In this document: piece by piece, positions 1-64,000 of the stretch
How the letters are laid out: each line of letters opens with the position of its first letter
Position numbering within the stretch: position 1 is the first letter of the stretch
Assembly (NCBI GenBank): GCA_964487475.1
Contig: CAZAPM010000010.1
Coordinates: 3,005-67,004, forward strand
DNA: 64,000 nt
Direction of reading: 5' to 3'
Source: an uncultured Planctomycetales bacterium
Lineage (GTDB): Bacteria; Omnitrophota; Gorgyraeia; Gygaellales; Profunditerraquicolaceae
Made by a program: the position numbers and the translations under genes
Notes under the pieces: model-generated
The model's input: only the letters and a program-made list of their open reading frames with translations
What the model was told of the DNA's origin: nothing
The model's database searches: none

Positions 1-567
1 AAGGCGGTCAATGAGCTCGCCGAAAGCCCGGGCAAGCTCATCGTGGTGGGGGAGCGCGGGAAATCCTACGTCCGGGAGAGCACCGCGTCCTTCGTGGCCT
101 TTCCCGGCATCAAGGACGAGGAGCGTTACAGCCAGGCCATGCAGCTTAGGGATTACCTGATCAAGCGCATCAAGGACGGGACGTACGGGCAGCTGAGGAT
201 AGTGTATCCCCGGCCGGTCACGTTCACCGTGCAGAAAGTGGATGTGGTGACCTGTCTGCCCTTTACACCTCCGAAGCGCAAGGATGAATCGATCTCCCAG
301 TTCTCCCGGGAGGTGATCCTGGAATCGGACCTGGGGGATATCCTGGAGTATCTGTTGGGCATCTGGATCGGGCAGAAGGTGTACGAGATCTTCGGATTGA
401 GCCGGCTGGCGGAGTTCGCCGCCAGGTACGTGCACCTGGAGGAGAGCCTGCAGAAGCTTAAGGAAATGGACGCCAAGCAGCGGCTGCAGTATTTCCGGGT
501 GCGGCATGAAATGATCGACCGGAACATGCGCGAGCTTTTCAGCGCCCGGTTGCTGTATTCCAACTAA
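1..567 (+). CDS. atpG: F-type ATP synthase gamma subunit, C-terminal part (5' end lies outside the window)
   Basis: The reading frame is open from base 1. The C-terminal helix RLAEFAARY...YFRVRHEMIDRNMRELFSA parallels the gamma C-terminus (SEHAARM...YNRARQAAITQELTEIVSGA). It lies immediately upstream of atpD. Confidence 0.7.
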   Translation, partial: KAVNELAESPGKLIVVGERGKSYVRESTASFVAFPGIKDEERYSQAMQLRDYLIKRIKDGTYGQLRIVYPRPVTFTVQKVDVVTCLPFTPPKRKDESISQFSREVILESDLGDILEYLLGIWIGQKVYEIFGLSRLAEFAARYVHLEESLQKLKEMDAKQRLQYFRVRHEMIDRNMRELFSARLLYSN

Positions 568-576
568 GGGGAGAAG

Positions 577-1971
577 ATGGCAGCGGCAAAAGGAAGAGTG
601 ACGGCGGTGCAGGGCCCGGTGGTGGACGTGCGTTTCTCCCGCGCCGAGGACGTGCCGAATATCTATACCATGCTTTCCTGCAAGACCCTCGACGGAGTGC
701 CGGTGATCCTGGAGGTGGCGGAGCATCTTCCCGGGCATCTGGCCCGCTGCATCTCCATCAATTCCACCATCAACCTCCAGCGCAACACCGAAGTGGAGAT
801 CGCCGGCAGTTCCATCCAGATACCCGCGGGCGAGGTCCTCTACGGCCGCATCATCAACGTGCTGGGAGAGCCCATAGACCAGCAGGGACCGCTGGAAAGT
901 GACGAGAGGGTCTCCATCCGCCGGCCGGATATGGGAAGCCGCGTGCGCATCGACAAGGACCAGAAGGGGGTCACTCATTTCGAGGTCATGGAGACGGGGA
1001 TCAAGATCATCGACCTGCTCTCGCCCCTGGTCAAAGGCTCCAAGACCGGGATCCTGGGAGGCGCCGGTCTGGGCAAGAGCGTGCTGACCCTCGAGATCAT
1101 CCAGCATATCGTCAAGAAGTACCAGGGAAGCTGCGTGTTCGTGGGCGTGGGTGAGCGTATCCGCGAAGGAAACGAACTCTATTTCGAGCTCAAGCATCAC
1201 GAGGTGCTCTCCAAGACCATGATGGTGTTCGGCCAGATGAACGAGCCTCCGGGCGCGCGTTTCGGGGTGGCCATGACCGGGATCACCATCGCGGAGACGA
1301 TCCAGCGCAAGAACCAGGACGTGCTCATGTTCGTGGACAACATCTTCCGTTTCGTGCAGGCCGGCGCGGAGATCTCGACGCTTTTAGGGCGCGTGCCTTC
1401 GGAGACGGGATACCAGCCGACGCTGATGTCGGAGGTGGCGGAGTTCCACGAGCGCATCCGCACCTCGAAGGACACCAGCGGTTCCATCACTTCCATCGAG
1501 GCGGTGTACGTGCCGGCGGACGACTTGACCGACCCGGCGGTCGTGGCGCTTTTCAGTTTCATGGATTCGGTGCTGGTGCTCTCCCGCGAGCGCATCCAGC
1601 TGGGGTTGTATCCGGCCATCGACCCGCTGCTGTCCTCCTCCTCCAACCTGGATATCGACATCGTGGGCCGCCGGCATTTCGAGACCGCCCAGGAAGCGGT
1701 GCGCATCTTCCAGCGTTACGAAGAGCTGCGGCGCATCGTGCTGGTCGTCGGTATCGACGAGCTTTCGCACGCCGACCGCCTGCTCTACGAGCGCGCGCGC
1801 AAACTGCAGAACTTTCTGACCCAGCCTTTTTTCGTCGGAGAAGCGTATACCGGGAAAAAGGGAGCGTATGTCACCATCCCGCAGACGATCGAGGGATGCG
1901 AGAAGATCATGTCCGGGCGCGTGGATAACCGTCCCGAAGAGGAGTTCTACCTGATCGGAGCACTGGAATAG
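577..1971 (+). CDS. atpD: F1-ATPase beta subunit (divergent; P-loop GGAGLGKS)
   Basis: Full-length colinear similarity to F1 beta: GIKIIDLL, GGAGLGKS P-loop, GERIREGNE, QMNEPPGAR, DNIFRF, DDLTDP. RBS AGGGGAG upstream. Confidence 0.88.
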   Translation: MAAAKGRVTAVQGPVVDVRFSRAEDVPNIYTMLSCKTLDGVPVILEVAEHLPGHLARCISINSTINLQRNTEVEIAGSSIQIPAGEVLYGRIINVLGEPIDQQGPLESDERVSIRRPDMGSRVRIDKDQKGVTHFEVMETGIKIIDLLSPLVKGSKTGILGGAGLGKSVLTLEIIQHIVKKYQGSCVFVGVGERIREGNELYFELKHHEVLSKTMMVFGQMNEPPGARFGVAMTGITIAETIQRKNQDVLMFVDNIFRFVQAGAEISTLLGRVPSETGYQPTLMSEVAEFHERIRTSKDTSGSITSIEAVYVPADDLTDPAVVALFSFMDSVLVLSRERIQLGLYPAIDPLLSSSSNLDIDIVGRRHFETAQEAVRIFQRYEELRRIVLVVGIDELSHADRLLYERARKLQNFLTQPFFVGEAYTGKKGAYVTIPQTIEGCEKIMSGRVDNRPEEEFYLIGALE

Positions 1972-1972
1972 G

Positions 1973-2443
1973 ATGCAGCGCATACAGAAGAAGCTCGGCG
2001 AGATACTCATCTCCAAGGGGCTGATCACCAGCGTGCAGCTGACCATGGCCCTGGCCCAGCAGTCTGTCTCCAAGGAGTATCTGGGCCGGATCCTGATCAA
2101 GAACGGGGTGATCACGGAGCATAACCTGATGATGGTGCTCTCCGAGCAGTTCGCGATCCCGATCGTGCAGTTGAAGCCCAAGGACGTGGACTGGGAGTTC
2201 GTGAGGACCTTTTCCCCCTCCATGGTGCTTGACCATCGGTGTCTGCCCTTGCGCCGGGACGAATGGACGGTGACGGTGGCCATCACCAATCCGCTGGATA
2301 TGTGGGTGATGAAGCTGGCGGATGACTGTTGCCGGGGCCTGAAGCTTAAGCTGGTGCTGGTCTCCGAAGCGGAGATGGATAACGCCACGTATGTGTTCAA
2401 GCAGTACCTTAAGCAGAGCATCAACGACCTTTTCAAGGAATAA
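1973..2443 (+). CDS. standalone MshEN / T2SS-E N-terminal domain protein (putative c-di-GMP-binding)
   Basis: Two tandem GspE-N-like repeats: KLGEILISKGLITSVQLTMALAQQ and YLGRILIKNGVITEHNLMMVLSEQ. The first matches the MshEN c-di-GMP motif RLGxxLLxxGLIxxxxLxxALxxQ. ATG lies 1 nt after the atpD TAG. Confidence 0.75.
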   Translation: MQRIQKKLGEILISKGLITSVQLTMALAQQSVSKEYLGRILIKNGVITEHNLMMVLSEQFAIPIVQLKPKDVDWEFVRTFSPSMVLDHRCLPLRRDEWTVTVAITNPLDMWVMKLADDCCRGLKLKLVLVSEAEMDNATYVFKQYLKQSINDLFKE

Positions 2444-2446
2444 CCC

Positions 2447-4579
2447 ATGCCCAAGAAGATCGATATCACGTTAGCCGACGCGGTCGCCGAAAGAGGTTGG
2501 GTGGCACGGGAGCAGCTGGCAGGGCTGCTTAAAGAAGCGGATGCTTCCGGTGCGCCCCTGGGACAGGTGCTGGTCAAAGGCGGATTCCTGACCGAAGCGA
2601 AGGTCCAGGAGGTGCTGAGCGAGACCTTCAAACTTTCCTGTATCAGCCTGCGCCAGGCCCAGATCGACAAGGAGGCGCTGGAACGGGTGCCGGTCAAGAT
2701 CGCCACGTATTATAAGTTCATCCCGTTGAAGATGCGGGGAGGGGTGTTGGAAGTGGCGGTGGCGTATCCGCTGGATATCAAGACCATGGACGAGGTACGC
2801 ACCCAGGTGGGAAGCGATATCGAGGTGTTCCTGGCTTCCGCCTCCGAGATCGCCGACGGGCTGAAACAGTACTACGGCCTGGCGGCGGACACTCTGGAGC
2901 GTATCCACTCCGAGTCCGGGGCTCCGGGCGAGCCGCCGGCGCCGAGCAGTTTCGAGAAGGTCGAGGATATCGAGAAGCTGGCGGGGGATGCCTCTGTGAT
3001 CAAGCTGGTCAACCAGATCATCCTCGACGCGTACCGCAAGCGCGCCACGGACATCCATATCGAGCCCTTCCGGGAGGGCATGGCCCTGCGCTACCGTATC
3101 GACGGGGTGTTGTACGACGCCAACGTGGCGACCGATATCTCCCGGTACATGAATGCCATCATCTCCCGGATCAAGATCATGTCCAACTTGAATATCGTGG
3201 AGCGGCGGCTGCCCCAGGACGGGCGGGCCATCGTGCGCGTGCAGGAGCAGATGCTGGACTTGAGGATCTCCACCATCCCGACACCGTTCGGGGAAAGCGT
3301 CGTGATCCGCATCCTGCCCACGCATATGCTTTTCTCCCTGGAGAAGCTGGGGCTTTCCAGCGGCGACCTGCGCATCTTCGAGGACCTGATCCGCAAGCCC
3401 CACGGGATCGTCTTCGTCACCGGCCCGACGGGAAGCGGCAAGACGACTACGCTCTACGCCGCGCTTTCCTGCATCAATACCAAGGACCGCAAGATCATCA
3501 CTATCGAGGACCCGATCGAATACGAGATGGCGGGGATCACCCAGATCCAGGTGCAGCCGGAGATCGGCCTGGATTTCGCCCGGGGGCTGCGCAGTATCCT
3601 GCGCCACGACCCGGACGTGATCATGGTCGGAGAGGTGCGCGACCTGGAGACCGCGGAGATCGCCATCCGCGTGGCGTTGACCGGGCATCTGGTCTTTTCC
3701 ACCCTGCACACCAACGATGCCGCCAGCGGCGTGACCCGCCTGCTGGATATCGGGGTGGAGCCTTATCTTCTGGCCTCCAGCGTCGAGGCGTTCATCGCGC
3801 AGAGGCTTATCCGGACCATTTGTCCCGACTGCAAGTACGAGGATAAAAGCATCCCGCAGGAACTGCGCGAACTGATCCGACAGGAGCTGGGTCTTGATTC
3901 CATCTCGGCGGTCAAGGTGTACCGGGGCCGCGGATGCACCGCCTGTAATTTTACCGGGTTCTTCGGCCGTACCGCCATCTATGAGGTGATGCGCATCGAG
4001 GATTCGGTGCGGGGGCTGATCTTGAAGAAAGCGCCGGCCGACCAGATCAAGAAAGCGGCGGTGGCTGCCGGAATGCATCTTTTGCGCCAGGACGGATGGG
4101 AGAAGGTGCTGCAGGGGGTTACTACTCCGGAGGAGGTCTTCAAGGTGGCTCCTTCGGGCTCCGGCCAGCCGGGTGCGCAGATGCTCTCTTCCGACAGCGC
4201 GATCATCTCCGAGCTTCAGGATAACCGCAGGGTGTTCCCGCGCCTGTATTGCGAGGCGACCTTGCGTTACAACAGGTTCGATCCTTCCGGTTCCAAGGGG
4301 GGGGCGGCCAGGGAAGAGGAGTTCAGCCGCACGACGAACATCTCCGCCGGCGGCATACTTTTTGTTTCGCAGGAGCAGCTTTCCATCGGTACCTTGCTCG
4401 AGCTTTCCATCGTGCTTCCTGACGGGCAGGAACCGGTGGTGTGCTTAAGCCGGGTGGTCAGGGTCGAGAACGCCGGGCAGGAAGGGTTTTACAATATCGC
4501 GGTGTGTTTCCTGGATATCACCAGCGGTCAGCGGGCGCGCCTGTCGAAGTACGTCGACGGCCACCTGCAGGGGCCATAA
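2447..4579 (+). CDS. gspE: GspE/PilB-family secretion ATPase with N-terminal MshEN-like domain and C-terminal PilZ domain
   Basis: Walker A GPTGSGKTTTLYA, Walker B/His box, tetracysteine CPDC...CTAC. N-terminal motif PLGQVLVKGGFLTEAKVQEVLSE. About 130 extra C-terminal aa carry PilZ signatures RRVFPR (RxxxR) and NISAGG ((D/N)xSxGG). Confidence 0.88.
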   Translation: MPKKIDITLADAVAERGWVAREQLAGLLKEADASGAPLGQVLVKGGFLTEAKVQEVLSETFKLSCISLRQAQIDKEALERVPVKIATYYKFIPLKMRGGVLEVAVAYPLDIKTMDEVRTQVGSDIEVFLASASEIADGLKQYYGLAADTLERIHSESGAPGEPPAPSSFEKVEDIEKLAGDASVIKLVNQIILDAYRKRATDIHIEPFREGMALRYRIDGVLYDANVATDISRYMNAIISRIKIMSNLNIVERRLPQDGRAIVRVQEQMLDLRISTIPTPFGESVVIRILPTHMLFSLEKLGLSSGDLRIFEDLIRKPHGIVFVTGPTGSGKTTTLYAALSCINTKDRKIITIEDPIEYEMAGITQIQVQPEIGLDFARGLRSILRHDPDVIMVGEVRDLETAEIAIRVALTGHLVFSTLHTNDAASGVTRLLDIGVEPYLLASSVEAFIAQRLIRTICPDCKYEDKSIPQELRELIRQELGLDSISAVKVYRGRGCTACNFTGFFGRTAIYEVMRIEDSVRGLILKKAPADQIKKAAVAAGMHLLRQDGWEKVLQGVTTPEEVFKVAPSGSGQPGAQMLSSDSAIISELQDNRRVFPRLYCEATLRYNRFDPSGSKGGAAREEEFSRTTNISAGGILFVSQEQLSIGTLLELSIVLPDGQEPVVCLSRVVRVENAGQEGFYNIAVCFLDITSGQRARLSKYVDGHLQGP

Positions 4580-4594
4580 CAAGGAGCAGCGCGC

Positions 4595-5824
4595 ATGCCG
4601 ATGTTCAGATACCGGGCCAAGCAGGGCCCGGAAAAGGTGATCGAAGGGACTCTGGAGGCGCCCAATGAGAAGGACGCCATCGAGCAACTGAGCCGCATGA
4701 ATGCGGTGCCGCTGCATCTGGAAGCCCTCAATGCGGCGCCGGCCGGCCAGCCCAAAGCTTCCGCCGCGGTCCCGGGACACGAAAGCGCGGGGCATAAGGT
4801 CCCATCCCGGGAGGTCACCATTTTCACCCGGCAGCTGGCCAGTCTGATCAAGGCCGGAGTGCCCATCCTTGCGAGCCTGCAGATCATCTCCGAGCAGTCG
4901 GAGAACCCGAGGATGCGCCTGATCCTGCGCAAAGTGCATGATGTGGTCAAGGAGGGGGTCACGTTCTCTTCCGCCTTGAGCCGTTTTCCCGAAGTGTTCT
5001 CCCCGCTTTACATCGCCATGGTGCGCACGGGAGAGGATAGCGGCGTGCTTCCCGAAGTGCTGCTGCGTATCGCGGAGCACCGGGCGAAACAGGAGGAGTC
5101 GCTGGCCAAGATCCGCTCCGCACTGGCCTATCCCATCCTGATGCTGTTGGTGGGGGTGGGCACGATCGTGTTCATGCTGACTTTTGTCATGCCCAGGCTG
5201 ATGAAGGTGTTCTCCAGCCTGGGTCAGGACCTGCCGTTGCCGACGAGGATTTTGCTCAAGATCAGCGCGCTGGCTTCCACCTGGTGGGTGTGGGTCATCC
5301 TGGCGGCGCTGGCGGCGTTCGTATACTCCCGTCTTAAGACCCCCGCCGCGCAGCAGACCGCCGGCAGGCTCGTGCTTTCCGTGCCGGTGATGGGAAAACT
5401 GGTGCGCATGGCCGACCTGGGCCGTTTCTGCCGGACCATGGAAGTGCTGATCAAAAGCGGCATACCGATCCTGCGCGCGATCGACGTTTCCCTGCCCGTG
5501 GTGGGGAATCCCGTACTGCGCAAAGAGCTGCAGGCGGGACTGAAGTCCCTGGAGCAGGGAGGTTCGTTCGGCAGGATACTCAAGAGCTCTCCCAATATCC
5601 CGGCGTTCATGGGTAACCTCCTGGTGGTGGGAGAGGAGTCCGGGAAACTGACCAATGCCTTCAGCGAGATCGCGTACTCCTACGAGCACGATACGGACGA
5701 GGCGATCCGCGCGATGACCAGCCTGGTCGAGCCTCTGCTCATCCTGGGGATGGGGCTGGTGGTGGGGTTCATCGTGATGGCCATGCTCCTTCCGGTCTTC
5801 GAGATCAATCTCGCGGTACGATGA
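4595..5824 (+). CDS. gspF: GspF/PilC-family inner-membrane platform protein
   Basis: 409 aa. Duplicated GspF domain architecture and three TM segments. AAGGAG RBS. Follows gspE. Confidence 0.85.
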   Translation: MPMFRYRAKQGPEKVIEGTLEAPNEKDAIEQLSRMNAVPLHLEALNAAPAGQPKASAAVPGHESAGHKVPSREVTIFTRQLASLIKAGVPILASLQIISEQSENPRMRLILRKVHDVVKEGVTFSSALSRFPEVFSPLYIAMVRTGEDSGVLPEVLLRIAEHRAKQEESLAKIRSALAYPILMLLVGVGTIVFMLTFVMPRLMKVFSSLGQDLPLPTRILLKISALASTWWVWVILAALAAFVYSRLKTPAAQQTAGRLVLSVPVMGKLVRMADLGRFCRTMEVLIKSGIPILRAIDVSLPVVGNPVLRKELQAGLKSLEQGGSFGRILKSSPNIPAFMGNLLVVGEESGKLTNAFSEIAYSYEHDTDEAIRAMTSLVEPLLILGMGLVVGFIVMAMLLPVFEINLAVR

Positions 5825-6651
5825 TCCTGCGGATGCGGCGGGTGCGGGCGATGGTGCTGGCCTGGGCAGCGTCCGCGGTATTGGTAACGGGCGCGGCGAA
5901 TGCCGCCGGCGCTGAAACCGTCAGCTGGAAGCAGGTGGCCGGGGACCATTTCCTCGTCTATTACCTGCAGGATGAGGGGTTCGCCAAAGAGGTCTCTTCG
6001 ATGGCGGAGCGTTATTATCAGCGCATCGCCTCCGAGCTGGGGTACCCGCGCTACAGCGCATTCTGGACATGGGATAACCGGGTCAAAATATACATCTTTC
6101 CCGACCATGCTTCTTTTCTCCGGGCCACCGGGCAGCCGGAGTGGTCGCAGGGGCTGGCGGAATATTCCACCAAGCGGATATTCAGTTATGCCTGGAGCGA
6201 AGGGTTCACCGAGTCGCTCCTGCCGCACGAGATCGCGCATCTGATCTTCCGCGATTTCATCGGTTTCAAGGGGCAGGTGCCGTTGTGGCTGGACGAAGGG
6301 GTCTCCCAATGGGCGGAGGAGCCGAAGCGCCGCGCGGTCAAAGAAGTGATGCGCCGTTTCCTCTCCGAGGGTAAGCTGCTTTCCCTCTCCGCGATGATGA
6401 AACTCGACGTGCGCGAGCTTCCCGCGGGTAAGGGCCATGAGGAACTGATCGATGTGTTCTACGTGCAGTCGGTGTCGCTGGTGGGGTTCCTGATCGAGCG
6501 TTACGGTTCGTTAAGTTTTGCGGAGTTCTGCCGGGGGCTGCGGGACGGCAAAGGGGTGGAGGAAGCGCTGCGCGCCGCGTACCCGGACCATGTGCGTTCG
6601 CTGGATGAATTCGAAAAGGAATGGCGCGGGTATATCGCCGGAGAAATGTAA
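5821..6651 (+). CDS. secreted HExxH zinc-metallopeptidase-like protein (peptidase MA-like)
   Basis: N-terminal signal peptide (MVLAWAASAVLVTGAANAAGA) and HEIAHLIF motif. 4-nt overlap with gspF. Embedded between gspF and gspG. Confidence 0.6.
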   Translation: MILRMRRVRAMVLAWAASAVLVTGAANAAGAETVSWKQVAGDHFLVYYLQDEGFAKEVSSMAERYYQRIASELGYPRYSAFWTWDNRVKIYIFPDHASFLRATGQPEWSQGLAEYSTKRIFSYAWSEGFTESLLPHEIAHLIFRDFIGFKGQVPLWLDEGVSQWAEEPKRRAVKEVMRRFLSEGKLLSLSAMMKLDVRELPAGKGHEELIDVFYVQSVSLVGFLIERYGSLSFAEFCRGLRDGKGVEEALRAAYPDHVRSLDEFEKEWRGYIAGEM

Positions 6652-6661
6652 GGAGGGGGAC

Positions 6662-7075
6662 ATGAGGTTTCGAAGCAGGACGAAAGGGTTCACGCTCATC
6701 GAACTGATGCTGGTGGTGATCATCATCGGCGCGCTGGTGGCCATGGTCATGCCGCGTCTGACCGGCAGGAGCGAGCAGGCGAGGGTGGTGGCGGCGCAGG
6801 CGGATATCAACGCCAATATCGCGACCGCGCTTAAGCTCTACGAACTGGATAACGGGGGATTTCCGACGACGGAGGAGGGGTTGGCGGCGCTCACGGCCCG
6901 TCCGGGAAGCGCATTGTCCTGGAAAGGCCCTTACATCGAGAAGAAGCCCGTGGATCCCTGGGGCCGGGAGTATAAGTTCCGTTCGCCCGGGGAGCACCGC
7001 AGCGATTACGATCTCTATTCGGTGGGCAAGGACGGCCAGGATAATACCGCCGACGACGTGAAGAACTGGGAATGA
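6662..7075 (+). CDS. gspG: major pseudopilin GspG (type IV pilin-like N-terminus)
   Basis: Prepilin cleavage/methylation motif KGFTLIELMLVVIIIGAL. GspG-like body (DGQDNTADDVKNWE). RBS AGGAGGGGG upstream of ATG at 6662. Confidence 0.85.
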   Translation: MRFRSRTKGFTLIELMLVVIIIGALVAMVMPRLTGRSEQARVVAAQADINANIATALKLYELDNGGFPTTEEGLAALTARPGSALSWKGPYIEKKPVDPWGREYKFRSPGEHRSDYDLYSVGKDGQDNTADDVKNWE

Positions 7076-7467
7076 TGAGCGCATCGCGCCGCGGTTTCAC
7101 GCTGGTGGAGGTGCTCGCCGCCGCCTGCATCCTTTCCTTGGGGATCGTGCTGGTGCACCGGTCGTTCCTTTCCTCCCTGGATGCCTTTTCCGAGACCTAT
7201 GATTATGCCCGGGTCTCGTCGGCGGCGGATGAGCTGCTCTGGGAAGCCGTTTACAGACTTACCTATATCCGTTCCATGCAGGGCGCTCCGGATGCCGGAG
7301 TGATCAAGGTGCGTCAGCGTCCGTATGCCTGGACGCGCGTGCACGAGTCCCTGGGCGAAGTACCGGGGGCGCAGCTATGGAAGGTCGAGGTATCGCTGCA
7401 GCGTACCGCAGGAAGGAGGCGCGGGGGGGTGACCCGCAGCACGTATGTGCTTTCCCGGCAACCGTAA
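7072..7467 (+). CDS. minor pseudopilin (GspH/I-like)
   Basis: RGFTLVEVLAAACIL prepilin N-terminus. Overlaps the gspG stop. Confidence 0.65.
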   Translation: MMSASRRGFTLVEVLAAACILSLGIVLVHRSFLSSLDAFSETYDYARVSSAADELLWEAVYRLTYIRSMQGAPDAGVIKVRQRPYAWTRVHESLGEVPGAQLWKVEVSLQRTAGRRRGGVTRSTYVLSRQP

Positions 7468-8032
7468 GGGCGTATCCTTAATCGAGCTTTTAGTGGTCTC
7501 TGTCATCGCGGCGATGGTGACCATGGGCGTGTTCTTTTCCATCAACAGCGGGGTGAAGGTCTGGCAGGCGATCAAGCAGCAGATGCCGGAGGAGGACCTG
7601 GCGCTTTTCCTCGACCGTTTCGAGGGGGATGTGCGCAATTACCTGCGTTACGGCCCCGAACTCTTCGAAGGCACGGATACGATGATGGAGTTTCCGACGG
7701 TGGTCAGGAGCATGATGCTGCGCACCACCTCTCCGGGGAGGGTGCAGTACCGGTATGAGCCCTCCGACGACCGCCTGTACCGTCAGCAGAAGGATTTCTC
7801 CCAGATGTATCAGGACCGCCAGCCGTATGTGGAGCATGTGATCGAGGGGGTGCGGGAAGTGCACTGCCGCTACCTTTTGTTCGATGCGCAGACCAAGGAG
7901 CTGGGCTGGTATGACGAATATTCCGGGAGCGAGCCTCCCCTGGCGGTATCACTGGAGATCGTCACGGGAGAAGATTCCAGGCCGCAGCGGTTCGTGAAGA
8001 CCGTACCCGTTGCCATTGCGAGAGTTAAGTAA
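7445..8032 (+). CDS. minor pseudopilin (GspJ-like)
   Basis: KGVSLIELLVVSVIAAM prepilin-like N-terminus. About 190 aa. Lies in the pseudopilin run. Confidence 0.6.
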   Translation: MCFPGNRKGVSLIELLVVSVIAAMVTMGVFFSINSGVKVWQAIKQQMPEEDLALFLDRFEGDVRNYLRYGPELFEGTDTMMEFPTVVRSMMLRTTSPGRVQYRYEPSDDRLYRQQKDFSQMYQDRQPYVEHVIEGVREVHCRYLLFDAQTKELGWYDEYSGSEPPLAVSLEIVTGEDSRPQRFVKTVPVAIARVK

Positions 8033-8056
8033 ATACTGCTTCTTCTATGGTGCTTT

Positions 8057-8998
8057 TTGGATTATAATATGCGTACAAGCCGGGGTTCATTGTTCATAGT
8101 CGCTCTTTGGTCGCTTTGTTTCCTGGGCGCGTTGGCGGTGGTAGTGGCCGGGGTGGTCAGGCAGAAGATGACGCTTTCCTCGAGGCTGGATGCCCGCGCG
8201 CAGTTACGGCAGACGGCCCGCGCCGCGGTGGAGCTGGGATTGTTCCGTATCGCCGAGCGGGCAGGGGGAACGGGTTATTTCTCCGGAAGGGACCCATTGC
8301 TGCAGGCGCATCCGGAGGTGCCTTGCCGCTGGAGCATCTCCGACGAGGAATCCCGGGTGAACCTCAACACTGCCGATATGTTCGTGCTGCGGCGTCTGAT
8401 GCAGGAGGTGCTGCGCGTCGACGAGATGCAGGCGCAGGAACTGGCGGCGGCGGTGGTGGACTGGCGGGATGCGGACAGCGAATTATCCGTTCCCATCGGC
8501 AGCGCGGAAGAGGCGCAGTATCTGAGCCAGCAGTACCCGTATAAGCCCAAGAACGCTCCCTTCGAGTCCTGGGTGGAGCTGGGGCTGGTGAAGGGGTTTA
8601 CCGACGAGTTTGTGGAAGCGCTTTTTCCGTATGTGACGGTGTTCGGGATGGGGAAGGTCAACGCGAACACCGCGCCGGCTCCGGTGCTGCGGGCGCTGGG
8701 CATCCCCGAGGAGCTGGTGGAGGCGATCCTGGAGTATCGCCGGGGGCAGGATGACGCGGAGGGGACCGCGGATGATAATGTTTTTGAAGCGGAAGGGTCG
8801 ATCGTTCCGAAGTTGAGCCAGTACCGGAGATTGAACGATCAGGAGTTGGCGGAGTTGACCCGGGCCGGCGTGTTCCTGGGAGTGGCCTCGGAATATTTCC
8901 GTATCCAGGCTCAGGCCCGGCGAAACGTCAAAGAGACGTACGAGATGTATGCGGTGGCCGATGCGGCGGGCACACCGGTGTATTGGCGCGAACCATAA
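8057..8998 (+). CDS. gspK: GspK-like minor pseudopilin
   Basis: N-terminus RGSLFIVALW...LAVV is typical of GspK. Helix-hairpin-helix-like VNANTAPAPVLRAL. An alternative ATG at 8069 is also possible. Confidence 0.65.
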   Translation: MDYNMRTSRGSLFIVALWSLCFLGALAVVVAGVVRQKMTLSSRLDARAQLRQTARAAVELGLFRIAERAGGTGYFSGRDPLLQAHPEVPCRWSISDEESRVNLNTADMFVLRRLMQEVLRVDEMQAQELAAAVVDWRDADSELSVPIGSAEEAQYLSQQYPYKPKNAPFESWVELGLVKGFTDEFVEALFPYVTVFGMGKVNANTAPAPVLRALGIPEELVEAILEYRRGQDDAEGTADDNVFEAEGSIVPKLSQYRRLNDQELAELTRAGVFLGVASEYFRIQAQARRNVKETYEMYAVADAAGTPVYWREP

Positions 8999-9007
8999 AA
9001 GGATGCC

Positions 9008-10519
9008 ATGGGGATCATCACCTTCGATTTCAACAGGTTGAACGTGCTGAAGCGCAAAAGCGGCGGAGGAGGGGTCTCCCTGACCGTGGTCTTAAGCGGT
9101 ACGCTGCTCAAGCTTTCCCGGGTAAGGAACACCGGGACCAAGATCGAGGTCCTGGATGTGCAGTGCCACAACGTGGCCGGCTTGACCGACGGCGAGATCT
9201 CCGATCTGATCGGAGTGGCCGCGCGGGGTTGGCTCTCGCAGGGCGGGTCATTCGCCGACGCTTGCCTGGTCGTCCCGGCATATCAGGCGATCACCAAGAA
9301 CATCGAGATCCCCTCCACCTCCCCCCAGGAGATCAAGGAGATCATCAACCTTCAGGCCGGACGGCATACCCCGTATTCCCGCGAGGAGATCATCGTCGAT
9401 TACGTGAATCTCGGGGTGTACCGGCATAATTACACCAAGGTGCTGCTGGTGATCGTGACCAAGGCGGCGGTGAAGCGGCAGTTCGAGATCATGGAGCGGG
9501 CGGGGATCAAGGTCTCCAAAGTGCTTTTTGCGCCAGAGGTCATGGCCGCGGGCGTGGCGCTGACCTTGAAGACCCCGGTGGCGGCCGAATCGGTGGAAGT
9601 GCTGGTGCATGTCGACGAGCAGTGTACGGATTTCGTGGTGGTGACCTCCGGCAAGCCCCTCTTCGTGCGCAGCATCCCCGTCGGGTCAAAACATTTCATG
9701 GACGATATCCATAAATACGAGGAGAAGTTCGCGCAGGAGATCCGCAACTCCCTGGAGTCCTACCTGAGCGAAGATATCGACAAGCCTCCCGTGGGAATGG
9801 TGCTGGCCGGCGCGGTGGAGATGCTCTCGGAAACCCCGGCGGCGCTTTCCAAGGTGCTGGGGATCCCGGTGCGCGTTTCCGCGTACATGGAATCCTTCCT
9901 GATGGGAAACGAAGTCTTTAACAAGCTTTCGGTGGCGAAGTATGCATCCTTCCTGGATGCCTGGAGCTATTTTTTCGCCCGGATCCCCTTGCAGACCAGC
10001 CTGATCCCCGAGGAGATCAAGCTCAAACAGCAGGTCGAACAGCGGGGAAGGGAGCTCATCAAGACCGGTATCCTCCTGCTGCTGATCTTCGTGCTTTTCT
10101 TCTTCACCCTCATCACCAAGATCACTTTTTCCACCCTTTACTTGCAGAAAGTGGATGCGCTTTTCCAGCCCCGTTCGAAAGAAGCGAGGAAGCTGGAGGA
10201 GGATTTCGCCAAGGTAAGCCTCATCAAGCAGTATTTGAGCCGGCGGGGCTTTTCCCTGGAGGTGCTCACCGAGCTTTACAATACTTCGACGGACGAGCTG
10301 CAGCTTTCCGACATCCGTTTCGACGAGCAGGGGAAGTTCACCGTGCGGGGCACGGCGGAGACCATGTCCGCGGTCTTCTCCTTCGTGGAGAACCTGGAGA
10401 AATCGAATTATTTCAAGGACGTCAAGACGAAGTATACCACCAAGCGCAAGGAAGGCCTGCGCGACGTGACCGATTTCGAGATCAACGCGTTCTTGAGCAG
10501 AAAGGGTGAGAAGAAGTGA
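9008..10519 (+). CDS. PilM-like actin-fold domain fused to PilN-like TM/periplasmic domain (GspL-like assembly protein)
   Basis: N-terminal roughly 330 aa are PilM/FtsA-like. One TM helix (ILLLLIFVLFFFTLI) is followed by a coiled-coil/periplasmic region. Lies in the T2SS/T4P operon. Confidence 0.7.
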   Translation: MGIITFDFNRLNVLKRKSGGGGVSLTVVLSGTLLKLSRVRNTGTKIEVLDVQCHNVAGLTDGEISDLIGVAARGWLSQGGSFADACLVVPAYQAITKNIEIPSTSPQEIKEIINLQAGRHTPYSREEIIVDYVNLGVYRHNYTKVLLVIVTKAAVKRQFEIMERAGIKVSKVLFAPEVMAAGVALTLKTPVAAESVEVLVHVDEQCTDFVVVTSGKPLFVRSIPVGSKHFMDDIHKYEEKFAQEIRNSLESYLSEDIDKPPVGMVLAGAVEMLSETPAALSKVLGIPVRVSAYMESFLMGNEVFNKLSVAKYASFLDAWSYFFARIPLQTSLIPEEIKLKQQVEQRGRELIKTGILLLLIFVLFFFTLITKITFSTLYLQKVDALFQPRSKEARKLEEDFAKVSLIKQYLSRRGFSLEVLTELYNTSTDELQLSDIRFDEQGKFTVRGTAETMSAVFSFVENLEKSNYFKDVKTKYTTKRKEGLRDVTDFEINAFLSRKGEKK

Positions 10520-11082
10520 AGGTGCCTAAACAGCTCGAATTCGCGCTGCAGTTCTACTCCAAGCTTTCCGCCAAGGAAAGGACCATTTTTTACGTGGCGG
10601 TGTTCTTTCTTGCGGTGATGCTGGTGGACAGGGTGTTCATCGCGCCTATCTTCGGGAAGATCTCCGCGCTGGACGAGGAGATCGCGCAGAAACGCACGGA
10701 CATGCGCCGGGACAGCAAGGTGGTGGCCCAGAAGGAACGGATCGCCGCGGAAGTGGCGAGGTATTCCTCGTACCTGGGGATCGCCGAGAACGAGCAGGAG
10801 TCGATGACCGTGCTCTTGAAGCAGCTGGAGAGCTTTGCCAATAAGAGCAAGCTCTATATCGTGGACATGAAGCCGGTAGGGGTTAAACAGGAGAAGGATA
10901 AGACTAAGCGCCTGCAGGTCAATCTTTCCTGCGAAGGGCTGATGGAGCAGGTCATGGAGTTCATGTATACCATCGAGAATTCCCCGGATCTTATGGTCAT
11001 CGAGAAATACCAGATCAGCCCGAAGTCCCGTGATACGGGGATCGCTTCGTGCGTGATGACCGTATCGAGGATCGCGTTGTAG
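10516..11082 (+). CDS. PilO/GspM-like inner-membrane assembly protein
   Basis: Single N-terminal TM (IFYVAVFFLAVMLV), coiled coil, then an alpha/beta domain. 4-nt overlap with the upstream gene. Confidence 0.6.
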   Translation: MKVPKQLEFALQFYSKLSAKERTIFYVAVFFLAVMLVDRVFIAPIFGKISALDEEIAQKRTDMRRDSKVVAQKERIAAEVARYSSYLGIAENEQESMTVLLKQLESFANKSKLYIVDMKPVGVKQEKDKTKRLQVNLSCEGLMEQVMEFMYTIENSPDLMVIEKYQISPKSRDTGIASCVMTVSRIAL

Positions 11083-11084
11083 CG

Positions 11085-11125
11085 GCAGTAGCACCCGGCC
11101 TTATCGGTTAGGCCGGTGTTTCACT
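11085..11125 (+). terminator. weak hairpin after the pilO-like gene
   Basis: CCGGCCTTatcggttAGGCCGG stem followed by a T-rich stretch. Confidence 0.3.
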
Positions 11126-11146
11126 TTCTGTGAAAGAGGTGTCTGT

Positions 11147-11674
11147 ATGCGAAAAATATTTGTAATTGTGGCGGTGGTGGCGTTTTGGGCCACGGGGGCA
11201 TATGCCGAGTCGGATTTCAAGATCCTGGAGCTGCGCAACCGTTTCTTCGAGGAGTCGAAGCAGGTCAAGGACCTGATCCCGCAGTCAAAGGATCCGGCGG
11301 TGCTGATGAGCCTGTATAACTCCTGCGTGCTTACCATCACCCAGTTCGACGCCTATTTCGGGATGTTGGGGATCATCCAGACCATGTCGGACAAGGAGCT
11401 TTCTTCCCGGGCCCTCGACGTAGTCTCCAACTGGCTTTACGAGATCAAGCGCACCAACGCGCTTAATATCTCGACCCTCGACGGGATGAAGCTCGAGCTG
11501 GCGCCGGAGACGAAGAACCATCTGGCCAGGCTTAAAGCGTATTTTGCGGAATCGACCATGCGGGCGGATGCCGAGCTTTCCAAGATCGCGACCCTGAAGA
11601 AGGTCAGCAAAAAGGAGCCGCCGCTGATGGCTCCTGCCGCGGCGCCGGCTGCCAAGAAGCCCGCCAAGAAATAA
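11147..11674 (+). CDS. secreted hypothetical protein (signal peptide, Ala/Lys-rich C-terminus)
   Basis: Signal peptide MRKIFVIVAVVAFWATGAYA. RBS GAAAGAGG. No recognised domain. Confidence 0.55.
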   Translation: MRKIFVIVAVVAFWATGAYAESDFKILELRNRFFEESKQVKDLIPQSKDPAVLMSLYNSCVLTITQFDAYFGMLGIIQTMSDKELSSRALDVVSNWLYEIKRTNALNISTLDGMKLELAPETKNHLARLKAYFAESTMRADAELSKIATLKKVSKKEPPLMAPAAAPAAKKPAKK

Positions 11675-11997
11675 TGTTGCGGGCAACGGTGGTCATGGTG
11701 GCGTGGTCTGCCGCATGCGTATCCTGCGCCTTTGCCCAGCAGTCCGTCTCCGGCAATCTCACCGATGACCCTACCCTGACCGTCAAGGAGATACGCGGCC
11801 ACCGTTTCAGCGTGCCTGAGGACCGCGAGGTCCAGAAAAAGCACGGGGTATATATCCTTACTCCCATCGATCAATATGTAGCGCAGAAATTCCAGAAGAT
11901 GGAGGAGCGCATGGCGTTTCTGGAAGCCCAGGTCGCGCAGCTTACCGAGCAGATCGCGGCGCTGCAGCCGAAGGAGGAGCACGATGTATCGCGTTGA
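11674..11997 (+). CDS. small secreted coiled-coil protein
   Basis: Signal peptide, then a C-terminal coiled coil (MAFLEAQVAQLTEQIAALQ). Confidence 0.5.
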   Translation: MLRATVVMVAWSAACVSCAFAQQSVSGNLTDDPTLTVKEIRGHRFSVPEDREVQKKHGVYILTPIDQYVAQKFQKMEERMAFLEAQVAQLTEQIAALQPKEEHDVSR

Positions 11998-12367
11998 GGT
12001 GGCTAATAGCGGCGGATTCTTATTCACCAGCGCCTCCCCGGGGGGGACGGTGGCGATCGATATGCACGGTGTGGCGGGGATCACTCCTCCGGATTGCCTC
12101 CTGGCGAGCGTCGCCAGCTGTATCGGGGTGTATCTGCGTAAATATGCGGAAGGCGCCAAGCTGGATATCTCGGGGTTCAAGGTCCGGGCGGAGGGGGAAT
12201 TGGTCAAAGACGGAGCGCTGGCCTTCAGGCTGATCAAAGTGACGATCGATCTCGGCGGAGCGGTCCTGGAGGAGCGGCGCCGGGCCGCGCTGCTGGAGTT
12301 CGTCAGGAACTGTCCGGTGCATAATACCCTGCACGCGAATCCGGCCGTGGAGATCTCCATATCATGA
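11984..12367 (+). CDS. OsmC/Ohr-family peroxiredoxin-like protein
   Basis: 127 aa with two Cys in an OsmC-like spacing ([10 protein letters not shown]...NCPVHNTL). Confidence 0.65.
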
Positions 12368-13419
12368 TGAAAGGACTTCCCCGCACCGCGCGTACCGGGA
12401 TCGTGTGCACGATCGGGCCTGCCAGCCGCGACATACGCGTCCTGCGGAGGATGATGCGGGCGGGTATGGATGTGGCCAGGCTCAATTTTTCCCACGGCAC
12501 TCATGCCGACCATCTTAAGACCGTGCGCCTGATCCGGGAATTGAACCGCACGTACCGTCGGGGCATCCGTATACTGGGGGACCTGGAGGGGTACCGCATC
12601 CGGATCGGCACCTGGCCGGGGCACGTCCCCATAGACTTGAAGCGCAGGCAGCAGGTCAGGCTTTCCAATTTTTCTCCGTTGCCGGCGGGTGCGGTCCCTT
12701 TTGAGTATGAAGGCTCTCTGCGGGATATCCGCAAAGGCATGACCATTTTCCTGGATGACGGCACGATCGCGCTGACGGTGAAGGGGTCGGGTATGCGCGC
12801 CCTGGAGTGCGAAGTGACGGTTCCGGGAACGCTCAAAGAGCATAAGGGGATCAATATCCCGGAAGCGAAGTTGCGGTTTTCCGGGGTCAAGGAGAAGGAC
12901 CGCCGGGATATCGGGTTCTGCGTGCAGCATCGCGTCGAGTATCTGGCGCAGTCCTTCGTGCGTACGCCCCAGGATATGCGGGTCGTGGCAGGATATGCGC
13001 GGGAACACGGGTATCGGGGGCTGCTCTTCGCCAAGATCGAGAACCGGCAGGGGATAGAGAACGTGGAGGGGATCCTGGCGGTGGCGGACGGTATCATGGT
13101 GGCGCGCGGGGATATGGGCGTGTCGATCCCGGTCTGGGAGGTGCCGGTGGTGCAGAAACAGATCATCCGTTCCTGCAACCTCGCGCGCAAGCCGGTGATC
13201 ACCGCGACGCAGATGCTGGAGAGCATGACCGAGCACCTGCGGCCGACCCGGGCCGAGGCGACCGATGTGGCCAACGCCGTGTTTGACGGGACGGATTACG
13301 TGATGCTTTCCGCGGAAACCGCCGTGGGCGCGCATCCGGTGGAGACCGTGGATACCATGAACCGGATCATCAAGTTCGCGGAAGCGAACCGGGCGGGGCT
13401 TTTTCCGGCGCGCAGATGA
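12364..13419 (+). CDS. pyk: pyruvate kinase, short form lacking the C-terminal domain
   Basis: IVCTIGPAS and [11 protein letters not shown] motifs, B-domain, [16 protein letters not shown]. The protein ends right after the A-domain at 351 aa. Confidence 0.8.
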
Positions 13420-13634
13420 AGGTATCGGTCAAGGTCAAGCCGGCAAGCTCGCGGGAAAAAGTTGAGGCGGCGCCTGACGGAAGTCTGCAGGTGTGGGTAC
13501 GGGCCAAAGCGCACGAAGGCAAGGCGAATGAGGCGGTGATCGCCGCGCTCTCCCGCCACTACGACATCCCCAAAAGCCGCATCACTCTCCTCAAAGGCCA
13601 CTCCTCTAAACTGAAGGTCATCGAGATACTGTAA
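13416..13634 (+). CDS. DUF167/YggU-family small protein
   Basis: 72 aa. VKVKP...G..L.V.V.A.A..GKAN..V...L motif. 4-nt overlap with pyk. Confidence 0.6.
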
Positions 13635-13645
13635 TCTAAGCAACA

Positions 13646-13740
13646 AAAAACAGGGACTATCCCTCGCTTAAGGTGCGGCCGCTCGAGTATTTAGAGAATG
13701 GCCGCACATGCGCTCGGGACAGTCCCTGTTTTTTGTTGCG
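13646..13740. terminator. bidirectional intrinsic terminator between convergent genes; also copy 1 of a dispersed palindromic repeat
   Basis: GCAACAAAAAACAGGGAC...GTCCCTGTTTTTTGTTGC is a near-perfect outer inverted repeat with T/A tracts on both sides. Confidence 0.7.
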
Positions 13741-13741
13741 C

Positions 13742-16414
13742 TTAGCCTAAGACTATTTCGATGATGTTCGAGGATCGGGTGGCTTTTTTGAGGAGATCGT
13801 TGCGGGGGATGGTGATGCTTTTGGATCCGGCGGCCAGCGGGCTGCCGTTTATGGCTGCGGCGACGATGATGTATTCGCCGTATTCCTTTCCTGCTTTGTT
13901 GAGGAAGCGGACGGTGATCTTTTTTCCGGCAAAGGTGAGGCGGACGGATATCTCGTTGCGGGAACCGAACTGTTTCTTTACGAGCTTTGGCTCGATCCGC
14001 AGGTCGCCGCGTTCGCCTCTCACGCCGAAGATCTCGGTCAGATAGGTGAGCATCAGCCAGCTGGCGGAGCCGGTAAGGTAGCTGTACATCCCGCGTCCCT
14101 CGGCGTTGAAGTATTCGGGCAGGCAGGGGTAGATACGGCTCTCCGCCGTCTCGACGCTCATCCGGCGGAGGGAATCGATCACCTCGAAGCCTTCCTTGAC
14201 GAATCCCCGGCGGTACAGTCCGTTGGCGAACATCACGGCCATATGGGAGAAGACCGCGCCGTTCTCCTTTTCCCCGTAGACGAAGGAGAATGCGCGGCCC
14301 AGGTCGTGCTGTTCCCCGCCGAAATCGGTGTTCAGGCGGAACCCGCCGCGTTTTTTATCCTGCAGGTATTTTTTTGCGGCGGCAAAGATCAAGGGGATCT
14401 GTTCGTCCGTGGCCACTCCCGACATCACGGAGAAGGTCTGACCGGTCAAAGTCATGCGTATGCGCGTGCCGGAAGAGGAGCCTTCCACCCGGCAGCCGCG
14501 GTTATCGTAGTAGCCGTTATAGAAGCCTTCCTTGAGCCATTCCTTTGCCCGGACGTGCGCGGTTATCCACTCCGCCTTCTTGGTCAGGTCTTTGGCCAGC
14601 GCCTCCGGGTCGAGCTCGACCGTTTCGCCGCTGATCCTTTTCCCGGCTATTTCGAAGTAATGGTTGAGCAGGGCGGTTTTTGAGTCCGCCGAGCCGTAGT
14701 CTATCGGATTATGCAAAGTGTCGAGCAGCAGGAGGATCTCTTTGGCCACGGTGACGCTTTTTACCCCGAGGCTCTTCAGCAGCCGGCTTAAGGCATGGAG
14801 GTTGGAGGCATAGAGGCAGGTAAAGGCGACGCTTTCACCCCGTTCCCTGGCCATGTCCAGCCCGTCGTTCCAGTCCGCGCCTTCCAGCCGGATGTGGTTG
14901 TGCTCTCCGACGTTGAAGAACTGCACCAGATGCTGGATCAGGATATGCTCGAGCACGGTGCCTTCGTATACTTCCCCGTGGGAGGTGGTCAGCCAGTGGT
15001 CCTGTTGCGGCTCCCATTCCAGGTCGAGGGCGCGGCTGCGGGCAAGCTGACGGTCCTTGAAGTAGGGAATGCGCTCGAAGAGGAGGGATTCGTCCCCGCT
15101 TTGGTTAAGGTAGAGCAGCGTGGTGATGAAGGGCCAGATGCCGTGGTCCATCCATACCCGCGAGATGTTGTTGCGGTCGGCGATGAACTCGCCGGGTCTC
15201 TGGCCGATGATGGTCGCGTTCGAACCATCGATGCGCACGCCCTTGAAATTGTTCAGGAGCAAAGGCTTGACCTCATCCGGATTGTTCAGGATCAGGGAAA
15301 GCGCGTCCTGCCAGAGGTCCCGCCAGCCGCGGCCTCCCCGTCCGTAATCGAAGTCCGGGAGGAAGGAGCAGCCGAAGATCTTGCGCAGGAGCGGCTGGAT
15401 GCTCACCCAGCGCAGCCAGTTGTCGAATTGGGGGTCGCTGCTGGAGACCGAAATATCCGAGGAAACCCGTCCCCAGTAGGCTTTGGTCTTATCCAGGGCT
15501 TCGGCGACCTTCTCCGGAGTGTTCAGTCGTGCGAATATGCGATCGGCGTCCGCGGTATTCTGCGTGATACCCAGAAGCAGGATAAAGGTACAGCTTTTCC
15601 CGGGTGCCAGGGTCAGGGGCGCGAAACGCAGCCCTGCCATCGGCTCTTTGCCCTGTCCGGGGAACTCCTTGTCCGGATTTTTTTGCGCGTACACCGCTTC
15701 CGGCATGAGCAGGTCCCCGGAAGCGCCGCAAAATTCCTCCTGGGTGGGAAACACCGCCAGGGGAGCGGCGCTCTTCGGGCCGCATCCGTACACGAAATAG
15801 GAGGTGGAATTCTTATGGTGCCCCGCTTCGTCGAAGACCAGGGTGGGGGTGACTATGACCCCGTGCGAGCGGATGCGGGAGCGCACCAGCAGCGACGTGA
15901 CGTGGCGATGGTCGCGCAGGTTATCCGCCGCTCTGGCGTAGAGGGGGATGGCTGCGGTCGGGGTGAAGGATACGGGTTTGGAGGTGATGTTGGTAAGGGT
16001 GACCTGCATCACTTCGACCGGAGCGTCGGGAATGAAGGAAAGTATCTGCGCTTCCAGGCCGACGGATTTGTTCTTCCGGATGGTCTTATGCCAGAGCAGT
16101 CCTGCTTCCAGCCGGGATCCGTCTTTGAGGTTGCGCGCTTCCCGCGAAACACCGGTCGCGGACCAGACATTGCCGTTCTTGAGGCGTACCCAGAAATTCC
16201 GGCTGCTCATCGAGGTGCCGAGGCTGTTGCGGGTAACGGGTTCGAGCAGGAAGAAGCTGTTGCCGGTTTTCAAGTCTCCGTGCAGGTCGGGAGTGACGGA
16301 GGCCATGAGGGGTGTCTGGTTGCAAAGGGGGAAATACAGCGTGCGCAGCGAATGCGCATGGTCGCTGTGAAAAGTGCCCATATCGTCCACAAAATTCCAG
16401 AGCGGCTTTTTCAT
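13742..16414 (-). CDS. large glycoside hydrolase/phosphorylase-like protein (GH94-like, cellobiose/cellodextrin phosphorylase superfamily)
   Basis: The only coherent minus-strand ORF. (alpha/alpha)6-barrel-like sequence with EGADWNDGLDM, which I recall resembling the GH94 catalytic-Asp context. Start uncertain: ATG at 16414 or 16450. Confidence 0.55.
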   Translation of the reverse strand: MKKPLWNFVDDMGTFHSDHAHSLRTLYFPLCNQTPLMASVTPDLHGDLKTGNSFFLLEPVTRNSLGTSMSSRNFWVRLKNGNVWSATGVSREARNLKDGSRLEAGLLWHKTIRKNKSVGLEAQILSFIPDAPVEVMQVTLTNITSKPVSFTPTAAIPLYARAADNLRDHRHVTSLLVRSRIRSHGVIVTPTLVFDEAGHHKNSTSYFVYGCGPKSAAPLAVFPTQEEFCGASGDLLMPEAVYAQKNPDKEFPGQGKEPMAGLRFAPLTLAPGKSCTFILLLGITQNTADADRIFARLNTPEKVAEALDKTKAYWGRVSSDISVSSSDPQFDNWLRWVSIQPLLRKIFGCSFLPDFDYGRGGRGWRDLWQDALSLILNNPDEVKPLLLNNFKGVRIDGSNATIIGQRPGEFIADRNNISRVWMDHGIWPFITTLLYLNQSGDESLLFERIPYFKDRQLARSRALDLEWEPQQDHWLTTSHGEVYEGTVLEHILIQHLVQFFNVGEHNHIRLEGADWNDGLDMARERGESVAFTCLYASNLHALSRLLKSLGVKSVTVAKEILLLLDTLHNPIDYGSADSKTALLNHYFEIAGKRISGETVELDPEALAKDLTKKAEWITAHVRAKEWLKEGFYNGYYDNRGCRVEGSSSGTRIRMTLTGQTFSVMSGVATDEQIPLIFAAAKKYLQDKKRGGFRLNTDFGGEQHDLGRAFSFVYGEKENGAVFSHMAVMFANGLYRRGFVKEGFEVIDSLRRMSVETAESRIYPCLPEYFNAEGRGMYSYLTGSASWLMLTYLTEIFGVRGERGDLRIEPKLVKKQFGSRNEISVRLTFAGKKITVRFLNKAGKEYGEYIIVAAAINGSPLAAGSKSITIPRNDLLKKATRSSNIIEIVLG

Positions 16415-16443
16415 GGGAAGTAATCTATCACAGTTGCAACCCG

Positions 16444-16585
16444 TATGCAAGCAGTATTAGGGACGCCCCTAAAGGGGACGCCCCTGAAGGCGCCCCTAAA
16501 GGGGACGCCCCTGAAGGGGACACCCCTTACCCGAAAACAGGGGTGTCCCCTCTGAGAGCGTCCCCTTTGAGGGCGTCCCTAAATG
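16444..16585. repeat. tandem plus inverted GGGGACGCCCCT(R)AAG repeat array forming a large palindrome
   Basis: Four direct copies of AGGGGACGCCCCTgAAg-like units. A perfect 13-bp hairpin AGGGGACACCCCT...AGGGGTGTCCCCT follows, then mirrored copies GCGTCCCCTTTGAGGGCGTCCCT. Confidence 0.7.
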
Positions 16586-16594
16586 TGGTATAAT
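16586..16594 (+). promoter_or_regulatory. extended -10 promoter element (TGgTATAAT) ending 8 nt before the ATG at 16603
   Basis: TGGTATAAT lies directly after the palindrome. Spacing to the ATG implies a leaderless transcript. Confidence 0.45.
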
Positions 16595-16602
16595 ACGCGG
16601 CT

Positions 16603-17298
16603 ATGAAAAGGGGATTCCCGAATAAGGTCAAGGCCGTCATCTTCGATATGGACGGGGTCATCACCAACACCATGCCGTACCACTATGAGGCCTGGCGGAT
16701 GGCTCTGGCCGAAGCAGGGGTAAAGGTGAACTGTTATGATATTTACCTGCGCGAAGGCCAGGACGGCATCACGAGTGTGAGGGAGATACTGGCAAAATAT
16801 CGCGTGCCCTTTACCGTGCGCTCCGCGCGTCAACTGCTGGCGCGCAAGGAAACCCTCTTCAAAGGGATGGTCAGGGTGCGGTTCATCAAAGGCAGCCGGC
16901 CTTTCCTGCGCAGGCTTTTACGCACCGGGGTGCAACTGGCCTTGGTGACCGGCACTTCCCGCCACGAGATGGAACGCATCCTTCCCCGTCCGCTGCGCGA
17001 GCTTTTCTCCGTGACGGTCACCGGAGACGAGGTGGCTCGCGGGAAGCCTTTTCCCGATCCTTTCCGCAAGGCGCTGCGGGGCTTACGCCTTACACCCGGC
17101 GAAGCGGTGGTGATCGAGAACGCGCCCTTCGGGATCGAGTCCGCGGTTTCCGCCGGGCTCTTCTGTATCGCCCTGACCACATCCCTTCCCCGCGCGCATC
17201 TGCGCCGCGCCCACGCGATCGTGCGGGATTTCGGGGAATTGCAGAAGTATTTGAACAAACAGGCGTTAAGGAGTATAATACACAGCTATGGCAGGTAA
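16603..17298 (+). CDS. HAD-superfamily hydrolase (beta-phosphoglucomutase-like subfamily IA)
   Basis: Motif I VIFDMDGVITNT at residues 12-23. Motif II/III (LALVTGTS...GDE...KP.PD) is typical of HAD-IA. Confidence 0.75.
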   Translation: MKRGFPNKVKAVIFDMDGVITNTMPYHYEAWRMALAEAGVKVNCYDIYLREGQDGITSVREILAKYRVPFTVRSARQLLARKETLFKGMVRVRFIKGSRPFLRRLLRTGVQLALVTGTSRHEMERILPRPLRELFSVTVTGDEVARGKPFPDPFRKALRGLRLTPGEAVVIENAPFGIESAVSAGLFCIALTTSLPRAHLRRAHAIVRDFGELQKYLNKQALRSIIHSYGR

Positions 17299-17659
17299 AT
17301 TCAAAGAAAAATTATCCGAGATCCTCGCGCGCGACCGACGGTATAAGGCGGATGCCTATGAGTTCGTCATGCAGGCGCTGTGGTATACCCAGAAGAAGCT
17401 TAAACGGCAGGGCCATGTCAGCGGCAAGGAGCTTTTGACCGGGGTGCGGCAGTACGGCCTGGACCAGTTCGGCCCCTTGACCAAGACCGTTTTCGAGCAC
17501 TGGGGCCTGCACCGGACCAGCGATTTCGGGGAGGTCGTGTTCAATATGATCGAAGGGGGCCTCATGGGCAAGAACGACCAGGATTCCCGGGACGATTTCC
17601 GCGACGTCTTCGATTTCGAGAAAGACCTCGACGTCTTCAGCGAGAGCTACAAGAAATGA
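17288..17659 (+). CDS. hypothetical protein
   Basis: 123 aa. No recognised motif. Coding-like composition. Overlaps neighbouring genes. Confidence 0.45.
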
Positions 17660-18072
17660 AGTCGCACACGGAGTACCTCTGGTTCTCCACGGAAAAGCGG
17701 CAGGAGTTCCTCAATATCACCCCGCAGGTGGAAGCGGCGGTGGTCAAAAGCGGTATCAGGGAAGGTCTGTGCCTGGTCAACCCCATGCATATCACCGCGA
17801 GCGTATTCATCAACGACGACGAGGGCGGCCTGCACCAGGATTTTTCCGCGTGGCTGGAAAAACTGGCGCCGTACGGGGTGGACAAGTACCGGCATAACCT
17901 GACCGGCGAGGACAACGCCGACGCGCATTTGAAGCGCACGGTGATGGGCCGGGAAGTGGTGGTGGCGGTGACCAAGGGCAAGCTGGATTTCGGCCCCTGG
18001 GAGCAGATATTCTACGGAGAGTTCGACGGCCAGCGCAGGAAGCGGGTGCTGGTCAAGGTGATCGGGGAGTAA
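17656..18072 (+). CDS. YjbQ/UPF0047-family protein (secondary thiamine-phosphate synthase-like)
   Basis: [15 protein letters not shown]... and YRHN motif are characteristic of YjbQ. Confidence 0.7.
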
Positions 18073-18075
18073 GCG

Positions 18076-18483
18076 GTGCGCACCAGGGTGTATTATCATG
18101 ATACCGATTGCGGGGGAGTGGTCTATTACTCCAATTACCTTAAATATATAGAAGAGGCGCGCACGGAGTATTTCGAGTCCCGGGGGCTCTCCCTTAAAAA
18201 ACTGGCTGAAGAAGGGACCCTTTTCGTGGTCGCGCGCCAGGAAGTGGATTATAAGTCTCCCGCGGTGTACGGGGATGTGCTGGATGTGGAGACCGCGTTT
18301 ACGGAGATCGGTACCGTGAAGATGGTCAGCGAGCACCGGATCACCAATCAGGACGGCAAAGTGGTGGTGCTGGCCAAGACCATCATGGTGTGCGTGGGCC
18401 CGGATATCCGGCCCAAGGCAATCCCGGATGCGTTGCGTAGCGTGCTTTCCGGCGCGGCTCGTCAGGGTCCGTCTGCAGGTTAA
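18076..18483 (+). CDS. hotdog-fold acyl-CoA thioesterase (YbgC/4HBT family)
   Basis: VYYHDTDCGGVVYYSNYLKY is the classic 4HBT N-terminus. GTG start. Confidence 0.7.
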   Translation: MRTRVYYHDTDCGGVVYYSNYLKYIEEARTEYFESRGLSLKKLAEEGTLFVVARQEVDYKSPAVYGDVLDVETAFTEIGTVKMVSEHRITNQDGKVVVLAKTIMVCVGPDIRPKAIPDALRSVLSGAARQGPSAG

Positions 18484-18497
18484 GGAGGGTTCACCAG

Positions 18498-19379
18498 ATG
18501 TTTACTTATCTCGCCATCGGTTTCGCGCTGCTCGGGGTAGCGATCATCCTGTTCGGTCTTTTCCTGTCCAAAGGTTCCAACGTTTCGCGTGCGGCGATGG
18601 ATGAAAGCACCGGGGTGATGGGGAAATCCGAGCCGGAGGGCGGGCTGGTGACAGTGCTTTCGCAGCGTATCGAAGCGCTGCAGAAGGAGAACGAGGTGGC
18701 GCTGCAGAGGCAGCAGGAAGCGCTGCGCTTGCTGGAGCAGGAGCGGGCCAAGAGCGCACAGCTGCAGGAGACCGTTTCCAAAGGCAGCGCGGAGCAGGGG
18801 GAGAGGGTATCCAAGTTGCTGGAAGAGGCGAAAGCCGAAGTCGCTTCCTGGAAGGAAAAGGTAGCGAATAAGGAAAAGGCCCTGGAGCGCGCGGCGTCCC
18901 TTAATGCCGATCTGAGCCGGGAATTGAGCGAGAAGACCGAGGCGTTCACCACACTGGAAGCCAGGAATAAAGCTCTGGAAGCGCAGGTCACGGAAGTGGA
19001 GACCGTGTTAGGGGACGCGAAATCCCAGGCCGCTGAGCTCGATACCGTGCTGCAGGAGATCAAGAAGAGATCCCAGGAGCCGGTCGTCGATACCAAGGCG
19101 GTCGAGGCGCTGCAGGCGCAGCTGAAAAAATCCCAGGAAGACGTGAAGCAGCTGGAAGAGGAGAAGAAGTCGCTCGCTACTTCACTTACCGAAATGAAGA
19201 AGCGTTTTGAATCCAAAGCGCAGGAGGCGGCAAAGGCCCAGGAGCTCGCCGCCGCGGCAAAGCAGGAAGCCGCCAAGGCCCCGGCCGTCAACTCCGTGCC
19301 CGAAGAGGAGTACCTGCGCATCAAGGAGAAGCTGGAAGCCGCAGAAAAGGTGCTGCGCATCATCCACGGCGCAGGGTAA
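18498..19379 (+). CDS. membrane-anchored coiled-coil protein
   Basis: N-terminal TM (IGFALLGVAIILFGLFL), then about 250 aa of heptad-rich E/K/A/Q sequence. Confidence 0.55.
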   Translation: MFTYLAIGFALLGVAIILFGLFLSKGSNVSRAAMDESTGVMGKSEPEGGLVTVLSQRIEALQKENEVALQRQQEALRLLEQERAKSAQLQETVSKGSAEQGERVSKLLEEAKAEVASWKEKVANKEKALERAASLNADLSRELSEKTEAFTTLEARNKALEAQVTEVETVLGDAKSQAAELDTVLQEIKKRSQEPVVDTKAVEALQAQLKKSQEDVKQLEEEKKSLATSLTEMKKRFESKAQEAAKAQELAAAAKQEAAKAPAVNSVPEEEYLRIKEKLEAAEKVLRIIHGAG

Positions 19380-19478
19380 TCCCTCCCGCAGAGTCTTTCC
19401 GCACAGATTTATCTTGACGAGCCCCTGGTGGCGTGGTATAGTCATCGCAATTTTCTTATCCTAAAGGAGGAAGTGCAA

Positions 19479-21584
19479 ATGGGTAATTTCGATCTGTTGG
19501 TGTTGGCGCCGGTAGGGTCTATCGTGGCGCTGGGATTCGCGTTTCTGTACCTGGTGCCTTTTATCATGAGGCAGGACCAGGGAAACGACCGCATGAAAGA
19601 GATCGCGGCAGCCGTGAAGGTCGGCGCGATGGCGTACCTGAAGCGCCAGTACATTGGCGTGGCAGCGTATTTCCTGGTGACCTTCCTCATCCTTCTGGCC
19701 ATGGCCTTCAAGGGGTATCTGGTCATGTTCGTGCCGTTTGCCTTCCTGACCGGCGGTTTCTTCTCCGGCCTGGCTGGTTTCATCGGCATGATGGTGGCGA
19801 CCTCCTCCTCCAACCGCACCGCGGCCGCGGCGCAGAAAAGCCTGAACGCGGGTCTGCGCGTGGCATTTTCCGGTGGCGCGGTCATGGGGCTGACCGTGGT
19901 CGGCCTCGGGCTGCTCGATTTAAGCATCTGGTATTATCTGCTGGACTGGTATTATACGGGACATCCTACCCCGATGGGTATAGATAAGATCGCCGCCATC
20001 ACCTCGACCATGCTCTGCTTCGGTATGGGCGCGAGCTCGCAGGCGTTGTTCGCCCGCGTCGGCGGAGGCATCTTCACCAAGGCCGCGGACGTCGGCGCTG
20101 ACCTGGTGGGTAAGGTGGAAGCCGGTATTCCCGAGGATGACCCGAGGAACCCCGCGGTCATCGCGGATAACGTGGGTGATAACGTCGGAGACGTCGCAGG
20201 CATGGGAGCCGACCTTTACGAATCGTATGTCGGATCCATCGTCGCCACTTCTGCGCTGGGTGTGGCGGCCGGGCTCGGGGTGAAGGGTGTCACCGTTCCC
20301 CTGGTCATGGCGGCAGTAGGCGTGGTGGCTTCCATCATCGGTACCTTCTTCGTGAAGAGCCGGGAAGAGGCCAGCCAGTCCGTGCTGTTGGCGGCGCTGC
20401 GCAAGGGCGTGTTCGTCAGCTCATTGATCGTGGCGGTCATCTCCTTCTTCCTGGTCAAATATACCCTGGGGATGGAGCATATCGGCGTGTACTGGTCAGT
20501 GATCGCGGGCCTGGTGGCCGGCGTGCTGATAGGTCTGGTGACCGAGTACTACACCTCCAGCGGGTTCAAGCCGACCAAGTTCATCGCCGAGCAGGCGGTG
20601 ACCGGTCCGGCGACCGTGATCATCGGCGGCCTGGCAGTAGGGATGATGTCTACCGCCCTTCCCGTGATCATCGTCGGTATCGCCATCATGTTGAGCTTCT
20701 ATCTCTCCGGCGGGGCTACGAATTTCAACGCCGGTCTCTATGGTATCGCCATCTCCGCGGTGGGCATGCTCTCTACGCTGGGTATTACCCTGGCGACGGA
20801 TGCATACGGCCCGATCGCGGATAACGCCGGCGGAAACGCCGAGATGTCCCATCTTCCTCCGGAAGTGCGCAAGCGCACCGATGCCCTGGATTCCCTGGGC
20901 AACACCACTGCCGCGACCGGCAAGGGGTTTGCCATCGGTTCCGCCGCATTGACCGCGCTGGCGCTCATTGCCGCGTATAAGGAGGAGCTGGTGCGTTACG
21001 GCGCGGATATGACGGGAAGCATTATGAACCCGACCGTGCTGGTGGGGCTTTTTATCGGCGGAATGCTTCCGTTCCTGTTCTGCTCCATGACCATGAGGGC
21101 GGTAGGACGTGCTGCCGGTAAGATCGTGGTTGAGGTCCGCCGTCAGTTCAAAGAGATCGCAGGTTTAATGGAAGGCAAGGCCAAGCCGGACTATGCCCGT
21201 GCCGTGGATATCGCTACTTCCGCCGCTCAGATGGAGATGATCGCTCCTTCTTTGCTGGCGATCATGGCTCCTATCGTGATCGGGATCGCGATGGGCGTGG
21301 AAGCGGTGGGCGGATTGCTTACCGGTTCCCTGGTTTCCGGCTTCGTGCTGGCGGTGATGATGGCGAATTCAGGCGGCGCCTGGGATAACGCCAAGAAATA
21401 TATCGAGGAAGGTCACCACGGCGGTAAAGGTTCGCCTGCGCATAAGGCGGGAGTGGTGGGGGATACGGTCGGCGATCCCTTCAAGGATACCTCCGGACCG
21501 AGCTTGAACATCCTGATCAAGCTCATGTCCATGGTGTCGATCGTGTTCGCGTCCTTCATCGTCAAGAACGCGTTCATCAAGTAA
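19479..21584 (+). CDS. hppA: membrane-bound H+/Na+-translocating pyrophosphatase
   Basis: [23 protein letters not shown] signature, multiple TM segments, about 700 aa. RBS AAGGAGG 9 nt upstream of ATG 19479. Confidence 0.9.
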
Positions 21585-21611
21585 TACCGATATAAGGAAA
21601 CCGTAACCATA

Positions 21612-21655
21612 AGAGCGCTCCGGGATCCGTCCCGGGGCGCTCTTTTTTGTGTTTT
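21612..21655 (+). terminator. rho-independent terminator after hppA
   Basis: GAGCGCTCCGGGATCCGTCCCGGGGCGCTC hairpin followed by TTTTTTGTGTTTTT. Confidence 0.7.
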
Positions 21656-21685
21656 TCCCCTTTAAAATACGATATAATAACCGGT

Positions 21686-22288
21686 ATGGACGACCTGGAG
21701 CTGATCAGGCGGTGCGCACAGGGCGACCAGGAAAGCCGTCAGCTGCTGGTGCGCACTTATTCTCCGGTAGTGGTAAGCGCGATAAGGTATACTTTTTCGC
21801 TGTATGCCGCGCAGCTGTGTTCCCGCCAGGATGTGCTGCAGGACCTCTGCCACGAGATATTCCTCAAGCTTTTCGACCAAGGGTGTAAAAGGCTGCTGAC
21901 CTTTACCGGCGCGTACGGCGCCAGCCTTTCCGGGTGGCTGCGCCATGTGGCGGCGAACCGGGCCGTTGACCATCTGCGCCGCATGCGGCCGCACCTTTCC
22001 CTGGACCAGGCGATAGGGGAAGGGTTTACCGTGGCCGATCTGATACCTGATCCGCAGGAATCAGTGCTTACGGCGGCGGAGCGCCTTGAGGAGCGGCAGC
22101 AATTGGCCGAGTGTATCGCGCAGCTGGATACTCTTTCCTTGTTCATCATCCGGGCGAACGTATTCGCCGGGGTGTGCGCCAGGGAGCTGGCGCTTCTGCT
22201 GGGCATATCCCGCGGCGCGTTCGATATGCGTAAATCGCGGATCATGGAAAAGCTGCGGGAGTGTTTCCGGAAGAAAGGTTTTCTGTGA
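21686..22288 (+). CDS. ECF-type RNA polymerase sigma factor (sigma-70 family)
   Basis: About 200 aa. Region 2 (LLVRTYSPVVVSAIRYTF...DLCHEIFLKLF) and region 4 HTH (ARELALLLGISRGAFDMRKSRIMEKLR). GATATAAT -10-like sequence upstream. Confidence 0.75.
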   Translation: MDDLELIRRCAQGDQESRQLLVRTYSPVVVSAIRYTFSLYAAQLCSRQDVLQDLCHEIFLKLFDQGCKRLLTFTGAYGASLSGWLRHVAANRAVDHLRRMRPHLSLDQAIGEGFTVADLIPDPQESVLTAAERLEERQQLAECIAQLDTLSLFIIRANVFAGVCARELALLLGISRGAFDMRKSRIMEKLRECFRKKGFL

Positions 22289-22327
22289 GCGCAGGCGTTG
22301 CGGTGCGTCTTAAGGGTGAGGTGGATC

Positions 22328-23050
22328 ATGGAAGATAAAAAATTCGCGGGGGTGCTGAAAAGGGCGGTTTCCTCCTGGCAGGAGGGGTTGGGTGCGCGCG
22401 CAGCGTCGCATCCTCCGGAGGAGCTCGTTGCCGCGTTCGCCGAAGGCAGGCTTCAGGGGAAGGATATGACCGAGGTCATGGCGCATCTTTGCGTGTGCGA
22501 CCTTTGCCTGGCGGGATATGCCGCAGCCCAGGGGGCCATTCATGAGCCTTTGGTCCAGGTCCCGGAAGCGCTCCGGCAGCGCCTGGATGCGCTGGCGAGG
22601 GACCCCTCTGCCGCAGGATTCGTGCCCAAGGCGTTCCATATTGCCATACTGCTCAAGGAAAAAGCCTTCGAGCTCCTTTCTGCGACGGGTGATGTGCTCG
22701 TGGGCCAGGAGTATGTGCCCGGTGCGCTGGTGCGCGGCAAGCATCAGGGGGATTTTCCCGATACGCTGGTGGTGGTCAAGGATATGGAGCGGGTACGCAT
22801 GAGCATTAAGTGCGAGGTGCGGGGCGGCAAAGACCTGGCGTTGACCGTGGAGGTCACCGAAAAAGAGACTGCCAGGCCCTGCGCGCACGCCCGCATCAGC
22901 CTGTGGCGTGAAGGGGTCGAGCTGGAGTCTCTGGCCTCGGACCGGGGTGCGGTGTCATTCGAGCATGTGGGCGCGGCACGGTATAATGTGCGTGCTGAGG
23001 CTCCTGCGGGTACCCTGGCAGGGGAAGTGTCTTTGGAGATCAGGGAGTGA
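22328..23050 (+). CDS. putative ZAS-type anti-sigma factor (HxxxCxxC)
   Basis: Immediately downstream of the ECF sigma. HLCVCDLC zinc-binding anti-sigma motif near the N-terminus. No TM. RBS GGGTGAGG. Confidence 0.55.
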   Translation: MEDKKFAGVLKRAVSSWQEGLGARAASHPPEELVAAFAEGRLQGKDMTEVMAHLCVCDLCLAGYAAAQGAIHEPLVQVPEALRQRLDALARDPSAAGFVPKAFHIAILLKEKAFELLSATGDVLVGQEYVPGALVRGKHQGDFPDTLVVVKDMERVRMSIKCEVRGGKDLALTVEVTEKETARPCAHARISLWREGVELESLASDRGAVSFEHVGAARYNVRAEAPAGTLAGEVSLEIRE

Positions 23051-25275
23051 GCATGCCGGGAAAAGACTCCGTATCCCGTCCGATGGTCTTGGAGGTGCTT
23101 TCCCAGGACCCCCGGCTGGCGATGAGCCTTTTCTTCCAGGATGAGTCGGGGCATACCGTGCGTTACTACCACCAGCGGCTGGTCGATCCCCGGCAGATGG
23201 AAAGTCTGAGCCGCGAAGTGACCGGCATCCTTTATAAATCCTACCTCGTCGGACCCCGTCAGGAGCACATCCAGAATTCCCTCAAGAAGGTCGGGCAGAT
23301 GATGTGGGACCATTTCCTTGCCCGGCAGGTGAAAGAGGAGCTGCTCGCGCAATCCGGGGGAGAGCTTTCCCTGGTGATCGACGAATCCCTGGTGCGGGTG
23401 CCCTGGGAGCTGATGTATGACGGGCAGGATTTTTTGTGCGTGAAATTCAGCGTAGGCCGGCTGGTGCGGGCTTCCCGCCAGGCCGAAGCGATCCGTTACC
23501 GGCAGATGCATACCTCTGCCCGTATGCTGGTGATCGCCAATCCGACCGGAGGGCTTCCCGCCGCGTACCAGGAAGGGGTGTGCATCCGTGATCAGCTCGA
23601 CGGCAAGCGCCGGGATATTTCCGTGGACCTGCGGGCGGAGGAGGCGGACAGTCTGTACCTGAAAAAGAACCTGCGCGACTATGATATCGTGCATTTTGCC
23701 GGGCACTGCGAATACGACACCACCCAGCCGCACCGCGCCGGATGGGCCTTGAAGGACGGACTGCTTAATTTCCAGGATGTGCTGATGATGGGGGAGGGCC
23801 GGACGGCGATGCCCTCGATCGTTTTCTCCAACGCCTGCCAGTCCGCGCAGGTGATGGAAACCGGGCCGGCGGCATTCGACCAGCAGCACCGCACCTACAG
23901 TTTCGCCTCCAGTTTCCTTTTTGCGGGAGTGCGGCATTATATCGGTACGGTCGGTAAGGTGGATGACCGGGCGAGTCTGAGTTTTGCCCTGGCGTTCTAC
24001 AAGGCGCTGGCCAAGGGAAAGGCTACCGGTGAATGCGTGCGGCAGGCGCGCATATCACTGATGCGCGAATACGGGACCGCCAATCTTGCCTGGGCCCAGT
24101 ACCTGATGTACGGCGATCCCGGCCATGTCCTCATCAAGAAGCTTCCTCCCAAAAAGAAACTGGCGCGTCATTTATCCGCTCCTCCGGGCTGGATGAAGAA
24201 AGCCGGGGTGGCGGCGGCAGCGGCGGCGGTGTTCGTGGCGGTCGCGGGATCGGTGCTGGCGCTCCGGCCGCAGGAGAGGATCCTTCTGGTAAGGGCGAAG
24301 ACATACCTTTCCCAGGGGAATAATCAGGAGGCGGTGGCGGCAGCGGAGATGATCACCGCCAGGCGGGCGGGGGCTCTGGCCGCGTATCCGGTGCTCTTCG
24401 AAGGGTATGTCCGGCTGGGGAAGAAGGAAAAGGCGCGGCAGGCGCTCATGGCCTATGCGCTGTTAAGCGAAAAACACCGCGCGTACGAGAACCTGGCAGA
24501 TGCCTATATCTCCCTGGGGTGGTTCCATTACCTGGGAGGAGAGTACGAGAAAGCCATGGCTTTCTATGAAAAAGCGTTATCCGTATCCCGGCAGCAGCAG
24601 GACCTCCTGCATGAGGCGGTCGCCCTGCGGCGCATGGCGGTATGGCACATCGATAAGGGGGATAACGGCAGGGCGCTGGAACTGCTTTCCCGAAGTGTGG
24701 AGATCCATTCCCGTTTCGCCAATGATCCGGAGCATCAGTATCACATGGCGTGCGCGTATTTCGACATGGGGCTGGTGTTCATCAATAAGAACGAATTCGA
24801 GGTCGCCAGGCAGTTCTACCGCAAGAGCGCGGAAGGTTTCCAGAAGTTGAAGCGGGACAACGAGCTCAGCGATTATTACTTCAATCTGGGGGAGATTTTC
24901 CTCTTCGAGAAGCAGTACCAAAAGGCGAAGGAGCATTATGCCGAGGGTTTGCGCATCGACCTGCTGCATGATAACCGGGCGAACCTGCCTTCCGATTACG
25001 TGATGATCGGGGAGCTGTCCTTTGAGATGGGGGATCTGGTCGAAGCGGAGCGCCATTTCCAGCTTGCGGTGCAGGCAGGCAAGCGGATCGATTCCCCGGC
25101 TGACCTGGCGCAGGCGTACCACGGACTGGGACGGATATACGCGAAAAAAAATCATATCTCCAAGGCTAGAGAGCACTTACGACTAGCGCAGGAACTCTAT
25201 TATTCCCTCGGTTTTCCGGAATATCAGCAGATCAAGGAGGAGTACGCGGGCCTGTCTTCAGCCGGCCGGCCTTGA
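23047..25275 (+). CDS. CHAT-domain (caspase-like) protein with a central TM helix and C-terminal TPR repeats
   Basis: CHAT His/Cys dyad contexts DIVHFAGHCEY and IVFSNACQSAQ. TM KKAGVAAAAAAVFVAVAGSVLAL. About 300 aa of TPR-like repeats. An alternative ATG at 23053 has a better RBS. Confidence 0.7.
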   Translation: MSMPGKDSVSRPMVLEVLSQDPRLAMSLFFQDESGHTVRYYHQRLVDPRQMESLSREVTGILYKSYLVGPRQEHIQNSLKKVGQMMWDHFLARQVKEELLAQSGGELSLVIDESLVRVPWELMYDGQDFLCVKFSVGRLVRASRQAEAIRYRQMHTSARMLVIANPTGGLPAAYQEGVCIRDQLDGKRRDISVDLRAEEADSLYLKKNLRDYDIVHFAGHCEYDTTQPHRAGWALKDGLLNFQDVLMMGEGRTAMPSIVFSNACQSAQVMETGPAAFDQQHRTYSFASSFLFAGVRHYIGTVGKVDDRASLSFALAFYKALAKGKATGECVRQARISLMREYGTANLAWAQYLMYGDPGHVLIKKLPPKKKLARHLSAPPGWMKKAGVAAAAAAVFVAVAGSVLALRPQERILLVRAKTYLSQGNNQEAVAAAEMITARRAGALAAYPVLFEGYVRLGKKEKARQALMAYALLSEKHRAYENLADAYISLGWFHYLGGEYEKAMAFYEKALSVSRQQQDLLHEAVALRRMAVWHIDKGDNGRALELLSRSVEIHSRFANDPEHQYHMACAYFDMGLVFINKNEFEVARQFYRKSAEGFQKLKRDNELSDYYFNLGEIFLFEKQYQKAKEHYAEGLRIDLLHDNRANLPSDYVMIGELSFEMGDLVEAERHFQLAVQAGKRIDSPADLAQAYHGLGRIYAKKNHISKAREHLRLAQELYYSLGFPEYQQIKEEYAGLSSAGRP

Positions 25276-25300
25276 AATCAGTGCACTTTTGTGGTATATT
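25271..25300 (+). promoter_or_regulatory. sigma70-like promoter (TTGAAA-17-TATATT, extended TGTGG)
   Basis: cTTGAAAtcagtgcacttttgtggTATATT lies about 45 nt upstream of the riboswitch aptamer. Confidence 0.5.
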
Positions 25301-25344
25301 CTTTTATGTAATTTGACATTTTGACAATTTGGTAGCTTTACCTA

Positions 25345-25490
25345 CTGACAAAGGCAAACCCGCAGTAATGCGGGGGCGCAAAGCGACAGGTCCTGGAGCG
25401 ATCCAGGACGGCTGCGTTACCAAAGGGGAATTGCACGGTGCCATTGAGCCCCCGGAGCGTAACGTACGCCTTCGGGGGTTTTTTATTGCT
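25345..25490 (+). promoter_or_regulatory. candidate c-di-GMP-I (GEMM) riboswitch with terminator-type expression platform
   Basis: AAAGGCAAACC + CGCA-GUAA-UGCG hairpin + GGGGCGCAAAGC + P2 hairpin GGUCCUGGagcgAUCCAGGAC + GUUACC match GEMM-I conserved blocks. Followed by GAGCCCCCGGAGCGTAACGTACGCCTTCGGGGGTTTTTTATT, then RBS GAAAGGGGG and ATG 25507. Confidence 0.65.
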
Positions 25491-25506
25491 CGAAAGGGGG
25501 TCGACT

Positions 25507-25773
25507 ATGGAGCATACGGAAAAAGAGCAGAAGGTCCGCACGCATCGCGTGATCACCATGCTTGACCGCAAGGAGGTGGAGTTCCTTGATAAACTGGGCA
25601 AGGACGCGCTTTTTTCCACCGGCAGGAAGCTTTCCTATAATGATATCCTGCGCGGGCTGATCGATTTTGCGATGGAGGTGGGGGTCACCGGAGAGAAGGT
25701 CGATTCGGAGAAGGCCCTGAAGGACCAGATGCTCAGGCAACTGGGACAGGCAGGAAGCGGGAATCATAATTAA
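25507..25773 (+). CDS. small hypothetical protein, first gene of the riboswitch-controlled operon
   Basis: 88 aa. RBS GAAAGGGGG. No signal peptide. No recognised domain. Confidence 0.5.
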   Translation: MEHTEKEQKVRTHRVITMLDRKEVEFLDKLGKDALFSTGRKLSYNDILRGLIDFAMEVGVTGEKVDSEKALKDQMLRQLGQAGSGNHN

Positions 25774-25799
25774 CGAGGCAGCAGAACAAGGAGGAAGAG

Positions 25800-26186
25800 A
25801 TGAGGAACAAGTTCATGATGGCGGTGTTGGCGTTATGCATGGCGGTACCGGTAATGGCGTGGGCAGGAGAGAACTTCGAGGCGTTCAACCTGGAAGAGAT
25901 CAATTACGAGAATTCCGCGGTGAACAAGCTGGGACGCGGCCTTATCAATACGGCGACGTTCTGGGTGGAGATCCCCGGCCGGGTGGCGCAGGTCTCTGCC
26001 GAGGAGAATCCGCTTTTGGGCGTGACCCTGGGCGGAGCGGAAGGGACGTTCAACGCCCTGGTGCGCGGCGTATCCGGAGTGTTCGATACGGTCACCTGTG
26101 CGTTCCCTCCGTATGACCAGCCGGTGGTGCTGCCGGAGTACGCGTTGAAGTCCGCGGATCAGCATCTGACGGAGTGGTTGTGGTAA
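25800..26186 (+). CDS. small secreted protein (signal peptide)
   Basis: MRNKFMMAVLALCMAVPVMAWAGE signal peptide. 128 aa. RBS AAGGAGGAAG. Confidence 0.55.
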   Translation: MRNKFMMAVLALCMAVPVMAWAGENFEAFNLEEINYENSAVNKLGRGLINTATFWVEIPGRVAQVSAEENPLLGVTLGGAEGTFNALVRGVSGVFDTVTCAFPPYDQPVVLPEYALKSADQHLTEWLW

Positions 26187-26239
26187 TGCGCATGTGAGAA
26201 AGTGCCGCCTCCTGCGTCTTAGGATGCAGGAGGTGGCAT

Positions 26240-27745
26240 ATGAAAAAAGGATTATTCGTAGCAGCGGTGTGGATGGTGTGTGCGGGCAGGGCCTGGGCAG
26301 GGGAGTATGCCTGGGAGGAACTTTCCGGAGTGCCTTCCTGTTATAGCGTGCAGGAGGATAAGGATTCCAGCCGCAGGGTGCTGGCAGGCGCGGCAGGCGG
26401 GGTGTACCTTTCCGAGGATGCGGGTATTGGCTTCCGTCAGGTTTTGCGGATATCCGGTTCCTCGGATAAGGATATCCGCGTACAGCAGGACCCGTTTGAT
26501 CTGCGGGTGTGGTATGCCGCGACGGGTTCCGGGTTGTACCGGAGCACGGATTCCGGACGGTCTTGGCAGCGTATCTTCAAGGGAGAGGCTGACGGTTCGG
26601 GGCGGGTGAATTCGGCGGGGGTCGTCCCCGGTTTTTTGTATGCGGCGACCGATGCCGGCCTGTTTCTAAGCCGCGACGGAGGCAGGCGATGGCAGCGGGA
26701 AGCGGGGGCCATCGGCACGCTGCCGGTCATTGCGGTCGCGGGATCGCTGGAGGCAGGGACGGCTATTTTGTGGGCGGTGGCCGCAGGGGAATTATACGTC
26801 TGTACCGCTCCCGGAGCAGGATGGTCGTGCGTAAAGCACCGGGAGGAGTCTTCCCCCTGGATCGAGGACCTGGTCCCGGGAAAGGGGCTGGGGGTGTATG
26901 CGGCGACTTCCCGCGGAGTATTCCTGGCAGAGGCGGCAGGGGGGATAAAATTTCAGCGGCTGGCGGTGTACGGACTGTTCTCTTTGGAGATGCGCCGGGT
27001 GTCATTCGATAAGGCGCAGGATACGCTTTATGCGTGCACCGGCTCGTCCGTATTCGTATATGATCGTGAGCGCTGGAAAGAGATAAGTTTCGAACTGCAG
27101 GCGGGGGAGGTACGCGGTATCTCTGCGGCTTCCTCCTTTGCGGTGTATGTCGCGGGGAGCAAGGGGTTGTTCAAGGCGAGCATCGTGCCGGAAACCTTCC
27201 GCGGGGAAATATCCGCGCAGGATCCGGTCCCCGGGATCGGTGAAGTGCAGCAGGCGGCGATCGCGTATGCGCAGGTGGATCCGGAGATGGTGGCGCGATG
27301 GCGAAGGCAGGCATCGGCCAAAGCCTGGATGCCGCAGTTATCCGTATCCTTTGCGCGCAACACCAGCGACCTTTGGCATTGGGAGAGCGGGTCGACCACC
27401 AAAAGCTGCGACGATGCCCTGATGCGGGGTAGGGATTCCCTGGATTGGGACGTGCGCGTAAGCTGGGACCTTGCCGAGGTGGTGTGGAACAAGGACCAGG
27501 CTTCCATCGATGCGCGGGCACGGTTGCTCTCGGACTTACGGGAACATCTGCTCGAAGAGGTGACCAGGCTTTATTATGAGCGCAAGAAGCTGCTGCAGGA
27601 TCCCGGGGGAGCCACCCTGGAGGCCAGGGCGGGAAAGAAGGCGGAGCAGGAGCTTAAGGTCGCTGAACTGACGGCTCTGCTGGACGGATATACCGGAGGA
27701 TTTTTTTCCGGGCGTTCCGTGCAAAAAGGTATCGAAAGGGATTGA
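26240..27745 (+). CDS. secreted BNR/Ycf48-like beta-propeller repeat protein with C-terminal coiled-coil region
   Basis: Signal peptide. Repeated SxDxGxxW motifs (LSEDAGIGF, STDSGRSWQ, SRDGGRRWQ). RBS GGAGG. Confidence 0.6.
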   Translation: MKKGLFVAAVWMVCAGRAWAGEYAWEELSGVPSCYSVQEDKDSSRRVLAGAAGGVYLSEDAGIGFRQVLRISGSSDKDIRVQQDPFDLRVWYAATGSGLYRSTDSGRSWQRIFKGEADGSGRVNSAGVVPGFLYAATDAGLFLSRDGGRRWQREAGAIGTLPVIAVAGSLEAGTAILWAVAAGELYVCTAPGAGWSCVKHREESSPWIEDLVPGKGLGVYAATSRGVFLAEAAGGIKFQRLAVYGLFSLEMRRVSFDKAQDTLYACTGSSVFVYDRERWKEISFELQAGEVRGISAASSFAVYVAGSKGLFKASIVPETFRGEISAQDPVPGIGEVQQAAIAYAQVDPEMVARWRRQASAKAWMPQLSVSFARNTSDLWHWESGSTTKSCDDALMRGRDSLDWDVRVSWDLAEVVWNKDQASIDARARLLSDLREHLLEEVTRLYYERKKLLQDPGGATLEARAGKKAEQELKVAELTALLDGYTGGFFSGRSVQKGIERD

Positions 27746-27747
27746 TC

Positions 27748-28863
27748 ATGGAATTCGATCTGCTTTCTCTGGTGTTTATGATTACCCAGGCGGTCACTGC
27801 CGTGATCGCCATAGTGTGGCTGCTTCTGCATGGCCGCCGCCAGTCCGATCAATCAAAGGTAAGCCAGCTGCAGGAGGCGCTTGCGGCCAAGGAAGCGGAG
27901 CTCGCGTGTCTTCTCAGTAATCAGGAGAAGTCCCGTCAGGAGGCATGCCGCCGCGCTTCGTTGCAGCCACAGGCACCGTCGCAACCTTTGCCAAAACGGT
28001 CTGCGGTCCCTGACGTTCCTGACGGAGGGAAGGATAAAAAGATCGGGGAGATACTTCTGGAGCATCATTTCATCGTTAAGGACATCCTGGACAGGGCGCT
28101 GGAGCATCAAGTGCAGCACGGAGGAACGATCACGCAGTATCTGCTTGCCTACGGGTATATCGATGAAAGCCAGTTGGCCAAGTGCCTTTGCTCCCAGTTT
28201 AAGATACCGTACCTGCCCCTTTCTTCATGCGATATCCCGGAGCGGGTGATAAAACTCCTTCCGGTCGATATCGCGGAAAAATACCTGGCCATACCCGTGG
28301 ACCAGGCCGGGGATTCATTGATGGTGGTGATGGCCGATCCTTTGGACCCCAAAGCGCTGGCTACGATAAAGAAGGTGACCGGGTGTACGTTAAAGCCTTT
28401 TGTGGGAATACTTTCCGAGATAGTGGGAGCCCTGGAGACGTATTATCATGTGAATATCCGCGGCGCAGCCTCATCCAAGAGCGCATATCCTTTCGTAGTC
28501 GAGTCTCCTAACTTCCGGGGTATCGAGCGTCGGGAGGCGATACGCTTCAAGTGCGAGATGGATGTGCAGGTCCCGATAAAAGGTATCTATCAGAGCCAGA
28601 AGACTAAGGACATCAGCCGCGACGGATTTTGCTTCGAATCTGATTGCGCGCCACCCATGGGGTCGATCCTTACCATGGAAGTGTATCTGCCGAAAGAATT
28701 TAGCTCACTTCCCATCAGGGCGCTGGTGCAGGTGGTGCGTATCCTGGAACGGGGAGAACACCGATATGAGATAGGCGTTAAGACCGTGGAGATCGCAAAG
28801 CATGACCTGGCGGCCATCATTAATTACGCTTCCAGCAAGATGTTGGGAGAAAAAAAGGGATAA
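27748..28863 (+). CDS. membrane-anchored MshEN-domain plus PilZ-domain protein (putative c-di-GMP receptor)
   Basis: N-terminal TM. MshEN motif KIGEILLEHHFIVKDILDRALEHQ plus a second GspE-N-like repeat. C-terminal PilZ motifs RREAIR (RxxxR) and DISRDG (DxSxxG). Confidence 0.7.
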   Translation: MEFDLLSLVFMITQAVTAVIAIVWLLLHGRRQSDQSKVSQLQEALAAKEAELACLLSNQEKSRQEACRRASLQPQAPSQPLPKRSAVPDVPDGGKDKKIGEILLEHHFIVKDILDRALEHQVQHGGTITQYLLAYGYIDESQLAKCLCSQFKIPYLPLSSCDIPERVIKLLPVDIAEKYLAIPVDQAGDSLMVVMADPLDPKALATIKKVTGCTLKPFVGILSEIVGALETYYHVNIRGAASSKSAYPFVVESPNFRGIERREAIRFKCEMDVQVPIKGIYQSQKTKDISRDGFCFESDCAPPMGSILTMEVYLPKEFSSLPIRALVQVVRILERGEHRYEIGVKTVEIAKHDLAAIINYASSKMLGEKKG

Positions 28864-28874
28864 TATTTATGGCT

Positions 28875-28910
28875 TGACACTGTAAGTTTTTGATGGTATT
28901 ATACTTGCGA
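28875..28910 (+). promoter_or_regulatory. sigma70-like promoter (TTGACA-17-TATTAT)
   Basis: ggcTTGACActgtaagtttttgatggTATTATac upstream of the HU-like gene. Confidence 0.55.
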
Positions 28911-28950
28911 GTAATAAGGTTGCTGTTGAGGTACTACGAGGGGGTGCCTG

Positions 28951-29223
28951 ATGACCAAGAAAGACATAATCCTGAAAGTAGCTGACGAAACCAACTTAAA
29001 ACAGATAGACGTAAAACGCGTGGTGCAGCGTACGTTTGACTGTATCGTCGAGGCCTTGCAGCGCGGCGAGAAGATCGAGTTGCGTAACTTCGGCGTTTTC
29101 AAGATCAAACAGAGAAAAAGCCGCACCGGGCGTAATCCCCGTACCGGCCAGGTCGTTCCCGTCCCTCCTCGGAAAGTCGTCGTTTTCAAGCCGGGCTTGG
29201 AGATGAAGCAGGACGTGAAATAA
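28951..29223 (+). CDS. HU/IHF-family DNA-binding protein
   Basis: 90 aa. RNFGVFKIKQRKSRTGRNPRTGQVV arm region typical of HU/IHF. Confidence 0.85.
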   Translation: MTKKDIILKVADETNLKQIDVKRVVQRTFDCIVEALQRGEKIELRNFGVFKIKQRKSRTGRNPRTGQVVPVPPRKVVVFKPGLEMKQDVK

Positions 29224-29279
29224 CCCTCTTTCTTCCCCTATAGTCGGGGTCAGAGTTATTTTTCCCATCGTTATCCCGT

Positions 29280-30533
29280 ATGTTTAAAAGGATCCCCGGT
29301 ACAAAAGATATCCTTCCGGAAGAAGCATACCGCTGGCAGGAACTGGAACGTGTCAGCCGCCGTATTTTCTCCCTCTATAATTATCAGGAGATCAGACTTC
29401 CCCTGATCGAGGATGCGGTGCTTTTCAACCGCTCTCTCGGCGATTTTGCGGAAGTGGTCCAGAAGCAGATGTTTATTATTCGCAACAAAGAGGATGTGTA
29501 TGCCCTCAGGCCCGAGGGGACCGCCTCCGTAGTGCGCGCGTATATCGAGAATTCCCTGGATAAGACCAGGGGGTTCATGAAATTATTCTATCTGGGGCCG
29601 ATGTTCAGGCTGGAGCGCCCGCAAAAGGGAAGGATGCGCCAGTTCCATCATATCGGGTGCGAGACCATCGGCGCTGCCGGACCGCAGATCGATATCGAGG
29701 TGATCTCACTTGCCCACAGGCTGCTGGAAGCGTTCGGGATCTCCGGGCACATCCTCAAGCTTAATACGCTGGGCTGCTCCGATGATAAGATGAAACTCTC
29801 CGGAGTGGTGCGGGAGAAGCTTTCCTCCCGCGTGACGGAGCTTTGCGAAGAGTGCCGGGAGAGGCTCGAGCATAATGTCCTAAGGATACTGGACTGCAAG
29901 CAGGAAGGGTGCAGGCAGGTGGTCAAGTCTCTGGGTATGGAGGCGGCTCACGTCTGCCCGGAGTGCGCCGCGCATTTTGCCGCGGTGAAACAGGGTCTGA
30001 CGGACCTGCGCGTGCCTTTTGAGATCGCGCCGCATCTGGTGCGCGGCCTGGATTATTATACCCGCACCGTCTTCGAATTCACCCACGGTAACTTAGGCGC
30101 CCAGGATGCCATCGGCGCCGGGGGAAGGTATGACAAGCTGGTGGAGGAGCTCGGCGGCCCGCAGGCCGGCTGCGTCGGTTTTGCCTTCGGTGTCGAGCGC
30201 CTCTTGCTCGCGTTAGGGGATGCGTCTTCGCCGCAGGCTCCGTCGGGGCTGGTCTATGTGATCCCCCTGGGGGAGGCCGCGCAGTCTTTCTGCAGGACCC
30301 TGGTCTCGGACCTGCGTCAGGCGGATATCCCCTGCGATACCGATTATCTCAATAAGTCCCTCAAGGGCGCCATGCGCCAGGCGAACGATGCCCTGGCGCG
30401 TTTCTGCGTGCTGGTAGGGGATAACGAACTGGCAAAATCCACGGTGACCCTCAAGGATATGTCTTCCAAGGAGCAGGAGGAAGTGGCGGTCTCCTCGCTG
30501 ATCCCTTTGTTAAAGGACCGCTTGTCGAAATGA
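29280..30533 (+). CDS. hisS: histidine--tRNA ligase
   Basis: Class II aaRS motifs. RGLDYYTRTVFEF and GGRYD are characteristic of HisRS. 417 aa. Confidence 0.88.
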   Translation: MFKRIPGTKDILPEEAYRWQELERVSRRIFSLYNYQEIRLPLIEDAVLFNRSLGDFAEVVQKQMFIIRNKEDVYALRPEGTASVVRAYIENSLDKTRGFMKLFYLGPMFRLERPQKGRMRQFHHIGCETIGAAGPQIDIEVISLAHRLLEAFGISGHILKLNTLGCSDDKMKLSGVVREKLSSRVTELCEECRERLEHNVLRILDCKQEGCRQVVKSLGMEAAHVCPECAAHFAAVKQGLTDLRVPFEIAPHLVRGLDYYTRTVFEFTHGNLGAQDAIGAGGRYDKLVEELGGPQAGCVGFAFGVERLLLALGDASSPQAPSGLVYVIPLGEAAQSFCRTLVSDLRQADIPCDTDYLNKSLKGAMRQANDALARFCVLVGDNELAKSTVTLKDMSSKEQEEVAVSSLIPLLKDRLSK

Positions 30534-30563
30534 CGTGGTGTTAAGAAAGGATCGTGCAGGAAT

Positions 30564-31952
30564 ATGTACCGTACGCATACATGCGGGCAGCTGAACGCCG
30601 CAGATAAATCAAAGGAAGTGGTGTTGAGCGGATGGGTCGCTTCCCGCCGCGACCACGGCAAACTTATCTTCATCGACGTCCGCGACCGGACCGGTTTGAC
30701 CCAGGTGGTGTTCCTGCCTAAGGACGCCCCGGAAGCGCACAAGCTCGCGCAGGATCTGCGCAGCGAGTTCGTGATCACGGTCAAAGGGATCGTCAATTCC
30801 CGTCCCGCGAACACCGTCAATCCGAAACTTCCCACCGGAGAGATCGAAGTGCTGGCCAAAGAGCTGGTGATCCTGAATACCAGCCTGACCCCGCCTTTCG
30901 AGATCCAGGATGAGATCGACATCACGGAAGAAGTGCGGATGAAATACCGGTATCTCGACCTGCGCCGGTCCAAGATGTTCTCGAACCTCAAGGCGCGCAG
31001 CCGGCTTTATTCCATCGCCAGGAGCTGCCTGGACGCGCAGGGGTTCATCGAGTGCGAGACGCCTATCCTGACTAAGTCCACTCCCGAAGGCGCCCGCGAT
31101 TACCTGGTCCCCTCGAGAGTGAATCCGGGGAATTTTTTCGCCCTGCCGCAGTCCCCGCAGCTTTTCAAGCAGATCCTGATGGTCTCGGGGTTCGAGAAGT
31201 ATTATCAGATCGCGAAGTGTTTCCGCGACGAGGACCTGCGCGCCGACCGCCAGCCGGAGTTCACCCAGCTGGACCTGGAGATGTCCTTTGTCTCCGAGGA
31301 GGATATCTTCTCCCTGATCGAAGGGATGATGCAGCGGATCTTCAAGGAGATCAAGGGGATCGACCTGGAACTTCCTTTCCCCAGGATCAGTTACCGCGAG
31401 GCGCAGGAGAAGTATCATTCCGACAAGCCCGATCTGCGCCAGGAGCAGGGGAAAGAGTACGCCTTCACCTGGGTGACGGAGTTCCCTCTTTTCAAGTATA
31501 ACGACGAGGAGAAGCGTTGGGATTCCGAGCACCATCCCTTTACCTCGCCCCGCCAGGAGGACTTACCCCTGATGGACAGCGCGCCGGATAAGATGCTTTC
31601 CCGGGCGTATGACCTGGTGTTGAACGGGATGGAGTTAGGCTCCGGATCGATCAGGATCCATGACCAGAAGCTCCAGGAGAAGGTGTTCAAGCTCCTGGGG
31701 ATAGAGGAGGAAGAGGCGCGCAAGCGTTTCGGGTTCCTGCTGGAAGCGTTCCAGTACGGGGCGCCTCCGCACGGAGGTTTTGCGTTCGGTATCGACAGAT
31801 TGATGACCCTCCTGACCGGGGAAGCGAGCATCCGGGAAGTGATACTGTTCCCGAAGACCAGCGCGGCGGTGTGCCCGCTGACCAGCGCGCCTTCCGCAGT
31901 GGCGGAGCGTCAGTTGAAGGAATTGGGGATCCAGATCGCCAAGAAAACCTGA
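30564..31952 (+). CDS. aspS: aspartate--tRNA ligase, bacterial-type core lacking the GAD insertion domain
   Basis: FFALPQSPQLFKQILMVSGFEKYYQIAKCFRDEDLRADRQPEFTQLDLEMSF, SDKPDLR, GFAFGIDRL. Only about 10 aa lie between SDKPDLR and the FPLF block, where E. coli AspRS has about 130. Confidence 0.8.
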   Translation: MYRTHTCGQLNAADKSKEVVLSGWVASRRDHGKLIFIDVRDRTGLTQVVFLPKDAPEAHKLAQDLRSEFVITVKGIVNSRPANTVNPKLPTGEIEVLAKELVILNTSLTPPFEIQDEIDITEEVRMKYRYLDLRRSKMFSNLKARSRLYSIARSCLDAQGFIECETPILTKSTPEGARDYLVPSRVNPGNFFALPQSPQLFKQILMVSGFEKYYQIAKCFRDEDLRADRQPEFTQLDLEMSFVSEEDIFSLIEGMMQRIFKEIKGIDLELPFPRISYREAQEKYHSDKPDLRQEQGKEYAFTWVTEFPLFKYNDEEKRWDSEHHPFTSPRQEDLPLMDSAPDKMLSRAYDLVLNGMELGSGSIRIHDQKLQEKVFKLLGIEEEEARKRFGFLLEAFQYGAPPHGGFAFGIDRLMTLLTGEASIREVILFPKTSAAVCPLTSAPSAVAERQLKELGIQIAKKT

Positions 31953-31956
31953 GTTT

Positions 31957-32502
31957 TTGGAGGAGATGATGACGAATAGAATTCTTTGTGCGGCGGCAGT
32001 GGCGGCAGTGGCGTTGACCTCGTCGGGATGCGTGGTGCGTACCTACCAGGTGGCCAGGGACAGGGTGGACCAGGACCTGGAAGTTGGCAACCGGGGATAC
32101 CTCCACGGCGCGGTGCCGGCGACGTTCGGGGAGCAGGAACGCAAGTCGACCCGGGCGACCAGGACGGTGGAGATAGAGCTGCGCAATCCTCTCCGTTTCG
32201 AGCGGCGCGCAGGGCCTAAGGCCGCGGCGGTGCAGGACGATTTCCCGGTGCAGGAGGAAGCCATGTTCGTGGAGGATGATCCCGGGCAGGTCCCCGCCGG
32301 AGTGACCATGCAGCCGTATACCGTGCAGAAGAACGATACTTTGCAGAAGATCTCCCAGAAGTTTTACGGCACGACCAAGAAGTGGATGCGCATCTTCGAG
32401 GCCAACAAGGGCGCGTTGAGCGCTCCGGACAAGATCTATCCCGGCCAGGTGATCCAGGTGCCGGTGGACAACGTCGCGGGCAACGACCCGAAACTGAAGT
32501 AA
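31957..32502 (+). CDS. lipoprotein with C-terminal LysM domain
   Basis: Lipobox LTSSGC. LysM: YTVQKNDTLQKISQKFYGTTKKWMRIFEAN...IYPGQVIQVP. Confidence 0.7.
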   Translation: MEEMMTNRILCAAAVAAVALTSSGCVVRTYQVARDRVDQDLEVGNRGYLHGAVPATFGEQERKSTRATRTVEIELRNPLRFERRAGPKAAAVQDDFPVQEEAMFVEDDPGQVPAGVTMQPYTVQKNDTLQKISQKFYGTTKKWMRIFEANKGALSAPDKIYPGQVIQVPVDNVAGNDPKLK

Positions 32503-32512
32503 GTCTGACCTT

Positions 32513-33475
32513 ATGGATACGTCGATCCGCCTGGAAAGCGTCCAGGAAGCGCAGTTGATATTCGGGCCGGCCGATGAGCATATGCAGCTTATCGAGCAGG
32601 AGTTCAAGGTCCGGGTGACGGTGCGCGGGGAGCATTTGAAGGTCAGCGGATTGGCCAGCAACATCAAAAAAGCCTCCCAGGTGATCGAGCATATCTTGGG
32701 ATCGGTGCGGCAGGAGGGGGCTTCCCTTTCCAAGGCGGATATCCTCTACCTGGTCAATAATTACAAGAAGGGGACGGCGCAGCAGCAGCTGACGGATGAT
32801 TTCAAGGTGCTTTCCCCGTCCGGGAGGCACACCGCGGCGATCGGGCCGAAGACCCGGGGTCAGCGGGAGTATGTCGAAGCGATCAAGGCGCATGACATCG
32901 TCTTCGGCATCGGGCCTGCGGGCACCGGAAAGACCTATCTGGCCATGGCCTGCGCGGTCGAGGCGCTCAAGAAGCAGGAGGTGCGCCGCATCATCCTGAC
33001 CCGTCCGGCCATCGAGGCCAGGGGAGAGTCCCTGGGGTTTTTGCCCGGGGATATGTACGAGAAGATCTCCCCGTACCTGCGGCCGCTCTATGACGCCCTC
33101 TACGATATGATGGAGGCGGAGCGCATTGAAAAGTATCTCGAAACCGGTATAATAGAGGTAGCGCCGCTGGCATATATGCGGGGGCGTACTTTGAACGAGG
33201 CGTTCATCATCCTGGACGAAGCCCAGAACTGTACCGCGGAGCAGATGAAGATGTTCCTGACCCGCCTGGGGTTCGATTCCAAGGCGGTGATCACCGGGGA
33301 CCTGACGCAAAGCGACCTGCCGGATGCCAGGCCTTCCGGCCTGATGCAGGCCACGTCGATCCTGAAGGATATCCCCGGGATCAAGTTCAACTTTTTCACC
33401 GGGGCGGATGTGGTGCGGCATCATCTGGTGCAGCGCATCATCGAGGCGTATGATACAGCCTTTCCTAAAAAATAA
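32513..33475 (+). CDS. phoH: PhoH-family ATPase
   Basis: GPAGTGKTYLAMA Walker A. PhoH-like throughout. Conserved phoH-7TMHD-ybeY context. Confidence 0.88.
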   Translation: MDTSIRLESVQEAQLIFGPADEHMQLIEQEFKVRVTVRGEHLKVSGLASNIKKASQVIEHILGSVRQEGASLSKADILYLVNNYKKGTAQQQLTDDFKVLSPSGRHTAAIGPKTRGQREYVEAIKAHDIVFGIGPAGTGKTYLAMACAVEALKKQEVRRIILTRPAIEARGESLGFLPGDMYEKISPYLRPLYDALYDMMEAERIEKYLETGIIEVAPLAYMRGRTLNEAFIILDEAQNCTAEQMKMFLTRLGFDSKAVITGDLTQSDLPDARPSGLMQATSILKDIPGIKFNFFTGADVVRHHLVQRIIEAYDTAFPKK

Positions 33476-34781
33476 CTGGCGTTTCCTGCTGGGATCCTGC
33501 AGCGCGTTCGCGGTGTCGCTGCTGATCGGGTTTAATCTGGCCATCCCGCTTTTCGTGACGGTGCTTAGCGTGTATCTGCGCTGCCGGGGAGCGCATGCTC
33601 CCGTCAAACGGCACTCCCTGCTGTATCTGATCTTCCTCTTTTCCCTGATCATGGCCATCGCCACGTATATGTACGTGCACCATGACCTGTCGGTGTACTG
33701 GATCCCCCTGGCCGTGGTCCCGATGCTCTGTACGATCCTTTTTCTGGATGTGGGGATCGCGCTGCTCCTTTCCCTGGTCACGACCGTCGCGGTCGCGGCC
33801 ATGGCGGGCAACGATTTCCGCTTTTTCCTGGTGGCTTTGACCGGAGGGATCAGTTCGATCTTTTTTGTCCGGCAGGTGCGCCGGCGTATGGCGGTCATCC
33901 GCGCCGGGCTGGTGGTCGGGGCGGTGCAGGCGCTCTCCCTGTATTTTCTGACCGGCTACGACCTTTCGATAACCGCGGTGTACGGCGGGCTGATCGCCAA
34001 CGGCCTGGTGTGCAGTTTCATCGTGCTGGCGGTGCTGCCTATTTTCGAGACCCTTTTTGCGACGGTGACCAATATCAGCCTGCTGGAGCTGGCTGATTTC
34101 GACCATCCGCTCCTGCAGCGGCTGATGCAGGACGCCCCGGGTACCTATCATCACAGCCTGATCGTGGGCAATCTCGCGGAAGCCGCCTCGTCTGCGGTAG
34201 GCGCCCACGCGCTCCTCGCGCGCATCGGTTCCTATTACCATGACGTGGGCAAACTTGCCAAGCCGGGGTATTTCAGCGAGAACTTAGGCATCAATCCCAG
34301 CAAGCACGACGTCTTGTCGCCGACCATGAGCAAGATGGTGATCATGAACCACGTCAAGGAGGGGGTGGAACTGGCGCGCAAGCATCACTTGAGCGAGCGC
34401 CTTATCGATTTCATCCAGCGCCATCACGGGTCGAGTCTGGTGTATTATTTCTACCGGCGGGCGCTGGAGGATTCCATCGAGGATGCCCAGGTGAAGGAGG
34501 ATGTATTCCGTTATCCCGGCCCCAAGCCCCATACGAAAGAGACGGCGATCGTGCTGCTGGCGGATTCCGTGGAAGCTGCCACCCGCACCCTGAAGGACCC
34601 CACCCCCGCCAAGATCGAGGAACTGGTGCATAAGATCATCAATAATAAGTTCATCGACGGGCAGCTGGACGAGTGCGACCTTACCCTTAAGGACCTGGAA
34701 AAGATCGCGGCCGTGTTCATCCATGTGTTAAGCGGGATCTATCACAGCCGGATCATCTATCCCGACACCCCGAAAAGTTGA
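33450..34781 (+). CDS. 7TM-receptor HD-domain phosphohydrolase (PgpH/YqfF-like)
   Basis: Seven TM segments followed by HD domain (HSLIVGNLAE...YHDVGKL). ATG at 33450 overlaps the phoH end. Confidence 0.8.
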   Translation: MIQPFLKNNWRFLLGSCSAFAVSLLIGFNLAIPLFVTVLSVYLRCRGAHAPVKRHSLLYLIFLFSLIMAIATYMYVHHDLSVYWIPLAVVPMLCTILFLDVGIALLLSLVTTVAVAAMAGNDFRFFLVALTGGISSIFFVRQVRRRMAVIRAGLVVGAVQALSLYFLTGYDLSITAVYGGLIANGLVCSFIVLAVLPIFETLFATVTNISLLELADFDHPLLQRLMQDAPGTYHHSLIVGNLAEAASSAVGAHALLARIGSYYHDVGKLAKPGYFSENLGINPSKHDVLSPTMSKMVIMNHVKEGVELARKHHLSERLIDFIQRHHGSSLVYYFYRRALEDSIEDAQVKEDVFRYPGPKPHTKETAIVLLADSVEAATRTLKDPTPAKIEELVHKIINNKFIDGQLDECDLTLKDLEKIAAVFIHVLSGIYHSRIIYPDTPKS

Positions 34782-35248
34782 GAGCCCCGACGCATACACG
34801 TTCGCCGCAGGTGGTTTCTTTGAGCAAAGTCCCTTCCCGCGCGCGGCTGCCTTACGGCGCGATGGGAAACGCGGAGCGGACGGTGCGCGCGGCGCTGGCG
34901 GCGCATCGCGTGAGTGCTTTCCGGATCAATGTATGCCTGGCGGATGACGCGACGATCGGGAAGGTGCATGCCCGGCATATGCGCGACCCTTCTCCCACGG
35001 ATGTCATCTCTTTTCTTATTTCTTCGGGCGGGAGGGTCCTGGAGGGGGAAGTGATCGTTTCCTACGAGACCGCCTGCCGGCAGGCAAAGGAGTACGGCAC
35101 CTCGGCGCTGTTTGAACTGCTGTTGTATGTCGCGCACGGCACATTACATCTTCTGGGGATGGATGACCGCACGCCGTCGGAGCGTCTGCGCATGAACGCT
35201 GCGGCGTCGAGGATCGTCAGAAAAGTAATTATGGGTAAGATTAAGTAA
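34778..35248 (+). CDS. ybeY: endoribonuclease YbeY
   Basis: HGTLHLLGMDD zinc-binding H-x3-H-x5-H motif. Follows phoH/7TM-HD as usual. Exact start uncertain. Confidence 0.8.
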   Translation: MRAPTHTRSPQVVSLSKVPSRARLPYGAMGNAERTVRAALAAHRVSAFRINVCLADDATIGKVHARHMRDPSPTDVISFLISSGGRVLEGEVIVSYETACRQAKEYGTSALFELLLYVAHGTLHLLGMDDRTPSERLRMNAAASRIVRKVIMGKIK

Positions 35249-35299
35249 TAATTTATTATAAAAAGTAATATTAATTAAAACTAGGTAAATTAGAGTAAA

Positions 35300-36049
35300 A
35301 TGGCGATACTCAAGGCAGATACGATCATCCTGAAACGCCAGGATTTCCGTGAGACCTCCCTGATCGTTACTTTCTTTTCCCGGGAGCACGGCAAGATGCA
35401 GGGGCTGCTCAAAGGCGTGCGCAAGGACCCCCGCAAATTCGCCAGTACCATCGAGATCTATTCGCGCAACGAGATCGTCTTCTACCGTTCCCGGACCTCC
35501 ACGCTGCATCTGGTCAGCCACTGCGATTCCAAGGATTACTATCCGGGGATCAGGGCGGATATGTCCAAGGCCGGGACGGCCGGGGTGATGGCGGAGCTGG
35601 TGCACGCGGTGATGGCGCAGGAGGACCGCAACGAAGAGGTGTTCGACCTGCTGGTGATGGCGCTTAAAGAGCTGGAGACCGCGCCGAACCCGGAGAAGCT
35701 GCTGACGCTGTTCAAGATCAAGGTGCTCACCCTTTCCGGGTACGAGCCGCATTTCGATTCCTGCCTTTCCTGCGGAGTGCGCATCACCGGGGATACGAAA
35801 TTCTCCCTGGCGCGGGGCGGGCTGCTTTGTCCGCGCTGCCTGGCCAGGGATACCAGCGCCCGGAGCGTGTTCAAGGGGACGGTGGCCTCCATGCTGTACG
35901 TGCAGCGCAACGAGTTCAGGAATGCGCTCACCCTGGGGCTTAATCCCGAGATCAAGCGCGAGCTTAACCTGATCATCAACGGGTTCATCAATTTCCATCT
36001 GGAAAAGGATCTTAAGTCGCAGCGTGTGGCAACGGCGCTAGGAGGGTAG
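35300..36049 (+). CDS. recO: DNA repair protein RecO
   Basis: N-terminal OB-fold region and C-terminal Cys4 zinc finger (CLSCG...CPRC). 249 aa. AT-rich promoter region upstream. Confidence 0.8.
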   Translation: MAILKADTIILKRQDFRETSLIVTFFSREHGKMQGLLKGVRKDPRKFASTIEIYSRNEIVFYRSRTSTLHLVSHCDSKDYYPGIRADMSKAGTAGVMAELVHAVMAQEDRNEEVFDLLVMALKELETAPNPEKLLTLFKIKVLTLSGYEPHFDSCLSCGVRITGDTKFSLARGGLLCPRCLARDTSARSVFKGTVASMLYVQRNEFRNALTLGLNPEIKRELNLIINGFINFHLEKDLKSQRVATALGG

Positions 36050-36053
36050 TACT

Positions 36054-36992
36054 ATGAAGATCGCGGTGATCGGCCCGGGTGCGATGGGAAGCCTTTTTTC
36101 TGCGGCGTTCGCCAGAGGCGGGAAGCACGAGGTCTGGCTTCTGGATAAACGCAGGGACCGCGCCGCGGCCCTGGCCAAAAGCGGAGTGAGCGTCGAGGGT
36201 GTCTCCGGCCAGTGGGAAGCGAAGATGAAGGTGACCGCCGATCCCCGGGAGATCGGGCCGGCGGATATGGTCATGGTGTGCGTGAAATCCTATGATACCA
36301 AGGAGGCGGTTGCCTCGGCCAAGCCTTTGCTCGGTCCGGCGACCAGCATCCTTACGCTGCAAAACGGTTTGGGCAATATCGAGACGATCGCGGAGACCGC
36401 GGGGATGGACCGGGTGATCGCGGGGGTGACCAATGACGGCGCGACCCTGATCCGGACGGGGCAGGTGCGCCATGCCGGGAAGGGCGAGACCGTGATCGGC
36501 CGCATCGACGGCAAGATGCCGGTGGAGATGCGCGCGATCCGCGAGGCGTTCAACAAGGCCGGCTTTCAGACCAGGGTGAGCCAGGATATCAAGGGGCTGA
36601 TCTGGTCGAAACTGGTGATCAATACCGGGATCAACGCGCTGACCGCGCTGACGCGGCTTCCCAACGGGAAGCTTCCCGAACATGAGGGCACGCGCGCCAT
36701 CCTCCGTCAGGCGGTGACCGAAGCGGTCAAGGTCGCCAAGCGCAAGCGGGTGAAGCTGCAGTATGACGATCCGCTGGCGAAGGTGGAGGCGGTGTGCGAG
36801 GCGACCGCCGGCAACATCTCATCCATGCTGCAGGACGTGTTGCGGGGGAAACGCACGGAGATCGAATACATCAACGGCGCGATCGTGCGCCAGGCGCAGG
36901 AACTTTCCATCCCCGCGCCGGTCAATACGCTGCTTCTGGAACTGATCAAGACCATCGAATCGAGCTATCCCGACGCCGTATCCGCGTTATGA
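36054..36992 (+). CDS. panE: 2-dehydropantoate 2-reductase
   Basis: MKIAVIGPGAMGSLF Rossmann N-terminus. ApbA/PanE-like length and C-terminal domain. Confidence 0.75.
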   Translation: MKIAVIGPGAMGSLFSAAFARGGKHEVWLLDKRRDRAAALAKSGVSVEGVSGQWEAKMKVTADPREIGPADMVMVCVKSYDTKEAVASAKPLLGPATSILTLQNGLGNIETIAETAGMDRVIAGVTNDGATLIRTGQVRHAGKGETVIGRIDGKMPVEMRAIREAFNKAGFQTRVSQDIKGLIWSKLVINTGINALTALTRLPNGKLPEHEGTRAILRQAVTEAVKVAKRKRVKLQYDDPLAKVEAVCEATAGNISSMLQDVLRGKRTEIEYINGAIVRQAQELSIPAPVNTLLLELIKTIESSYPDAVSAL

Positions 36993-38698
36993 GCGTGAAC
37001 GCGCAGGTGGCGTCCCTTTTCCGGGAGATCGCCCAGATCCTCGAGATCAAAGGGGAGAACGTCTTCCGTATCCGGGCCTATGAGCGGGCCGCATCCCAGA
37101 TCGAATCCCTTTCCCAGGACCTTACCGAACTTGCGCGTCTTGATACGCTGACTTCCATCCCCGGCATCGGCAAAGACCTTTCCGAACGCATCAAGGAGTA
37201 TCTTTCGACCGGCAGGATCAATATCTTCGAAGAGCTCAAGCAGAGTATCCCCGAAGGGGTGCTGGCGCTTTTGAGGATCCCGGGGGTCGGGCCCAAGACC
37301 GCCAAGCTTTTGTACGAGCGGCTCTCGATCACCGGCATCGACGATCTGGAGCAGGCGATTGTGCGGGGCAGGCTGCGGGGGATCGAAGGGATCAAGGAGA
37401 AGACCATCCAAAACCTGGTGCAGGGGATCGCGCTGGTGCGCCGGGGCATGGAGCGGATGACCTTAGGGGAAGCCTGGGAGGTGGCGGGGGAGTTTGTGCG
37501 GGCGCTGGAGAAGCTTCCCGAGGTAAAGCGGCTTTCCGTGGCGGGAAGCCTGCGGCGGCAGAAGGAGACGGTGCGGGATATCGACGTGCTGGTGGAATCC
37601 GCGGCGCCGGATAAGGTGATGCAGGTCTTCACTTCTCTGCCGGCTGTGGAGCAGGTGCAGTCGCACGGGGAGACGAAAAGCTCGGTCCGTACGGGAACCG
37701 GGGTGCAGGTGGATTGCCGGGTGGTGGAGAAAAGTTCTTTTGGCGCGGCGCTGGTGTATTTCACCGGTTCCAAGGATTTCAACATCAAGCTCAGGCAGTT
37801 GGCGATCAAAAAAGGTTTGAAGGTCAATGAGTACGGGGTGTTCAAGGGGGAGCGCAGCGTTGCCGGTGTCACGGAGGAAGAGGTGTTCAAGGCGCTGGGG
37901 ATGGAGTATGTGGAGCCGGAGCTGCGGGAGGATTCCGGGGAGGTGGAGCTGGCGCTTAAGGGTGCGCTGCCCGAACTTATTTCCCTGGAGGATATCAAAG
38001 GCGACCTGCATGTGCACTCCTCCTGGTCGGACGGGCAGGAAACGATCCAGACCATGGCGCTGGCGGCGAAGAAGCGAGGGTATTCGTATGTGGCGATCAC
38101 CGACCATTCCCAGAGTTTGCGGATAGCGGGGGGGCTGGACTTGGCGGCGCTGAAAAAGAAAAAGAAGGAGATCGAGAAGGTCAACGCCGGGCTCACCGGG
38201 ATCCGGGTGCTTTTCGGCACGGAGGCGGATATCGATAGCGAGGGCGGGATCGATTATCCCGATGCGGTGCTCAAGGATTTCGACATCGTGGTGGCGGCGT
38301 TGCATACGGGGTTCAGGCAGTCTGCGGGGCAGATCACGAAGCGCCTGGTGGCGGCATGCCGCAACCCGCACGTGCATGTGATCGCGCATCCGACCGGAAG
38401 GCTTTGGGGGGAGCGCGAGGCGTATGCGCTGGATATGGAGGAGGTGTTCAAGGTTGCGGCGGAAAGCGGCACGTGCCTGGAGATCAATTCATATCCGAAG
38501 CGGCTGGATTTGAACGATGTGCATGTGCGCCGGGCTAAAGAGGCGGGGGTGCGCATCGTGATCAACACGGATTCCCATGTGGCCGGCCAGCTGGAGCATA
38601 TGCGGCTGGGGGTGGCGGTGGCCCGCCGCGGCTGGCTTACCAAAAAGGACGTTCTTAACACGCTTCCTCTCGATAATCTTCTAAAATCTTTAAAGTAG
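36989..38698 (+). CDS. polX: family X DNA polymerase with C-terminal PHP domain
   Basis: HhH N-terminus, pol beta-like palm (GSLRRQKETVRDIDVLV), PHP domain (DLHVHSSWSDG...HPTGR). ATG 36989 overlaps the panE stop. Confidence 0.85.
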   Translation: MSVNAQVASLFREIAQILEIKGENVFRIRAYERAASQIESLSQDLTELARLDTLTSIPGIGKDLSERIKEYLSTGRINIFEELKQSIPEGVLALLRIPGVGPKTAKLLYERLSITGIDDLEQAIVRGRLRGIEGIKEKTIQNLVQGIALVRRGMERMTLGEAWEVAGEFVRALEKLPEVKRLSVAGSLRRQKETVRDIDVLVESAAPDKVMQVFTSLPAVEQVQSHGETKSSVRTGTGVQVDCRVVEKSSFGAALVYFTGSKDFNIKLRQLAIKKGLKVNEYGVFKGERSVAGVTEEEVFKALGMEYVEPELREDSGEVELALKGALPELISLEDIKGDLHVHSSWSDGQETIQTMALAAKKRGYSYVAITDHSQSLRIAGGLDLAALKKKKKEIEKVNAGLTGIRVLFGTEADIDSEGGIDYPDAVLKDFDIVVAALHTGFRQSAGQITKRLVAACRNPHVHVIAHPTGRLWGEREAYALDMEEVFKVAAESGTCLEINSYPKRLDLNDVHVRRAKEAGVRIVINTDSHVAGQLEHMRLGVAVARRGWLTKKDVLNTLPLDNLLKSLK

Positions 38699-38750
38699 GG
38701 ACGGTTCTCATTCACGGTTAAAACTGTCCCCTCTCGTCGGGAAAAAACAG

Positions 38751-39755
38751 ATGAAAAGGATGATTGCTTCGATCTTTTGTTCCCTATGTCGCTCTGGGTT
38801 CGACGGGAGATTAGGGTTTCGCTTTCTGCGAAAGGGACACTTTGTACCGTATTTGAGAACCGTCCCGGTTTTGTTGCTGGTGGGGTGTGCGCCGGTGCAT
38901 AAGAGCTCGTACCTGGTGATGGGGACGTACCTCGAGGTGACCTCGGATGACCCCCGGGCAGGAGCGATCGTCCGCGACGAGTTCCGGCGCGTGGAAAAGC
39001 TCATGAGCGCGTATGACCCGGAAAGCGATGTCGGCCGCCTTAATCGCAACGGCCGCGCCGAGGTGCGCCCCGATACTCTGCAAGTGATGGCGGCGGCACA
39101 GGAGGTATGGCGCCAAAGTCACGGTGCGTTCGACGTCACCGTGGGGCCGCTCCTGGACCTCTGGGGCTTTACCGATAAACAGTTCCGCGAGCCTTCCGCC
39201 GCGCAGGTCGCCTCGGCTAAACGCCTGGTGGGCATGGACAAAATCATTGTGCACCCCCAAGAATCCGTGATAGAATTAACCGTTCCCGGGATGAGGATCG
39301 ACCTGGGAGGTATCGCCAAAGGGTATGCCCTGGATACTTCGGTCAGGCTGCTTTCTCAGGCGGGGATCAGGAACTGCCTGATCAATGCCGGAGGCCAGGT
39401 GTACGCGCTGGGGTATAAACACCGCCGGCCGTGGGTGATCGCATTGCGCCATCCCCGCGATCCGAAAAGAGCGTATCCCGCGCAGCAGCTCATGCCGGGT
39501 AATTCGTTCTCCACCTCAGGTGATTACGAGCAGTATTTTACGGCGCAGGGCAGGCGTTTCAGCCACATCCTCGATCCGCGCACCGGCTCGCCTGCGCAGG
39601 CAGGTATCATGTCGGTGACCGTATCCTCGCCCAGCGCCATGTACGCGGATGCGCTCTCGACCGCCATATTCGTCCTGGGAGAGAAGGAAGGCCGCGCCCT
39701 GGCAGCGCGTTGTAACGTGCAGATCGTTTCATTGATCCGTTCAGACGATGAATAA
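38751..39755 (+). CDS. apbE: FAD:protein FMN transferase
   Basis: ApbE family: lipoprotein-like N-terminus, SxxGDYEQYF and GIAKGYA motifs. Confidence 0.8.
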   Translation: MKRMIASIFCSLCRSGFDGRLGFRFLRKGHFVPYLRTVPVLLLVGCAPVHKSSYLVMGTYLEVTSDDPRAGAIVRDEFRRVEKLMSAYDPESDVGRLNRNGRAEVRPDTLQVMAAAQEVWRQSHGAFDVTVGPLLDLWGFTDKQFREPSAAQVASAKRLVGMDKIIVHPQESVIELTVPGMRIDLGGIAKGYALDTSVRLLSQAGIRNCLINAGGQVYALGYKHRRPWVIALRHPRDPKRAYPAQQLMPGNSFSTSGDYEQYFTAQGRRFSHILDPRTGSPAQAGIMSVTVSSPSAMYADALSTAIFVLGEKEGRALAARCNVQIVSLIRSDDE

Positions 39756-40587
39756 AGTGCTTTTCAAGGAACTTATCGCTCCTCAGGTCACGAAACTGGT
39801 GATCGAGTGCCCGGATGCCGCACGCCGCGCCGCCGCCGGCCAGTTCGTGGCCGTGGTCATCGACGAGCAGGGGGAGCGTATCCCGCTGACCATCGCGGAC
39901 GCGGACAAGGATAAAGGCACGATCACGCTTATTTTTCAGCAGGTCGGCTATACCACACAGCGGCTGGCAGCCCTGCAGCCGGGGCAGGAGATCGCCCATA
40001 TCCTCGGCCCGCTCGGTCATCCCACCAAGACCGAAGGCATTAAGAGCGTCGTGACGATCGGGGGAGGAGTGGGGATCGCCGAAGTGTATCCGGTGTCCCG
40101 GGCTTTCAAACAGGCAGGCAGCCGTGTCATCGGGATCATCGGCAGCCGCACCAAGGAGTTGGTGATCCTGGAAAAGGAGATGTCCGCGGTCTGCGACGAG
40201 CTTTTCGTCACCACCGACGACGGCAGCTACGGCCGCAAAGGCCTGGTGCTGGATGTGCTCAAGGACCTTTTTACCGCGATAGAGCGTTCCACCCATACCG
40301 TGTTCCCCGACTTAGTGTATGTTATCGGCCCGGTGCGCATGATGCAGGCGGTCTCCGAGTTCACCAAGGGGTTCGGGGTGCGCACCATCGTGAGCCTCAA
40401 TCCGCTGATGGTCGACGCCACGGGGATGTGCGGCGCGTGCCGCTGCACGGTGGCGGGCAAGACCGTGTTCGGGTGCGTGGACGGCCCGGAGTTCGACGGC
40501 CATCAGGTGGATTTCAACGAGCTCGCTTCCCGCCTGAGGTTCTTCGGGGATGAGGAGGAGCGCATGCGCCGGGAGCCTCGCACATGA
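39748..40587 (+). CDS. NfnA/SudB/PyrK-like FAD/[2Fe-2S] electron-transfer subunit
   Basis: FNR-like FAD/NAD module and C-terminal CGACRC [2Fe-2S] motif. Paired with a GltD-like subunit downstream. Confidence 0.75.
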   Translation: MNKVLFKELIAPQVTKLVIECPDAARRAAAGQFVAVVIDEQGERIPLTIADADKDKGTITLIFQQVGYTTQRLAALQPGQEIAHILGPLGHPTKTEGIKSVVTIGGGVGIAEVYPVSRAFKQAGSRVIGIIGSRTKELVILEKEMSAVCDELFVTTDDGSYGRKGLVLDVLKDLFTAIERSTHTVFPDLVYVIGPVRMMQAVSEFTKGFGVRTIVSLNPLMVDATGMCGACRCTVAGKTVFGCVDGPEFDGHQVDFNELASRLRFFGDEEERMRREPRT

Positions 40588-41954
40588 GACATAAGGTCCC
40601 CCAGCAGGATCCGGCAGCGCGCCGCAGCAATTTTTCCGAAGTGGCCGCGGGATTCTCCGAAGCGCAGGCAAAGGAGGAGGCCTCCCGCTGTCTGCAGTGC
40701 AAGAATCCCCTGTGCGTGAAAGGGTGTCCCGTCGGGATCGATATCCCCTCGTTCATCGGCCTGATCAAGGAGGGCAAGCGCAAGGAAGCGTTGGCCAAGA
40801 TCAAGGAAGTGAATAACCTTCCGGCGGTATGCGGCCGCGTCTGTCCTCAGGAGGACCAGTGCGAGAAGGCCTGCATCCTGCAGGCGAAGAAGGCGCCCAT
40901 AAATATCGGAGGTCTGGAGCGGTTTGCCGCGGACTGGGAGCTGCTGCATCTGGAGGTGCGCGCGCCCTCGCCGGCAGTCCCTTCCCGGGGTAAAAAAGTC
41001 GCGGTGGTAGGCAGCGGCCCGGCGGGCTTGACCTGCGCCGCCGACCTGGCGAAGATGGGGTATGCGGTGACGTTGTTCGAATCCCTGCATGTCCCCGGCG
41101 GGGTCCTGGTCTACGGGATCCCGGAGTTCCGCCTTCCGAAAAAGATCGTGCATGACGAGGTGGAGTATATCCGCAGCCTCGGGGTCACCGTGCGTACGGA
41201 CGTGCTCATCGGGAATACTCTGACACTGGAGGACCTTTTCGGGCAGGGGTATCAGGCGGTGTTCGTGGCCGCGGGCGCCGGTTTGCCGCAGTTCTTAGGC
41301 ATCCCGGGAGAGAACCAGGCAGGGGTGTATTCCGCCAACGAGTTCCTCACCCGCGTCAATCTGATGAAAGCGTACGAATTCGGCAAGTACGCCACGCCCG
41401 TCAGGATAGGCAAGAAGACCTGTACCGTAGGCGGCGGCAACGTGGCATTCGACTGCGCGAGGGTGGCCTTGCGCTTGGGCAGCGAATCTACCCTGGTGTA
41501 CCGCCGCACCGAAGCGGAGATGCCGGCGAGGATCGAAGAGATCGAGAACGCCAAGGAAGAGGGAGTGAGTTTTCAGCTGCTTACCCAGCCGGTGCGGGTG
41601 CTGGGGGACGAAAAAGGATTCGTGCGCGGACTGGAGTGTATCCGGATGGAACTCGGCGAGCCGGATGCTTCGGGCAGGCGCAGGCCGGTGCCGGTGAAGG
41701 GGTCGAATTTCGTGGTGGAAGCCGATACCCTCATCATTGCCATCGGACAGAACCCCAATCCGCTGCTTGCCAAGGCCACTGCCGGCCTTGAGGTGACGGA
41801 GGAGGGGACGCTTAAGGTCGACGAGCATCAGATGACTTCCCTCCCCGGGGTGTTCGCCGGAGGGGATATCGCTTCCGGCGCCGCGACGGTTATTTCCGCC
41901 ATGGGCGCGGGAAAGAAGGCGGCCCGGGAGATCGACGCATACTTGACACGATGA
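40584..41954 (+). CDS. NfnB/SudA/GltD-like NADPH-dependent oxidoreductase subunit
   Basis: N-terminal 2x[4Fe-4S] motifs (CLQCKNPLC...GCPV, CGRVCPQEDQCEKAC). Two GxGxxG dinucleotide folds (VAVVGSGPAGLTCA, CTVGGGNVAFDCA). Confidence 0.85.
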   Translation: MRHKVPQQDPAARRSNFSEVAAGFSEAQAKEEASRCLQCKNPLCVKGCPVGIDIPSFIGLIKEGKRKEALAKIKEVNNLPAVCGRVCPQEDQCEKACILQAKKAPINIGGLERFAADWELLHLEVRAPSPAVPSRGKKVAVVGSGPAGLTCAADLAKMGYAVTLFESLHVPGGVLVYGIPEFRLPKKIVHDEVEYIRSLGVTVRTDVLIGNTLTLEDLFGQGYQAVFVAAGAGLPQFLGIPGENQAGVYSANEFLTRVNLMKAYEFGKYATPVRIGKKTCTVGGGNVAFDCARVALRLGSESTLVYRRTEAEMPARIEEIENAKEEGVSFQLLTQPVRVLGDEKGFVRGLECIRMELGEPDASGRRRPVPVKGSNFVVEADTLIIAIGQNPNPLLAKATAGLEVTEEGTLKVDEHQMTSLPGVFAGGDIASGAATVISAMGAGKKAAREIDAYLTR

Positions 41955-42772
41955 ACGCTACAGAGATCAGATCCTTAAAAGGGAAACGCAAGGTGACCAT
42001 GCTCACTGCCTATGATTATCCTACGGCAGCGCTGGTCGACCGCGCCGGAATAGATATGGTGCTGGTGGGGGATTCCCTGGCCAACGTGGTCCTGGGGCTC
42101 GAGTCCACTACCGAAATTGGCATGCCGGAGATGCTCCATCATGCCAAGGCGGTGACCAGGGCGGTCAAGCAGGCGCTGGTGATAGGGGATATGCCTTTTG
42201 ACGCGTATCAGCGTGATCCCTCTGTCGCCCTTTCCAATGCCCGCAGATTCATCGAAGAGGCGCATTGCGCAGGGGTAAAAGTGGAGTGGTTTGACCACTG
42301 TATTGAGGTTACCGGGTGTCTGGTGGAGGCGGGGATCCCTGTGATGGGTCATATCGGCCTTACGCCCCAGACCGCAGATAAACTCGGCGGGTTCAAGGTG
42401 CAGGGAAAAGACGCGCAGGCGGGAAAGCTTCTGATCAGCCAGGCTCAGGCTTTGGAAAAAGCGGGGTGTTTTTCCCTGGTCCTGGAATGCGTGCCGGATA
42501 AACTGGCCGGATTGATCACCCGCAAGGTGTCCATCCCAACTATCGGTATCGGCGCGGGAGCGGCCTGCGACGGCCAGGTGCTGGTGATCAACGATCTGCT
42601 GGGGCTCTTCGAGAGGTATACCCCTAAGTTCGTCAAGCAGTACGTCAACCTTTCTCCGCTGATCTTAGAGGCTTTGCAGCGTTATAAGAAGGACGTGGAG
42701 GAGGGGACGTTCCCCGGCCCGGAGCACAGTTTCACCATCAAAGAAGAAGAGTTCAGGAAACTCGAAGAATGA
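41951..42772 (+). CDS. panB: 3-methyl-2-oxobutanoate hydroxymethyltransferase
   Basis: MLTAYDYPTA, VGDSLANVVLG, HIGLTPQ motifs. 273 aa. Confidence 0.88.
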   Translation: MNATEIRSLKGKRKVTMLTAYDYPTAALVDRAGIDMVLVGDSLANVVLGLESTTEIGMPEMLHHAKAVTRAVKQALVIGDMPFDAYQRDPSVALSNARRFIEEAHCAGVKVEWFDHCIEVTGCLVEAGIPVMGHIGLTPQTADKLGGFKVQGKDAQAGKLLISQAQALEKAGCFSLVLECVPDKLAGLITRKVSIPTIGIGAGAACDGQVLVINDLLGLFERYTPKFVKQYVNLSPLILEALQRYKKDVEEGTFPGPEHSFTIKEEEFRKLEE

Positions 42773-43485
42773 AGCATAAGATCCGCAAGTTTTTCCTGCT
42801 TACCGTCCTGCTCTCCCTTGCCGTGGTGTACATCGCCAGGTTCGGCGGGCCGCAGCTGCTTAAATTCTACATCAAGACCGGCATGGGAAGCTGCCATGAC
42901 CAGAAGATCTTCTGCGCCCTTCCGGAGCGGTCCTATCGTGACCCTGCCGTCGATGAATCGTTCCTGGCGGAGCTTAAGACGTACACTTTTCCGGAGATGC
43001 AGATCGGGCTGCCGAAGGAGGTCAAGGTGGTCATGGGGGATCAGACCAGGAGTTATTACAAGAAGCGGCCCTGGAAGACCCGCGGGTCGGTGGCGTACCT
43101 GTTGTACCGCGCCCCCGGCTTCTTCATCGGATTGTTCCCGCAGCTGCGCAAGTCCGGGATCAACGACGATTATGCCTTCGTTGCCCGCATGATGCAGGCC
43201 AGGGTCGAGGATATCAGCGGGATCGACGATTCCTTTTTCGTGATCATCAAAAGCCTGTTCACCCCTGACTTAGGCTCGCAGGACGAGATGAGCATCATCT
43301 CCTTCACCCTGGGGGAAAAGAGGGGGTTCATCACCTTTAACCTGGAGCCGCAGACGCGCTATTTCGACTGCAATTTTTTTGACGCAAAGGACAACTATTT
43401 CAAGGTATATATAAAGGATAAGCAGGCTGCCCTTGACCTGCCCAAGGTATTCGCCATCATTTCTACGGTCAGGAAGCCGGGATAA
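42769..43485 (+). CDS. membrane-anchored hypothetical protein
   Basis: N-terminal TM (FFLLTVLLSLAVVYIA). No recognised domain. Confidence 0.45.
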   Translation: MKHKIRKFFLLTVLLSLAVVYIARFGGPQLLKFYIKTGMGSCHDQKIFCALPERSYRDPAVDESFLAELKTYTFPEMQIGLPKEVKVVMGDQTRSYYKKRPWKTRGSVAYLLYRAPGFFIGLFPQLRKSGINDDYAFVARMMQARVEDISGIDDSFFVIIKSLFTPDLGSQDEMSIISFTLGEKRGFITFNLEPQTRYFDCNFFDAKDNYFKVYIKDKQAALDLPKVFAIISTVRKPG

Positions 43486-43508
43486 CGCAACGCTTCGAGC
43501 TTTTCCCC

Positions 43509-43538
43509 TTGACATTCCCGGGAAAATACGCTACAAAT
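43509..43538 (+). promoter_or_regulatory. sigma70-like promoter (TTGACA-17-TACAAAT) for glyQS
   Basis: ccTTGACAttcccgggaaaatacgcTACAAAT lies about 25 nt before the ORF. Confidence 0.45.
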
Positions 43539-43561
43539 AGAGACTCTATTCCCAAAACCCT

Positions 43562-44902
43562 ATGGAAATCTCCCTGATGGAAAAGATCATTTCCCTGTGT
43601 AAACGCAGGGGTTTCATTTTTCAGTCCTCCGAGATATACGGCGGCCTGAGCAACACCTGGGATTACGGGCCCTTCGGCGTTGAGCTGAAGAACAACCTGA
43701 AGAAAGCCTGGTGGAAGTCCGTGGTCTACGAGCGCAACGATGTCTTCGGTATGGACGCGGCGATCCTCATGCACCCTAAGGTCTGGGAAGCTTCCGGCCA
43801 CGTGGCCAATTTCTTCGACTTGAAGAGCGACTGCAAGGGGTGCAAGAAACGTTTCAAATCCGCGGACTTGAAGGATCCGCTCAAGTGCCCGGAGTGCGGA
43901 GGGGAGCTTACCGAAGGCCGTCCTTTCAACCTGATGTTCAAGACCCATCAGGGGCCGGTGGAGGAGTCTTCCGCCGTGGTGTACCTGCGTCCGGAGACCG
44001 CGCAGGGCATGTTCGTCAACTTCGCCAATATCCTCGACGCCCGCCACCCGAAGCTTCCCTTCGGCCTGGCGCAGGTCGGCAAGTCATTCCGCAACGAGAT
44101 CACCCCCGGCAATTTCACCTTCCGTACCCGCGAATTCGAGCAGATGGAGGTGGAGTATTTCGTCAAGCCCGACGAAGCGGACGCCAAGCTGGCGGAGTGG
44201 ATCGAGTACCGGTTCAACTGGTACCTGGGGCTGGGCCTGAAAAAAGAGAACTTGCGTCTGCGCCATCACGGGGCGGATGAGCTGGCGCATTATGCCCGGG
44301 CCTGCGTGGATGTGGAGTACCGTTTCCCCTTCACTTCCCGCGGCGGGGCGAGCACGGAAGAGGGGTCCTGGAGCGAGCTGGAGGGGATCGCCAACCGTAC
44401 CGATTTCGACTTAAAACAGCACCAGCAGCACAGCGGCAAGGACCTTACCTATTTTGACGAATCCACCAAGGAGAGATTCCATCCTTTCATCATCGAGCCT
44501 TCGGGCGGGGTGGACCGCGGGGTACTGGCGTTCCTGGTGGATTCATACTCCGAGGAGAAGGTCAAGGACGAGAAGCGCATCTGTTTGAAGCTGCATAAGG
44601 ACCTGGCGCCGGTCAAGATCGCGGTGCTGCCGCTTCTGCGCAACCGGCCGGAGATCGTGGAGCTGGCGCACCGGATCGCGCAGGACCTCAAGAAACGCTT
44701 CGTGACCGTGTATGACGATACCGGCTCCATCGGGAAACTGTACCGCCGTCAGGACGAGGTGGGTACGTTGTATTGTTTGACGGTCGACGTGCAGTCCCTG
44801 GAGGATCACCAGGTGACGGTGCGCGACCGGGATACCATGCTTCAGGACCGGGTCTCCATCGACCGGCTGAGGGAATATTTCGACGGGAAATTATCGGATT
44901 AG
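43562..44902 (+). CDS. glyQS: glycine--tRNA ligase (alpha2 dimeric type)
   Basis: RRGFIFQSSEIYGGLSNTWDYGPFG, class II motifs, C-terminal anticodon-binding domain. 446 aa. Confidence 0.88.
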   Translation: MEISLMEKIISLCKRRGFIFQSSEIYGGLSNTWDYGPFGVELKNNLKKAWWKSVVYERNDVFGMDAAILMHPKVWEASGHVANFFDLKSDCKGCKKRFKSADLKDPLKCPECGGELTEGRPFNLMFKTHQGPVEESSAVVYLRPETAQGMFVNFANILDARHPKLPFGLAQVGKSFRNEITPGNFTFRTREFEQMEVEYFVKPDEADAKLAEWIEYRFNWYLGLGLKKENLRLRHHGADELAHYARACVDVEYRFPFTSRGGASTEEGSWSELEGIANRTDFDLKQHQQHSGKDLTYFDESTKERFHPFIIEPSGGVDRGVLAFLVDSYSEEKVKDEKRICLKLHKDLAPVKIAVLPLLRNRPEIVELAHRIAQDLKKRFVTVYDDTGSIGKLYRRQDEVGTLYCLTVDVQSLEDHQVTVRDRDTMLQDRVSIDRLREYFDGKLSD

Positions 44903-44947
44903 TGCAGGTTAGATTTTATTAACCGTAAAAAGAAAGGAACCACGGAA

Positions 44948-47725
44948 ATGGCAAAGAAGTATGTGTACAGTTTTGGCGGCGGAAAAGCTGACGGCAACGA
45001 GAGCATGAAGAACCTGCTCGGCGGCAAGGGAGCGAACCTGGCCGAGATGGCGGGACATCCCAACCTGCGCCTGCCCGTTCCTCCGGGATTCACGCTTTCC
45101 ACCGAGGTCTGCACCTACTACTATCAGAATAAAAAGAAATACCCGAAAGAGCTCGACGGCCAGGTGATGAAGGCCCTGGGCCAGGTGGAGAAGCTTATGG
45201 GCCGCACGTTCGGCGACCCGTCGAATCCGCTCCTGGTCTCGGTGCGCTCCGGCGCCCGCAAGTCCATGCCCGGGATGATGGAGACCGTGCTTAACGTCGG
45301 GTTGACCGAGAAGACCATTCCCGGCCTGGTCAGACAGTCCGGCGGCAACGAGCGTTTCGTGTATGACGCCTACCGCCGTCTGATCATGATGTACTCCGAC
45401 GTGGTGATGGAGAAGGCTGCCGGCATCGAGCCCAAGGACGAGATGGGTATCCGCAAGCAGCTCGAGCGCATCATGGACGTGCTGAAGAAATCCAAAGGCT
45501 ATAAGGGCGATACGGACATGACCGCCGCGGACCTGAAGGTCCTCGTGGGTCAGTTCAAGGCCAAGATCAAGGAAGTGCTGGGTAAGGAATTCCCGGACGA
45601 TCCCCTGCAGCAGATGTGGGGAGGTATCGGCGCGGTGTTCGCCAGCTGGAACGGAAAGCGCGCGATCTCCTATCGCCGCATCGAAGGGATACCGGATGAG
45701 TGGGGCACGGCGGTCAACGTCCAGACCATGGTCTTCGGGAACATGGGAGAGGATTCCGCGACTGGTGTGGCTTTCACCCGCAACCCGGGCAACGGCGATC
45801 CGCGTTTTTACGGCGAGTTCCTGATCAACGCCCAGGGCGAGGACGTGGTGGCGGGTATCCGCACCCCGGCGCCCATCAACGAGGCGTCCCAGTCGGATAA
45901 CAACAAGAACCTGACCACCCTCGAGCAGGCGATGCCCAAGCTTTACCAGGAGCTTTTCGCCATTCAGAAGCGCCTGGAGAAGCATTACCGGGATATGCAG
46001 GACCTCGAGTTCACCATCGAAAAAGGCCGCCTGTTCATGCTGCAGTGCCGCGTGGGAAAACGCAACGGCCCGGCCGCAGTGCGCATGGCAGTCGATATGC
46101 TCAACGAGAAGCTCATCACCAAGGAAGACCTGGTCAAGCGCGTCACGCCTGCCCAGCTCGATGAGCTTTTGCATCCTATCATCGAACCGAAGTACGAAGC
46201 GACCAGGAAACCGCTGGCCAAGGGGCTTCCCGCGGGACCGGGCGGAGCCAACGGCCAGATCGTCTTCAACGCTAATGACGCGGTAGCCTGGGCGAAGGAC
46301 GGCAAGAAGGTGATCCTGGTGCGCGAGGAGACCAATCCCGAGGATGTCGAGGGTATGCGCGCGGCGCAGGCGATCTTGACCGCCCGCGGCGGCATGACCT
46401 CGCACGCGGCGCTGGTCGCCCGCGGCTGGGGCAAATGCTGCATCGTCGGATGCGGCGGTATCCACGTGGAAGCGCACAAAAAGGAGATGGTCGTCGAGGG
46501 CGGCAAGGTGCTCAAAGAGGGTGACTGGATCACCTTGAACGGCACCAAAGGCAACGTCTACGAAGGGCAGCTGCCCATGATGGACGCGTCCGCCGAGAAC
46601 GAGCTCCTGAACAGCTTCCTGAAGGTGTGCAATTCCGTCAGGGATATGGGTATCCGCACCAACGCCGATACGCCGGAAGATGCCAGGAAGGCCCGCCAGT
46701 TCGGCGCCGAAGGCATCGGGCTCTTCCGCACCGAGCACATGTTCTACGGGAAAGGTTCCGATCAGCCGCTGTTCCTCCTGCGCAAGATGATCGTCTCCAA
46801 GACGGTCGAGGAGAGGCAGAAGGCGCTGGATGAGCTCTTCCCGTTCGTGAAGAAGGATATCAAGGGCACCATGGAAGCCATGGACGGTTTCCCGGTGGTG
46901 GTCCGTCTGCTGGACCCGCCCCTGCACGAGTTCGTTCCCCGCGAGGCCGCCAAGCTCGAAGAGCTGGCCAAGAACCTCAACATCTCCATGGAGGAGCTTG
47001 CCAAGCGCGCCGAGGGGCTGCATGAGTCCAACCCGATGATGGGGCACCGCGGCGTGCGCTTAGGGGTCACGTACCCCGAGGTCAGCGCCATGCAGATCCG
47101 CGCCATCCTCGAGGCGGCTGCCGAGCTCATCAAGGAAGGCAAAAAGCCGTACCCGGAGATCATGATCCCGGTGGTCTGCACCGAGAAAGAGCTCAATAAT
47201 CAGCTCGATATCGCCAAGCAGATCTACGGCGAGGTGCTCAAGAAGTACGGTTTGAAATCCATGAAGCATATGTTCGGTACCATGATCGAGATCCCCCGCG
47301 CGGCGCTGATCGCCGATAAGCTGGCGGAGACCGCGATGTTCTTCTCGTATGGCACCAATGACCTGACGCAGATGAGCTTCGGGTTCTCCCGCGACGATAT
47401 CGGCGGATTCCTGCCGGATTATATCAACAAGGGGATCCTGCCCGAAGACCCGTTCCAGTCCATCGACCAGACGGGTGTCGGCGAGCTCATCAAGATCGGC
47501 ATCGAGCGCGGCCGCAAGACCCGCAAGGACCTGGAAGTGGGTATCTGCGGCGAGCACGGCGGCGATCCCAGGACGGTGGAGTTCTGCTATAATGTCGGCA
47601 TGAACTACGTCTCCTGCTCGCCTTTCCGCGTGCCGATCGCCAATCTGGCGGCAGCGCAGGCGGCGTTGAAAGCGAAGGCAGTTTCCAAGCCCAAAGCAAA
47701 AGCCAAGGGCAAAAAAAAGAAATAA
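44948..47725 (+). CDS. ppdK: pyruvate, phosphate dikinase with Lys-rich C-terminal tail
   Basis: GGKGANLAEM, the phospho-His region (GGMTSHAALVARGWGKCCIVG) and the PEP-utilising TIM barrel. 925 aa. Tail KAKAVSKPKAKAKGKKKK. Confidence 0.9.
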   Translation: MAKKYVYSFGGGKADGNESMKNLLGGKGANLAEMAGHPNLRLPVPPGFTLSTEVCTYYYQNKKKYPKELDGQVMKALGQVEKLMGRTFGDPSNPLLVSVRSGARKSMPGMMETVLNVGLTEKTIPGLVRQSGGNERFVYDAYRRLIMMYSDVVMEKAAGIEPKDEMGIRKQLERIMDVLKKSKGYKGDTDMTAADLKVLVGQFKAKIKEVLGKEFPDDPLQQMWGGIGAVFASWNGKRAISYRRIEGIPDEWGTAVNVQTMVFGNMGEDSATGVAFTRNPGNGDPRFYGEFLINAQGEDVVAGIRTPAPINEASQSDNNKNLTTLEQAMPKLYQELFAIQKRLEKHYRDMQDLEFTIEKGRLFMLQCRVGKRNGPAAVRMAVDMLNEKLITKEDLVKRVTPAQLDELLHPIIEPKYEATRKPLAKGLPAGPGGANGQIVFNANDAVAWAKDGKKVILVREETNPEDVEGMRAAQAILTARGGMTSHAALVARGWGKCCIVGCGGIHVEAHKKEMVVEGGKVLKEGDWITLNGTKGNVYEGQLPMMDASAENELLNSFLKVCNSVRDMGIRTNADTPEDARKARQFGAEGIGLFRTEHMFYGKGSDQPLFLLRKMIVSKTVEERQKALDELFPFVKKDIKGTMEAMDGFPVVVRLLDPPLHEFVPREAAKLEELAKNLNISMEELAKRAEGLHESNPMMGHRGVRLGVTYPEVSAMQIRAILEAAAELIKEGKKPYPEIMIPVVCTEKELNNQLDIAKQIYGEVLKKYGLKSMKHMFGTMIEIPRAALIADKLAETAMFFSYGTNDLTQMSFGFSRDDIGGFLPDYINKGILPEDPFQSIDQTGVGELIKIGIERGRKTRKDLEVGICGEHGGDPRTVEFCYNVGMNYVSCSPFRVPIANLAAAQAALKAKAVSKPKAKAKGKKKK

Positions 47726-47737
47726 ACCTTGGGACGG

Positions 47738-47842
47738 TTCTGAGCGGCCGGGACCGTTTCGAGCGCATGGAGGTCCATTCTCTGAATACTCGAGCGGACC
47801 GACCTTAAGCGAGAAATGGTCCCGAACGCTCAGAACCGGCTC
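47738..47842. repeat. copy 2 (inverted orientation) of the dispersed palindromic intergenic repeat
   Basis: The reverse complement of 47770-47811 matches 13668-13709 at 37 of 42 positions (ctcgcttaaggt..gctcgagtatt.agagaatgg). Flanking GGGAC/GTCCC arms are also shared. Confidence 0.65.
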
Positions 47843-47853
47843 TAGAGGAACCT

Positions 47854-48681
47854 ATGGAATCATTAAAAGCGTACCTGAAGGAAGTCCGTACCATTCCGCT
47901 GCTGACCGCCGAGCAGGAGGTCGAACTGGCCAAGCGTATCGGCAAGGGCGATGAGCTGGCGCGCAAGGAGATGATCCGTTCCAACCTGCGCCTGGTCATC
48001 AACATCGCCAAGAAGTACATGTACCTGGGGATCCCTTTCCTCGACCTGATCGAAGAGGGCAATCTCGGGCTGATGAAAGCGGTGGACAAGTTCGACCACA
48101 GGAAAGGGTTCCGCTTCTCGACCTATGCCGCCTGGTGGATCAAGCAAAGCATCACCCGCGCCGTCCCCGAGCAGGGCAAGATGATCCGCGTGCCGGTGTA
48201 CATGAACGAGCTGATCACCAAGTGGAAGAAGACCAAGGAGCAGATGACGCAGAAGCTGCACCGTTCGCCTACCGACGAAGAGATCGCTAAAAAGATGAAG
48301 ATCTCCGTGTCCCGGCGGGACCAGATCTCCTTCTGGCTTTCCACCACCACTTCGTCCCTGGATGCTCCCATCGACGACGAGGGGGAGAGCCAGGTCTCCG
48401 ACCTGATCGAGGACCAGGCGGCCATACAGCCTGATTCCGACATCGAGCACCTGCTGGACAAGGAACGGGTGGATAATCTCCTGGAACTGATGAATGACCG
48501 CGAACGCCAGGTGTTGGACATGCGCTTCGGCCTGGAAGAGGAAAAGCCGCATACGCTGGCCGAGGTCGCCGACAAACTGGGTATTTCGCGCGAGCGGGTC
48601 CGCCAGATCGAGGAGGCGGCGCTCAATAAGCTCAGGAAATTCGTCAAAGAACAGGAGAAGGAGTTATGGCGCAGAAATTAG
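47854..48681 (+). CDS. RNA polymerase sigma factor, sigma-70 family (group 2/RpoS-like, lacks region 1.1)
   Basis: Region 1.2 (YLKEVRTIPLLTAEQEVELAKRI), region 2 (FSTYAAWWIKQSI), region 3, region 4 HTH (LAEVADKLGISRERVRQIE). Confidence 0.85.
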   Translation: MESLKAYLKEVRTIPLLTAEQEVELAKRIGKGDELARKEMIRSNLRLVINIAKKYMYLGIPFLDLIEEGNLGLMKAVDKFDHRKGFRFSTYAAWWIKQSITRAVPEQGKMIRVPVYMNELITKWKKTKEQMTQKLHRSPTDEEIAKKMKISVSRRDQISFWLSTTTSSLDAPIDDEGESQVSDLIEDQAAIQPDSDIEHLLDKERVDNLLELMNDRERQVLDMRFGLEEEKPHTLAEVADKLGISRERVRQIEEAALNKLRKFVKEQEKELWRRN

Positions 48682-49199
48682 ACCTCGCTTCTTACGTCCG
48701 CAACATCCCCGATTTCCCCAAACCCGGAATACTCTTTCGAGACATCACCACCCTGATCGCCCACAAGAAAGCCTTCAAGGAAGCCATCCGGCTCCTCGTC
48801 GCGAAGTTCAAGGATAAACGGATCGGATACGTGGTAGGCGTCGAGGCCAGGGGATTCATCTTAGGCGGCGCGATCGCGGAAAAACTGGGGGTCGGGTTCA
48901 TCCCGGTGCGCAAGAAAGGCAAGCTCCCCTGGAAGACGCGCTCGGTCACCTATGAGCTGGAGTACGGCACCGATACCCTGGAGATCCACGAGGACGCGCT
49001 GCCCGCGGGCCGCCGCGTGCTGATCGTCGATGACCTTCTGGCGACGGGCGGGACGGTGGGCGCGGTGTGCAAACTGGTGGAGCAGCAGGGGGCGAAGATC
49101 GTAGCCACCGCGTTCGTGATCGAACTGGTCGACCTGAAGGGCAAAGAAAAGCTCAAGCCTCATTCCGTGGTCTCGCTGATCAAATTCAAGGGGGAGTAG
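48666..49199 (+). CDS. apt: adenine phosphoribosyltransferase
   Basis: PRPP motif VLIVDDLLATGGT. Apt-like N-terminus IPDFPKPGILFRDIT. Confidence 0.88.
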   Translation: MAQKLDLASYVRNIPDFPKPGILFRDITTLIAHKKAFKEAIRLLVAKFKDKRIGYVVGVEARGFILGGAIAEKLGVGFIPVRKKGKLPWKTRSVTYELEYGTDTLEIHEDALPAGRRVLIVDDLLATGGTVGAVCKLVEQQGAKIVATAFVIELVDLKGKEKLKPHSVVSLIKFKGE

Positions 49200-49205
49200 C
49201 CGGTC

Positions 49206-51455
49206 ATGCACTATTCGCTGCTTTGTGCGGTAACTTTTCTCGCGGCATTTTTGCTTTTCCAGATCGAGTTGATCGTCTCCAAAGTGCTGCTGCCGCATTA
49301 CGGGGGCAGTTTCGTGGTGTGGGGCGCGTGCCTGGTCTTCTTTCAGTTCACTCTGCTGCTGGGATACGTGTTCGCGCACCGGGTGGTCCGGCGCATCGGG
49401 GTGGCGCGTTACCGCTGGGCGCATCTGGGGCTGCTTCTGCTTCCCCTGGTGTCTTTTCCGGGCCGCAATCTTTCTCTGGGCAGCGCCTCTTCCGGCATTC
49501 CCCTGGTGGCGGATATCTTCATGGTGCTGGCCTGGTCCATCGGGCTGGTCTTTTTCGCGCTTTCCACCATCAGTGTCTTCTCGCAGGCATATGTGGCGGC
49601 ATCGCGTCTTCCGCAGCGCTCCAATCCGTACCTTCTTTACGCCGTATCGAACCTCGCCTCGTTCCTCGCGCTTTTCACGTACCCGTTACTATGGGAAGTA
49701 TATTTTGACCTCGGACAGCAGCTGTTGATCTGGCGGCTGGGATACGTCGCGTTCGTGCTCTGTTACTGGGCGGTGGCGGCCAAAGTGCCCCTGGAGCCAA
49801 TGTCCGCTCCGGCTGTGCCTGCCGCTGCGGGAGAGGGGGAAGTGCCCTGGTGGAAGAGGCAGTTCGATCTTTCAATGATCCCCCACAAAAAGGTCTACTG
49901 GCTGGTGTTAAGCGCCGCAGGATCGATCCTTTTCCTTTCCGTGAACAATATCATCACCTATGAGATCGTGCCCGGCCCGTTCCTCTGGATCATCCCACTG
50001 TGTCTTTTCCTTTTTTCCTTCACCGCGGCGTTCAGGGAGAAGCCGATCGCCTGTCCCCTCTGGGTATTCGAGAAACCGTACCTGGTGTTCGCCTGCAGCG
50101 TGGCGGTCTTCGTGCTCTACACCACCAGTTTTCTTCCCCTGATCGTCGAAGTGGGGCTTTTCTTTTACCTCCTTTGGATCAGCAGCATGCTTTGCAACCG
50201 CTGGCTGTATGAGTCCAGGCCGGAGGATGTCCGCCAGATGACCTCGTTCTACCTGTGCCTGGCCGTGGGCGGTTTCCTGGGCAGTTTCTTCGTGACCTGG
50301 ATCGTTCCTGTATTCTTCAGGGAAGTGGTGGAGTACGCCTTCGGGTTCTGGTTCCTGGCCGCCGCCTACATTTACCGGCAGGCGTCCCGGGAAAGGTTCT
50401 CCTGGAAGCAGGCGAGGTTTGCCGCGTATATGGGCGTCTTCCTGTTCCTCTGGCTTAAGGTGTATAACGTGAATTATAACGTTTTCGGCGCGGCGCTCCT
50501 GATCTGGGTGCTTTTCAGGGCGTTCCGGCTGTGCAGGGACAACGCCCGGCTGCTGCTTCTGGCCTTGGTGGTATCTTTTTCAACCGTGTATCTGGTCCAG
50601 ATCACCAACTCTCAGATCGTGTTCGTGGCCAGGAATTATTACGGGATATACAAGGTGCTTTCCCCTAAGGGATTCGTAACGCTTAACCACGGTTCGATCA
50701 TCCACGGCGCACAGTCGCTTCAGCCCGAGTACCGTAAGGAGCCGCTGCTGTATTTCTCCCGGCCGACCCCGGTGGGCATGGTGCTGGATTCATCTTTAGG
50801 CGCGTCATTGCGGCGTATCGCCGTGGTCGGGCTGGGAACGGGTACTTTGGCCGCGTACGGCAGGCCGGGCCAGCAGATGGATTTCTATGAGCTTGATCCC
50901 AAGGTGCACGAGATCGCCAAGACCTTTTTCAGCTATCTGGATGATTCTTCCGCCACGATCCGGCATATATTCGGGGATGCCAGGCTCTCTTTGGATAAAG
51001 CGCCGGATGCCTCCTACGACGTCCTTTTGCTGGACGCCTTCAGCGGGGATTCCATCCCGGTGCATCTGATCACCGTGGAGGCCCTCGCGCAGTACCGCCG
51101 GATACTTTCGCCCGGGGGGTTCATCATGGTGCACATAAGCAACCGTTACCTGGACCTGGCGCCCGTGCTTTTCAGCAATGCCGGGGCTGTGGGAGCGAAA
51201 GCATCCTTCCACCGCAACACCATCACCGAAAAGTCGCCTCCCATGTCCCGCAGCATCTCGGATTGGGTGGTGATAACCTGGGATGAGGGGAGGTTTGCCG
51301 AACTTGGGAGGCTGCTCGACCCTGACGGCAATGCGTACAAGCGCCCGGTCAAAGCGGTGAGGCCCTGGACCGATACCTATTCCAACCTTCTGGCAGTGTT
51401 CAAAGCCCGGGATATGGTCTATCCGCTGAAGAAGTTCGCCCCGTTCTCCTGGTAG
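49206..51455 (+). CDS. polytopic membrane domain fused to spermidine-synthase-like (class I SAM-MTase fold) domain
   Basis: About 500 aa of TM helices, then VVGLGTGTLA...VLLLDAFSGDSIPVHLIT, typical of spermidine synthase/aminopropyltransferase. Confidence 0.7.
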   Translation: MHYSLLCAVTFLAAFLLFQIELIVSKVLLPHYGGSFVVWGACLVFFQFTLLLGYVFAHRVVRRIGVARYRWAHLGLLLLPLVSFPGRNLSLGSASSGIPLVADIFMVLAWSIGLVFFALSTISVFSQAYVAASRLPQRSNPYLLYAVSNLASFLALFTYPLLWEVYFDLGQQLLIWRLGYVAFVLCYWAVAAKVPLEPMSAPAVPAAAGEGEVPWWKRQFDLSMIPHKKVYWLVLSAAGSILFLSVNNIITYEIVPGPFLWIIPLCLFLFSFTAAFREKPIACPLWVFEKPYLVFACSVAVFVLYTTSFLPLIVEVGLFFYLLWISSMLCNRWLYESRPEDVRQMTSFYLCLAVGGFLGSFFVTWIVPVFFREVVEYAFGFWFLAAAYIYRQASRERFSWKQARFAAYMGVFLFLWLKVYNVNYNVFGAALLIWVLFRAFRLCRDNARLLLLALVVSFSTVYLVQITNSQIVFVARNYYGIYKVLSPKGFVTLNHGSIIHGAQSLQPEYRKEPLLYFSRPTPVGMVLDSSLGASLRRIAVVGLGTGTLAAYGRPGQQMDFYELDPKVHEIAKTFFSYLDDSSATIRHIFGDARLSLDKAPDASYDVLLLDAFSGDSIPVHLITVEALAQYRRILSPGGFIMVHISNRYLDLAPVLFSNAGAVGAKASFHRNTITEKSPPMSRSISDWVVITWDEGRFAELGRLLDPDGNAYKRPVKAVRPWTDTYSNLLAVFKARDMVYPLKKFAPFSW

Positions 51456-51619
51456 CCGGGATTCCTCTTTACAGCGCCCGCCTAATCGGATATAATTTTG
51501 GGTGTTGTCCCTTGCGTAAACAGAGGTGTGCCGTCCCAGTCGTAAGCAGGCCAAAATTTTAAGAAGCAAAATTTCGGCCTACTCCTGGGACTCCATTAGA
51601 TAAAAGCATAAGGTGTGTC

Positions 51620-51693
51620 GCCCCTGTAGCTCATAAGGATAGAGCAGCGGTTTCCTAAACCGCGTGCGGCAGGTTCGATTCCTGCCAGGGGCA
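51620..51693 (+). tRNA. tRNA-Arg (anticodon CCU)
   Basis: Manual cloverleaf: acceptor GCCCCTG/CAGGGGC, D-stem GCTC/GAGC, anticodon stem GCGGT/ACCGC with loop TTCCTAA, T-arm GCAGG-TTCGATT-CCTGC, discriminator A. CCA is not encoded. Confidence 0.8.
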
Positions 51694-51701
51694 TTAAAAT
51701 C

Positions 51702-52367
51702 ATGTATCCCTACAACCTGCATTGCCATACGCTGTTAAGTGACGGATGCCTGGTGGCCTCGGAGGTCGCGGTCAGGTACGCGGCCGCCGGCTATAAGGCG
51801 ATCGCCATTACCGACCATGCGGATTACAGCAACATCAAAATGGTCCTCCCGGCGGTGTGCGAGTTCGTCAAACAATGGCGCAAGTACGCGCACGTCATCT
51901 CCGTGCTTCCGGGGGTGGAGCTCACCCACGTGCCTCCGCTGCAGTTCAAGCCCCTGGCCGCCTGGGCCAGGAAGAACGGCGCCCAGGTGATCATCGGCCA
52001 CGGCCAAACCCCGGTCGAGCCGGTGTTTGCCGGCACCAACCGTGCCGCGCTCATGGCGGATATCGATATCCTGGCGCACCCCGGGCATATCACCGAGGAG
52101 GATGCGCTCCTGGCAACGCAGAGGGGGATCTTCCTGGAGATCACCAGCCGCCGGGGCCACGGGAACACCAACGCGCATGTGGCATCCATCGCGCAGCGGG
52201 TCGGCGCGAAAGTGTGCATCAACACCGACGGGCATGCTCCGGAGGATATCATCTCTCCCCGGGAACTGGAACAGGTCGGCCGCAAGGCGGGCCTGCGGAC
52301 GGATACCCTCAAACTCAGCCGGCAGCACGTGCTTGAGTTCATCCAGGGCAGGTGCGCGCAGCGATGA
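51702..52367 (+). CDS. PHP-domain (histidinol-phosphatase-like) metal-dependent phosphoesterase
   Basis: LHCHTLLSDG N-terminal His motif and later His/Asp motifs (TDHAD, GHG, DGH). Confidence 0.65.
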   Translation: MYPYNLHCHTLLSDGCLVASEVAVRYAAAGYKAIAITDHADYSNIKMVLPAVCEFVKQWRKYAHVISVLPGVELTHVPPLQFKPLAAWARKNGAQVIIGHGQTPVEPVFAGTNRAALMADIDILAHPGHITEEDALLATQRGIFLEITSRRGHGNTNAHVASIAQRVGAKVCINTDGHAPEDIISPRELEQVGRKAGLRTDTLKLSRQHVLEFIQGRCAQR

Positions 52368-53557
52368 GGCCCTTCCTCCGGAAGGGGTTCGCGCTCATCC
52401 TGCTCTTCCTGTTCGCCGACCTGATATTGCGGCTGGGTTTCTGGGCCGTCGACAAATATCTCTATCCCTCCACGATCGTGCAGCACCTTCCCAAGAAGAT
52501 GGAACGCAATTTCCTGCGCATCGCCCGGACCCCCGAAGAGAGAACTTTCATTTCTGCTTTGTGCCGCGAAGTGGACCTGGCATCTGCCGGGCACTATCAT
52601 CCGTATTTCGGTTGGCAGACCACGCCTTTCCGCGGAAAATATGTGAATATCGGCGAGCACGGCATCCGGGCCACCTGGGTTTCCCCGGAAGCGAAGGAGG
52701 ATGCGTACACCATCTATTGTTTCGGCGGCTCGACCATGCTGGGGCCCTGCCGGGACGAATACACGATACCCTCGCTCCTGGCTAAAACATTATATGCGGC
52801 AGGGTACCGGAATGTCAGGGTGAAGAACTTCGGTTCCGGAGGGTATACGTTCGGCCAGGAGGTGATGCAGCTGGTCCAGGTGCTTAAAGCCGGAGAGGTG
52901 CCCGACTATGTCATCTTCTATGACGGGAACAACGACCTGGTGAGCATCTCTGTCCCGGGCGCCGAGCCCGGATCGGTGATGTTCCTGGGGCTGCTGCGCG
53001 AGAAGTATGCCCGCAAGGAAGGGGACTGGATGGCGTACGGCCGTCAGTTCGCTCACGAGCTGTTCATCCGGCAAAGCGGCTGGCGCAGGTTCTTCTCGCT
53101 GGCGAGGGTCGCGGTGAGTAATATCCGGGGCAGGAACCGGGACCCGGTCGATTTCCGCAGGGCAGAAGAGATGGCCTCCGCAGTGACGGATATGTACGTC
53201 CAAAACGCCCGGCTGGTGGAAAAGCTCTCCCAGGCGTACGGGTTCAAGTATACACTTTTCTGGCAGCCTGTCGCGCCCTTCCAGAAACCGCTTACCGAGA
53301 GGGAGCGTGCCAATATCGGGGATATGCCCAGGTTCATGGCGGCGATTTTCGAGTCGGGGTATCTTCAGGCTGCGGCGCTCTCCGGCAAGGTGCGGAATTT
53401 CCGGGACATTTCCGGGACCTTCCGGGACACGAGAGATGACCGGTATATTGACGTATGCCACGTGAACGAAGAGGGGAACCGGCAGATCGCCGAAACGATG
53501 TTCGCGCACATCCGGGGTGATCTTGAGTCCGGGATGGTTCCCGCACCGCTGCAGTGA
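52352..53557 (+). CDS. membrane-anchored SGNH/GDSL-like hydrolase
   Basis: N-terminal TM. Block I CFGGSTM, block III GxND (FYDGNNDL), and a C-terminal DxxH-like motif (CHVNEEGN). Confidence 0.5.
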   Translation: MRAAMRPFLRKGFALILLFLFADLILRLGFWAVDKYLYPSTIVQHLPKKMERNFLRIARTPEERTFISALCREVDLASAGHYHPYFGWQTTPFRGKYVNIGEHGIRATWVSPEAKEDAYTIYCFGGSTMLGPCRDEYTIPSLLAKTLYAAGYRNVRVKNFGSGGYTFGQEVMQLVQVLKAGEVPDYVIFYDGNNDLVSISVPGAEPGSVMFLGLLREKYARKEGDWMAYGRQFAHELFIRQSGWRRFFSLARVAVSNIRGRNRDPVDFRRAEEMASAVTDMYVQNARLVEKLSQAYGFKYTLFWQPVAPFQKPLTERERANIGDMPRFMAAIFESGYLQAAALSGKVRNFRDISGTFRDTRDDRYIDVCHVNEEGNRQIAETMFAHIRGDLESGMVPAPLQ

Positions 53558-54354
53558 GCTCCTTCCGGAACACCGTCTACCGTTATTACCTCGCTCATGG
53601 CCGGCATACCCTTCCCTGGCGGCTGACCAGGGATCCCTACCGTATCCTGGTCTCCGAGATCATGCTGCAGCAAACCCAGGTGACCCGGGTGATGACGAAA
53701 TATCCCGCGTTCTTAAGCGCATTTCCCGATATCCCCGGTCTGGCAGAGGCATCCCTCGCTGATGTGCTGGGGCAGTGGCAGGGGCTGGGATATAACCGCC
53801 GTGCGCTGGCGCTGCACGCTCTGGCAAAGCAGGTGCAGGAAAGGTACGGGGGAAGGATCCCCAGGCAAAGGGAGGCGCTGCGCACCCTTCCCGGCATCGG
53901 AGAGGCGACCGCAGGTTCGTTGATGGCCTTTGCCTTCAATAAGCCGGTGGTGTTCATCGAAACCAATATCCGCAGCGTCTTCTTGCATCACTTTTTCCGC
54001 GGCCGTTCAGGGGTAGAGGACGGGGAGATCCTTCCGCTGATAGATAAGCATCTCGACCGCAGCGCACCCCGGAAATGGTACTGGGCGCTCATGGATTACG
54101 GGGTATATCTGAAGGGCAGCATCCCTAATCCCAGCCGTAGCAGCGCGCATTACCGCAGGCAATCCCCCTTTTCCGGATCTGACCGCCAGGTGCGCGGCAG
54201 GATTATCCGGGAGCTGCTGGCCTCCAACGGGCTAACACCCCGGGCTTTGTGGGCTAGGCTTAAGGTGGACAAGGAGCGGGGAAAACGCATACTGGCATCG
54301 ATGGCAGGAGAGGGGCTGGTGACGGCAAAGGAGGGGAAATGGAGGATAGCCTGA
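53554..54354 (+). CDS. MutY-like HhH-GPD DNA glycosylase lacking Fe-S cluster cysteines
   Basis: N-terminus YRYYLAHGRHTLPWR...DPYRILVSEIMLQQTQV and HhH LPGIGEATAG. No Cys in the region where MutY/Nth carry Cx6Cx2Cx5C. GTG start overlaps the upstream stop. Confidence 0.65.
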   Translation: MSSFRNTVYRYYLAHGRHTLPWRLTRDPYRILVSEIMLQQTQVTRVMTKYPAFLSAFPDIPGLAEASLADVLGQWQGLGYNRRALALHALAKQVQERYGGRIPRQREALRTLPGIGEATAGSLMAFAFNKPVVFIETNIRSVFLHHFFRGRSGVEDGEILPLIDKHLDRSAPRKWYWALMDYGVYLKGSIPNPSRSSAHYRRQSPFSGSDRQVRGRIIRELLASNGLTPRALWARLKVDKERGKRILASMAGEGLVTAKEGKWRIA

Positions 54355-55016
54355 GGGTTAAAAAGATCATCGCTTTGCTGGACCGCGCGTATCCCGAGGC
54401 GAAGATAGAACTGCGTTACGGCAACTCTCTGGAGCTGCTGATCGCGACCATGCTTTCGGCGCAGTGCACGGATAAGATGGTCAACAAGGTGACGGAAAGG
54501 CTCTTTAAGGAGTACCGTACCGTGAAGGAGTACGCTGGGGCAGATATAGTAAAACTTGAGCAATCCGTGCGCTCCACGGGGTTCTACCATAACAAGGCGA
54601 GGAACGTCAAGGCCATGGCGGCAATGCTTCTGGAGCGCTTCGGAGGACGAGTCCCGGAGCGGATGGAGGACCTGGTGCAGCTGCCCGGGGTGGCCAGGAA
54701 AACCGCGAATATCGTTCTTTTTAACGCCTTCGGCAAGCAGGAAGGGATCGCAGTGGATACCCACGTAAAGAGATTAAGCCAGCGCCTTGGCCTGACCACC
54801 CAGGAAGATACTGACAAAATAGAGCAGGAGTTGATGCGATTGGTCGAAAAAAGGCTTTGGGGGCACTTTACGTACCTATTAATAGAGCATGGAAGGGCGA
54901 TTTGCATCGCCAGGCAGCCAAAATGCCCGGAGTGTGTGATCGGTGAGTGGTGCCCCTCCAAACGGGTATTTTTGCAAAAAGTGCAAAAACCACAAAAAGG
55001 CGCAAAAAATTCTTGA
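54339..55016 (+). CDS. nth: endonuclease III
   Basis: HhH-GPD (LPGVARKTANIV) and Fe-S loop CPECVIGEWC. 225 aa. Confidence 0.88.
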   Translation: MEDSLRVKKIIALLDRAYPEAKIELRYGNSLELLIATMLSAQCTDKMVNKVTERLFKEYRTVKEYAGADIVKLEQSVRSTGFYHNKARNVKAMAAMLLERFGGRVPERMEDLVQLPGVARKTANIVLFNAFGKQEGIAVDTHVKRLSQRLGLTTQEDTDKIEQELMRLVEKRLWGHFTYLLIEHGRAICIARQPKCPECVIGEWCPSKRVFLQKVQKPQKGAKNS

Positions 55017-55045
55017 CAGATAAGGGGTTGTGTGTAAAATGAAAA
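55015..55045 (+). promoter_or_regulatory. sigma70-like promoter (TTGACA-16-TAAAAT, TGTG-extended) upstream of the porin-like gene
   Basis: cTTGACAgataaggggttgtgtgTAAAAT, followed by an AT-rich roughly 190-nt leader. Confidence 0.4.
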
Positions 55046-55230
55046 CGTAGCCTAACCTCCGGCTATACCATTGGAGCTGACTTTAAATCTAGGAAGAAAG
55101 GGGGTGACAAAAACCCAGATCCTGAAGTCAGGAAAATCTCCGATGATATACATATCTGATAAATCCTAGGTTCGTTTAATACCCTAGTTTAGCTTTATAG
55201 AATACGTCTTACAACAGGAGGAATACCCAA

Positions 55231-56526
55231 ATGAGTAAACGCTTGATTTTAGCTGTAGCCTTCGCGTTTGTGGCTGGCGCTGCCATGTCCGCATACGCAG
55301 AGGTTCAGAACGTCAAGGTAAGCGGAGACATCACGGCATTTGGCGTGATGCGCGAGCTTGGTTTTGACAACGATAACAATGACGCCACCAGCAGCCAGGA
55401 CAAGCATCAGTTCATGGCCACCACCACCCGCGTGAAGGTGGATGCTGACCTGACCGACAATGTCATGACCACGGTGCGTCTGATCAACGAGAGATTCTGG
55501 GGCTCCACCTCCACGTCTTCCCAGATCGACCTCGACCTGGCATATGTCACGTTGAAAGAGTTCCTTTATTCACCCGCAACCCTGACCGTCGGCCGCCAGG
55601 AACTGCAGTTCGGCAACCAGATGATCGTGGGTGATGGGGATGCGAACAGCGATTATGGGATTGAAGGCGACCTGAGCAGCCGCTTGGCGTTTGACGCGGT
55701 CCGCTTGACCCTCGCGTACGATCCGATGATCGTGGACGTGATCGCAGCAAAGGTAGTCGAAGGTACCAATAACATCGCTGATGACCAGAACCTTTACGGC
55801 ATCAACGCGAATTATCGTTTGAACGACAAGACCATGCTCGAAGGGTACTGGTTCGAGAAGTACACCGCACCGAAGACCGCAACCCTGTCCAACAACAAGA
55901 CCGACAGAGTCGATACCTTCGGCGTTCGCAGCATGTTGAGCTTGACCGATGCCCTCACCTTGCACGGCGAAGGCGCGGTTCAGGTGGGTAAGGCTGTGGC
56001 TTCCGGCAACACCGCCAAGCGCAGAGCGTATGCGTTTGAAGGCGCCGCACAGTTCGCGCCCAAGGATATGAAATACACGCCCGCATTCACGGCGTTGTAT
56101 TCATATTTCTCCGGTTCCAAGGGCAACGGTGACAAGACCGCCCGTGCATGGGATCCGATGTTCGAGAACCAGGTCTTCGGCGATATCGCTGATGCCCAGT
56201 TCCCGCAGTCGAACGTGCACTTGGCCGGTTTCATCGCCACGGCAAAACCGATGGACGATGTCACCCTCAAGGGCGAGTATTACCTCTATTGGTGGGATAA
56301 GCGGTATGGTTCACTCCAGTCCGTGACCACCCTGAGAGGCGATACCGTCATCATGAAGGACAACAAGTTCGCGGGACAGGAACTCGACATGACCGCGACC
56401 TATGACTACACCGAGGATGTGCAGTTCTCGCTCATGAGCGGGCTGTTCTTCCCCGGGACGTCCTTCTCCGAGAGAACGGACAATGTCGCATCTGAGTTGA
56501 TCGGTACGATGAAGGTGACCTTCTAA
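55231..56526 (+). CDS. outer-membrane beta-barrel protein (porin-like), probably highly expressed
   Basis: Signal peptide. Alternating amphipathic beta-strands. C-terminal MKVTF. Strong RBS AGGAGG. Local GC is lower than its surroundings. Confidence 0.65.
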   Translation: MSKRLILAVAFAFVAGAAMSAYAEVQNVKVSGDITAFGVMRELGFDNDNNDATSSQDKHQFMATTTRVKVDADLTDNVMTTVRLINERFWGSTSTSSQIDLDLAYVTLKEFLYSPATLTVGRQELQFGNQMIVGDGDANSDYGIEGDLSSRLAFDAVRLTLAYDPMIVDVIAAKVVEGTNNIADDQNLYGINANYRLNDKTMLEGYWFEKYTAPKTATLSNNKTDRVDTFGVRSMLSLTDALTLHGEGAVQVGKAVASGNTAKRRAYAFEGAAQFAPKDMKYTPAFTALYSYFSGSKGNGDKTARAWDPMFENQVFGDIADAQFPQSNVHLAGFIATAKPMDDVTLKGEYYLYWWDKRYGSLQSVTTLRGDTVIMKDNKFAGQELDMTATYDYTEDVQFSLMSGLFFPGTSFSERTDNVASELIGTMKVTF

Positions 56527-56546
56527 GTACTGATGAATTGAAACAC

Positions 56547-56586
56547 ACCCCCCGGAGAGGCGACTCTCCGGGGGGATTTTTTTAAC
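56547..56586 (+). terminator. rho-independent terminator after the porin-like gene
   Basis: CCCCCCGGAGAGgcgacTCTCCGGGGGG followed by ATTTTTTT. Confidence 0.8.
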
Positions 56587-56619
56587 CGATTTTCATCCCG
56601 CGCCGGCGATAACGCATAT

Positions 56620-58191
56620 ATGCTCTACCTTTCATTCATATTCCATCAGCACCAGCCGTACTACAAAAACCTCCTGACCAACGAGACCGAGCTTCCCTGG
56701 GTGCGTCTGCACGGCACCAAGGATTATCTCGACATGGTTTTGATGCTCGAGAGGTTCCCCAAGATCAAACAGGTGTTCAACCTTGTGCCGTCCCTCCTGG
56801 AGCAGGTGGAGGATTATCACCGTCATACGGTCAAGGATAAATGGCTTGAGCTTTCCTATAAACCTGCCAAGCAGCTCAACAGCCAGGACCACCATATCAT
56901 CCTCGAAAGGTTCTTCAGCATCAACCGCGAACGGGTGATCTCCACCCATCCGCGTTACTACGAGCTGTACTTCAAGAAGGAATCCGGCCAGCATTTCACG
57001 GACCAGGACTTCCTGGACCTGCAGGTATGGTTCAATTTGGCCTGGATCGACCCGATGTTCCGCCAGAGCAACCCCGTGTTAAAGGCTCTGGTGGAGAAGG
57101 ACCGGGGCTTTACGGAAGAGGAGAAGAAGCAGCTGCTGGACGAGAGCCTCAAGATCCTCGAAGGGATAATTCCGGCTTACAGGAAGTTCCAGGAGCAGGG
57201 GCAGATCGAGGTGATCGTCAACCCCTACTACCATCCCATACTGCCGCTTTTGTACAATACCATGATCGCCAAAGAGGCCAATCTGCATTCCCTGCTTCCC
57301 GAGGAGGGTAAGCACTTTGCGTATCCCCAGGACGCGCAGGCCCAGATCAACGATGCCATTTCCTTCTACCGGGAGCGCTTCGGCATAGCGCCGGCCGGGA
57401 TGTGGCCTTCCGAGCAGTCGGTGTGCGAGCATATCATCCCGTTTTTCCTGCAGGCGGGGCTCAAATGGATCGTGACGGACGAGGGGATGCTCTTCAAATC
57501 CCTGAAGCACAAGAAGCGCTCCACCGACCTCTTGTACCAGCCGCACCTGCTCAAACGCAAGGACGGGGAGATGGCGGTGATCTTCCGGGACCGCAACTTA
57601 TCCGATATGATCGGGTTTCAGTACGCGCAGTGGCAGCCGAAATCCGCGGTGGACGATTTCATGCATCATCTGGAGAATATCGCCGCCACCTATAAAGGCA
57701 AGGATATCCTGGTGGCCGTGGCCATGGACGGGGAGAACGCCTGGGAGTATTTTGCCAATGACGGGCATGATTTCCTGGAGTACCTCTATGAGCGGCTTTC
57801 GGACGCTTCCTTCCTCCAGTGCACGACGATCAGCGAATACTTGAAGAAGTTCCCGCCTGTCCATGAGATCCCGCACATGGCTGCCGGTTCCTGGATCTTC
57901 TCCGATTTCGGGAAGTGGATGGGCAAGCCCCAGAAGGTGAAGGCCTGGGAGTGCCTGGCGCAGGCGCGCAACAAGCTCGCGGAGATCGAGCGCGATCCGG
58001 TGCGTAAGGGAGCGCTCAAGGATGCGTGGCCGCTTATCTGGAAGCAGATGTTCGTGTGCGAGGGCAGCGACTGGTACTGGTGGTACGGTGACGATCAGCC
58101 TGATTTCGACCTCCTTTTCCGGAAACACCTGATCAATTTTTATTCACTTTTGGGCGAAGAAGTCCCGCATTATCTGCATTATCCGCTGTAA
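56620..58191 (+). CDS. glycoside hydrolase family 57 alpha-glucan enzyme (amylase / 4-alpha-glucanotransferase / branching-enzyme type)
   Basis: N-terminal FIFHQHQPYY and HGTKDY are characteristic of GH57. 523 aa. Confidence 0.8.
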   Translation: MLYLSFIFHQHQPYYKNLLTNETELPWVRLHGTKDYLDMVLMLERFPKIKQVFNLVPSLLEQVEDYHRHTVKDKWLELSYKPAKQLNSQDHHIILERFFSINRERVISTHPRYYELYFKKESGQHFTDQDFLDLQVWFNLAWIDPMFRQSNPVLKALVEKDRGFTEEEKKQLLDESLKILEGIIPAYRKFQEQGQIEVIVNPYYHPILPLLYNTMIAKEANLHSLLPEEGKHFAYPQDAQAQINDAISFYRERFGIAPAGMWPSEQSVCEHIIPFFLQAGLKWIVTDEGMLFKSLKHKKRSTDLLYQPHLLKRKDGEMAVIFRDRNLSDMIGFQYAQWQPKSAVDDFMHHLENIAATYKGKDILVAVAMDGENAWEYFANDGHDFLEYLYERLSDASFLQCTTISEYLKKFPPVHEIPHMAAGSWIFSDFGKWMGKPQKVKAWECLAQARNKLAEIERDPVRKGALKDAWPLIWKQMFVCEGSDWYWWYGDDQPDFDLLFRKHLINFYSLLGEEVPHYLHYPL

Positions 58192-58285
58192 ATCCGCCTT
58201 TTTCGCAAAAGGAGCCCCTACTCAATATCTAGTGCCTGGAGCCTCAAAAAACCACTAAGTATGGTTATTTTTTGCTCTAAAGTTA

Positions 58286-58314
58286 TTGACATGAAAATGT
58301 TTTTATGTTATATA
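58286..58314 (+). promoter_or_regulatory. sigma70-like promoter (TTGACA-17-TATATA)
   Basis: TTGACAtgaaaatgtttttatgtTATATA in an AT-rich intergenic region. Confidence 0.5.
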
Positions 58315-58357
58315 AACAATAGGCATCATACTCCACTGGCGCATTCATCTTACCTTT

Positions 58358-58954
58358 TTGCGAGACAATATCTTTATGCAGGCAACCATGGATAAAAAGG
58401 ATATTTACGAGCATCTGGCAAAGATATATCTTGATGCTTCCCTCAAAGGTTCCTCCCGGATCAAGGCACGTAAACCATTCTTTACACCCGCAGTGATCGG
58501 TATCTCCGTTGCGTCAGCGGTGGTGCTGATCCTGTTGTCGCTGTTCTTCTTTTTCCCCAAGTCCCCGCGTAACCTGCAGACGGTACTGGAGATCAACCAG
58601 AACCTGATGCGCATCAATTATAACTTCGATCCCGCCAAGAAGGAGACCATCTCCTTTGCCTTCAACAAGATGGACATGTCCAAATTCAAAGCGGTGGAGT
58701 TCAGGGCCAAGCGGCAGAATTACGCCGACGAAGCGTCTCTGCGTGTGGAGATCTCCAACGGTTTCAAGGAGCGCTCGGAAGTGTACGTGAAGAGCATTCC
58801 CCATGTATGGACGGCGTACCGGTTCCCGCTGCAGGATTTCAAGAGGATCAGCGACTGGTCCGATATGCGCGAGCTGGCGTTTTCCGTCGAGGAATGGAAC
58901 AGCAAAGAGAAAAACGGACTTGTGTTGATCGAGAATGTGAGATTTGTGAGGTAG
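58358..58954 (+). CDS. membrane-anchored hypothetical protein
   Basis: One TM (VIGISVASAVVLILLSLFFFF). No recognised domain. Alternative starts at 58376 or 58388. Confidence 0.45.
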   Translation: MRDNIFMQATMDKKDIYEHLAKIYLDASLKGSSRIKARKPFFTPAVIGISVASAVVLILLSLFFFFPKSPRNLQTVLEINQNLMRINYNFDPAKKETISFAFNKMDMSKFKAVEFRAKRQNYADEASLRVEISNGFKERSEVYVKSIPHVWTAYRFPLQDFKRISDWSDMRELAFSVEEWNSKEKNGLVLIENVRFVR

Positions 58955-59024
58955 GATGTGTTCTGCGGACACCCGCCCTTATCGGATGGGGCGGTGTTCG
59001 CCTACTGCGAAGGAGGGTTTACGT

Positions 59025-60161
59025 ATGCGCATTATTTCGGTCACGAACCAAAAGGGGGGATGCGGCAAAACTACGACCGCGGTGAACCTGGCGGCATGCC
59101 TGGCGGTCAACGAACGAAAGGTGCTGCTCATTGACCTTGACCCTCAAGCGCATGCGACCCTGGGACTGAACATCAAGCATGACCTCTCCATGTATAACGT
59201 GCTCTCGAAGCTCACCAGCCGCAAGGTGCGCCTGCAGGAGATCATCAAGAACGTGGGGGCGAATTTCGACATCGCGCCCTCCAGCATGATCTTAAGCACC
59301 ATGGAGCAGGAGCTCGCCGGAGAGATCAGCCGCGAATCCCGCCTCTGGGAAGTGCTGCAGTCCTTCGAAGCGAAGTACGATTATGTCATCATCGACTGCC
59401 CTCCGAACTTAGGCATCCTTACCATCAATGCCATCCGCGCCTCCTCCGAGGTCATTATTCCCGTCGAGGCGAGCCGTTTCTCCCTGGAGGGCTTGAGCCA
59501 GCTCAACGAGATCATCGGTCTCATCACCGAGCGCCTCAACCATAAAGTGACCACGAACGTGCTGGTGACCAATTTCGATTCCCGGCTGCGTCATTCCTTC
59601 AAGGTGCTGGACCATATCCGCGCCACCTTCAAGAACAAGCTTTTCAGCACCATGGTGCATGTCAACGTCAAGCTCAAGGAAGCCCAGTCCGAAGGCACGC
59701 ACGTGCTCAACTACGACAAGTATTGCCGCGGCGCCAAGGATTACTTCAGCCTTTCCCGCGAGATCATCACGGCCGAATCCGGGCCTAAGGCGGAGAAAGC
59801 AGCCGCGGTCAAGCCGGCGAAAGCGCCTGCGGCCAAGCAGGACAAGATGGCGGCGCTCTCCGACAAGATGAACGAGCTGCTCAAGGAGAACCTGCCGGGC
59901 CTGAACGAGATCGTGCTTTCGATCTATTCTCCCGACGCCAAGGAAGTGCACGTGGCCGGGGATTTCAACAACTGGGCGGTGGACAGCTCCAGCCTGATGG
60001 AGAAGAAGGACGGCACCTGGACCAAGCGGCTGGCCTTAAACGGCGGAAAATACCATTACCGTTTCGTGGTGGACGGAGCCTGGGTGGATGATCCTTCGAA
60101 CCCGCAAAAGGAATTGAATCCTTTTGGGCAGACCGATTCTTTGCTTGAGGTCTCTGCGTAA
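59025..60161 (+). CDS. ParA/MinD-family ATPase fused to a C-terminal CBM48/AMPK-beta-like (glycogen-binding) domain
   Basis: Deviant Walker A NQKGGCGKTTTAVNLAA with ParA body. Ala/Lys linker. Then VHVAGDFNNW...GTW...KYHYRFVVDGAWVDDPSNP, typical of CBM48/AMPK1_CBM. RBS AGGAGGG. Confidence 0.75.
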   Translation: MRIISVTNQKGGCGKTTTAVNLAACLAVNERKVLLIDLDPQAHATLGLNIKHDLSMYNVLSKLTSRKVRLQEIIKNVGANFDIAPSSMILSTMEQELAGEISRESRLWEVLQSFEAKYDYVIIDCPPNLGILTINAIRASSEVIIPVEASRFSLEGLSQLNEIIGLITERLNHKVTTNVLVTNFDSRLRHSFKVLDHIRATFKNKLFSTMVHVNVKLKEAQSEGTHVLNYDKYCRGAKDYFSLSREIITAESGPKAEKAAAVKPAKAPAAKQDKMAALSDKMNELLKENLPGLNEIVLSIYSPDAKEVHVAGDFNNWAVDSSSLMEKKDGTWTKRLALNGGKYHYRFVVDGAWVDDPSNPQKELNPFGQTDSLLEVSA

Positions 60162-60175
60162 GCGTACCGGCTCAG

Positions 60176-60496
60176 ATGACTGAAACGGATACCGAGGTCC
60201 GCGAAGGCAGGTTCTTCGCGATAGTGGCCTATATCAGTTTTTTCTGCATGCTGACGTTCCTGCTGAAGAAAGAGAACAAGTTCGCTCTTTTTCACGCCAA
60301 GCAGGGGCTGGTGCTTTTCGTGCTGGAATCCGCAGCGCTCATACTTTCCATCATCCCGCTCCTGGAATTCCTCCTGCGTACCGTAGGGGCCGCGCTCTTC
60401 ATCGGGTTTTCGGTGTGGGGCATGGTGCAGGCGTGGCGGGGGGCGTATGCCAAAATGCCGCTGGTCTCGAAAGTGGCGGAGGAGATCATACTCTGA
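60176..60496 (+). CDS. DUF4870-like small membrane protein
   Basis: FFAIVAYISFF...LFHAKQGLVLFVLE pattern. Two or three TM segments. Confidence 0.55.
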   Translation: MTETDTEVREGRFFAIVAYISFFCMLTFLLKKENKFALFHAKQGLVLFVLESAALILSIIPLLEFLLRTVGAALFIGFSVWGMVQAWRGAYAKMPLVSKVAEEIIL

Positions 60497-60990
60497 TGCA
60501 GGCGCTTGAGTCGATGAAATCACGGCGCAGCGTGCGCGCGTTCAGCGGGAAGGAAGTGCCCTGGGAGAAGATCGAGGCGCTTCTGGAGTGCGCCAGGTAC
60601 GCGCCCACTGCCCGCAACGTCCAGCCCTGGGAGTTCGTGGTGGTGACCGCGGTTCCTACCCTCAAGAAGCTGGGGGCGATCGCCCAGAACGGGTTCTTCA
60701 TCGCCGAGGCGCCGTGCTGCATCGCGGTCTTCTGTGCGGACACCAAATACTATCTCGAGGACGGATGCGCGGCGACGGTCAATATCCTGACCGCGGCGCA
60801 CGCTTTGGGGCTGGCTGCCTGCTGGGTTGCGGGGGATAAGAAGGAGTATTGCGAGCAGGTGCGGGAGATACTGGCTGCGCCTGCGGGAGTAAAGCTGGTA
60901 AGCCTGATCCCGCTGGGGTATGCGCAGGAGCATCCCGGAGCGCCGGTAAAGCGCCCGCTTAAAGAGATGATACACCAGGAGAAGTGGTAA
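60496..60990 (+). CDS. nitroreductase-family protein
   Basis: SRRSVRAFSGKEVP...ARYAPTARNVQPWEFVVV is the classic nitroreductase N-terminus. Confidence 0.8.
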   Translation: MQALESMKSRRSVRAFSGKEVPWEKIEALLECARYAPTARNVQPWEFVVVTAVPTLKKLGAIAQNGFFIAEAPCCIAVFCADTKYYLEDGCAATVNILTAAHALGLAACWVAGDKKEYCEQVREILAAPAGVKLVSLIPLGYAQEHPGAPVKRPLKEMIHQEKW

Positions 60991-60991
60991 C

Positions 60992-61354
60992 ATGCCTAAA
61001 GCCAAGCCGAAGGCGAAGGCCATTCGTAAAAAAAAGGTCGCGCCGAAGTCCCTGAAGAAGGCAAAGCCCCTGAAATCCCCGAAGGGGACGAAGAGGACGA
61101 AGGAGGCGAAGGCCAAGGAGATCGGGGTCATCGCTCATTACTTCCCCAAGGTCATGGCAGCGGTAGTCAAGCTTAAAGGCCCTTTATCCGTGGGGGATAC
61201 GGTGGCTATCAAGGGCCATACCACGGATTTTACGCAGCAGATCATCTCTATTCAGCTCGACCATGCCTCGTTGCAGTCGGCAAAGAAGGGGCAGGAGATT
61301 GGTTTTCAGGTGGTTTCCCGGGTCCGCCGGGGCGATTCCGTGACCAAGAAGTAA
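60992..61354 (+). CDS. hypothetical protein with Lys-rich histone-H1-like N-terminus
   Basis: MPKAKPKAKAIRKKKVAPKSLKKAKPLKSPKGTKRTKEAKAKE, then a roughly 75-aa globular part. Confidence 0.5.
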   Translation: MPKAKPKAKAIRKKKVAPKSLKKAKPLKSPKGTKRTKEAKAKEIGVIAHYFPKVMAAVVKLKGPLSVGDTVAIKGHTTDFTQQIISIQLDHASLQSAKKGQEIGFQVVSRVRRGDSVTKK

Positions 61355-61394
61355 CGCGCTGGTCAGGCGCGCAGTCATTACACAGGAGGAAGTC

Positions 61395-61580
61395 ATGCGT
61401 CTTTCAGAGATAGAGCAGAAAGCCCGTTCGATAGGTATCAAGGATACCTGGAAATTCTCCAGAAAAGAGCTTATCCGCGAGATCCAGCGCAAGGAGGGCA
61501 ACCCCGTTTGTTTCTCTTCAAACTTGAGTTTTTGCGACCAGTTCGCCTGCAGCTGGCGTGAAGACTGCCTGCACTCGTAA
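61395..61580 (+). CDS. small protein with Rho-N/SAP-like N-terminal helix pair and C-terminal four-Cys cluster
   Basis: LSEIEQKARSIGIKDTWKFSRKELIREI, then CFSSNLSFCDQFACSWREDC. RBS AGGAGGAAG. Confidence 0.45.
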   Translation: MRLSEIEQKARSIGIKDTWKFSRKELIREIQRKEGNPVCFSSNLSFCDQFACSWREDCLHS

Positions 61581-61613
61581 CACGACCTAACCCATTAGCG
61601 AGCAAGAAGTTAT

Positions 61614-61645
61614 CCTTGAATAGGCCGGGGTTTGTGATATACTAC
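61614..61645 (+). promoter_or_regulatory. sigma70-like promoter (TTGAAT-16-TATACT)
   Basis: cTTGAATaggccggggtttgtgaTATACT immediately before the OMP gene. Confidence 0.45.
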
Positions 61646-61650
61646 CCCTT

Positions 61651-62793
61651 ATGAAACCCGGGCTTATAATGAAGCGTTTTATCGCATTGGCGGCGGCAGT
61701 CTGTATCCTGCTGCCCCATCCCGTTTTTTCCTATTCGATCGGGGATGTCGACGTCTCCCTGATCGGTTCGCTTTTCGAGCAGTATACGGATAACATCACT
61801 TCGGCCTCAACGAACGAAAAAGCGGATTTCATCACCGGCACCCGGGTCGGATTGCTCGCCCGCTTTGAGGGCAAGCTGCAGTCCCTTTCCGTAGCCGGTA
61901 ACCTCACGTACCAGGCCTTCGCGAAGCATCATTCCTTCAACAACCTTTCCCAGGACGCCAACGCTTCCTATACCCGGGAATTGAGCCGTTTCGACCGCAT
62001 CGATATTTCGGATTCTTTTGTGCGCTCCGAGGAGCCGACGAGCTTCGAGGACGAGTTCGGCCGCACCAGCGGCCGTTACCGCTATACCCGCAACCGGGCA
62101 ACCCTCGGATATACCCGGGATATCACCAGGCAGTTCTCTCTGCGTTCTTCCTATTCGAACGAGGTCTATTCTTACTCGAGGCAGGACCTTGCGGACACGC
62201 AGCAGCACCGTTTCGGGGTGGAGGGGACGTATGCGCTCAGTTCGCAGGATACCGCGCTGGCCGCGTACGATTATCAGCGTAAAAGTTATGACGGGGGAAG
62301 CCGTTTCAATACGCACCGTGTCTCCGGAGGATGGCGGCATTATTTCAGCGGCACCTTCTTTGCGGAGGGCAGGCTGGGGCAGGACTATATCTCCTCATCC
62401 TTTGACAAGAAGACTTCCCGCCAGAACTATATCTTCGCCTCTTTAAGCAAGGAGATCGATGAGCTCACCCGGGCGGTGATCTCGTTCGTCCGGGAAAGCG
62501 GAGCTACTTCCTCGACGCAGGCGGTGCGAAAATCATGGCAGGCGACCTGCTCGCTGGCCCGGCAGTTGTGGGACAGGGTGGGGGTCAGCGCGTCCGGGTT
62601 CTACGGTGAAGGCAAATATTCCTCCCTTAATATCAAGGACAAGTACCGGGGAGCTTCGGCAGGACTTTCCTATGACCTGACCCAGGATATCCAGGCTTCG
62701 CTGAACTATTCCCATTCGAACCTTTCGTCGAACTCCTCATCCCGGGATTATACGGTCAATACCGTGACCCTGGGGATGCGGTTCACCTTTTAG
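61651..62793 (+). CDS. outer-membrane beta-barrel protein (likely polysaccharide-export associated)
   Basis: Signal peptide. Alternating Tyr/Ser-rich strands. C-terminal MRFTF. Immediately upstream of a polyprenyl-phosphate sugar transferase. Confidence 0.6.
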   Translation: MKPGLIMKRFIALAAAVCILLPHPVFSYSIGDVDVSLIGSLFEQYTDNITSASTNEKADFITGTRVGLLARFEGKLQSLSVAGNLTYQAFAKHHSFNNLSQDANASYTRELSRFDRIDISDSFVRSEEPTSFEDEFGRTSGRYRYTRNRATLGYTRDITRQFSLRSSYSNEVYSYSRQDLADTQQHRFGVEGTYALSSQDTALAAYDYQRKSYDGGSRFNTHRVSGGWRHYFSGTFFAEGRLGQDYISSSFDKKTSRQNYIFASLSKEIDELTRAVISFVRESGATSSTQAVRKSWQATCSLARQLWDRVGVSASGFYGEGKYSSLNIKDKYRGASAGLSYDLTQDIQASLNYSHSNLSSNSSSRDYTVNTVTLGMRFTF

Positions 62794-62802
62794 GCCCCGG
62801 GA

Positions 62803-64000
62803 ATGCTCAAGGAATATACCGCGATACTGCGCAGGTTCCTGATCGGCAGCGACTGGATCATCATCGTTGCGGCGTTCGCCGTATGCTACTATCTGCGGGG
62901 GTATCTGCCGGGAGAGGATCTGCCTTTTGCCCAGTACCTCTGGGTGCTGGGTTTCGTGTCGCTGGCCTGGGTCGGGTTGATGTATTATTTCGGGATGTAC
63001 CGCTCCTTCCGGACCAAGGACGTCTCGGAGGTGCTCTATGTCATATTCAAGGCGGGGTTCTTTACCCTGCTTCCTTTAAGCGGCCTGATCTATTTTTCCA
63101 GGGAAGTCCACGTCAGCCGCGCGTTCATCTCGCTGTATTTCATCACCGGGACCTTTCTGTTGAGCCTGGAAAAGCTGGTGGTGATCGCCCTCTTCAGGCA
63201 GGTGCGGCGTAAAGGATACAATTACCGCAACATCATCATCGTCGGCACCAATGCCCGCGCCCTGGAGCTGCTTTCCCTGGTGCGTACCCACGGGGAATGG
63301 GGATTCCGCGTGCTGGGGTTCGTGGATGAGGATGTTTCCAGGGTGGGATCGCAGATCGCAGGGGTGGGGGTGATCGGTTCCTTCAACGATATTCCCCGCC
63401 TGCTCCAGGAAAACGTCGTCGACGAGGTGCTTTTCGTGGTGCCGCGCTCCTGGCTGGACAGGATCGAGGGACTGATCCTTTACTGCGAGACGCAGGGGGT
63501 GCGGGCGAGCCTGGCGGTGAATTTTTTCGATCTTCGGATCGCGCGCGCGCGGCAGACCGACCTGCACGGATTTCCGCTGTTGACCTTTGAAAGCGCGCCG
63601 AGCAAGGTGTGGCAGCTTTTGATCAAGCGGGGCATCGATATCGCGGGCGCGCTGCTCGGGCTGGCGGTGTTAATCCCGTTCGGGGTGCTGACCGCGGTGC
63701 TGGTCAAGCTGACCTCTCCTGGCCCGGTGTTCTTCAGGCAGACGCGCAGCGGATTGAACGGCCGCACGTTCACCCTGCTTAAATACCGCACCATGTACCG
63801 GGATGCGGAAGCGCGGCTTAAAGAGCTTAAGGATAAGAACGAGATGCAGGGGCCGGTCTTCAAGATGGAGAACGACCCGCGGGTCACCCCGCTGGGCCGG
63901 CTGCTGCGGAAATTCAGCATCGATGAGTTTCCCCAGCTTTGGAACGTGCTGGTGGGGGATATGAGCTTAGTCGGCCCGCGGCCGCCCATCCCCAGCGAGG
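62803..64000 (+). CDS. polyprenyl glycosylphosphotransferase (WbaP/EpsB-like initiating sugar transferase), 3' end outside window
   Basis: N-terminal TM helices, NAD-binding-like middle, C-terminal bacterial sugar-transferase domain (PGPVFFRQTRSGLNGRTF, DEFPQLWNVLVGDMSLVGPRP). The frame stays open to the window end. Missing from the ORF table because there is no stop. Confidence 0.85.
   Translation, partial: MLKEYTAILRRFLIGSDWIIIVAAFAVCYYLRGYLPGEDLPFAQYLWVLGFVSLAWVGLMYYFGMYRSFRTKDVSEVLYVIFKAGFFTLLPLSGLIYFSREVHVSRAFISLYFITGTFLLSLEKLVVIALFRQVRRKGYNYRNIIIVGTNARALELLSLVRTHGEWGFRVLGFVDEDVSRVGSQIAGVGVIGSFNDIPRLLQENVVDEVLFVVPRSWLDRIEGLILYCETQGVRASLAVNFFDLRIARARQTDLHGFPLLTFESAPSKVWQLLIKRGIDIAGALLGLAVLIPFGVLTAVLVKLTSPGPVFFRQTRSGLNGRTFTLLKYRTMYRDAEARLKELKDKNEMQGPVFKMENDPRVTPLGRLLRKFSIDEFPQLWNVLVGDMSLVGPRPPIPSE

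Follow-up and report, generated by a model that had tools for sequence, protein, structure and literature searches.

c-di-GMP-I riboswitches (Rfam RF01051), for which Vc2 of Vibrio cholerae is the prototype, are built on a two-hairpin aptamer closed by a P1 helix; the joiners GGCAAAC and CGCAAAGC are conserved, the first hairpin is capped by a GNRA loop, and the 5' leader also holds an expression platform. Both ON and OFF polarities are known for the class; Cd1, which lies upstream of the flagellar operon of Clostridioides difficile, is a terminator-type OFF switch. A variant, c-di-GMP-I-GGC (RF03167), was reportedly defined by Weinberg et al. in PNAS in 2017, and we know of no established ligand for it. 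The pocket nucleotides of the class are G20, A47 and C92 in Vc2 numbering, and their roles have been described (PMC6140456). The GEMM-Ib riboswitches of Geobacter, which respond to 3',3'-cGAMP, share the fold and the clan (CL00126) and carry an A at position 20 (PMC6140456, PMC8835794).

The window (the whole 64-kb stretch of DNA that was analysed), from Candidatus Omnitrophota, contains what we read, with a probability of about 0.65, as a canonical c-di-GMP-I aptamer in the leader of a four-gene operon that would act as a transcriptional OFF switch (Table 1). The aptamer resembles RF01051 in its two hairpins closed by P1, its joiners, the GNRA loop on the first hairpin, a pocket equivalent to G20, A47 and C92, and its location, together with an expression platform, in a 5' leader. 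It differs from RF01051 in having a GUAA loop without a CUAAG/UAUG receptor and a P1 broken by an internal loop, and from the prototype in its host phylum, Omnitrophota. With RF03167 it shares the best covariance-model score, a short second hairpin, the AAAGGCAAACC joiner and paired P1 ends; unlike that variant, which has a conserved G at the position of A47, the window and its Omnitrophota relatives have A. As in Cd1, a separate intrinsic terminator comes after the aptamer, and ligand would be expected to favor termination, a polarity that for the window comes from predicted folds. In contrast to the flagellar genes behind Cd1, the genes behind this leader encode ribbon-helix-helix (RHH)-like, TIGR04073, propeller and PilZ proteins. 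The fold and clan are also those of GEMM-Ib, but position 20 in the window is G.

Table 1. Leader elements and genes of the operon, by position in the window (aa, amino acids; TM, transmembrane)
Feature	Positions	Strand	Details and basis
Sigma-70-type promoter	25272-25300	+	-35 TTGAAA 25272-25277; extended -10 TGgTATATT 25292-25300
Leader box	25313-25334	+	three tandem 8-nt units, TTGACAtt, TTGACAat, TTGGTAgc; from sequence
c-di-GMP-I aptamer (GEMM-I)	25341-25426	+	Rfam, covariance model, covariation
P1 outer helix	25341-25343 with 25424-25426	+	
P1 inner helix	25346-25347 with 25421-25422	+	
Aptamer block GGCAAACC	25353-25360	+	present
First hairpin	25359-25374	+	CCCGCA-GUAA-UGCGGG; GUAA loop 25365-25368
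Aptamer block GCGCAAAGC	25376-25384	+	present
Second hairpin	25382-25418	+	
Aptamer block GUUACC	25416-25421	+	present
Pocket nucleotides	G25353 (G20), A25380 (A47), C25420 (C92)	+	Vc2 numbering
Predicted anti-terminator, ligand-free state	25414-25465	+	constrained folding
Predicted anti-terminator pairs	25414-25421 with 25457-25465; 25425-25428 with 25450-25453	+	inner small hairpin
Intrinsic terminator	25446-25484	+	GC-rich hairpin 25446-25481; U6 25479-25484
RBS AAAGGGGG	25493-25500	+	followed by ATG at 25507
g1, conserved small protein, 88 aa	25507-25773	+	RHH-like fold (model)
g2, secreted protein, 128 aa	25800-26186	+	TIGR04073 (exosortase system-associated); NCBIfam
g3, secreted protein, 501 aa	26240-27745	+	AF2, Foldseek
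g4, 371 aa	27748-28863	+	N-terminal TM helix, coiled region, MshEN, PilZ; Pfam

Leader, aptamer match and covariation

The operon is preceded by a promoter that matched 10 of 12 positions in a promoter scan and carries the TG of an extended -10 element. In alignment A8, 16 related leaders share both hexamers at this position, and transcription is expected to start near 25307. Between the -10 hexamer and the aptamer lies a leader box that is conserved nearly base for base in the relatives (A8); an automated repeat search did not report its TTGACA units. This box is a candidate operator for the RHH-like protein encoded by g1, or alternatively an RNA element. Pairing of its UUUGGUA with UACCAAA in the aptamer 3' tail was considered and rejected, as changes in three relatives (L012, L030 and L048) are uncompensated.

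An Rfam cmscan of the whole window returned a sole riboswitch match, to RF03167 at 25344-25425 on the + strand (66.3 bits, E 1.9e-13), above the gathering score of 59 bits for that model. A second model of the c-di-GMP-I clan, presumably RF01051 (gathering score 35), also passed its threshold here. The RF01051 score itself is hidden by clan competition and is lower than that of RF03167. The match to the clan is far beyond chance, and our own covariance model (R1) scores the aptamer at 97.9 bits.

The fold was compared across 24 aligned matches from Omnitrophota genomes, 20 of them clear aptamers and 4 marginal or truncated. In this alignment, which was fitted to the model and so favors the structure somewhat, pairing holds in 95.5% of cells and double changes occur at 17 of the 21 pairs; slid controls gave 30-47%, and none of 500 shuffles was as good. 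P1 and the two hairpins are supported by this covariation. The P1 helix is interrupted by an internal loop. The first hairpin ends in a GNRA-type GUAA loop. Region 25382-25418 lacks the CUAAG/UAUG receptor of the RF01051 consensus, and the aptamer lacks the 11-nt GAAA tetraloop-receptor motif of that consensus. Such an aptamer may presumably be equated with a receptor-less 'type 2' arrangement.

The earlier note on this DNA had proposed a c-di-GMP-I riboswitch, and the clan match, the covariation and the pocket nucleotides bear it out. The conserved GEMM-I sequence blocks, the two hairpins and the GUUACC that it listed are all present at 25353-25421. It had pointed to RF01051 as the model to run; the Rfam search gave a clan match above the gathering score, with RF03167 rather than RF01051 as the best model.

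Terminator, anti-terminator and polarity

The strong intrinsic terminator and the RBS that the earlier note had placed behind the aptamer are both found there. The terminator region 25446-25481 folds with -24.5 kcal/mol (z -5.2), none of 200 shuffles folds as well, and the stable GC-rich hairpin stands directly before a tract of six U, as in intrinsic (Rho-independent) terminators. A simple consensus terminator scan did not list this hairpin, probably because its long stem is bulged. Of 14 related leaders, 13 carry a terminator at this position as well, built from a different sequence, ACCCUAAAAG...CUUUUAGGGU6.

The aptamer, which ends at 25426, and the terminator, which starts at 25446, do not overlap, and constrained folding with the aptamer enforced has the two co-existing at -59.9 kcal/mol. 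When the terminator 3' arm is blocked, constrained folding yields -47.2 kcal/mol for the anti-terminator fold compared to -40.8 kcal/mol for the aptamer-enforced fold. The anti-terminator consumes the aptamer 3' end (C92 and the P1 3' strand) together with the terminator 5' arm. Complementarity between these elements is conserved: pairing of UAGGG in the P1 3' strand with CCCUA in the terminator 5' arm is predicted in six relatives (L025, L019, L039, L018, L031 and L067), and the P1 and terminator strands are swapped in the full-length MFE of four of these six. P1 is missing from the window's unconstrained full-length MFE structure, which is normal for ligand-stabilized P1 helices and gives no positive support.

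These folding energies and the conserved complementarity suggest an OFF switch. The earlier note left the polarity unstated; by its anatomy, the leader would be OFF when c-di-GMP is high. In this mechanism, bound c-di-GMP would lock P1 and the pocket (G25353, A25380 and C25420), leaving the hairpin at 25446-25484 free to form and to terminate transcription before g1. Without ligand, the aptamer 3' end (25414-25428) would pair with the terminator 5' arm (25450-25465), and RNA polymerase would read through into g1, g2, g3 and g4.

The case for OFF is not uniformly strong, because in one subgroup of relatives (L006, L009, L017 and L048) the predicted anti-terminator is just 3 bp. Such weak anti-terminators, which show that the OFF thermodynamics are not universal, would also be compatible with the opposite polarity, whereby c-di-GMP binding to the same aptamer prevents termination and induces the operon. 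The class includes switches of both kinds, and turning on a secreted-protein/PilZ operon when c-di-GMP is high would agree with the usual logic of the sessile state. However, an ON switch needs a bound aptamer that sequesters part of the terminator, and here the aptamer, ending at 25426, and the terminator, starting at 25446, form together when the aptamer is enforced. Moreover, the sole complements of the terminator 5' arm are sequences that the bound aptamer hides. We therefore regard induction by c-di-GMP as unlikely.

Ligand pocket and clan-level classification

The pocket positions were set by aligning the window with the RF01051 and RF03167 consensus lines. G20, A47 and C92 are kept in all simple-architecture Omnitrophota relatives, and these nucleotides point to c-di-GMP as the ligand. 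Judged by its pocket, the aptamer is canonical c-di-GMP-I despite having the GGC variant as its top Rfam model, because the pocket nucleotides are parental and the GGC-defining G at position 47 is absent.

The Rfam scores could be taken at face value as marking a true c-di-GMP-I-GGC riboswitch with an altered ligand, as RF03167 is the best-scoring model here (66.3 against a gathering score of 59) and is also the top model, above its gathering score, in five relatives. The meaning of 'GGC' was deduced from the two consensus lines, in which the models' sole pocket difference is G for A47 (GACGCGAAgC vs GACGCAAAgC); the window instead reads GGCGCAAAGC, with A at 25380, and A is likewise found in all simple-architecture relatives. 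A metagenome pattern scan for G47 variants gave mostly chance matches and three real G47 aptamers (L112, L157 and L095). These true variants occur in unrelated contexts, with no homologs of g1, g2 or g3 nearby. An altered ligand of the GGC type is thus very improbable. Sensing of 3',3'-cGAMP, which would be in keeping with the common overall fold and with the bispecificity of some natural GEMM-I RNAs (PMC6140456), is given hardly any weight, as GEMM-Ib has A20 (PMC6140456) and both the window (G25353) and every simple-architecture relative have G. Also highly improbable is a decayed, non-functional aptamer-like sequence with a terminator that merely ends the upstream CHAT-TPR gene: although the terminator, ~210 nt past the stop codon of CHAT-TPR at 25275, could in principle serve that gene, a conserved promoter separates the gene from the aptamer, all helices are preserved across species by compensatory changes, and aptamer, terminator and g1 are kept in L208 despite different upstream genes (pilus/T2SS).

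The operon and c-di-GMP signaling in Omnitrophota

The canonical c-di-GMP-I riboswitch precedes four + strand ORFs, not the five genes of the earlier note, which was correct that the operon ends in a TM-MshEN-PilZ protein and that the window holds three MshEN and two PilZ domains. The order riboswitch-g1-g2-g3 recurs in eight GTDB loci, and the riboswitch is also found ahead of g1 in L203/L204, L205/L206, L207 (twice) and L208; indeed, it precedes g1 at every g1 copy examined in related genomes. The conserved riboswitch-controlled unit in relatives is g1-g2-g3, with g1 showing the tightest link of all the genes to the riboswitch. Among the relatives compared, the MshEN-PilZ gene (g4) lies downstream of g3 in this genome only; L048 and L021 have stand-alone PilZ genes within the same operon.

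The g2 protein has a signal-peptide-like N-terminus in translation and matches NCBIfam TIGR04073 with 70.6 bits (cutoff 50); a literature search on TIGR04073 found nothing relevant. The AF2 model of g3 (pLDDT 81.3) contains a seven-bladed Ycf48/BNR-like beta-propeller at about residues 24-314 (Foldseek match to Ycf48, E 1e-12) and a conserved alpha/beta C-terminal domain at about residues 333-500, which had no match among PDB sequences. The Foldseek search, run with the whole model, is dominated by the propeller. The g3 family occurs in at least 572 stretches of Omnitrophota genomes. The earlier note speculated that the secreted proteins may serve as matrix or adhesion factors that leave the cell through the T2SS/T4P system.

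The g4 gene starts 2 nt past the g3 stop, with an alternative TTG start at 27742. Its product exceeds the Pfam thresholds for MshEN (PF05157, 60.1 bits vs 23.1) and PilZ (PF07238, 38.8 vs 22.5) and the NCBIfam cutoff for a c-di-GMP motif (NF053729, 40.7 vs 38), and the translation contains the PilZ motifs RxxxR (RREAIR) and DxSxxG (DISRDG). By these sequence measures g4 has both PilZ and MshEN c-di-GMP receptor domains. It is 100% identical to a 371-aa NCBI protein (P0001), for which an exact-protein look-up returned no record. A GG[DE]EF / HD-GYP regular expression, a crude test, had no match in window ORFs of at least 150 aa, and megablast of 25000-29000 against plasmids matched nothing.

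The fold model suggests that g1 probably binds DNA. Pfam and NCBIfam searches with g1, including all 40 aligned members, gave nothing meaningful, HMM searches of g1 alignments against PDB sequences gave nothing below E 0.1, and hhalign against CopG and NikR N-terminal sequences was insignificant. No significant similarity was seen to the RHH factors TraM (N-terminal domain), PutA (RHH), CopG, NikR, AmrZ or the c-di-GMP-binding CdbA, and, unlike RHH transcription factors, g1 has an extra third helix. Elsewhere the g1 domain is fused to a PilZ or receiver (REC) domain. The contigs bearing g1-PilZ and REC-g1 fusions are too short to reveal a riboswitch ahead of the fusion genes, and in L211 another gene abuts the fusion.

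Tentatively, the g1 proteins of Omnitrophota may be a still undescribed family of RHH transcription factors linked to c-di-GMP. With stand-alone g1 controlled by a dedicated riboswitch, an RNA sensor would then govern a transcription factor and, through it, a regulon; g1 might also regulate itself via the TTGACAnn repeats in the leader of its gene (three tandem 8-bp units, +5 to +27). Fusion of the RHH domain to PilZ or REC seems to give paralogs the same coupling to c-di-GMP, and g3, the propeller protein that is nearly universal in Omnitrophota, would be one of the co-regulated surface outputs of g1.

A literature search combining Omnitrophota and riboswitch found no riboswitch study; the papers that mention both deal with ComFB c-di-NMP receptor proteins. 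Annotated by Rfam score, the RNA in the window and a whole clade of its Omnitrophota relatives would be called the orphan GGC variant. Clan-level best-hit calls thus need a check of position 47, because the pocket nucleotides are those of ordinary c-di-GMP sensors. The riboswitch is real and of an ordinary class, and knowledge of the class itself is unchanged. For the biology of Omnitrophota, an uncultured phylum, the locus provides a testable entry into c-di-GMP signaling, in which a single riboswitch family goes with a highly conserved small RHH-like protein that itself stands beside a phylum-wide secreted propeller protein. If the OFF polarity is true, a putative regulator would be silenced at high c-di-GMP, along with, in this genome, a dual-domain c-di-GMP receptor, which would amount to negative feedback on c-di-GMP sensing.

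Identity of the aptamer

The earlier note had proposed a c-di-GMP riboswitch candidate, and an Rfam check of the leader, run as a whole-window scan at the gathering threshold, returned a single riboswitch match, at 25344-25425 (+), to RF03167 (c-di-GMP-I-GGC; 66.3 bits, above the gathering score of 59, E 1.9e-13). A second model of the same clan also exceeded its own threshold at this site, its score being masked by clan competition, and a permissive scan of 25250-25560 gave no other credible match. Because the clan match lies above threshold and all of the leader blocks that the note had named are present in the window sequence, the riboswitch observation is real and far beyond chance.

Since RF03167 is a variant model, we set its consensus line (...GGCAAACC...GACGCGAAgC...GcUGCc) beside that of RF01051 (...GGCAAAc...GACGCAAAgC...GcUgCC). 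The sole pocket difference is a G in RF03167 that replaces the A47 equivalent (Vibrio cholerae Vc2 numbering), the G20 and C92 equivalents being identical; as read from the two lines, this G would explain the name "GGC". G20 pairs with one ligand guanine and C92 with the other, and cGAMP-specific GEMM-Ib RNAs carry an A at position 20 (PMC6140456). The window pocket has the parental signature (G25353, A25380, C25420), and the same G/A/C pocket is found in all simple-architecture Omnitrophota relatives. The window aptamer thus differs from the c-di-GMP-I-GGC variant in lacking its defining G at A47 and from GEMM-Ib in carrying G25353 in place of the defining A. These parental pocket nucleotides, in the window and its simple relatives alike, argue for filing the element as a canonical c-di-GMP-I (GEMM-I) aptamer, and we predict that it is a functional c-di-GMP-class riboswitch (probability about 0.9). 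Genuine G47 ("GGC"-type) aptamers were seen in three metagenome loci, L112, L157 and L095, with homologs of g1, g2 and g3, the first three genes after the window riboswitch, absent nearby; L095 carries an A47 aptamer too.

The closest relatives of the operon proteins come from Candidatus Omnitrophota MAGs. Members of the g3 family occur in at least 572 genome stretches among the GTDB representatives, almost all of them carrying the Omnitrophota label, and 80 of these were taken for locus comparison. Rfam matches lay upstream of g3 homologs in six of the first 15 loci, and a covariance model built from six aptamers upstream of g3 homologs detected an aptamer in 20 of the 80, on the g3 strand and 0.5-1.5 kb upstream of g3 in 17 and on the opposite strand in three. 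In the aptamer alignment, whose fitting to the covariance model makes its pairing figures lean towards structure, standard pairs make up 95.5% of cells, and both sides have changed in 17 of the 21 pairs; none of 500 shuffles was as good, and sliding the partners gave 30-47% pairing. Compensatory changes are plain in the raw aptamer sequences of relatives.

Opposite-strand GEMM-I aptamers with a GAAA loop occur in the relatives' loci L026, L080 and L043, and may be antisense-acting riboswitches (compare PMC9943018). The L026 aptamer, whose own strand is without an ORF, lies between a CHAT-TPR gene and g3 and is aimed at the CHAT-TPR 3′ end, and the L043 aptamer directly follows g3 and is directed back into it. 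Some relatives have an aptamer enlarged by 60-130 nt, inserted between the equivalents of G45 and C46 and folding into one or two additional hairpins; the L205 aptamer has a further insertion in the 5′ joiner, and that of L012 matches Rfam RF01051 at only 40.5 bits.

Terminator and predicted switching

An intrinsic terminator follows the aptamer, and 13 of 14 related leaders have one at the same place in other sequence (ACCCUAAAAG-loop-CUUUUAGGG-U6-7), a retention of position despite sequence difference that argues for selection on structure. The aptamer ends at 25426 and the terminator starts at 25446, without overlap, and constrained folding that holds the aptamer helices in place still yields the terminator (-59.9 kcal/mol). 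When the nascent transcript was mimicked by blocking the terminator 3′ arm, the best fold was -47.2 kcal/mol and the aptamer-enforced alternative -40.8 kcal/mol, a gap of ~6 kcal/mol that is payable by ligand binding. In the best fold 25414-25421, which runs from the end of the second hairpin through A91 and C92 to the first nucleotide of P1, pairs with 25457-25465, and GGGG 25425-25428 pairs with CCCC 25450-25453. The P1 3′ strand UAGGG of L025, L019, L039, L018, L031 and L067 is complementary to the terminator 5′ arm CCCUA and predicted to pair with it; full-length minimum free energy folds exchange the P1 and terminator strands in four of these six.

Ligand binding would thus lock P1 and block the anti-terminator, so that transcription would terminate. 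Folding points to this classic OFF design as the probable polarity, a grade we do not raise because the anti-terminator is just 3 bp in L006, L009, L017 and L048; the full mechanism as proposed is fairly likely. Several relatives have two tandem intrinsic terminators after the aptamer.

Three tandem 8-nt units precede the aptamer, and almost all of their bases are conserved across Omnitrophota leaders (leader alignment A8), with L207a having three perfect TTGACA units. Speculatively, they could serve as an RNA element or as an operator for the ribbon-helix-helix (RHH)-like g1. The 5′ strand of P1 is partly shared with a small hairpin, GGUAGCUUUACC.

Operon and its conserved partners

The five-gene operon of the earlier note contains four ORFs, g1-g4. 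No family was found for g1 in Pfam or NCBIfam, and a PDB sequence search found no known relatives of the g3 C-terminal domain. The operon ends at g4, since a promoter and an HU-like gene follow. The upstream trio recurs in L205 (1-3476) as sigma factor, zf-HC2 anti-sigma and CHAT-TPR, the latter being 730-742 aa in the window and L205, and in L026 the CHAT-TPR gene is immediately upstream of g3. The GspE-type ATPase and stand-alone MshEN reported earlier from the window were both confirmed, the MshEN gene directly preceding the GspE/PilB-type ATPase; a crude regular expression revealed no GGDEF motif in the window ORFs of at least 150 aa.

Features of the window and of relatives' loci
Feature	Position	Remarks
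ECF-type sigma factor, probable anti-sigma protein, CHAT-TPR protein	21647-25275	directly upstream of riboswitch operon
Tandem 8-nt units TTGACAtt, TTGACAat, TTGGTAgc	25313-25334	between conserved promoter -10 and aptamer
Small hairpin	25331-25342	
Intrinsic terminator hairpin	25446-25481	16 bp, interrupted, GC-rich; -24.5 kcal/mol, z -5.2; then U6
g1	25507-25773	88 aa
g2	25800-26186	TIGR04073 protein, signal-peptide-like N-terminus
g3	26240-27745	secreted; confident seven-bladed propeller, closest to Ycf48; conserved alpha/beta C-terminal domain
g4	27748-28863	starts 2 nt past g3 stop; TM helix, MshEN, PilZ; RxxxR and DxSxxG intact
Promoter TTGACA-17-TATTAT with TG	28874-28902	near-consensus, strong; just after g4
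HU/IHF-like gene	within 28874-29223	90 aa; between g4 and hisS, driven by 28874-28902 promoter
Stand-alone MshEN	1955-2440	
GspE-type ATPase	2444-4576	N-terminal MshEN, C-terminal PilZ
tRNA gene	51620-51693	Rfam, 62.7 bits
G47 aptamers	L112 2739-2822 (-); L157 266-359; L095 4409-4483	
A47 aptamer	L095 8862-8956	
Opposite-strand aptamers	L026 4795-4891 (-); L080 4733-4838 (-); L043 6649-6745 (-)	
Insertion-bearing aptamers	L012 1099-1252; L030 3481-3640; L074 391-539; L205 about 3560-3787	
Tandem terminators	L006 96-190; L009 4495-4570; L017 3940-4010	
Tiny basic ORFs (examples)	L025 4020-4142; L006 214-318; L008 4627-4731; others	
MshEN-PilZ genes	L063 3354-4154; L079 3477-4274	
Group II intron	L003 106-278 and 1784-1857	D1-D4, catalytic domain

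The order riboswitch-g1-g2-g3 is also found in L006, L017, L018, L019, L025, L031, L039 and L067, where g1 is the best kept of the three (65-75% identity), followed by g2 (about 50%) and g3 (about 35%). Four more g1 homologs, looked up independently, each have an aptamer directly upstream, and the g1 genes with an upstream aptamer include two paralogs in L207. The aptamer-bearing g1 of L208 neighbours pilus/T2SS genes and a GH2-like protein, not g2/g3. The genes that follow g3 in relatives are housekeeping ones (thioredoxin, pta, ackA) rather than g4, close homologs of which are located elsewhere, after gltX. As the aptamer-g1 link is kept while the other operon genes vary, g1 is the stable riboswitch partner. 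A stand-alone PilZ gene lies between riboswitch and g3 in L048 and L021, and a receiver domain (REC) in L074; PilZ proteins enter the operon repeatedly, by differing routes.

Two Omnitrophota single-cell genomes (L063, L079) have a distant MshEN-PilZ gene upstream of g3, 27-28% identical to g4, a third type of PilZ neighbourhood of g3. Most relatives have a tiny, very basic ORF (34-58 aa, e.g. MMKRILHKALARAKKQHKKHMNFLKALRLFEGMPLFGIRR) between terminator and g1, which is absent from the window and L207a. One Omnitrophota MAG (L003) has a group II intron upstream of its g3 homolog.

The g1 family and significance

The g1 family has few members: a search of 1.84 billion proteins gave 190 representatives at E <= 1e-3. 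About one fifth of its listed members are 180-260 aa, and eight of ten such long proteins tested have a C-terminal PilZ domain (P0365, P0369, P0373, P0386, P0411, P0416, P0435 and P0476); another of them, P0472, joins an N-terminal receiver domain to the g1 domain. These fusions tie the g1 domain to both c-di-GMP and two-component signalling, separately from its riboswitch link, and a domain joined to signal-receiver modules in this way acts as an output domain would. NikR, ParD, ParG, AmrZ, CdbA and MetJ, compared with g1, were all lower. We consider g1 likely to be a putative RHH transcription factor, holding the label at that level because Foldseek and sequence-profile searches of g1 returned nothing.

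Our literature search found no riboswitch study of Omnitrophota. The window element joins a known riboswitch class and its anatomy is ordinary. What it adds is a corrected Rfam variant label and an inferred OFF polarity whose strand-swap logic is conserved. It also ties the riboswitch closely to an uncharacterised family of RHH-like domains, seen otherwise in fusions to PilZ or REC, and connects it with a secreted propeller protein that occurs phylum-wide.

Follow-up and report, generated by a model that had tools for sequence, protein, structure and literature searches.

The window, the whole 64,000-nucleotide stretch of DNA analysed here, comes from an uncultured Omnitrophota bacterium and encodes on its + strand a ParA-type ATPase fused to a carbohydrate-binding module. 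The fusion gene is the second gene 3' of one encoding a GH57 glycoside hydrolase, an arrangement that the original prediction described correctly. All three genes, including the intervening p198, lie on the + strand, and the features of the region are as follows.

56548..56575, + strand: intrinsic-terminator-like hairpin (12-bp stem with 10 G-C pairs, T-run), 3' of an Alginate_exp porin gene
56620..58191, + strand: GH57 glycoside hydrolase, 523 aa (Pfam Glyco_hydro_57, 4e-66)
58388..58954, + strand: p198, 188 aa, candidate partner protein (alignment of orthologues, AF2 model)
59010..59016, + strand: Shine-Dalgarno AAGGAGG of the fusion gene (sequence)
59025..59780, + strand: ParA (Soj-type) ATPase domain, residues 1-252 (Pfam, Foldseek, phmmer)
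59781..59906, + strand: variable linker (residues 253-272) and conserved amphipathic helix (residues 273-289) (pLDDT, orthologue alignment)
59907..60161, + strand: CBM48 / AMPK-beta-type module, residues 295-378, and stop codon (Pfam, phmmer, AF2)
60176..60496, + strand: p106, small membrane protein, beginning 14 nt past the fusion (weak DUF4870/MamF_MmsF match)
60496..61580, + strand: nitroreductase, p120 and p61, the remainder of the putative transcription unit (ORFs, Pfam, synteny)

The hairpin is the boundary at which a new transcription unit begins, and no comparable terminator occurs between it and position 61580. The p198 ORF, unannotated, spans 58358-58954, with its true start at the ATG at 58388. 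The fusion ORF is listed as 58956-60161 (401 aa); its true start is the ATG at 59025, eight bases past the AAGGAGG, and the resulting 378-aa product is identical to database protein P0001. Downstream, the nitroreductase start overlaps the stop codon of p106, which is kept 3' of the fusion in most Omnitrophota loci. Of the remaining genes, p120 has an EF-Tu-domain-2-like barrel and a Lys-rich tail, and p61 encodes a small protein rich in Cys; both are kept downstream in most loci, though their membership of the functional module is uncertain. An Alginate_exp (AlgE-type) porin gene lies 5' of the unit in most loci. The block from porin/APRT to p120 keeps its order throughout the phylum, so some of these genes may be neighbours by common descent and not because they form a functional operon. 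Searches with the PADLOC anti-phage defence models returned only sub-threshold P-loop noise at the locus.

At least 589 species-level genomes encode a relative of the fusion; apart from one Thermodesulfobacteriota clade they belong almost entirely to Omnitrophota, and all of the hosts are uncultured. The thousands of full-length homologues with the same architecture rule out chance or an assembly artefact, and identity among the listed homologues is 64-73%. We found no description of a ParA fused to a glycogen-binding module in the searchable literature, in agreement with the original prediction, and a 2024 review of the ParA/MinD family makes no mention of glycogen or granule cargo (PMC11407121).

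Judged by its sequence, the N-terminal domain is a true ParA/MinD family ATPase of the Soj type with complete catalytic motifs. The match to Pfam AAA_31 (1.9e-55, residues 24-198 in the numbering of the 401-aa ORF) bears out the earlier call of a ParA carrying KGGCGKTT. This deviant Walker A (K10, K15), the Walker A' residues D37/D39 and Walker B D124 are invariant among the 28 orthologues aligned. Foldseek matches range over Soj, ParA, MinD, FlhG, McdA and BcsQ structures (E 2e-21 to 1e-12), with the Soj/ParA structures ahead (E 2e-21 to 4e-18, 36-42% identity, TM 0.78-0.83 normalised to target length) and BcsQ, MinD and FlhG much weaker (E about 1e-13 versus 1e-21 for Soj). The best matches in sequence and fold are the Soj proteins of B. 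subtilis, T. thermophilus and H. pylori and ParA 8ray, to which phmmer aligns the domain residue by residue (1.5e-55). The fusion shares with these chromosomal proteins the signature Lys of the deviant Walker A, the catalytic Asp residues and the basic position of B. subtilis Soj R189, which is K216 here and K/R in the orthologues examined; K232, R235 and K238 are also conserved and may contribute to a basic DNA-binding face. In contrast to chromosomal ParA/Soj, the fusion carries an added linker and CBM48, and every member has the Walker A Cys. No C-terminal membrane-targeting helix was found on the ATPase in the alignment or the AF2 model. Since the fusion protein lacks both a signal peptide and a TM segment, its CBM module faces the cytoplasm.

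The linker is rich in Ala, Lys and Pro and disordered (pLDDT below 50 for residues 253-276), and the conserved amphipathic helix that follows it has the consensus EKKMNEILKEELPKL. Linker length differs among orthologues, at roughly 40-130 residues across the fusions, and 267-360 aa separate Walker A from the CBM Trp.

Profile matches identify the C-terminal module as a true CBM48/AMPK-beta type domain and a putative glucan binder, as had been proposed. Over residues 315-400 of the 401-aa ORF, AMPK1_CBM scores 47.6 bits (2e-12, cut-off 26.8) and CBM_48 scores 34.4 bits (2.8e-8, cut-off 22.4), and the orthologue at L080 likewise lies above both curated cut-offs. The module contains GDFNNW, which like KGGCGKTT is present as originally quoted, as well as YHYRFVVDGAW. 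The AF2 model places beta-sandwich strands over residues 295-376 (pLDDT 88-95), the architecture anticipated for the module; the whole-model fold search is dominated by the ParA domain and yields no separate list of structural matches for the CBM. The nearest solved sequence relatives are the glycogen-binding modules of AMPK beta1/beta2 (PDB phmmer, best 2e-9), and CBM48 relatives among solved structures span E 2e-9 to 5e-7. In alignment, W317, R346, W353, F367 and D371 line up with W100, K126, W133, L146 and N150 of AMPK beta1. The conserved Trp/Lys glucan-binding residues foreseen in the original prediction are largely there: both glucan-contact Trp positions are kept in 78 of 78 orthologues, and of the 63 loci scored at the Lys126-equivalent, 43 have K/R and 20 have Q, with Gln predominating in the GH57-less Omnitrophota clade. 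The 146-equivalent is F/Y and the 150-equivalent N/D across orthologues. The module thus resembles the CBM48s of AMPK beta, SEX4, LSF1, pullulanase and the GlgB N-domains in its beta-sandwich and in these five residues, kept or conservatively replaced, although it differs from the AMPK beta CBM in the Gln at position 126 in one clade. Whereas those CBM48s belong to a kinase scaffold, a phosphatase or glucan-active enzymes, this one sits on a P-loop positioning ATPase. Its nearest environmental relatives are tandem CBM arrays, one of them fused to a GH13 alpha-amylase.

The GH57 protein is single-domain and AaApu-like. Among solved structures it comes closest to AaApu of Aquifex aeolicus (8zyi/9jlq), and the strength of this match (E about 1e-73) suggests an amylopullulanase-type enzyme. 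The conserved regions FHQHQP, GQIEV, MWPSEQSV, MDGENAWEY and VCEGSDWYWW align to AaApu (PMC12106739), and the Glu/Asp dyad is intact (E256 and D352). With conserved region 1 already beginning at residue 8, there is no room for a signal peptide, and a cytoplasmic location is predicted. The operon begins with this enzyme in about half of the lineages, including that of the host, and the expected linkage of the fusion to glucan genes stands to that extent: GH57 adjoins p198 in 33 of 65 informative loci. It is missing from the neighbourhood in the other 32, and the linkage fails in the GH57-less Omnitrophota clade and the Thermodesulfobacteriota clade, neither of which has glucan genes near the fusion. 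Among 148 flanking ORFs surveyed at GH57-less loci, the 25 commonest families include no glycogen enzyme. Glycogen is a plausible cargo in that its synthesis has been inferred from MAGs for most Omnitrophota genera (PMC8542988).

The original prediction held that the adaptor is built into the ATPase, a proposal that overlooked p198. Located directly 5' of the fusion in 70 of 78 loci, p198 is its most constant neighbour and bears hallmarks of a ParA partner. Divergent analogues occur at three more loci (L078, L079 and L083), and at L075 and L082 the adjacent protein is a different candidate partner. No match to p198 was found in Pfam, NCBIfam or PADLOC. Its N-terminal helix, MDKKDIYEHLAKIYLDAS, is a near-invariant, charged 18-mer with a Lys-rich patch, helical and amphipathic rather than disordered. 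One TM helix follows (residues 34-55), then a nine-strand jelly-roll (residues 66-187) resembling CBM11/30/8/28 and CIA30 (AF2 model pLDDT 86; Foldseek PDB matches E 9e-7 to 1e-4). The K+R count is 6.5 before the TM helix versus 2.6 after it, and the N-terminus is predicted to be cytoplasmic and the jelly-roll periplasmic. In the ParA family, partners act via charged N-termini (PMC11407121; PMC10241942), and the C-terminal region of the ATPases supplies matrix binding (PMC11407121). By analogy, the features of p198 match those expected of a ParA partner, its putative role.

So, what might a ParA with a glycogen-binding module do? ParA/MinD ATPases are general positioning devices in prokaryotes, and the cargos known to us, DNA and protein assemblies, are bound by way of separate adaptors. 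We favor, with a rough probability of 45%, the reading that the fusion is an orphan Soj-derived ParA whose ATP-dimer binds glycogen with its two CBM48s, p198 driving the cycle. Its probable job is to tether glycogen or spread it through the cell, and it may serve in positioning or segregation. Upon ATP binding, the protein would form the usual ParA sandwich dimer and sit on the nucleoid via its basic face. Each dimer would offer two CBM48s on long tethers, giving an avid, ATP-dependent hold on glycogen particles, which would be held on and spread over the nucleoid, shared at division and accessible to GH57. The charged cytoplasmic N-peptide of membrane-anchored p198 would then touch the dimer and stimulate ATP hydrolysis, releasing the ATPase to be recycled near the membrane. 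In favour of this reading stand the complete ATPase motifs, the retained glucan-contact residues, the breadth and constraint of the family, the p198 adjacency and the GH57 gene in the same transcription unit. Against it, a purely cytoplasmic granule-positioning model leaves the predicted periplasmic sandwich of p198 unexplained, the p198 N-peptide is helical instead of disordered, and the GH57-less loci, the Gln at the Lys126 position in their clade and the phylum-wide synteny of the block also weaken it.

Parts of this scheme have precedents. PhaM/PhaF-type proteins tether PHB granules to the nucleoid, leading to their sharing at division. The concept of a storage granule on the nucleoid is alike, but those proteins are non-ATPases that bind DNA by histone-like tails, whereas here an ATP-cycled ParA would be the link. 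McdA/McdB of carboxysomes and other orphan ParA systems also pair an ATPase with an adjacent fast-evolving partner (PMC10241942, PMC11407121), the conserved element of which is its charged N-terminus, and they act on a large cytoplasmic body, as proposed here. In those systems, however, it is the partner that binds the cargo. In the present case the ATPase itself carries the putative cargo-binding module, the candidate partner is embedded in the membrane, and a polysaccharide would take the place of DNA or a protein assembly as cargo.

Is the fusion instead a chromosome-partition ParA (Soj) with unlinked ParB/parS? Its CBM48 would then be an AMPK-beta-like glycogen sensor that couples segregation or replication control to carbon reserves. 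The Soj/ParA resemblance and the retained basic residue at the R189 position suit this idea, as do the strong constraint and near phylum-wide spread, which are housekeeping-like, the source databases' label 'chromosome partitioning protein', and the finding of no second ParA in the locus DNA examined. However, chromosomal parA normally adjoins parB, and the ParB motif GERRxRA is absent from the window and adjoins the fusion gene in none of 84 loci (912 kb in total), where the constant neighbour is membrane-anchored and has a conserved N-peptide of its own. The ParB-like LGRGL N-terminus of the L075/L082 neighbour implies a Soj-like partner-binding site, but the L075 'LGKGL' protein was rejected as a ParB, being a Walker-A-less FlhG/MinD-like protein. 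In MAGs of the Thermodesulfobacteriota type, a phylum where canonical parAB is usual, the fusion lies among acyl-CoA metabolism genes, which would fit a supernumerary ParA. We consider a chromosomal role unlikely; if true, an AMPK-like link of chromosome segregation to energy reserves would be equally interesting.

A quite unlikely variant of the glycogen-binding ParA, suggested by analogy, makes glycogen itself the matrix. CBM48 occupies the matrix-binding position, and the ATP-dimer would bind polyglucan via its two weak CBMs until the p198 N-peptide, MinE/ParB-like, triggered release. MinD offers the parallel of a weak C-terminal matrix-binding element that is avid only in the ATP dimer and is released by a partner peptide (a family rule, PMC11407121), although its element is an amphipathic helix rather than a folded CBM48 on a long linker, and the fusion is nearer to Soj in sequence and fold. 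If true, this would be the first ParA/MinD system to self-organise on a polysaccharide, and it would set granule number, size or membrane distance in very small cells.

It is also rather improbable that the ATPase is a BcsQ/TadZ-like envelope organiser, recruited by p198 to the inner membrane to position or assemble a complex (p198, p106, perhaps the porin) for an envelope-crossing polysaccharide, with CBM48 and GH57 receiving or trimming glucan in the cytoplasm. The membrane anchor and predicted periplasmic, CBM-like jelly-roll of p198, the membrane protein p106 and the porin gene 5' of most loci are in keeping with such a machine, and BcsQ-type members, whose structures are among the fold matches, are ParA/MinD-family ATPases tied genetically to polysaccharide secretion (bacterial cellulose in the case of BcsQ) and membrane partners. 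Yet BcsQ lacks a carbohydrate-binding module and, like MinD and FlhG, matches the fusion far less well than Soj does. Domain searches of the unit and its flanks identified no glycosyltransferase/synthase or BcsR/BcsE-type partner, and the unit contains no gene for an ABC transporter or one of any other kind. Moreover, the strong terminator parts the porin gene from the operon, toxin-antitoxin cassettes are interposed between the two in other genomes, the ATPase lacks a membrane-targeting helix, and the Thermodesulfobacteriota fusions occur without p198, p106 or porin. Finally, it is very doubtful that the beta-sandwich is now an E-set/Ig-like protein-protein module, for example docking the ATPase on a protein cargo or GH57: the AMPK CBM also makes regulatory protein contacts, half of the lineages lack glucan gene linkage and many of these have Gln at the Lys126 position, but the invariant stacking Trp pair and the conserved 146/150 positions are hard to explain without sugar binding, and the nearest relatives are multi-copy CBM arrays, one of them on a GH13 amylase.

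Bacterial control of glycogen granule number, placement and inheritance is, to our knowledge, largely unexplored. A phylum-wide ParA with a carbohydrate-binding module would put storage polysaccharide on the list of ParA cargos, with a different wiring, if the orphan glycogen-binding ParA is the correct reading, in which cargo or matrix binding is on the ATPase and the partner is membrane-anchored. In its 90-residue module, its two Trp residues and the 18-residue peptide of its candidate partner, the fusion offers a concrete, testable handle on granule control, and it is a ready 'luggage tag' design for the synthetic positioning of glucan particles.

The fusion of a ParA-type ATPase to a C-terminal CBM48 module is encoded on the + strand in a closely packed run of genes at window 56620-61580. 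The run and the hairpin before it comprise:

56548-56575, + strand: strong terminator-like hairpin, 3' of the upstream Alginate_exp porin gene
56620-58191, + strand: GH57 glycoside hydrolase gene (Pfam 4e-66)
58358-58954 (listed ORF; true start ATG 58388), + strand: p198 gene, for a 188-aa membrane protein with no prior annotation
listed ORF from 58956 (start ATG 59025), + strand: ParA-CBM fusion gene, 378 aa
60176-60496, + strand: p106 gene, for a 106-aa membrane protein, starting 14 nt after the fusion stop
downstream of p106, + strand: nitroreductase gene, a member of the run
60992-61354, + strand: p120 gene, for a Lys-rich 120-aa protein
61395-61580, + strand: p61 gene, for a 61-aa Cys-rich protein

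No second hairpin comparable to that behind the porin gene was found in the window between 56575 and 61580, so the run from 56620 is probably a single transcription unit. Fusion orthologues all start with MRII in the alignment and a perfect AAGGAGG stands eight bases 5' of ATG 59025, which sets the length of the fusion at 378 aa; this product is identical to database protein P0001. Directly downstream, p106 is a small, multi-pass membrane protein with a weak match to PF09685 (formerly DUF4870, now MamF_MmsF), a magnetosome membrane protein family. The p120 protein combines a Lys/Ala/Pro-rich, histone-H1-like N-terminal tail with an EF-Tu-domain-2-like barrel (Pfam 0.002, below cut-off), and the small p61 is Cys-rich at its C-terminus. 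Most Omnitrophota loci keep both 3' of the fusion, and their identity of 50-69% exceeds that of p198.

The N-terminal domain of the fusion is of the AAA_31/ParA type (Pfam 1.9e-55), and its KGGCGKTT deviant Walker A (signature Lys10 and Lys15), Asp37/Asp39 and Walker B Asp124 do not vary across 28 orthologues. In an AlphaFold2 model derived from the 28-orthologue alignment, the structures closest to the ATPase domain are chromosomal Soj/ParA proteins (B. subtilis Soj 9a6n, ParA 8ray, T. thermophilus Soj and H. pylori Soj; E 2e-21 to 4e-18, TM 0.78-0.83 normalised to target length, 36-42% identity), and BcsQ, MinD, FlhG and McdA are far weaker matches (E about 1e-13). Lys216 aligns with the DNA-binding Arg189 of Soj in the residue alignment. 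With catalytic motifs intact, the assignment to Soj-type ParA is firm at the level of sequence. Residues 253-276 are predicted to be disordered, and the length of this linker differs greatly between orthologues, with 267-360 aa separating Walker A from the CBM Trp in the fusions. Between this linker and the CBM lies an amphipathic helix (residues 273-289, window 59841-59891; consensus EKKMNEILKEELPKL), kept in all Omnitrophota orthologues, which might serve CBM packing, dimerisation or membrane binding. The variable Walker A position is Cys in every fusion (84/84 loci), where Soj/ParA have Val; this Cys is a clean family signature, and the NQKGGCG peptide pattern by itself recovers the family.

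At the C-terminus, AMPK1_CBM (2e-12) and CBM_48 (2.8e-8) both exceed the curated Pfam cut-offs, and the CBM48-like module of the original prediction is borne out by the AlphaFold2 model, in which residues 295-378 form a CBM48-type beta-sandwich (pLDDT 88-95). Among solved proteins, the AMPK beta2/beta1 glycogen-binding modules come nearest by sequence (E 2e-9 to 5e-7), followed by a GH13 pullulanase and a neopullulanase and then the CBM48s of SEX4 and LSF1. Fusion segments GDFNNW, YHYRFVVDGAW and NPFGQTDSLL pair with GSFNNW, HQYKFFVDGQW and SQLGTINNLI of AMPK beta. At AMPK beta1 W100, K126, W133, L146 and N150, which we take to be the glucan contacts in the CBM-cyclodextrin structure (1Z0M/1Z0N), the fusion has W, R, W, F and D. 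Neither Trp is replaced in any of the 78 distinct full-length fusions; among sequences matching the residue pattern, position 146 is Phe/Tyr in 67/68 and position 150 Asn/Asp in 68/68. It is firm that the CBM48 is covalently attached, lies in the cytoplasm and keeps its predicted sugar-contact residues.

With helix plus CBM as query, HMMER found 9,195 proteins at E<=1e-3 among 1.84 billion cluster representatives, so the module family is large. The best 150 of these are dominated by proteins with 3-18 tandem CBM copies. Of six top relatives inspected, one is a single-module protein of 106 aa and the other five have 3-6 AMPK1_CBM/CBM48 copies in an array. In one of these five, the array is joined to a GH13 alpha-amylase catalytic domain, which supports alpha-glucan as the ligand class of this CBM subfamily. 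Environmental proteins with 3-18 tandem copies include P0241 (1812 aa), P0310 (6207 aa), P0257 and P0249, and P0254 carries four copies plus a GH13 alpha-amylase domain. The tandem modules are about 40% identical to the CBM on ParA, and a class of ~480 aa with four copies is recurrent.

The architecture that the original prediction drew from one genome is widespread, matching in at least 589 genomes in a scan with one genome per species; hundreds of independent genomes rule out a gene-fusion or assembly artefact. A homologue search found 7,855 proteins at E<=1e-10, and the best 120 of these, the self-match aside, are full-length, share the architecture at 64-73% identity and, wherever named, belong to Candidatus Omnitrophota. 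The best 80 genomic loci match the fusion from residue 1 to about 376; their hosts are mostly labelled Omnitrophota and some auto-labelled 'Planctomycetales', and a few fusions, 42-43% identical, belong to MAGs of Thermodesulfobacteriota or of a 'delta proteobacterium'. Many third-party-annotated (TPA) MAG entries labelled 'uncultured Planctomycetales bacterium' (e.g. L005, L006, L009, L019) have the Omnitrophota-type operon at 64-67% identity and are probably mislabelled Omnitrophota. The Thermodesulfobacteriota-type clade (more than 120 clusters, 80-96% identity) keeps the ATPase-CBM architecture (AMPK1_CBM 4.6e-12), and no cultured host was found among its matches; all fusion hosts are uncultured. 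Conservation of the fusion across Omnitrophota and into a second phylum is firmly established.

The only database names of the fusion are 'AAA family ATPase' and 'chromosome partitioning protein'. No ParA-like protein tied to a glycogen-binding module was found in 8 million full texts, and a 2024 review of the ParA/MinD family does not mention glycogen, granule or carbohydrate cargo (PMC11407121). The component parts are already known; for the joining of ParA to CBM48, the cargo proposed for it and a partner anchored in the membrane, no earlier description is known.

Gene neighbourhoods were surveyed by tblastn and profile searches over 84 loci. The p198 gene immediately precedes the fusion, in the same orientation, in 70 of the 78 loci with enough upstream DNA; three of the rest (L078, L079, L083) carry a divergent analogue of 236-246 aa with a matching layout. 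In most loci p106 follows the fusion, with p120 and p61 farther downstream, and the order in the ~46-54% identity clade is porin, p198, fusion, p106. The pairing of the fusion with a membrane protein bearing an invariant N-peptide is, firmly, near-obligatory in Omnitrophota. GH57, to which the fusion had been tied, lies no more than 1.5 kb upstream in just 33 of the 65 informative loci, most of them from the clade whose fusions are about 57% identical or more, plus a few at 50-52%; the tie stands for those lineages, and the constant neighbour is p198 instead. That an amylopullulanase-type GH57 shares the unit in about half of lineages is secure.

The nearest solved relative of this GH57 is AaApu of Aquifex aeolicus (E about 1e-73), a single-domain amylopullulanase whose substrates are glycogen, pullulan and starch, in which it cuts alpha-1,4 and alpha-1,6 bonds (PMC12106739). 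The Glu/Asp dyad and each of the five conserved regions can be aligned to AaApu, and conserved region 1 begins at residue 8, leaving no signal peptide, so that the enzyme is predicted to be cytoplasmic. CBM position 126 varies with GH57: among 63 loci with enough upstream DNA (Lys/Arg 43, Gln 20), GH57-linked loci have 30 K/R and 1 Q and GH57-less loci 13 K/R and 19 Q (Fisher p about 1e-6, the loci being clades and not independent samples). The expected association with other glycogen genes did not hold in GH57-less loci: a Pfam census of their flanks (148 ORFs, 22 loci) returned porin, TPR, APRT, Pst/PhoU and LacI-type families, with no glycogen enzyme among the 25 commonest. The most divergent fusions have unrelated neighbours (purine synthesis, LOG, UvrD/AddA, PhoH, acyl-CoA metabolism). 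Some of the synteny (porin, APRT, p120) may be a matter of gene order conserved throughout the phylum, not of function.

About 690 homologues of p198 were found, all 'hypothetical', without any Pfam domain and, where an organism is named, from Omnitrophota. Its first 18 residues (MDKKDIYEHLAKIYLDAS) are almost invariant among 30 orthologues with only 43-53% overall identity; beyond them come a Lys-rich patch, a variable TM helix and a ~125-aa domain. The AF2 model (pLDDT 86) has, in order, a helix (3-19), a disordered segment (20-33), the TM helix (34-55) and a sandwich of nine strands (66-187), for which Foldseek against the PDB finds jelly-roll CBM11, CBM30, CBM8, CBM28, CBM22, CBM4 and CIA30, matches so weak (E 9e-7 to 3e-4, 10-15% identity) that they indicate fold class only. 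The K+R count is 6.5 before the TM helix vs 2.6 after it, which by the positive-inside rule would put the sandwich on the periplasmic side and leave the N-peptide cytoplasmic. Partners of ParA/MinD proteins act via charged N-terminal regions, and the ATPase C-terminal region gives matrix binding (PMC11407121, PMC10241942). By analogy, p198 fits the charged-N-terminus rule.

Other lineages have other candidates. Directly after the fusion, the genes in L075 (7128-8045) and L082 (7100-7597), two divergent lineages, encode the N-termini KKLGKGLEDI and RKLGRGLDEV, which we take to be a ParB-type N-terminal motif. The L075 protein is FlhG/MinD-like from residue 64 onward (PDB 4rz2, 6.7e-7), lacks Walker A and is not a ParB; the L075/L082 protein may be a pseudo-ATPase serving as ParA partner. 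Across p198, its analogues and these genes, the fusion is paired with unlike adjacent candidate partners by lineage, a pattern typical of ParA systems. A conserved 145-aa protein (MPFIRKRRIWWEP...SYVVYVSK...) follows the Thermodesulfobacteriota-type fusion in L076 (7167-7604) and L080 (7181-7618); it is FN3/Ig-like by eye with a basic N-terminus, Pfam gives a short spurious C-terminal match, and it could be the partner in that clade.

We favour, at a probability of roughly 45%, a reading of the fusion as an orphan ParA that attaches glycogen to the nucleoid. Its ATP-dimer would present two tethered CBM48s, by which the nucleoid-bound ATPase would hold glycogen particles, and the p198 N-peptide would stimulate hydrolysis and then release. 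Glycogen synthesis has been inferred for most Omnitrophota genera from MAG analyses (PMC8542988). A motif scan of the window and the 84 loci (~13 kb each) found no ParB or second ParA, and the absence of ParB beside any locus, together with the placement of the fusion among metabolic genes in Thermodesulfobacteriota-type MAGs, makes it unlikely that the protein is a chromosomal ParA bearing an AMPK-like glycogen sensor, despite its Soj-like ATPase domain. Somewhat less probable still is a BcsQ-like organiser of an envelope polysaccharide machine: the predicted periplasmic p198 sandwich and the nearby porin gene would suit it, but synthase and transporter genes are absent and a terminator separates the porin gene from the operon. 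Reuse of the CBM fold as a protein-binding module is improbable, being hard to square with two invariant stacking Trp residues. A defence system is ruled out, with no PADLOC match.

In some genomes, toxin-antitoxin and abortive-infection cassettes (PhdYeFM/ParE, AbiEii plus HTH, 23S_rRNA_IVP; L001 5406-5777, L003/L004 3803-5746) are inserted between the porin gene and GH57 with GH57-p198-fusion left intact, which makes this intergenic site an apparent hot spot for insertion. Elsewhere in the window, a 902-aa GH94-superfamily glycoside phosphorylase (13742-16450, - strand; catalytic domain 7.8e-28, supersandwich domain 1.2e-11) adjoins a HAD hydrolase gene (16603-17298, + strand), possibly of beta-phosphoglucomutase type; the pair points to phosphorolysis of the beta-glucan or cellobiose type and has no relation to the alpha-glucan genes. 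Other coding regions of the window specify a CHAT-protease-domain protein with an extended TPR array (23047-25275), an MshEN plus PilZ (c-di-GMP-binding) protein (27742-28863) and, from reading translations, a type IV pilus/type II secretion-like cluster near 2447-11082, none of them linked to the fusion.
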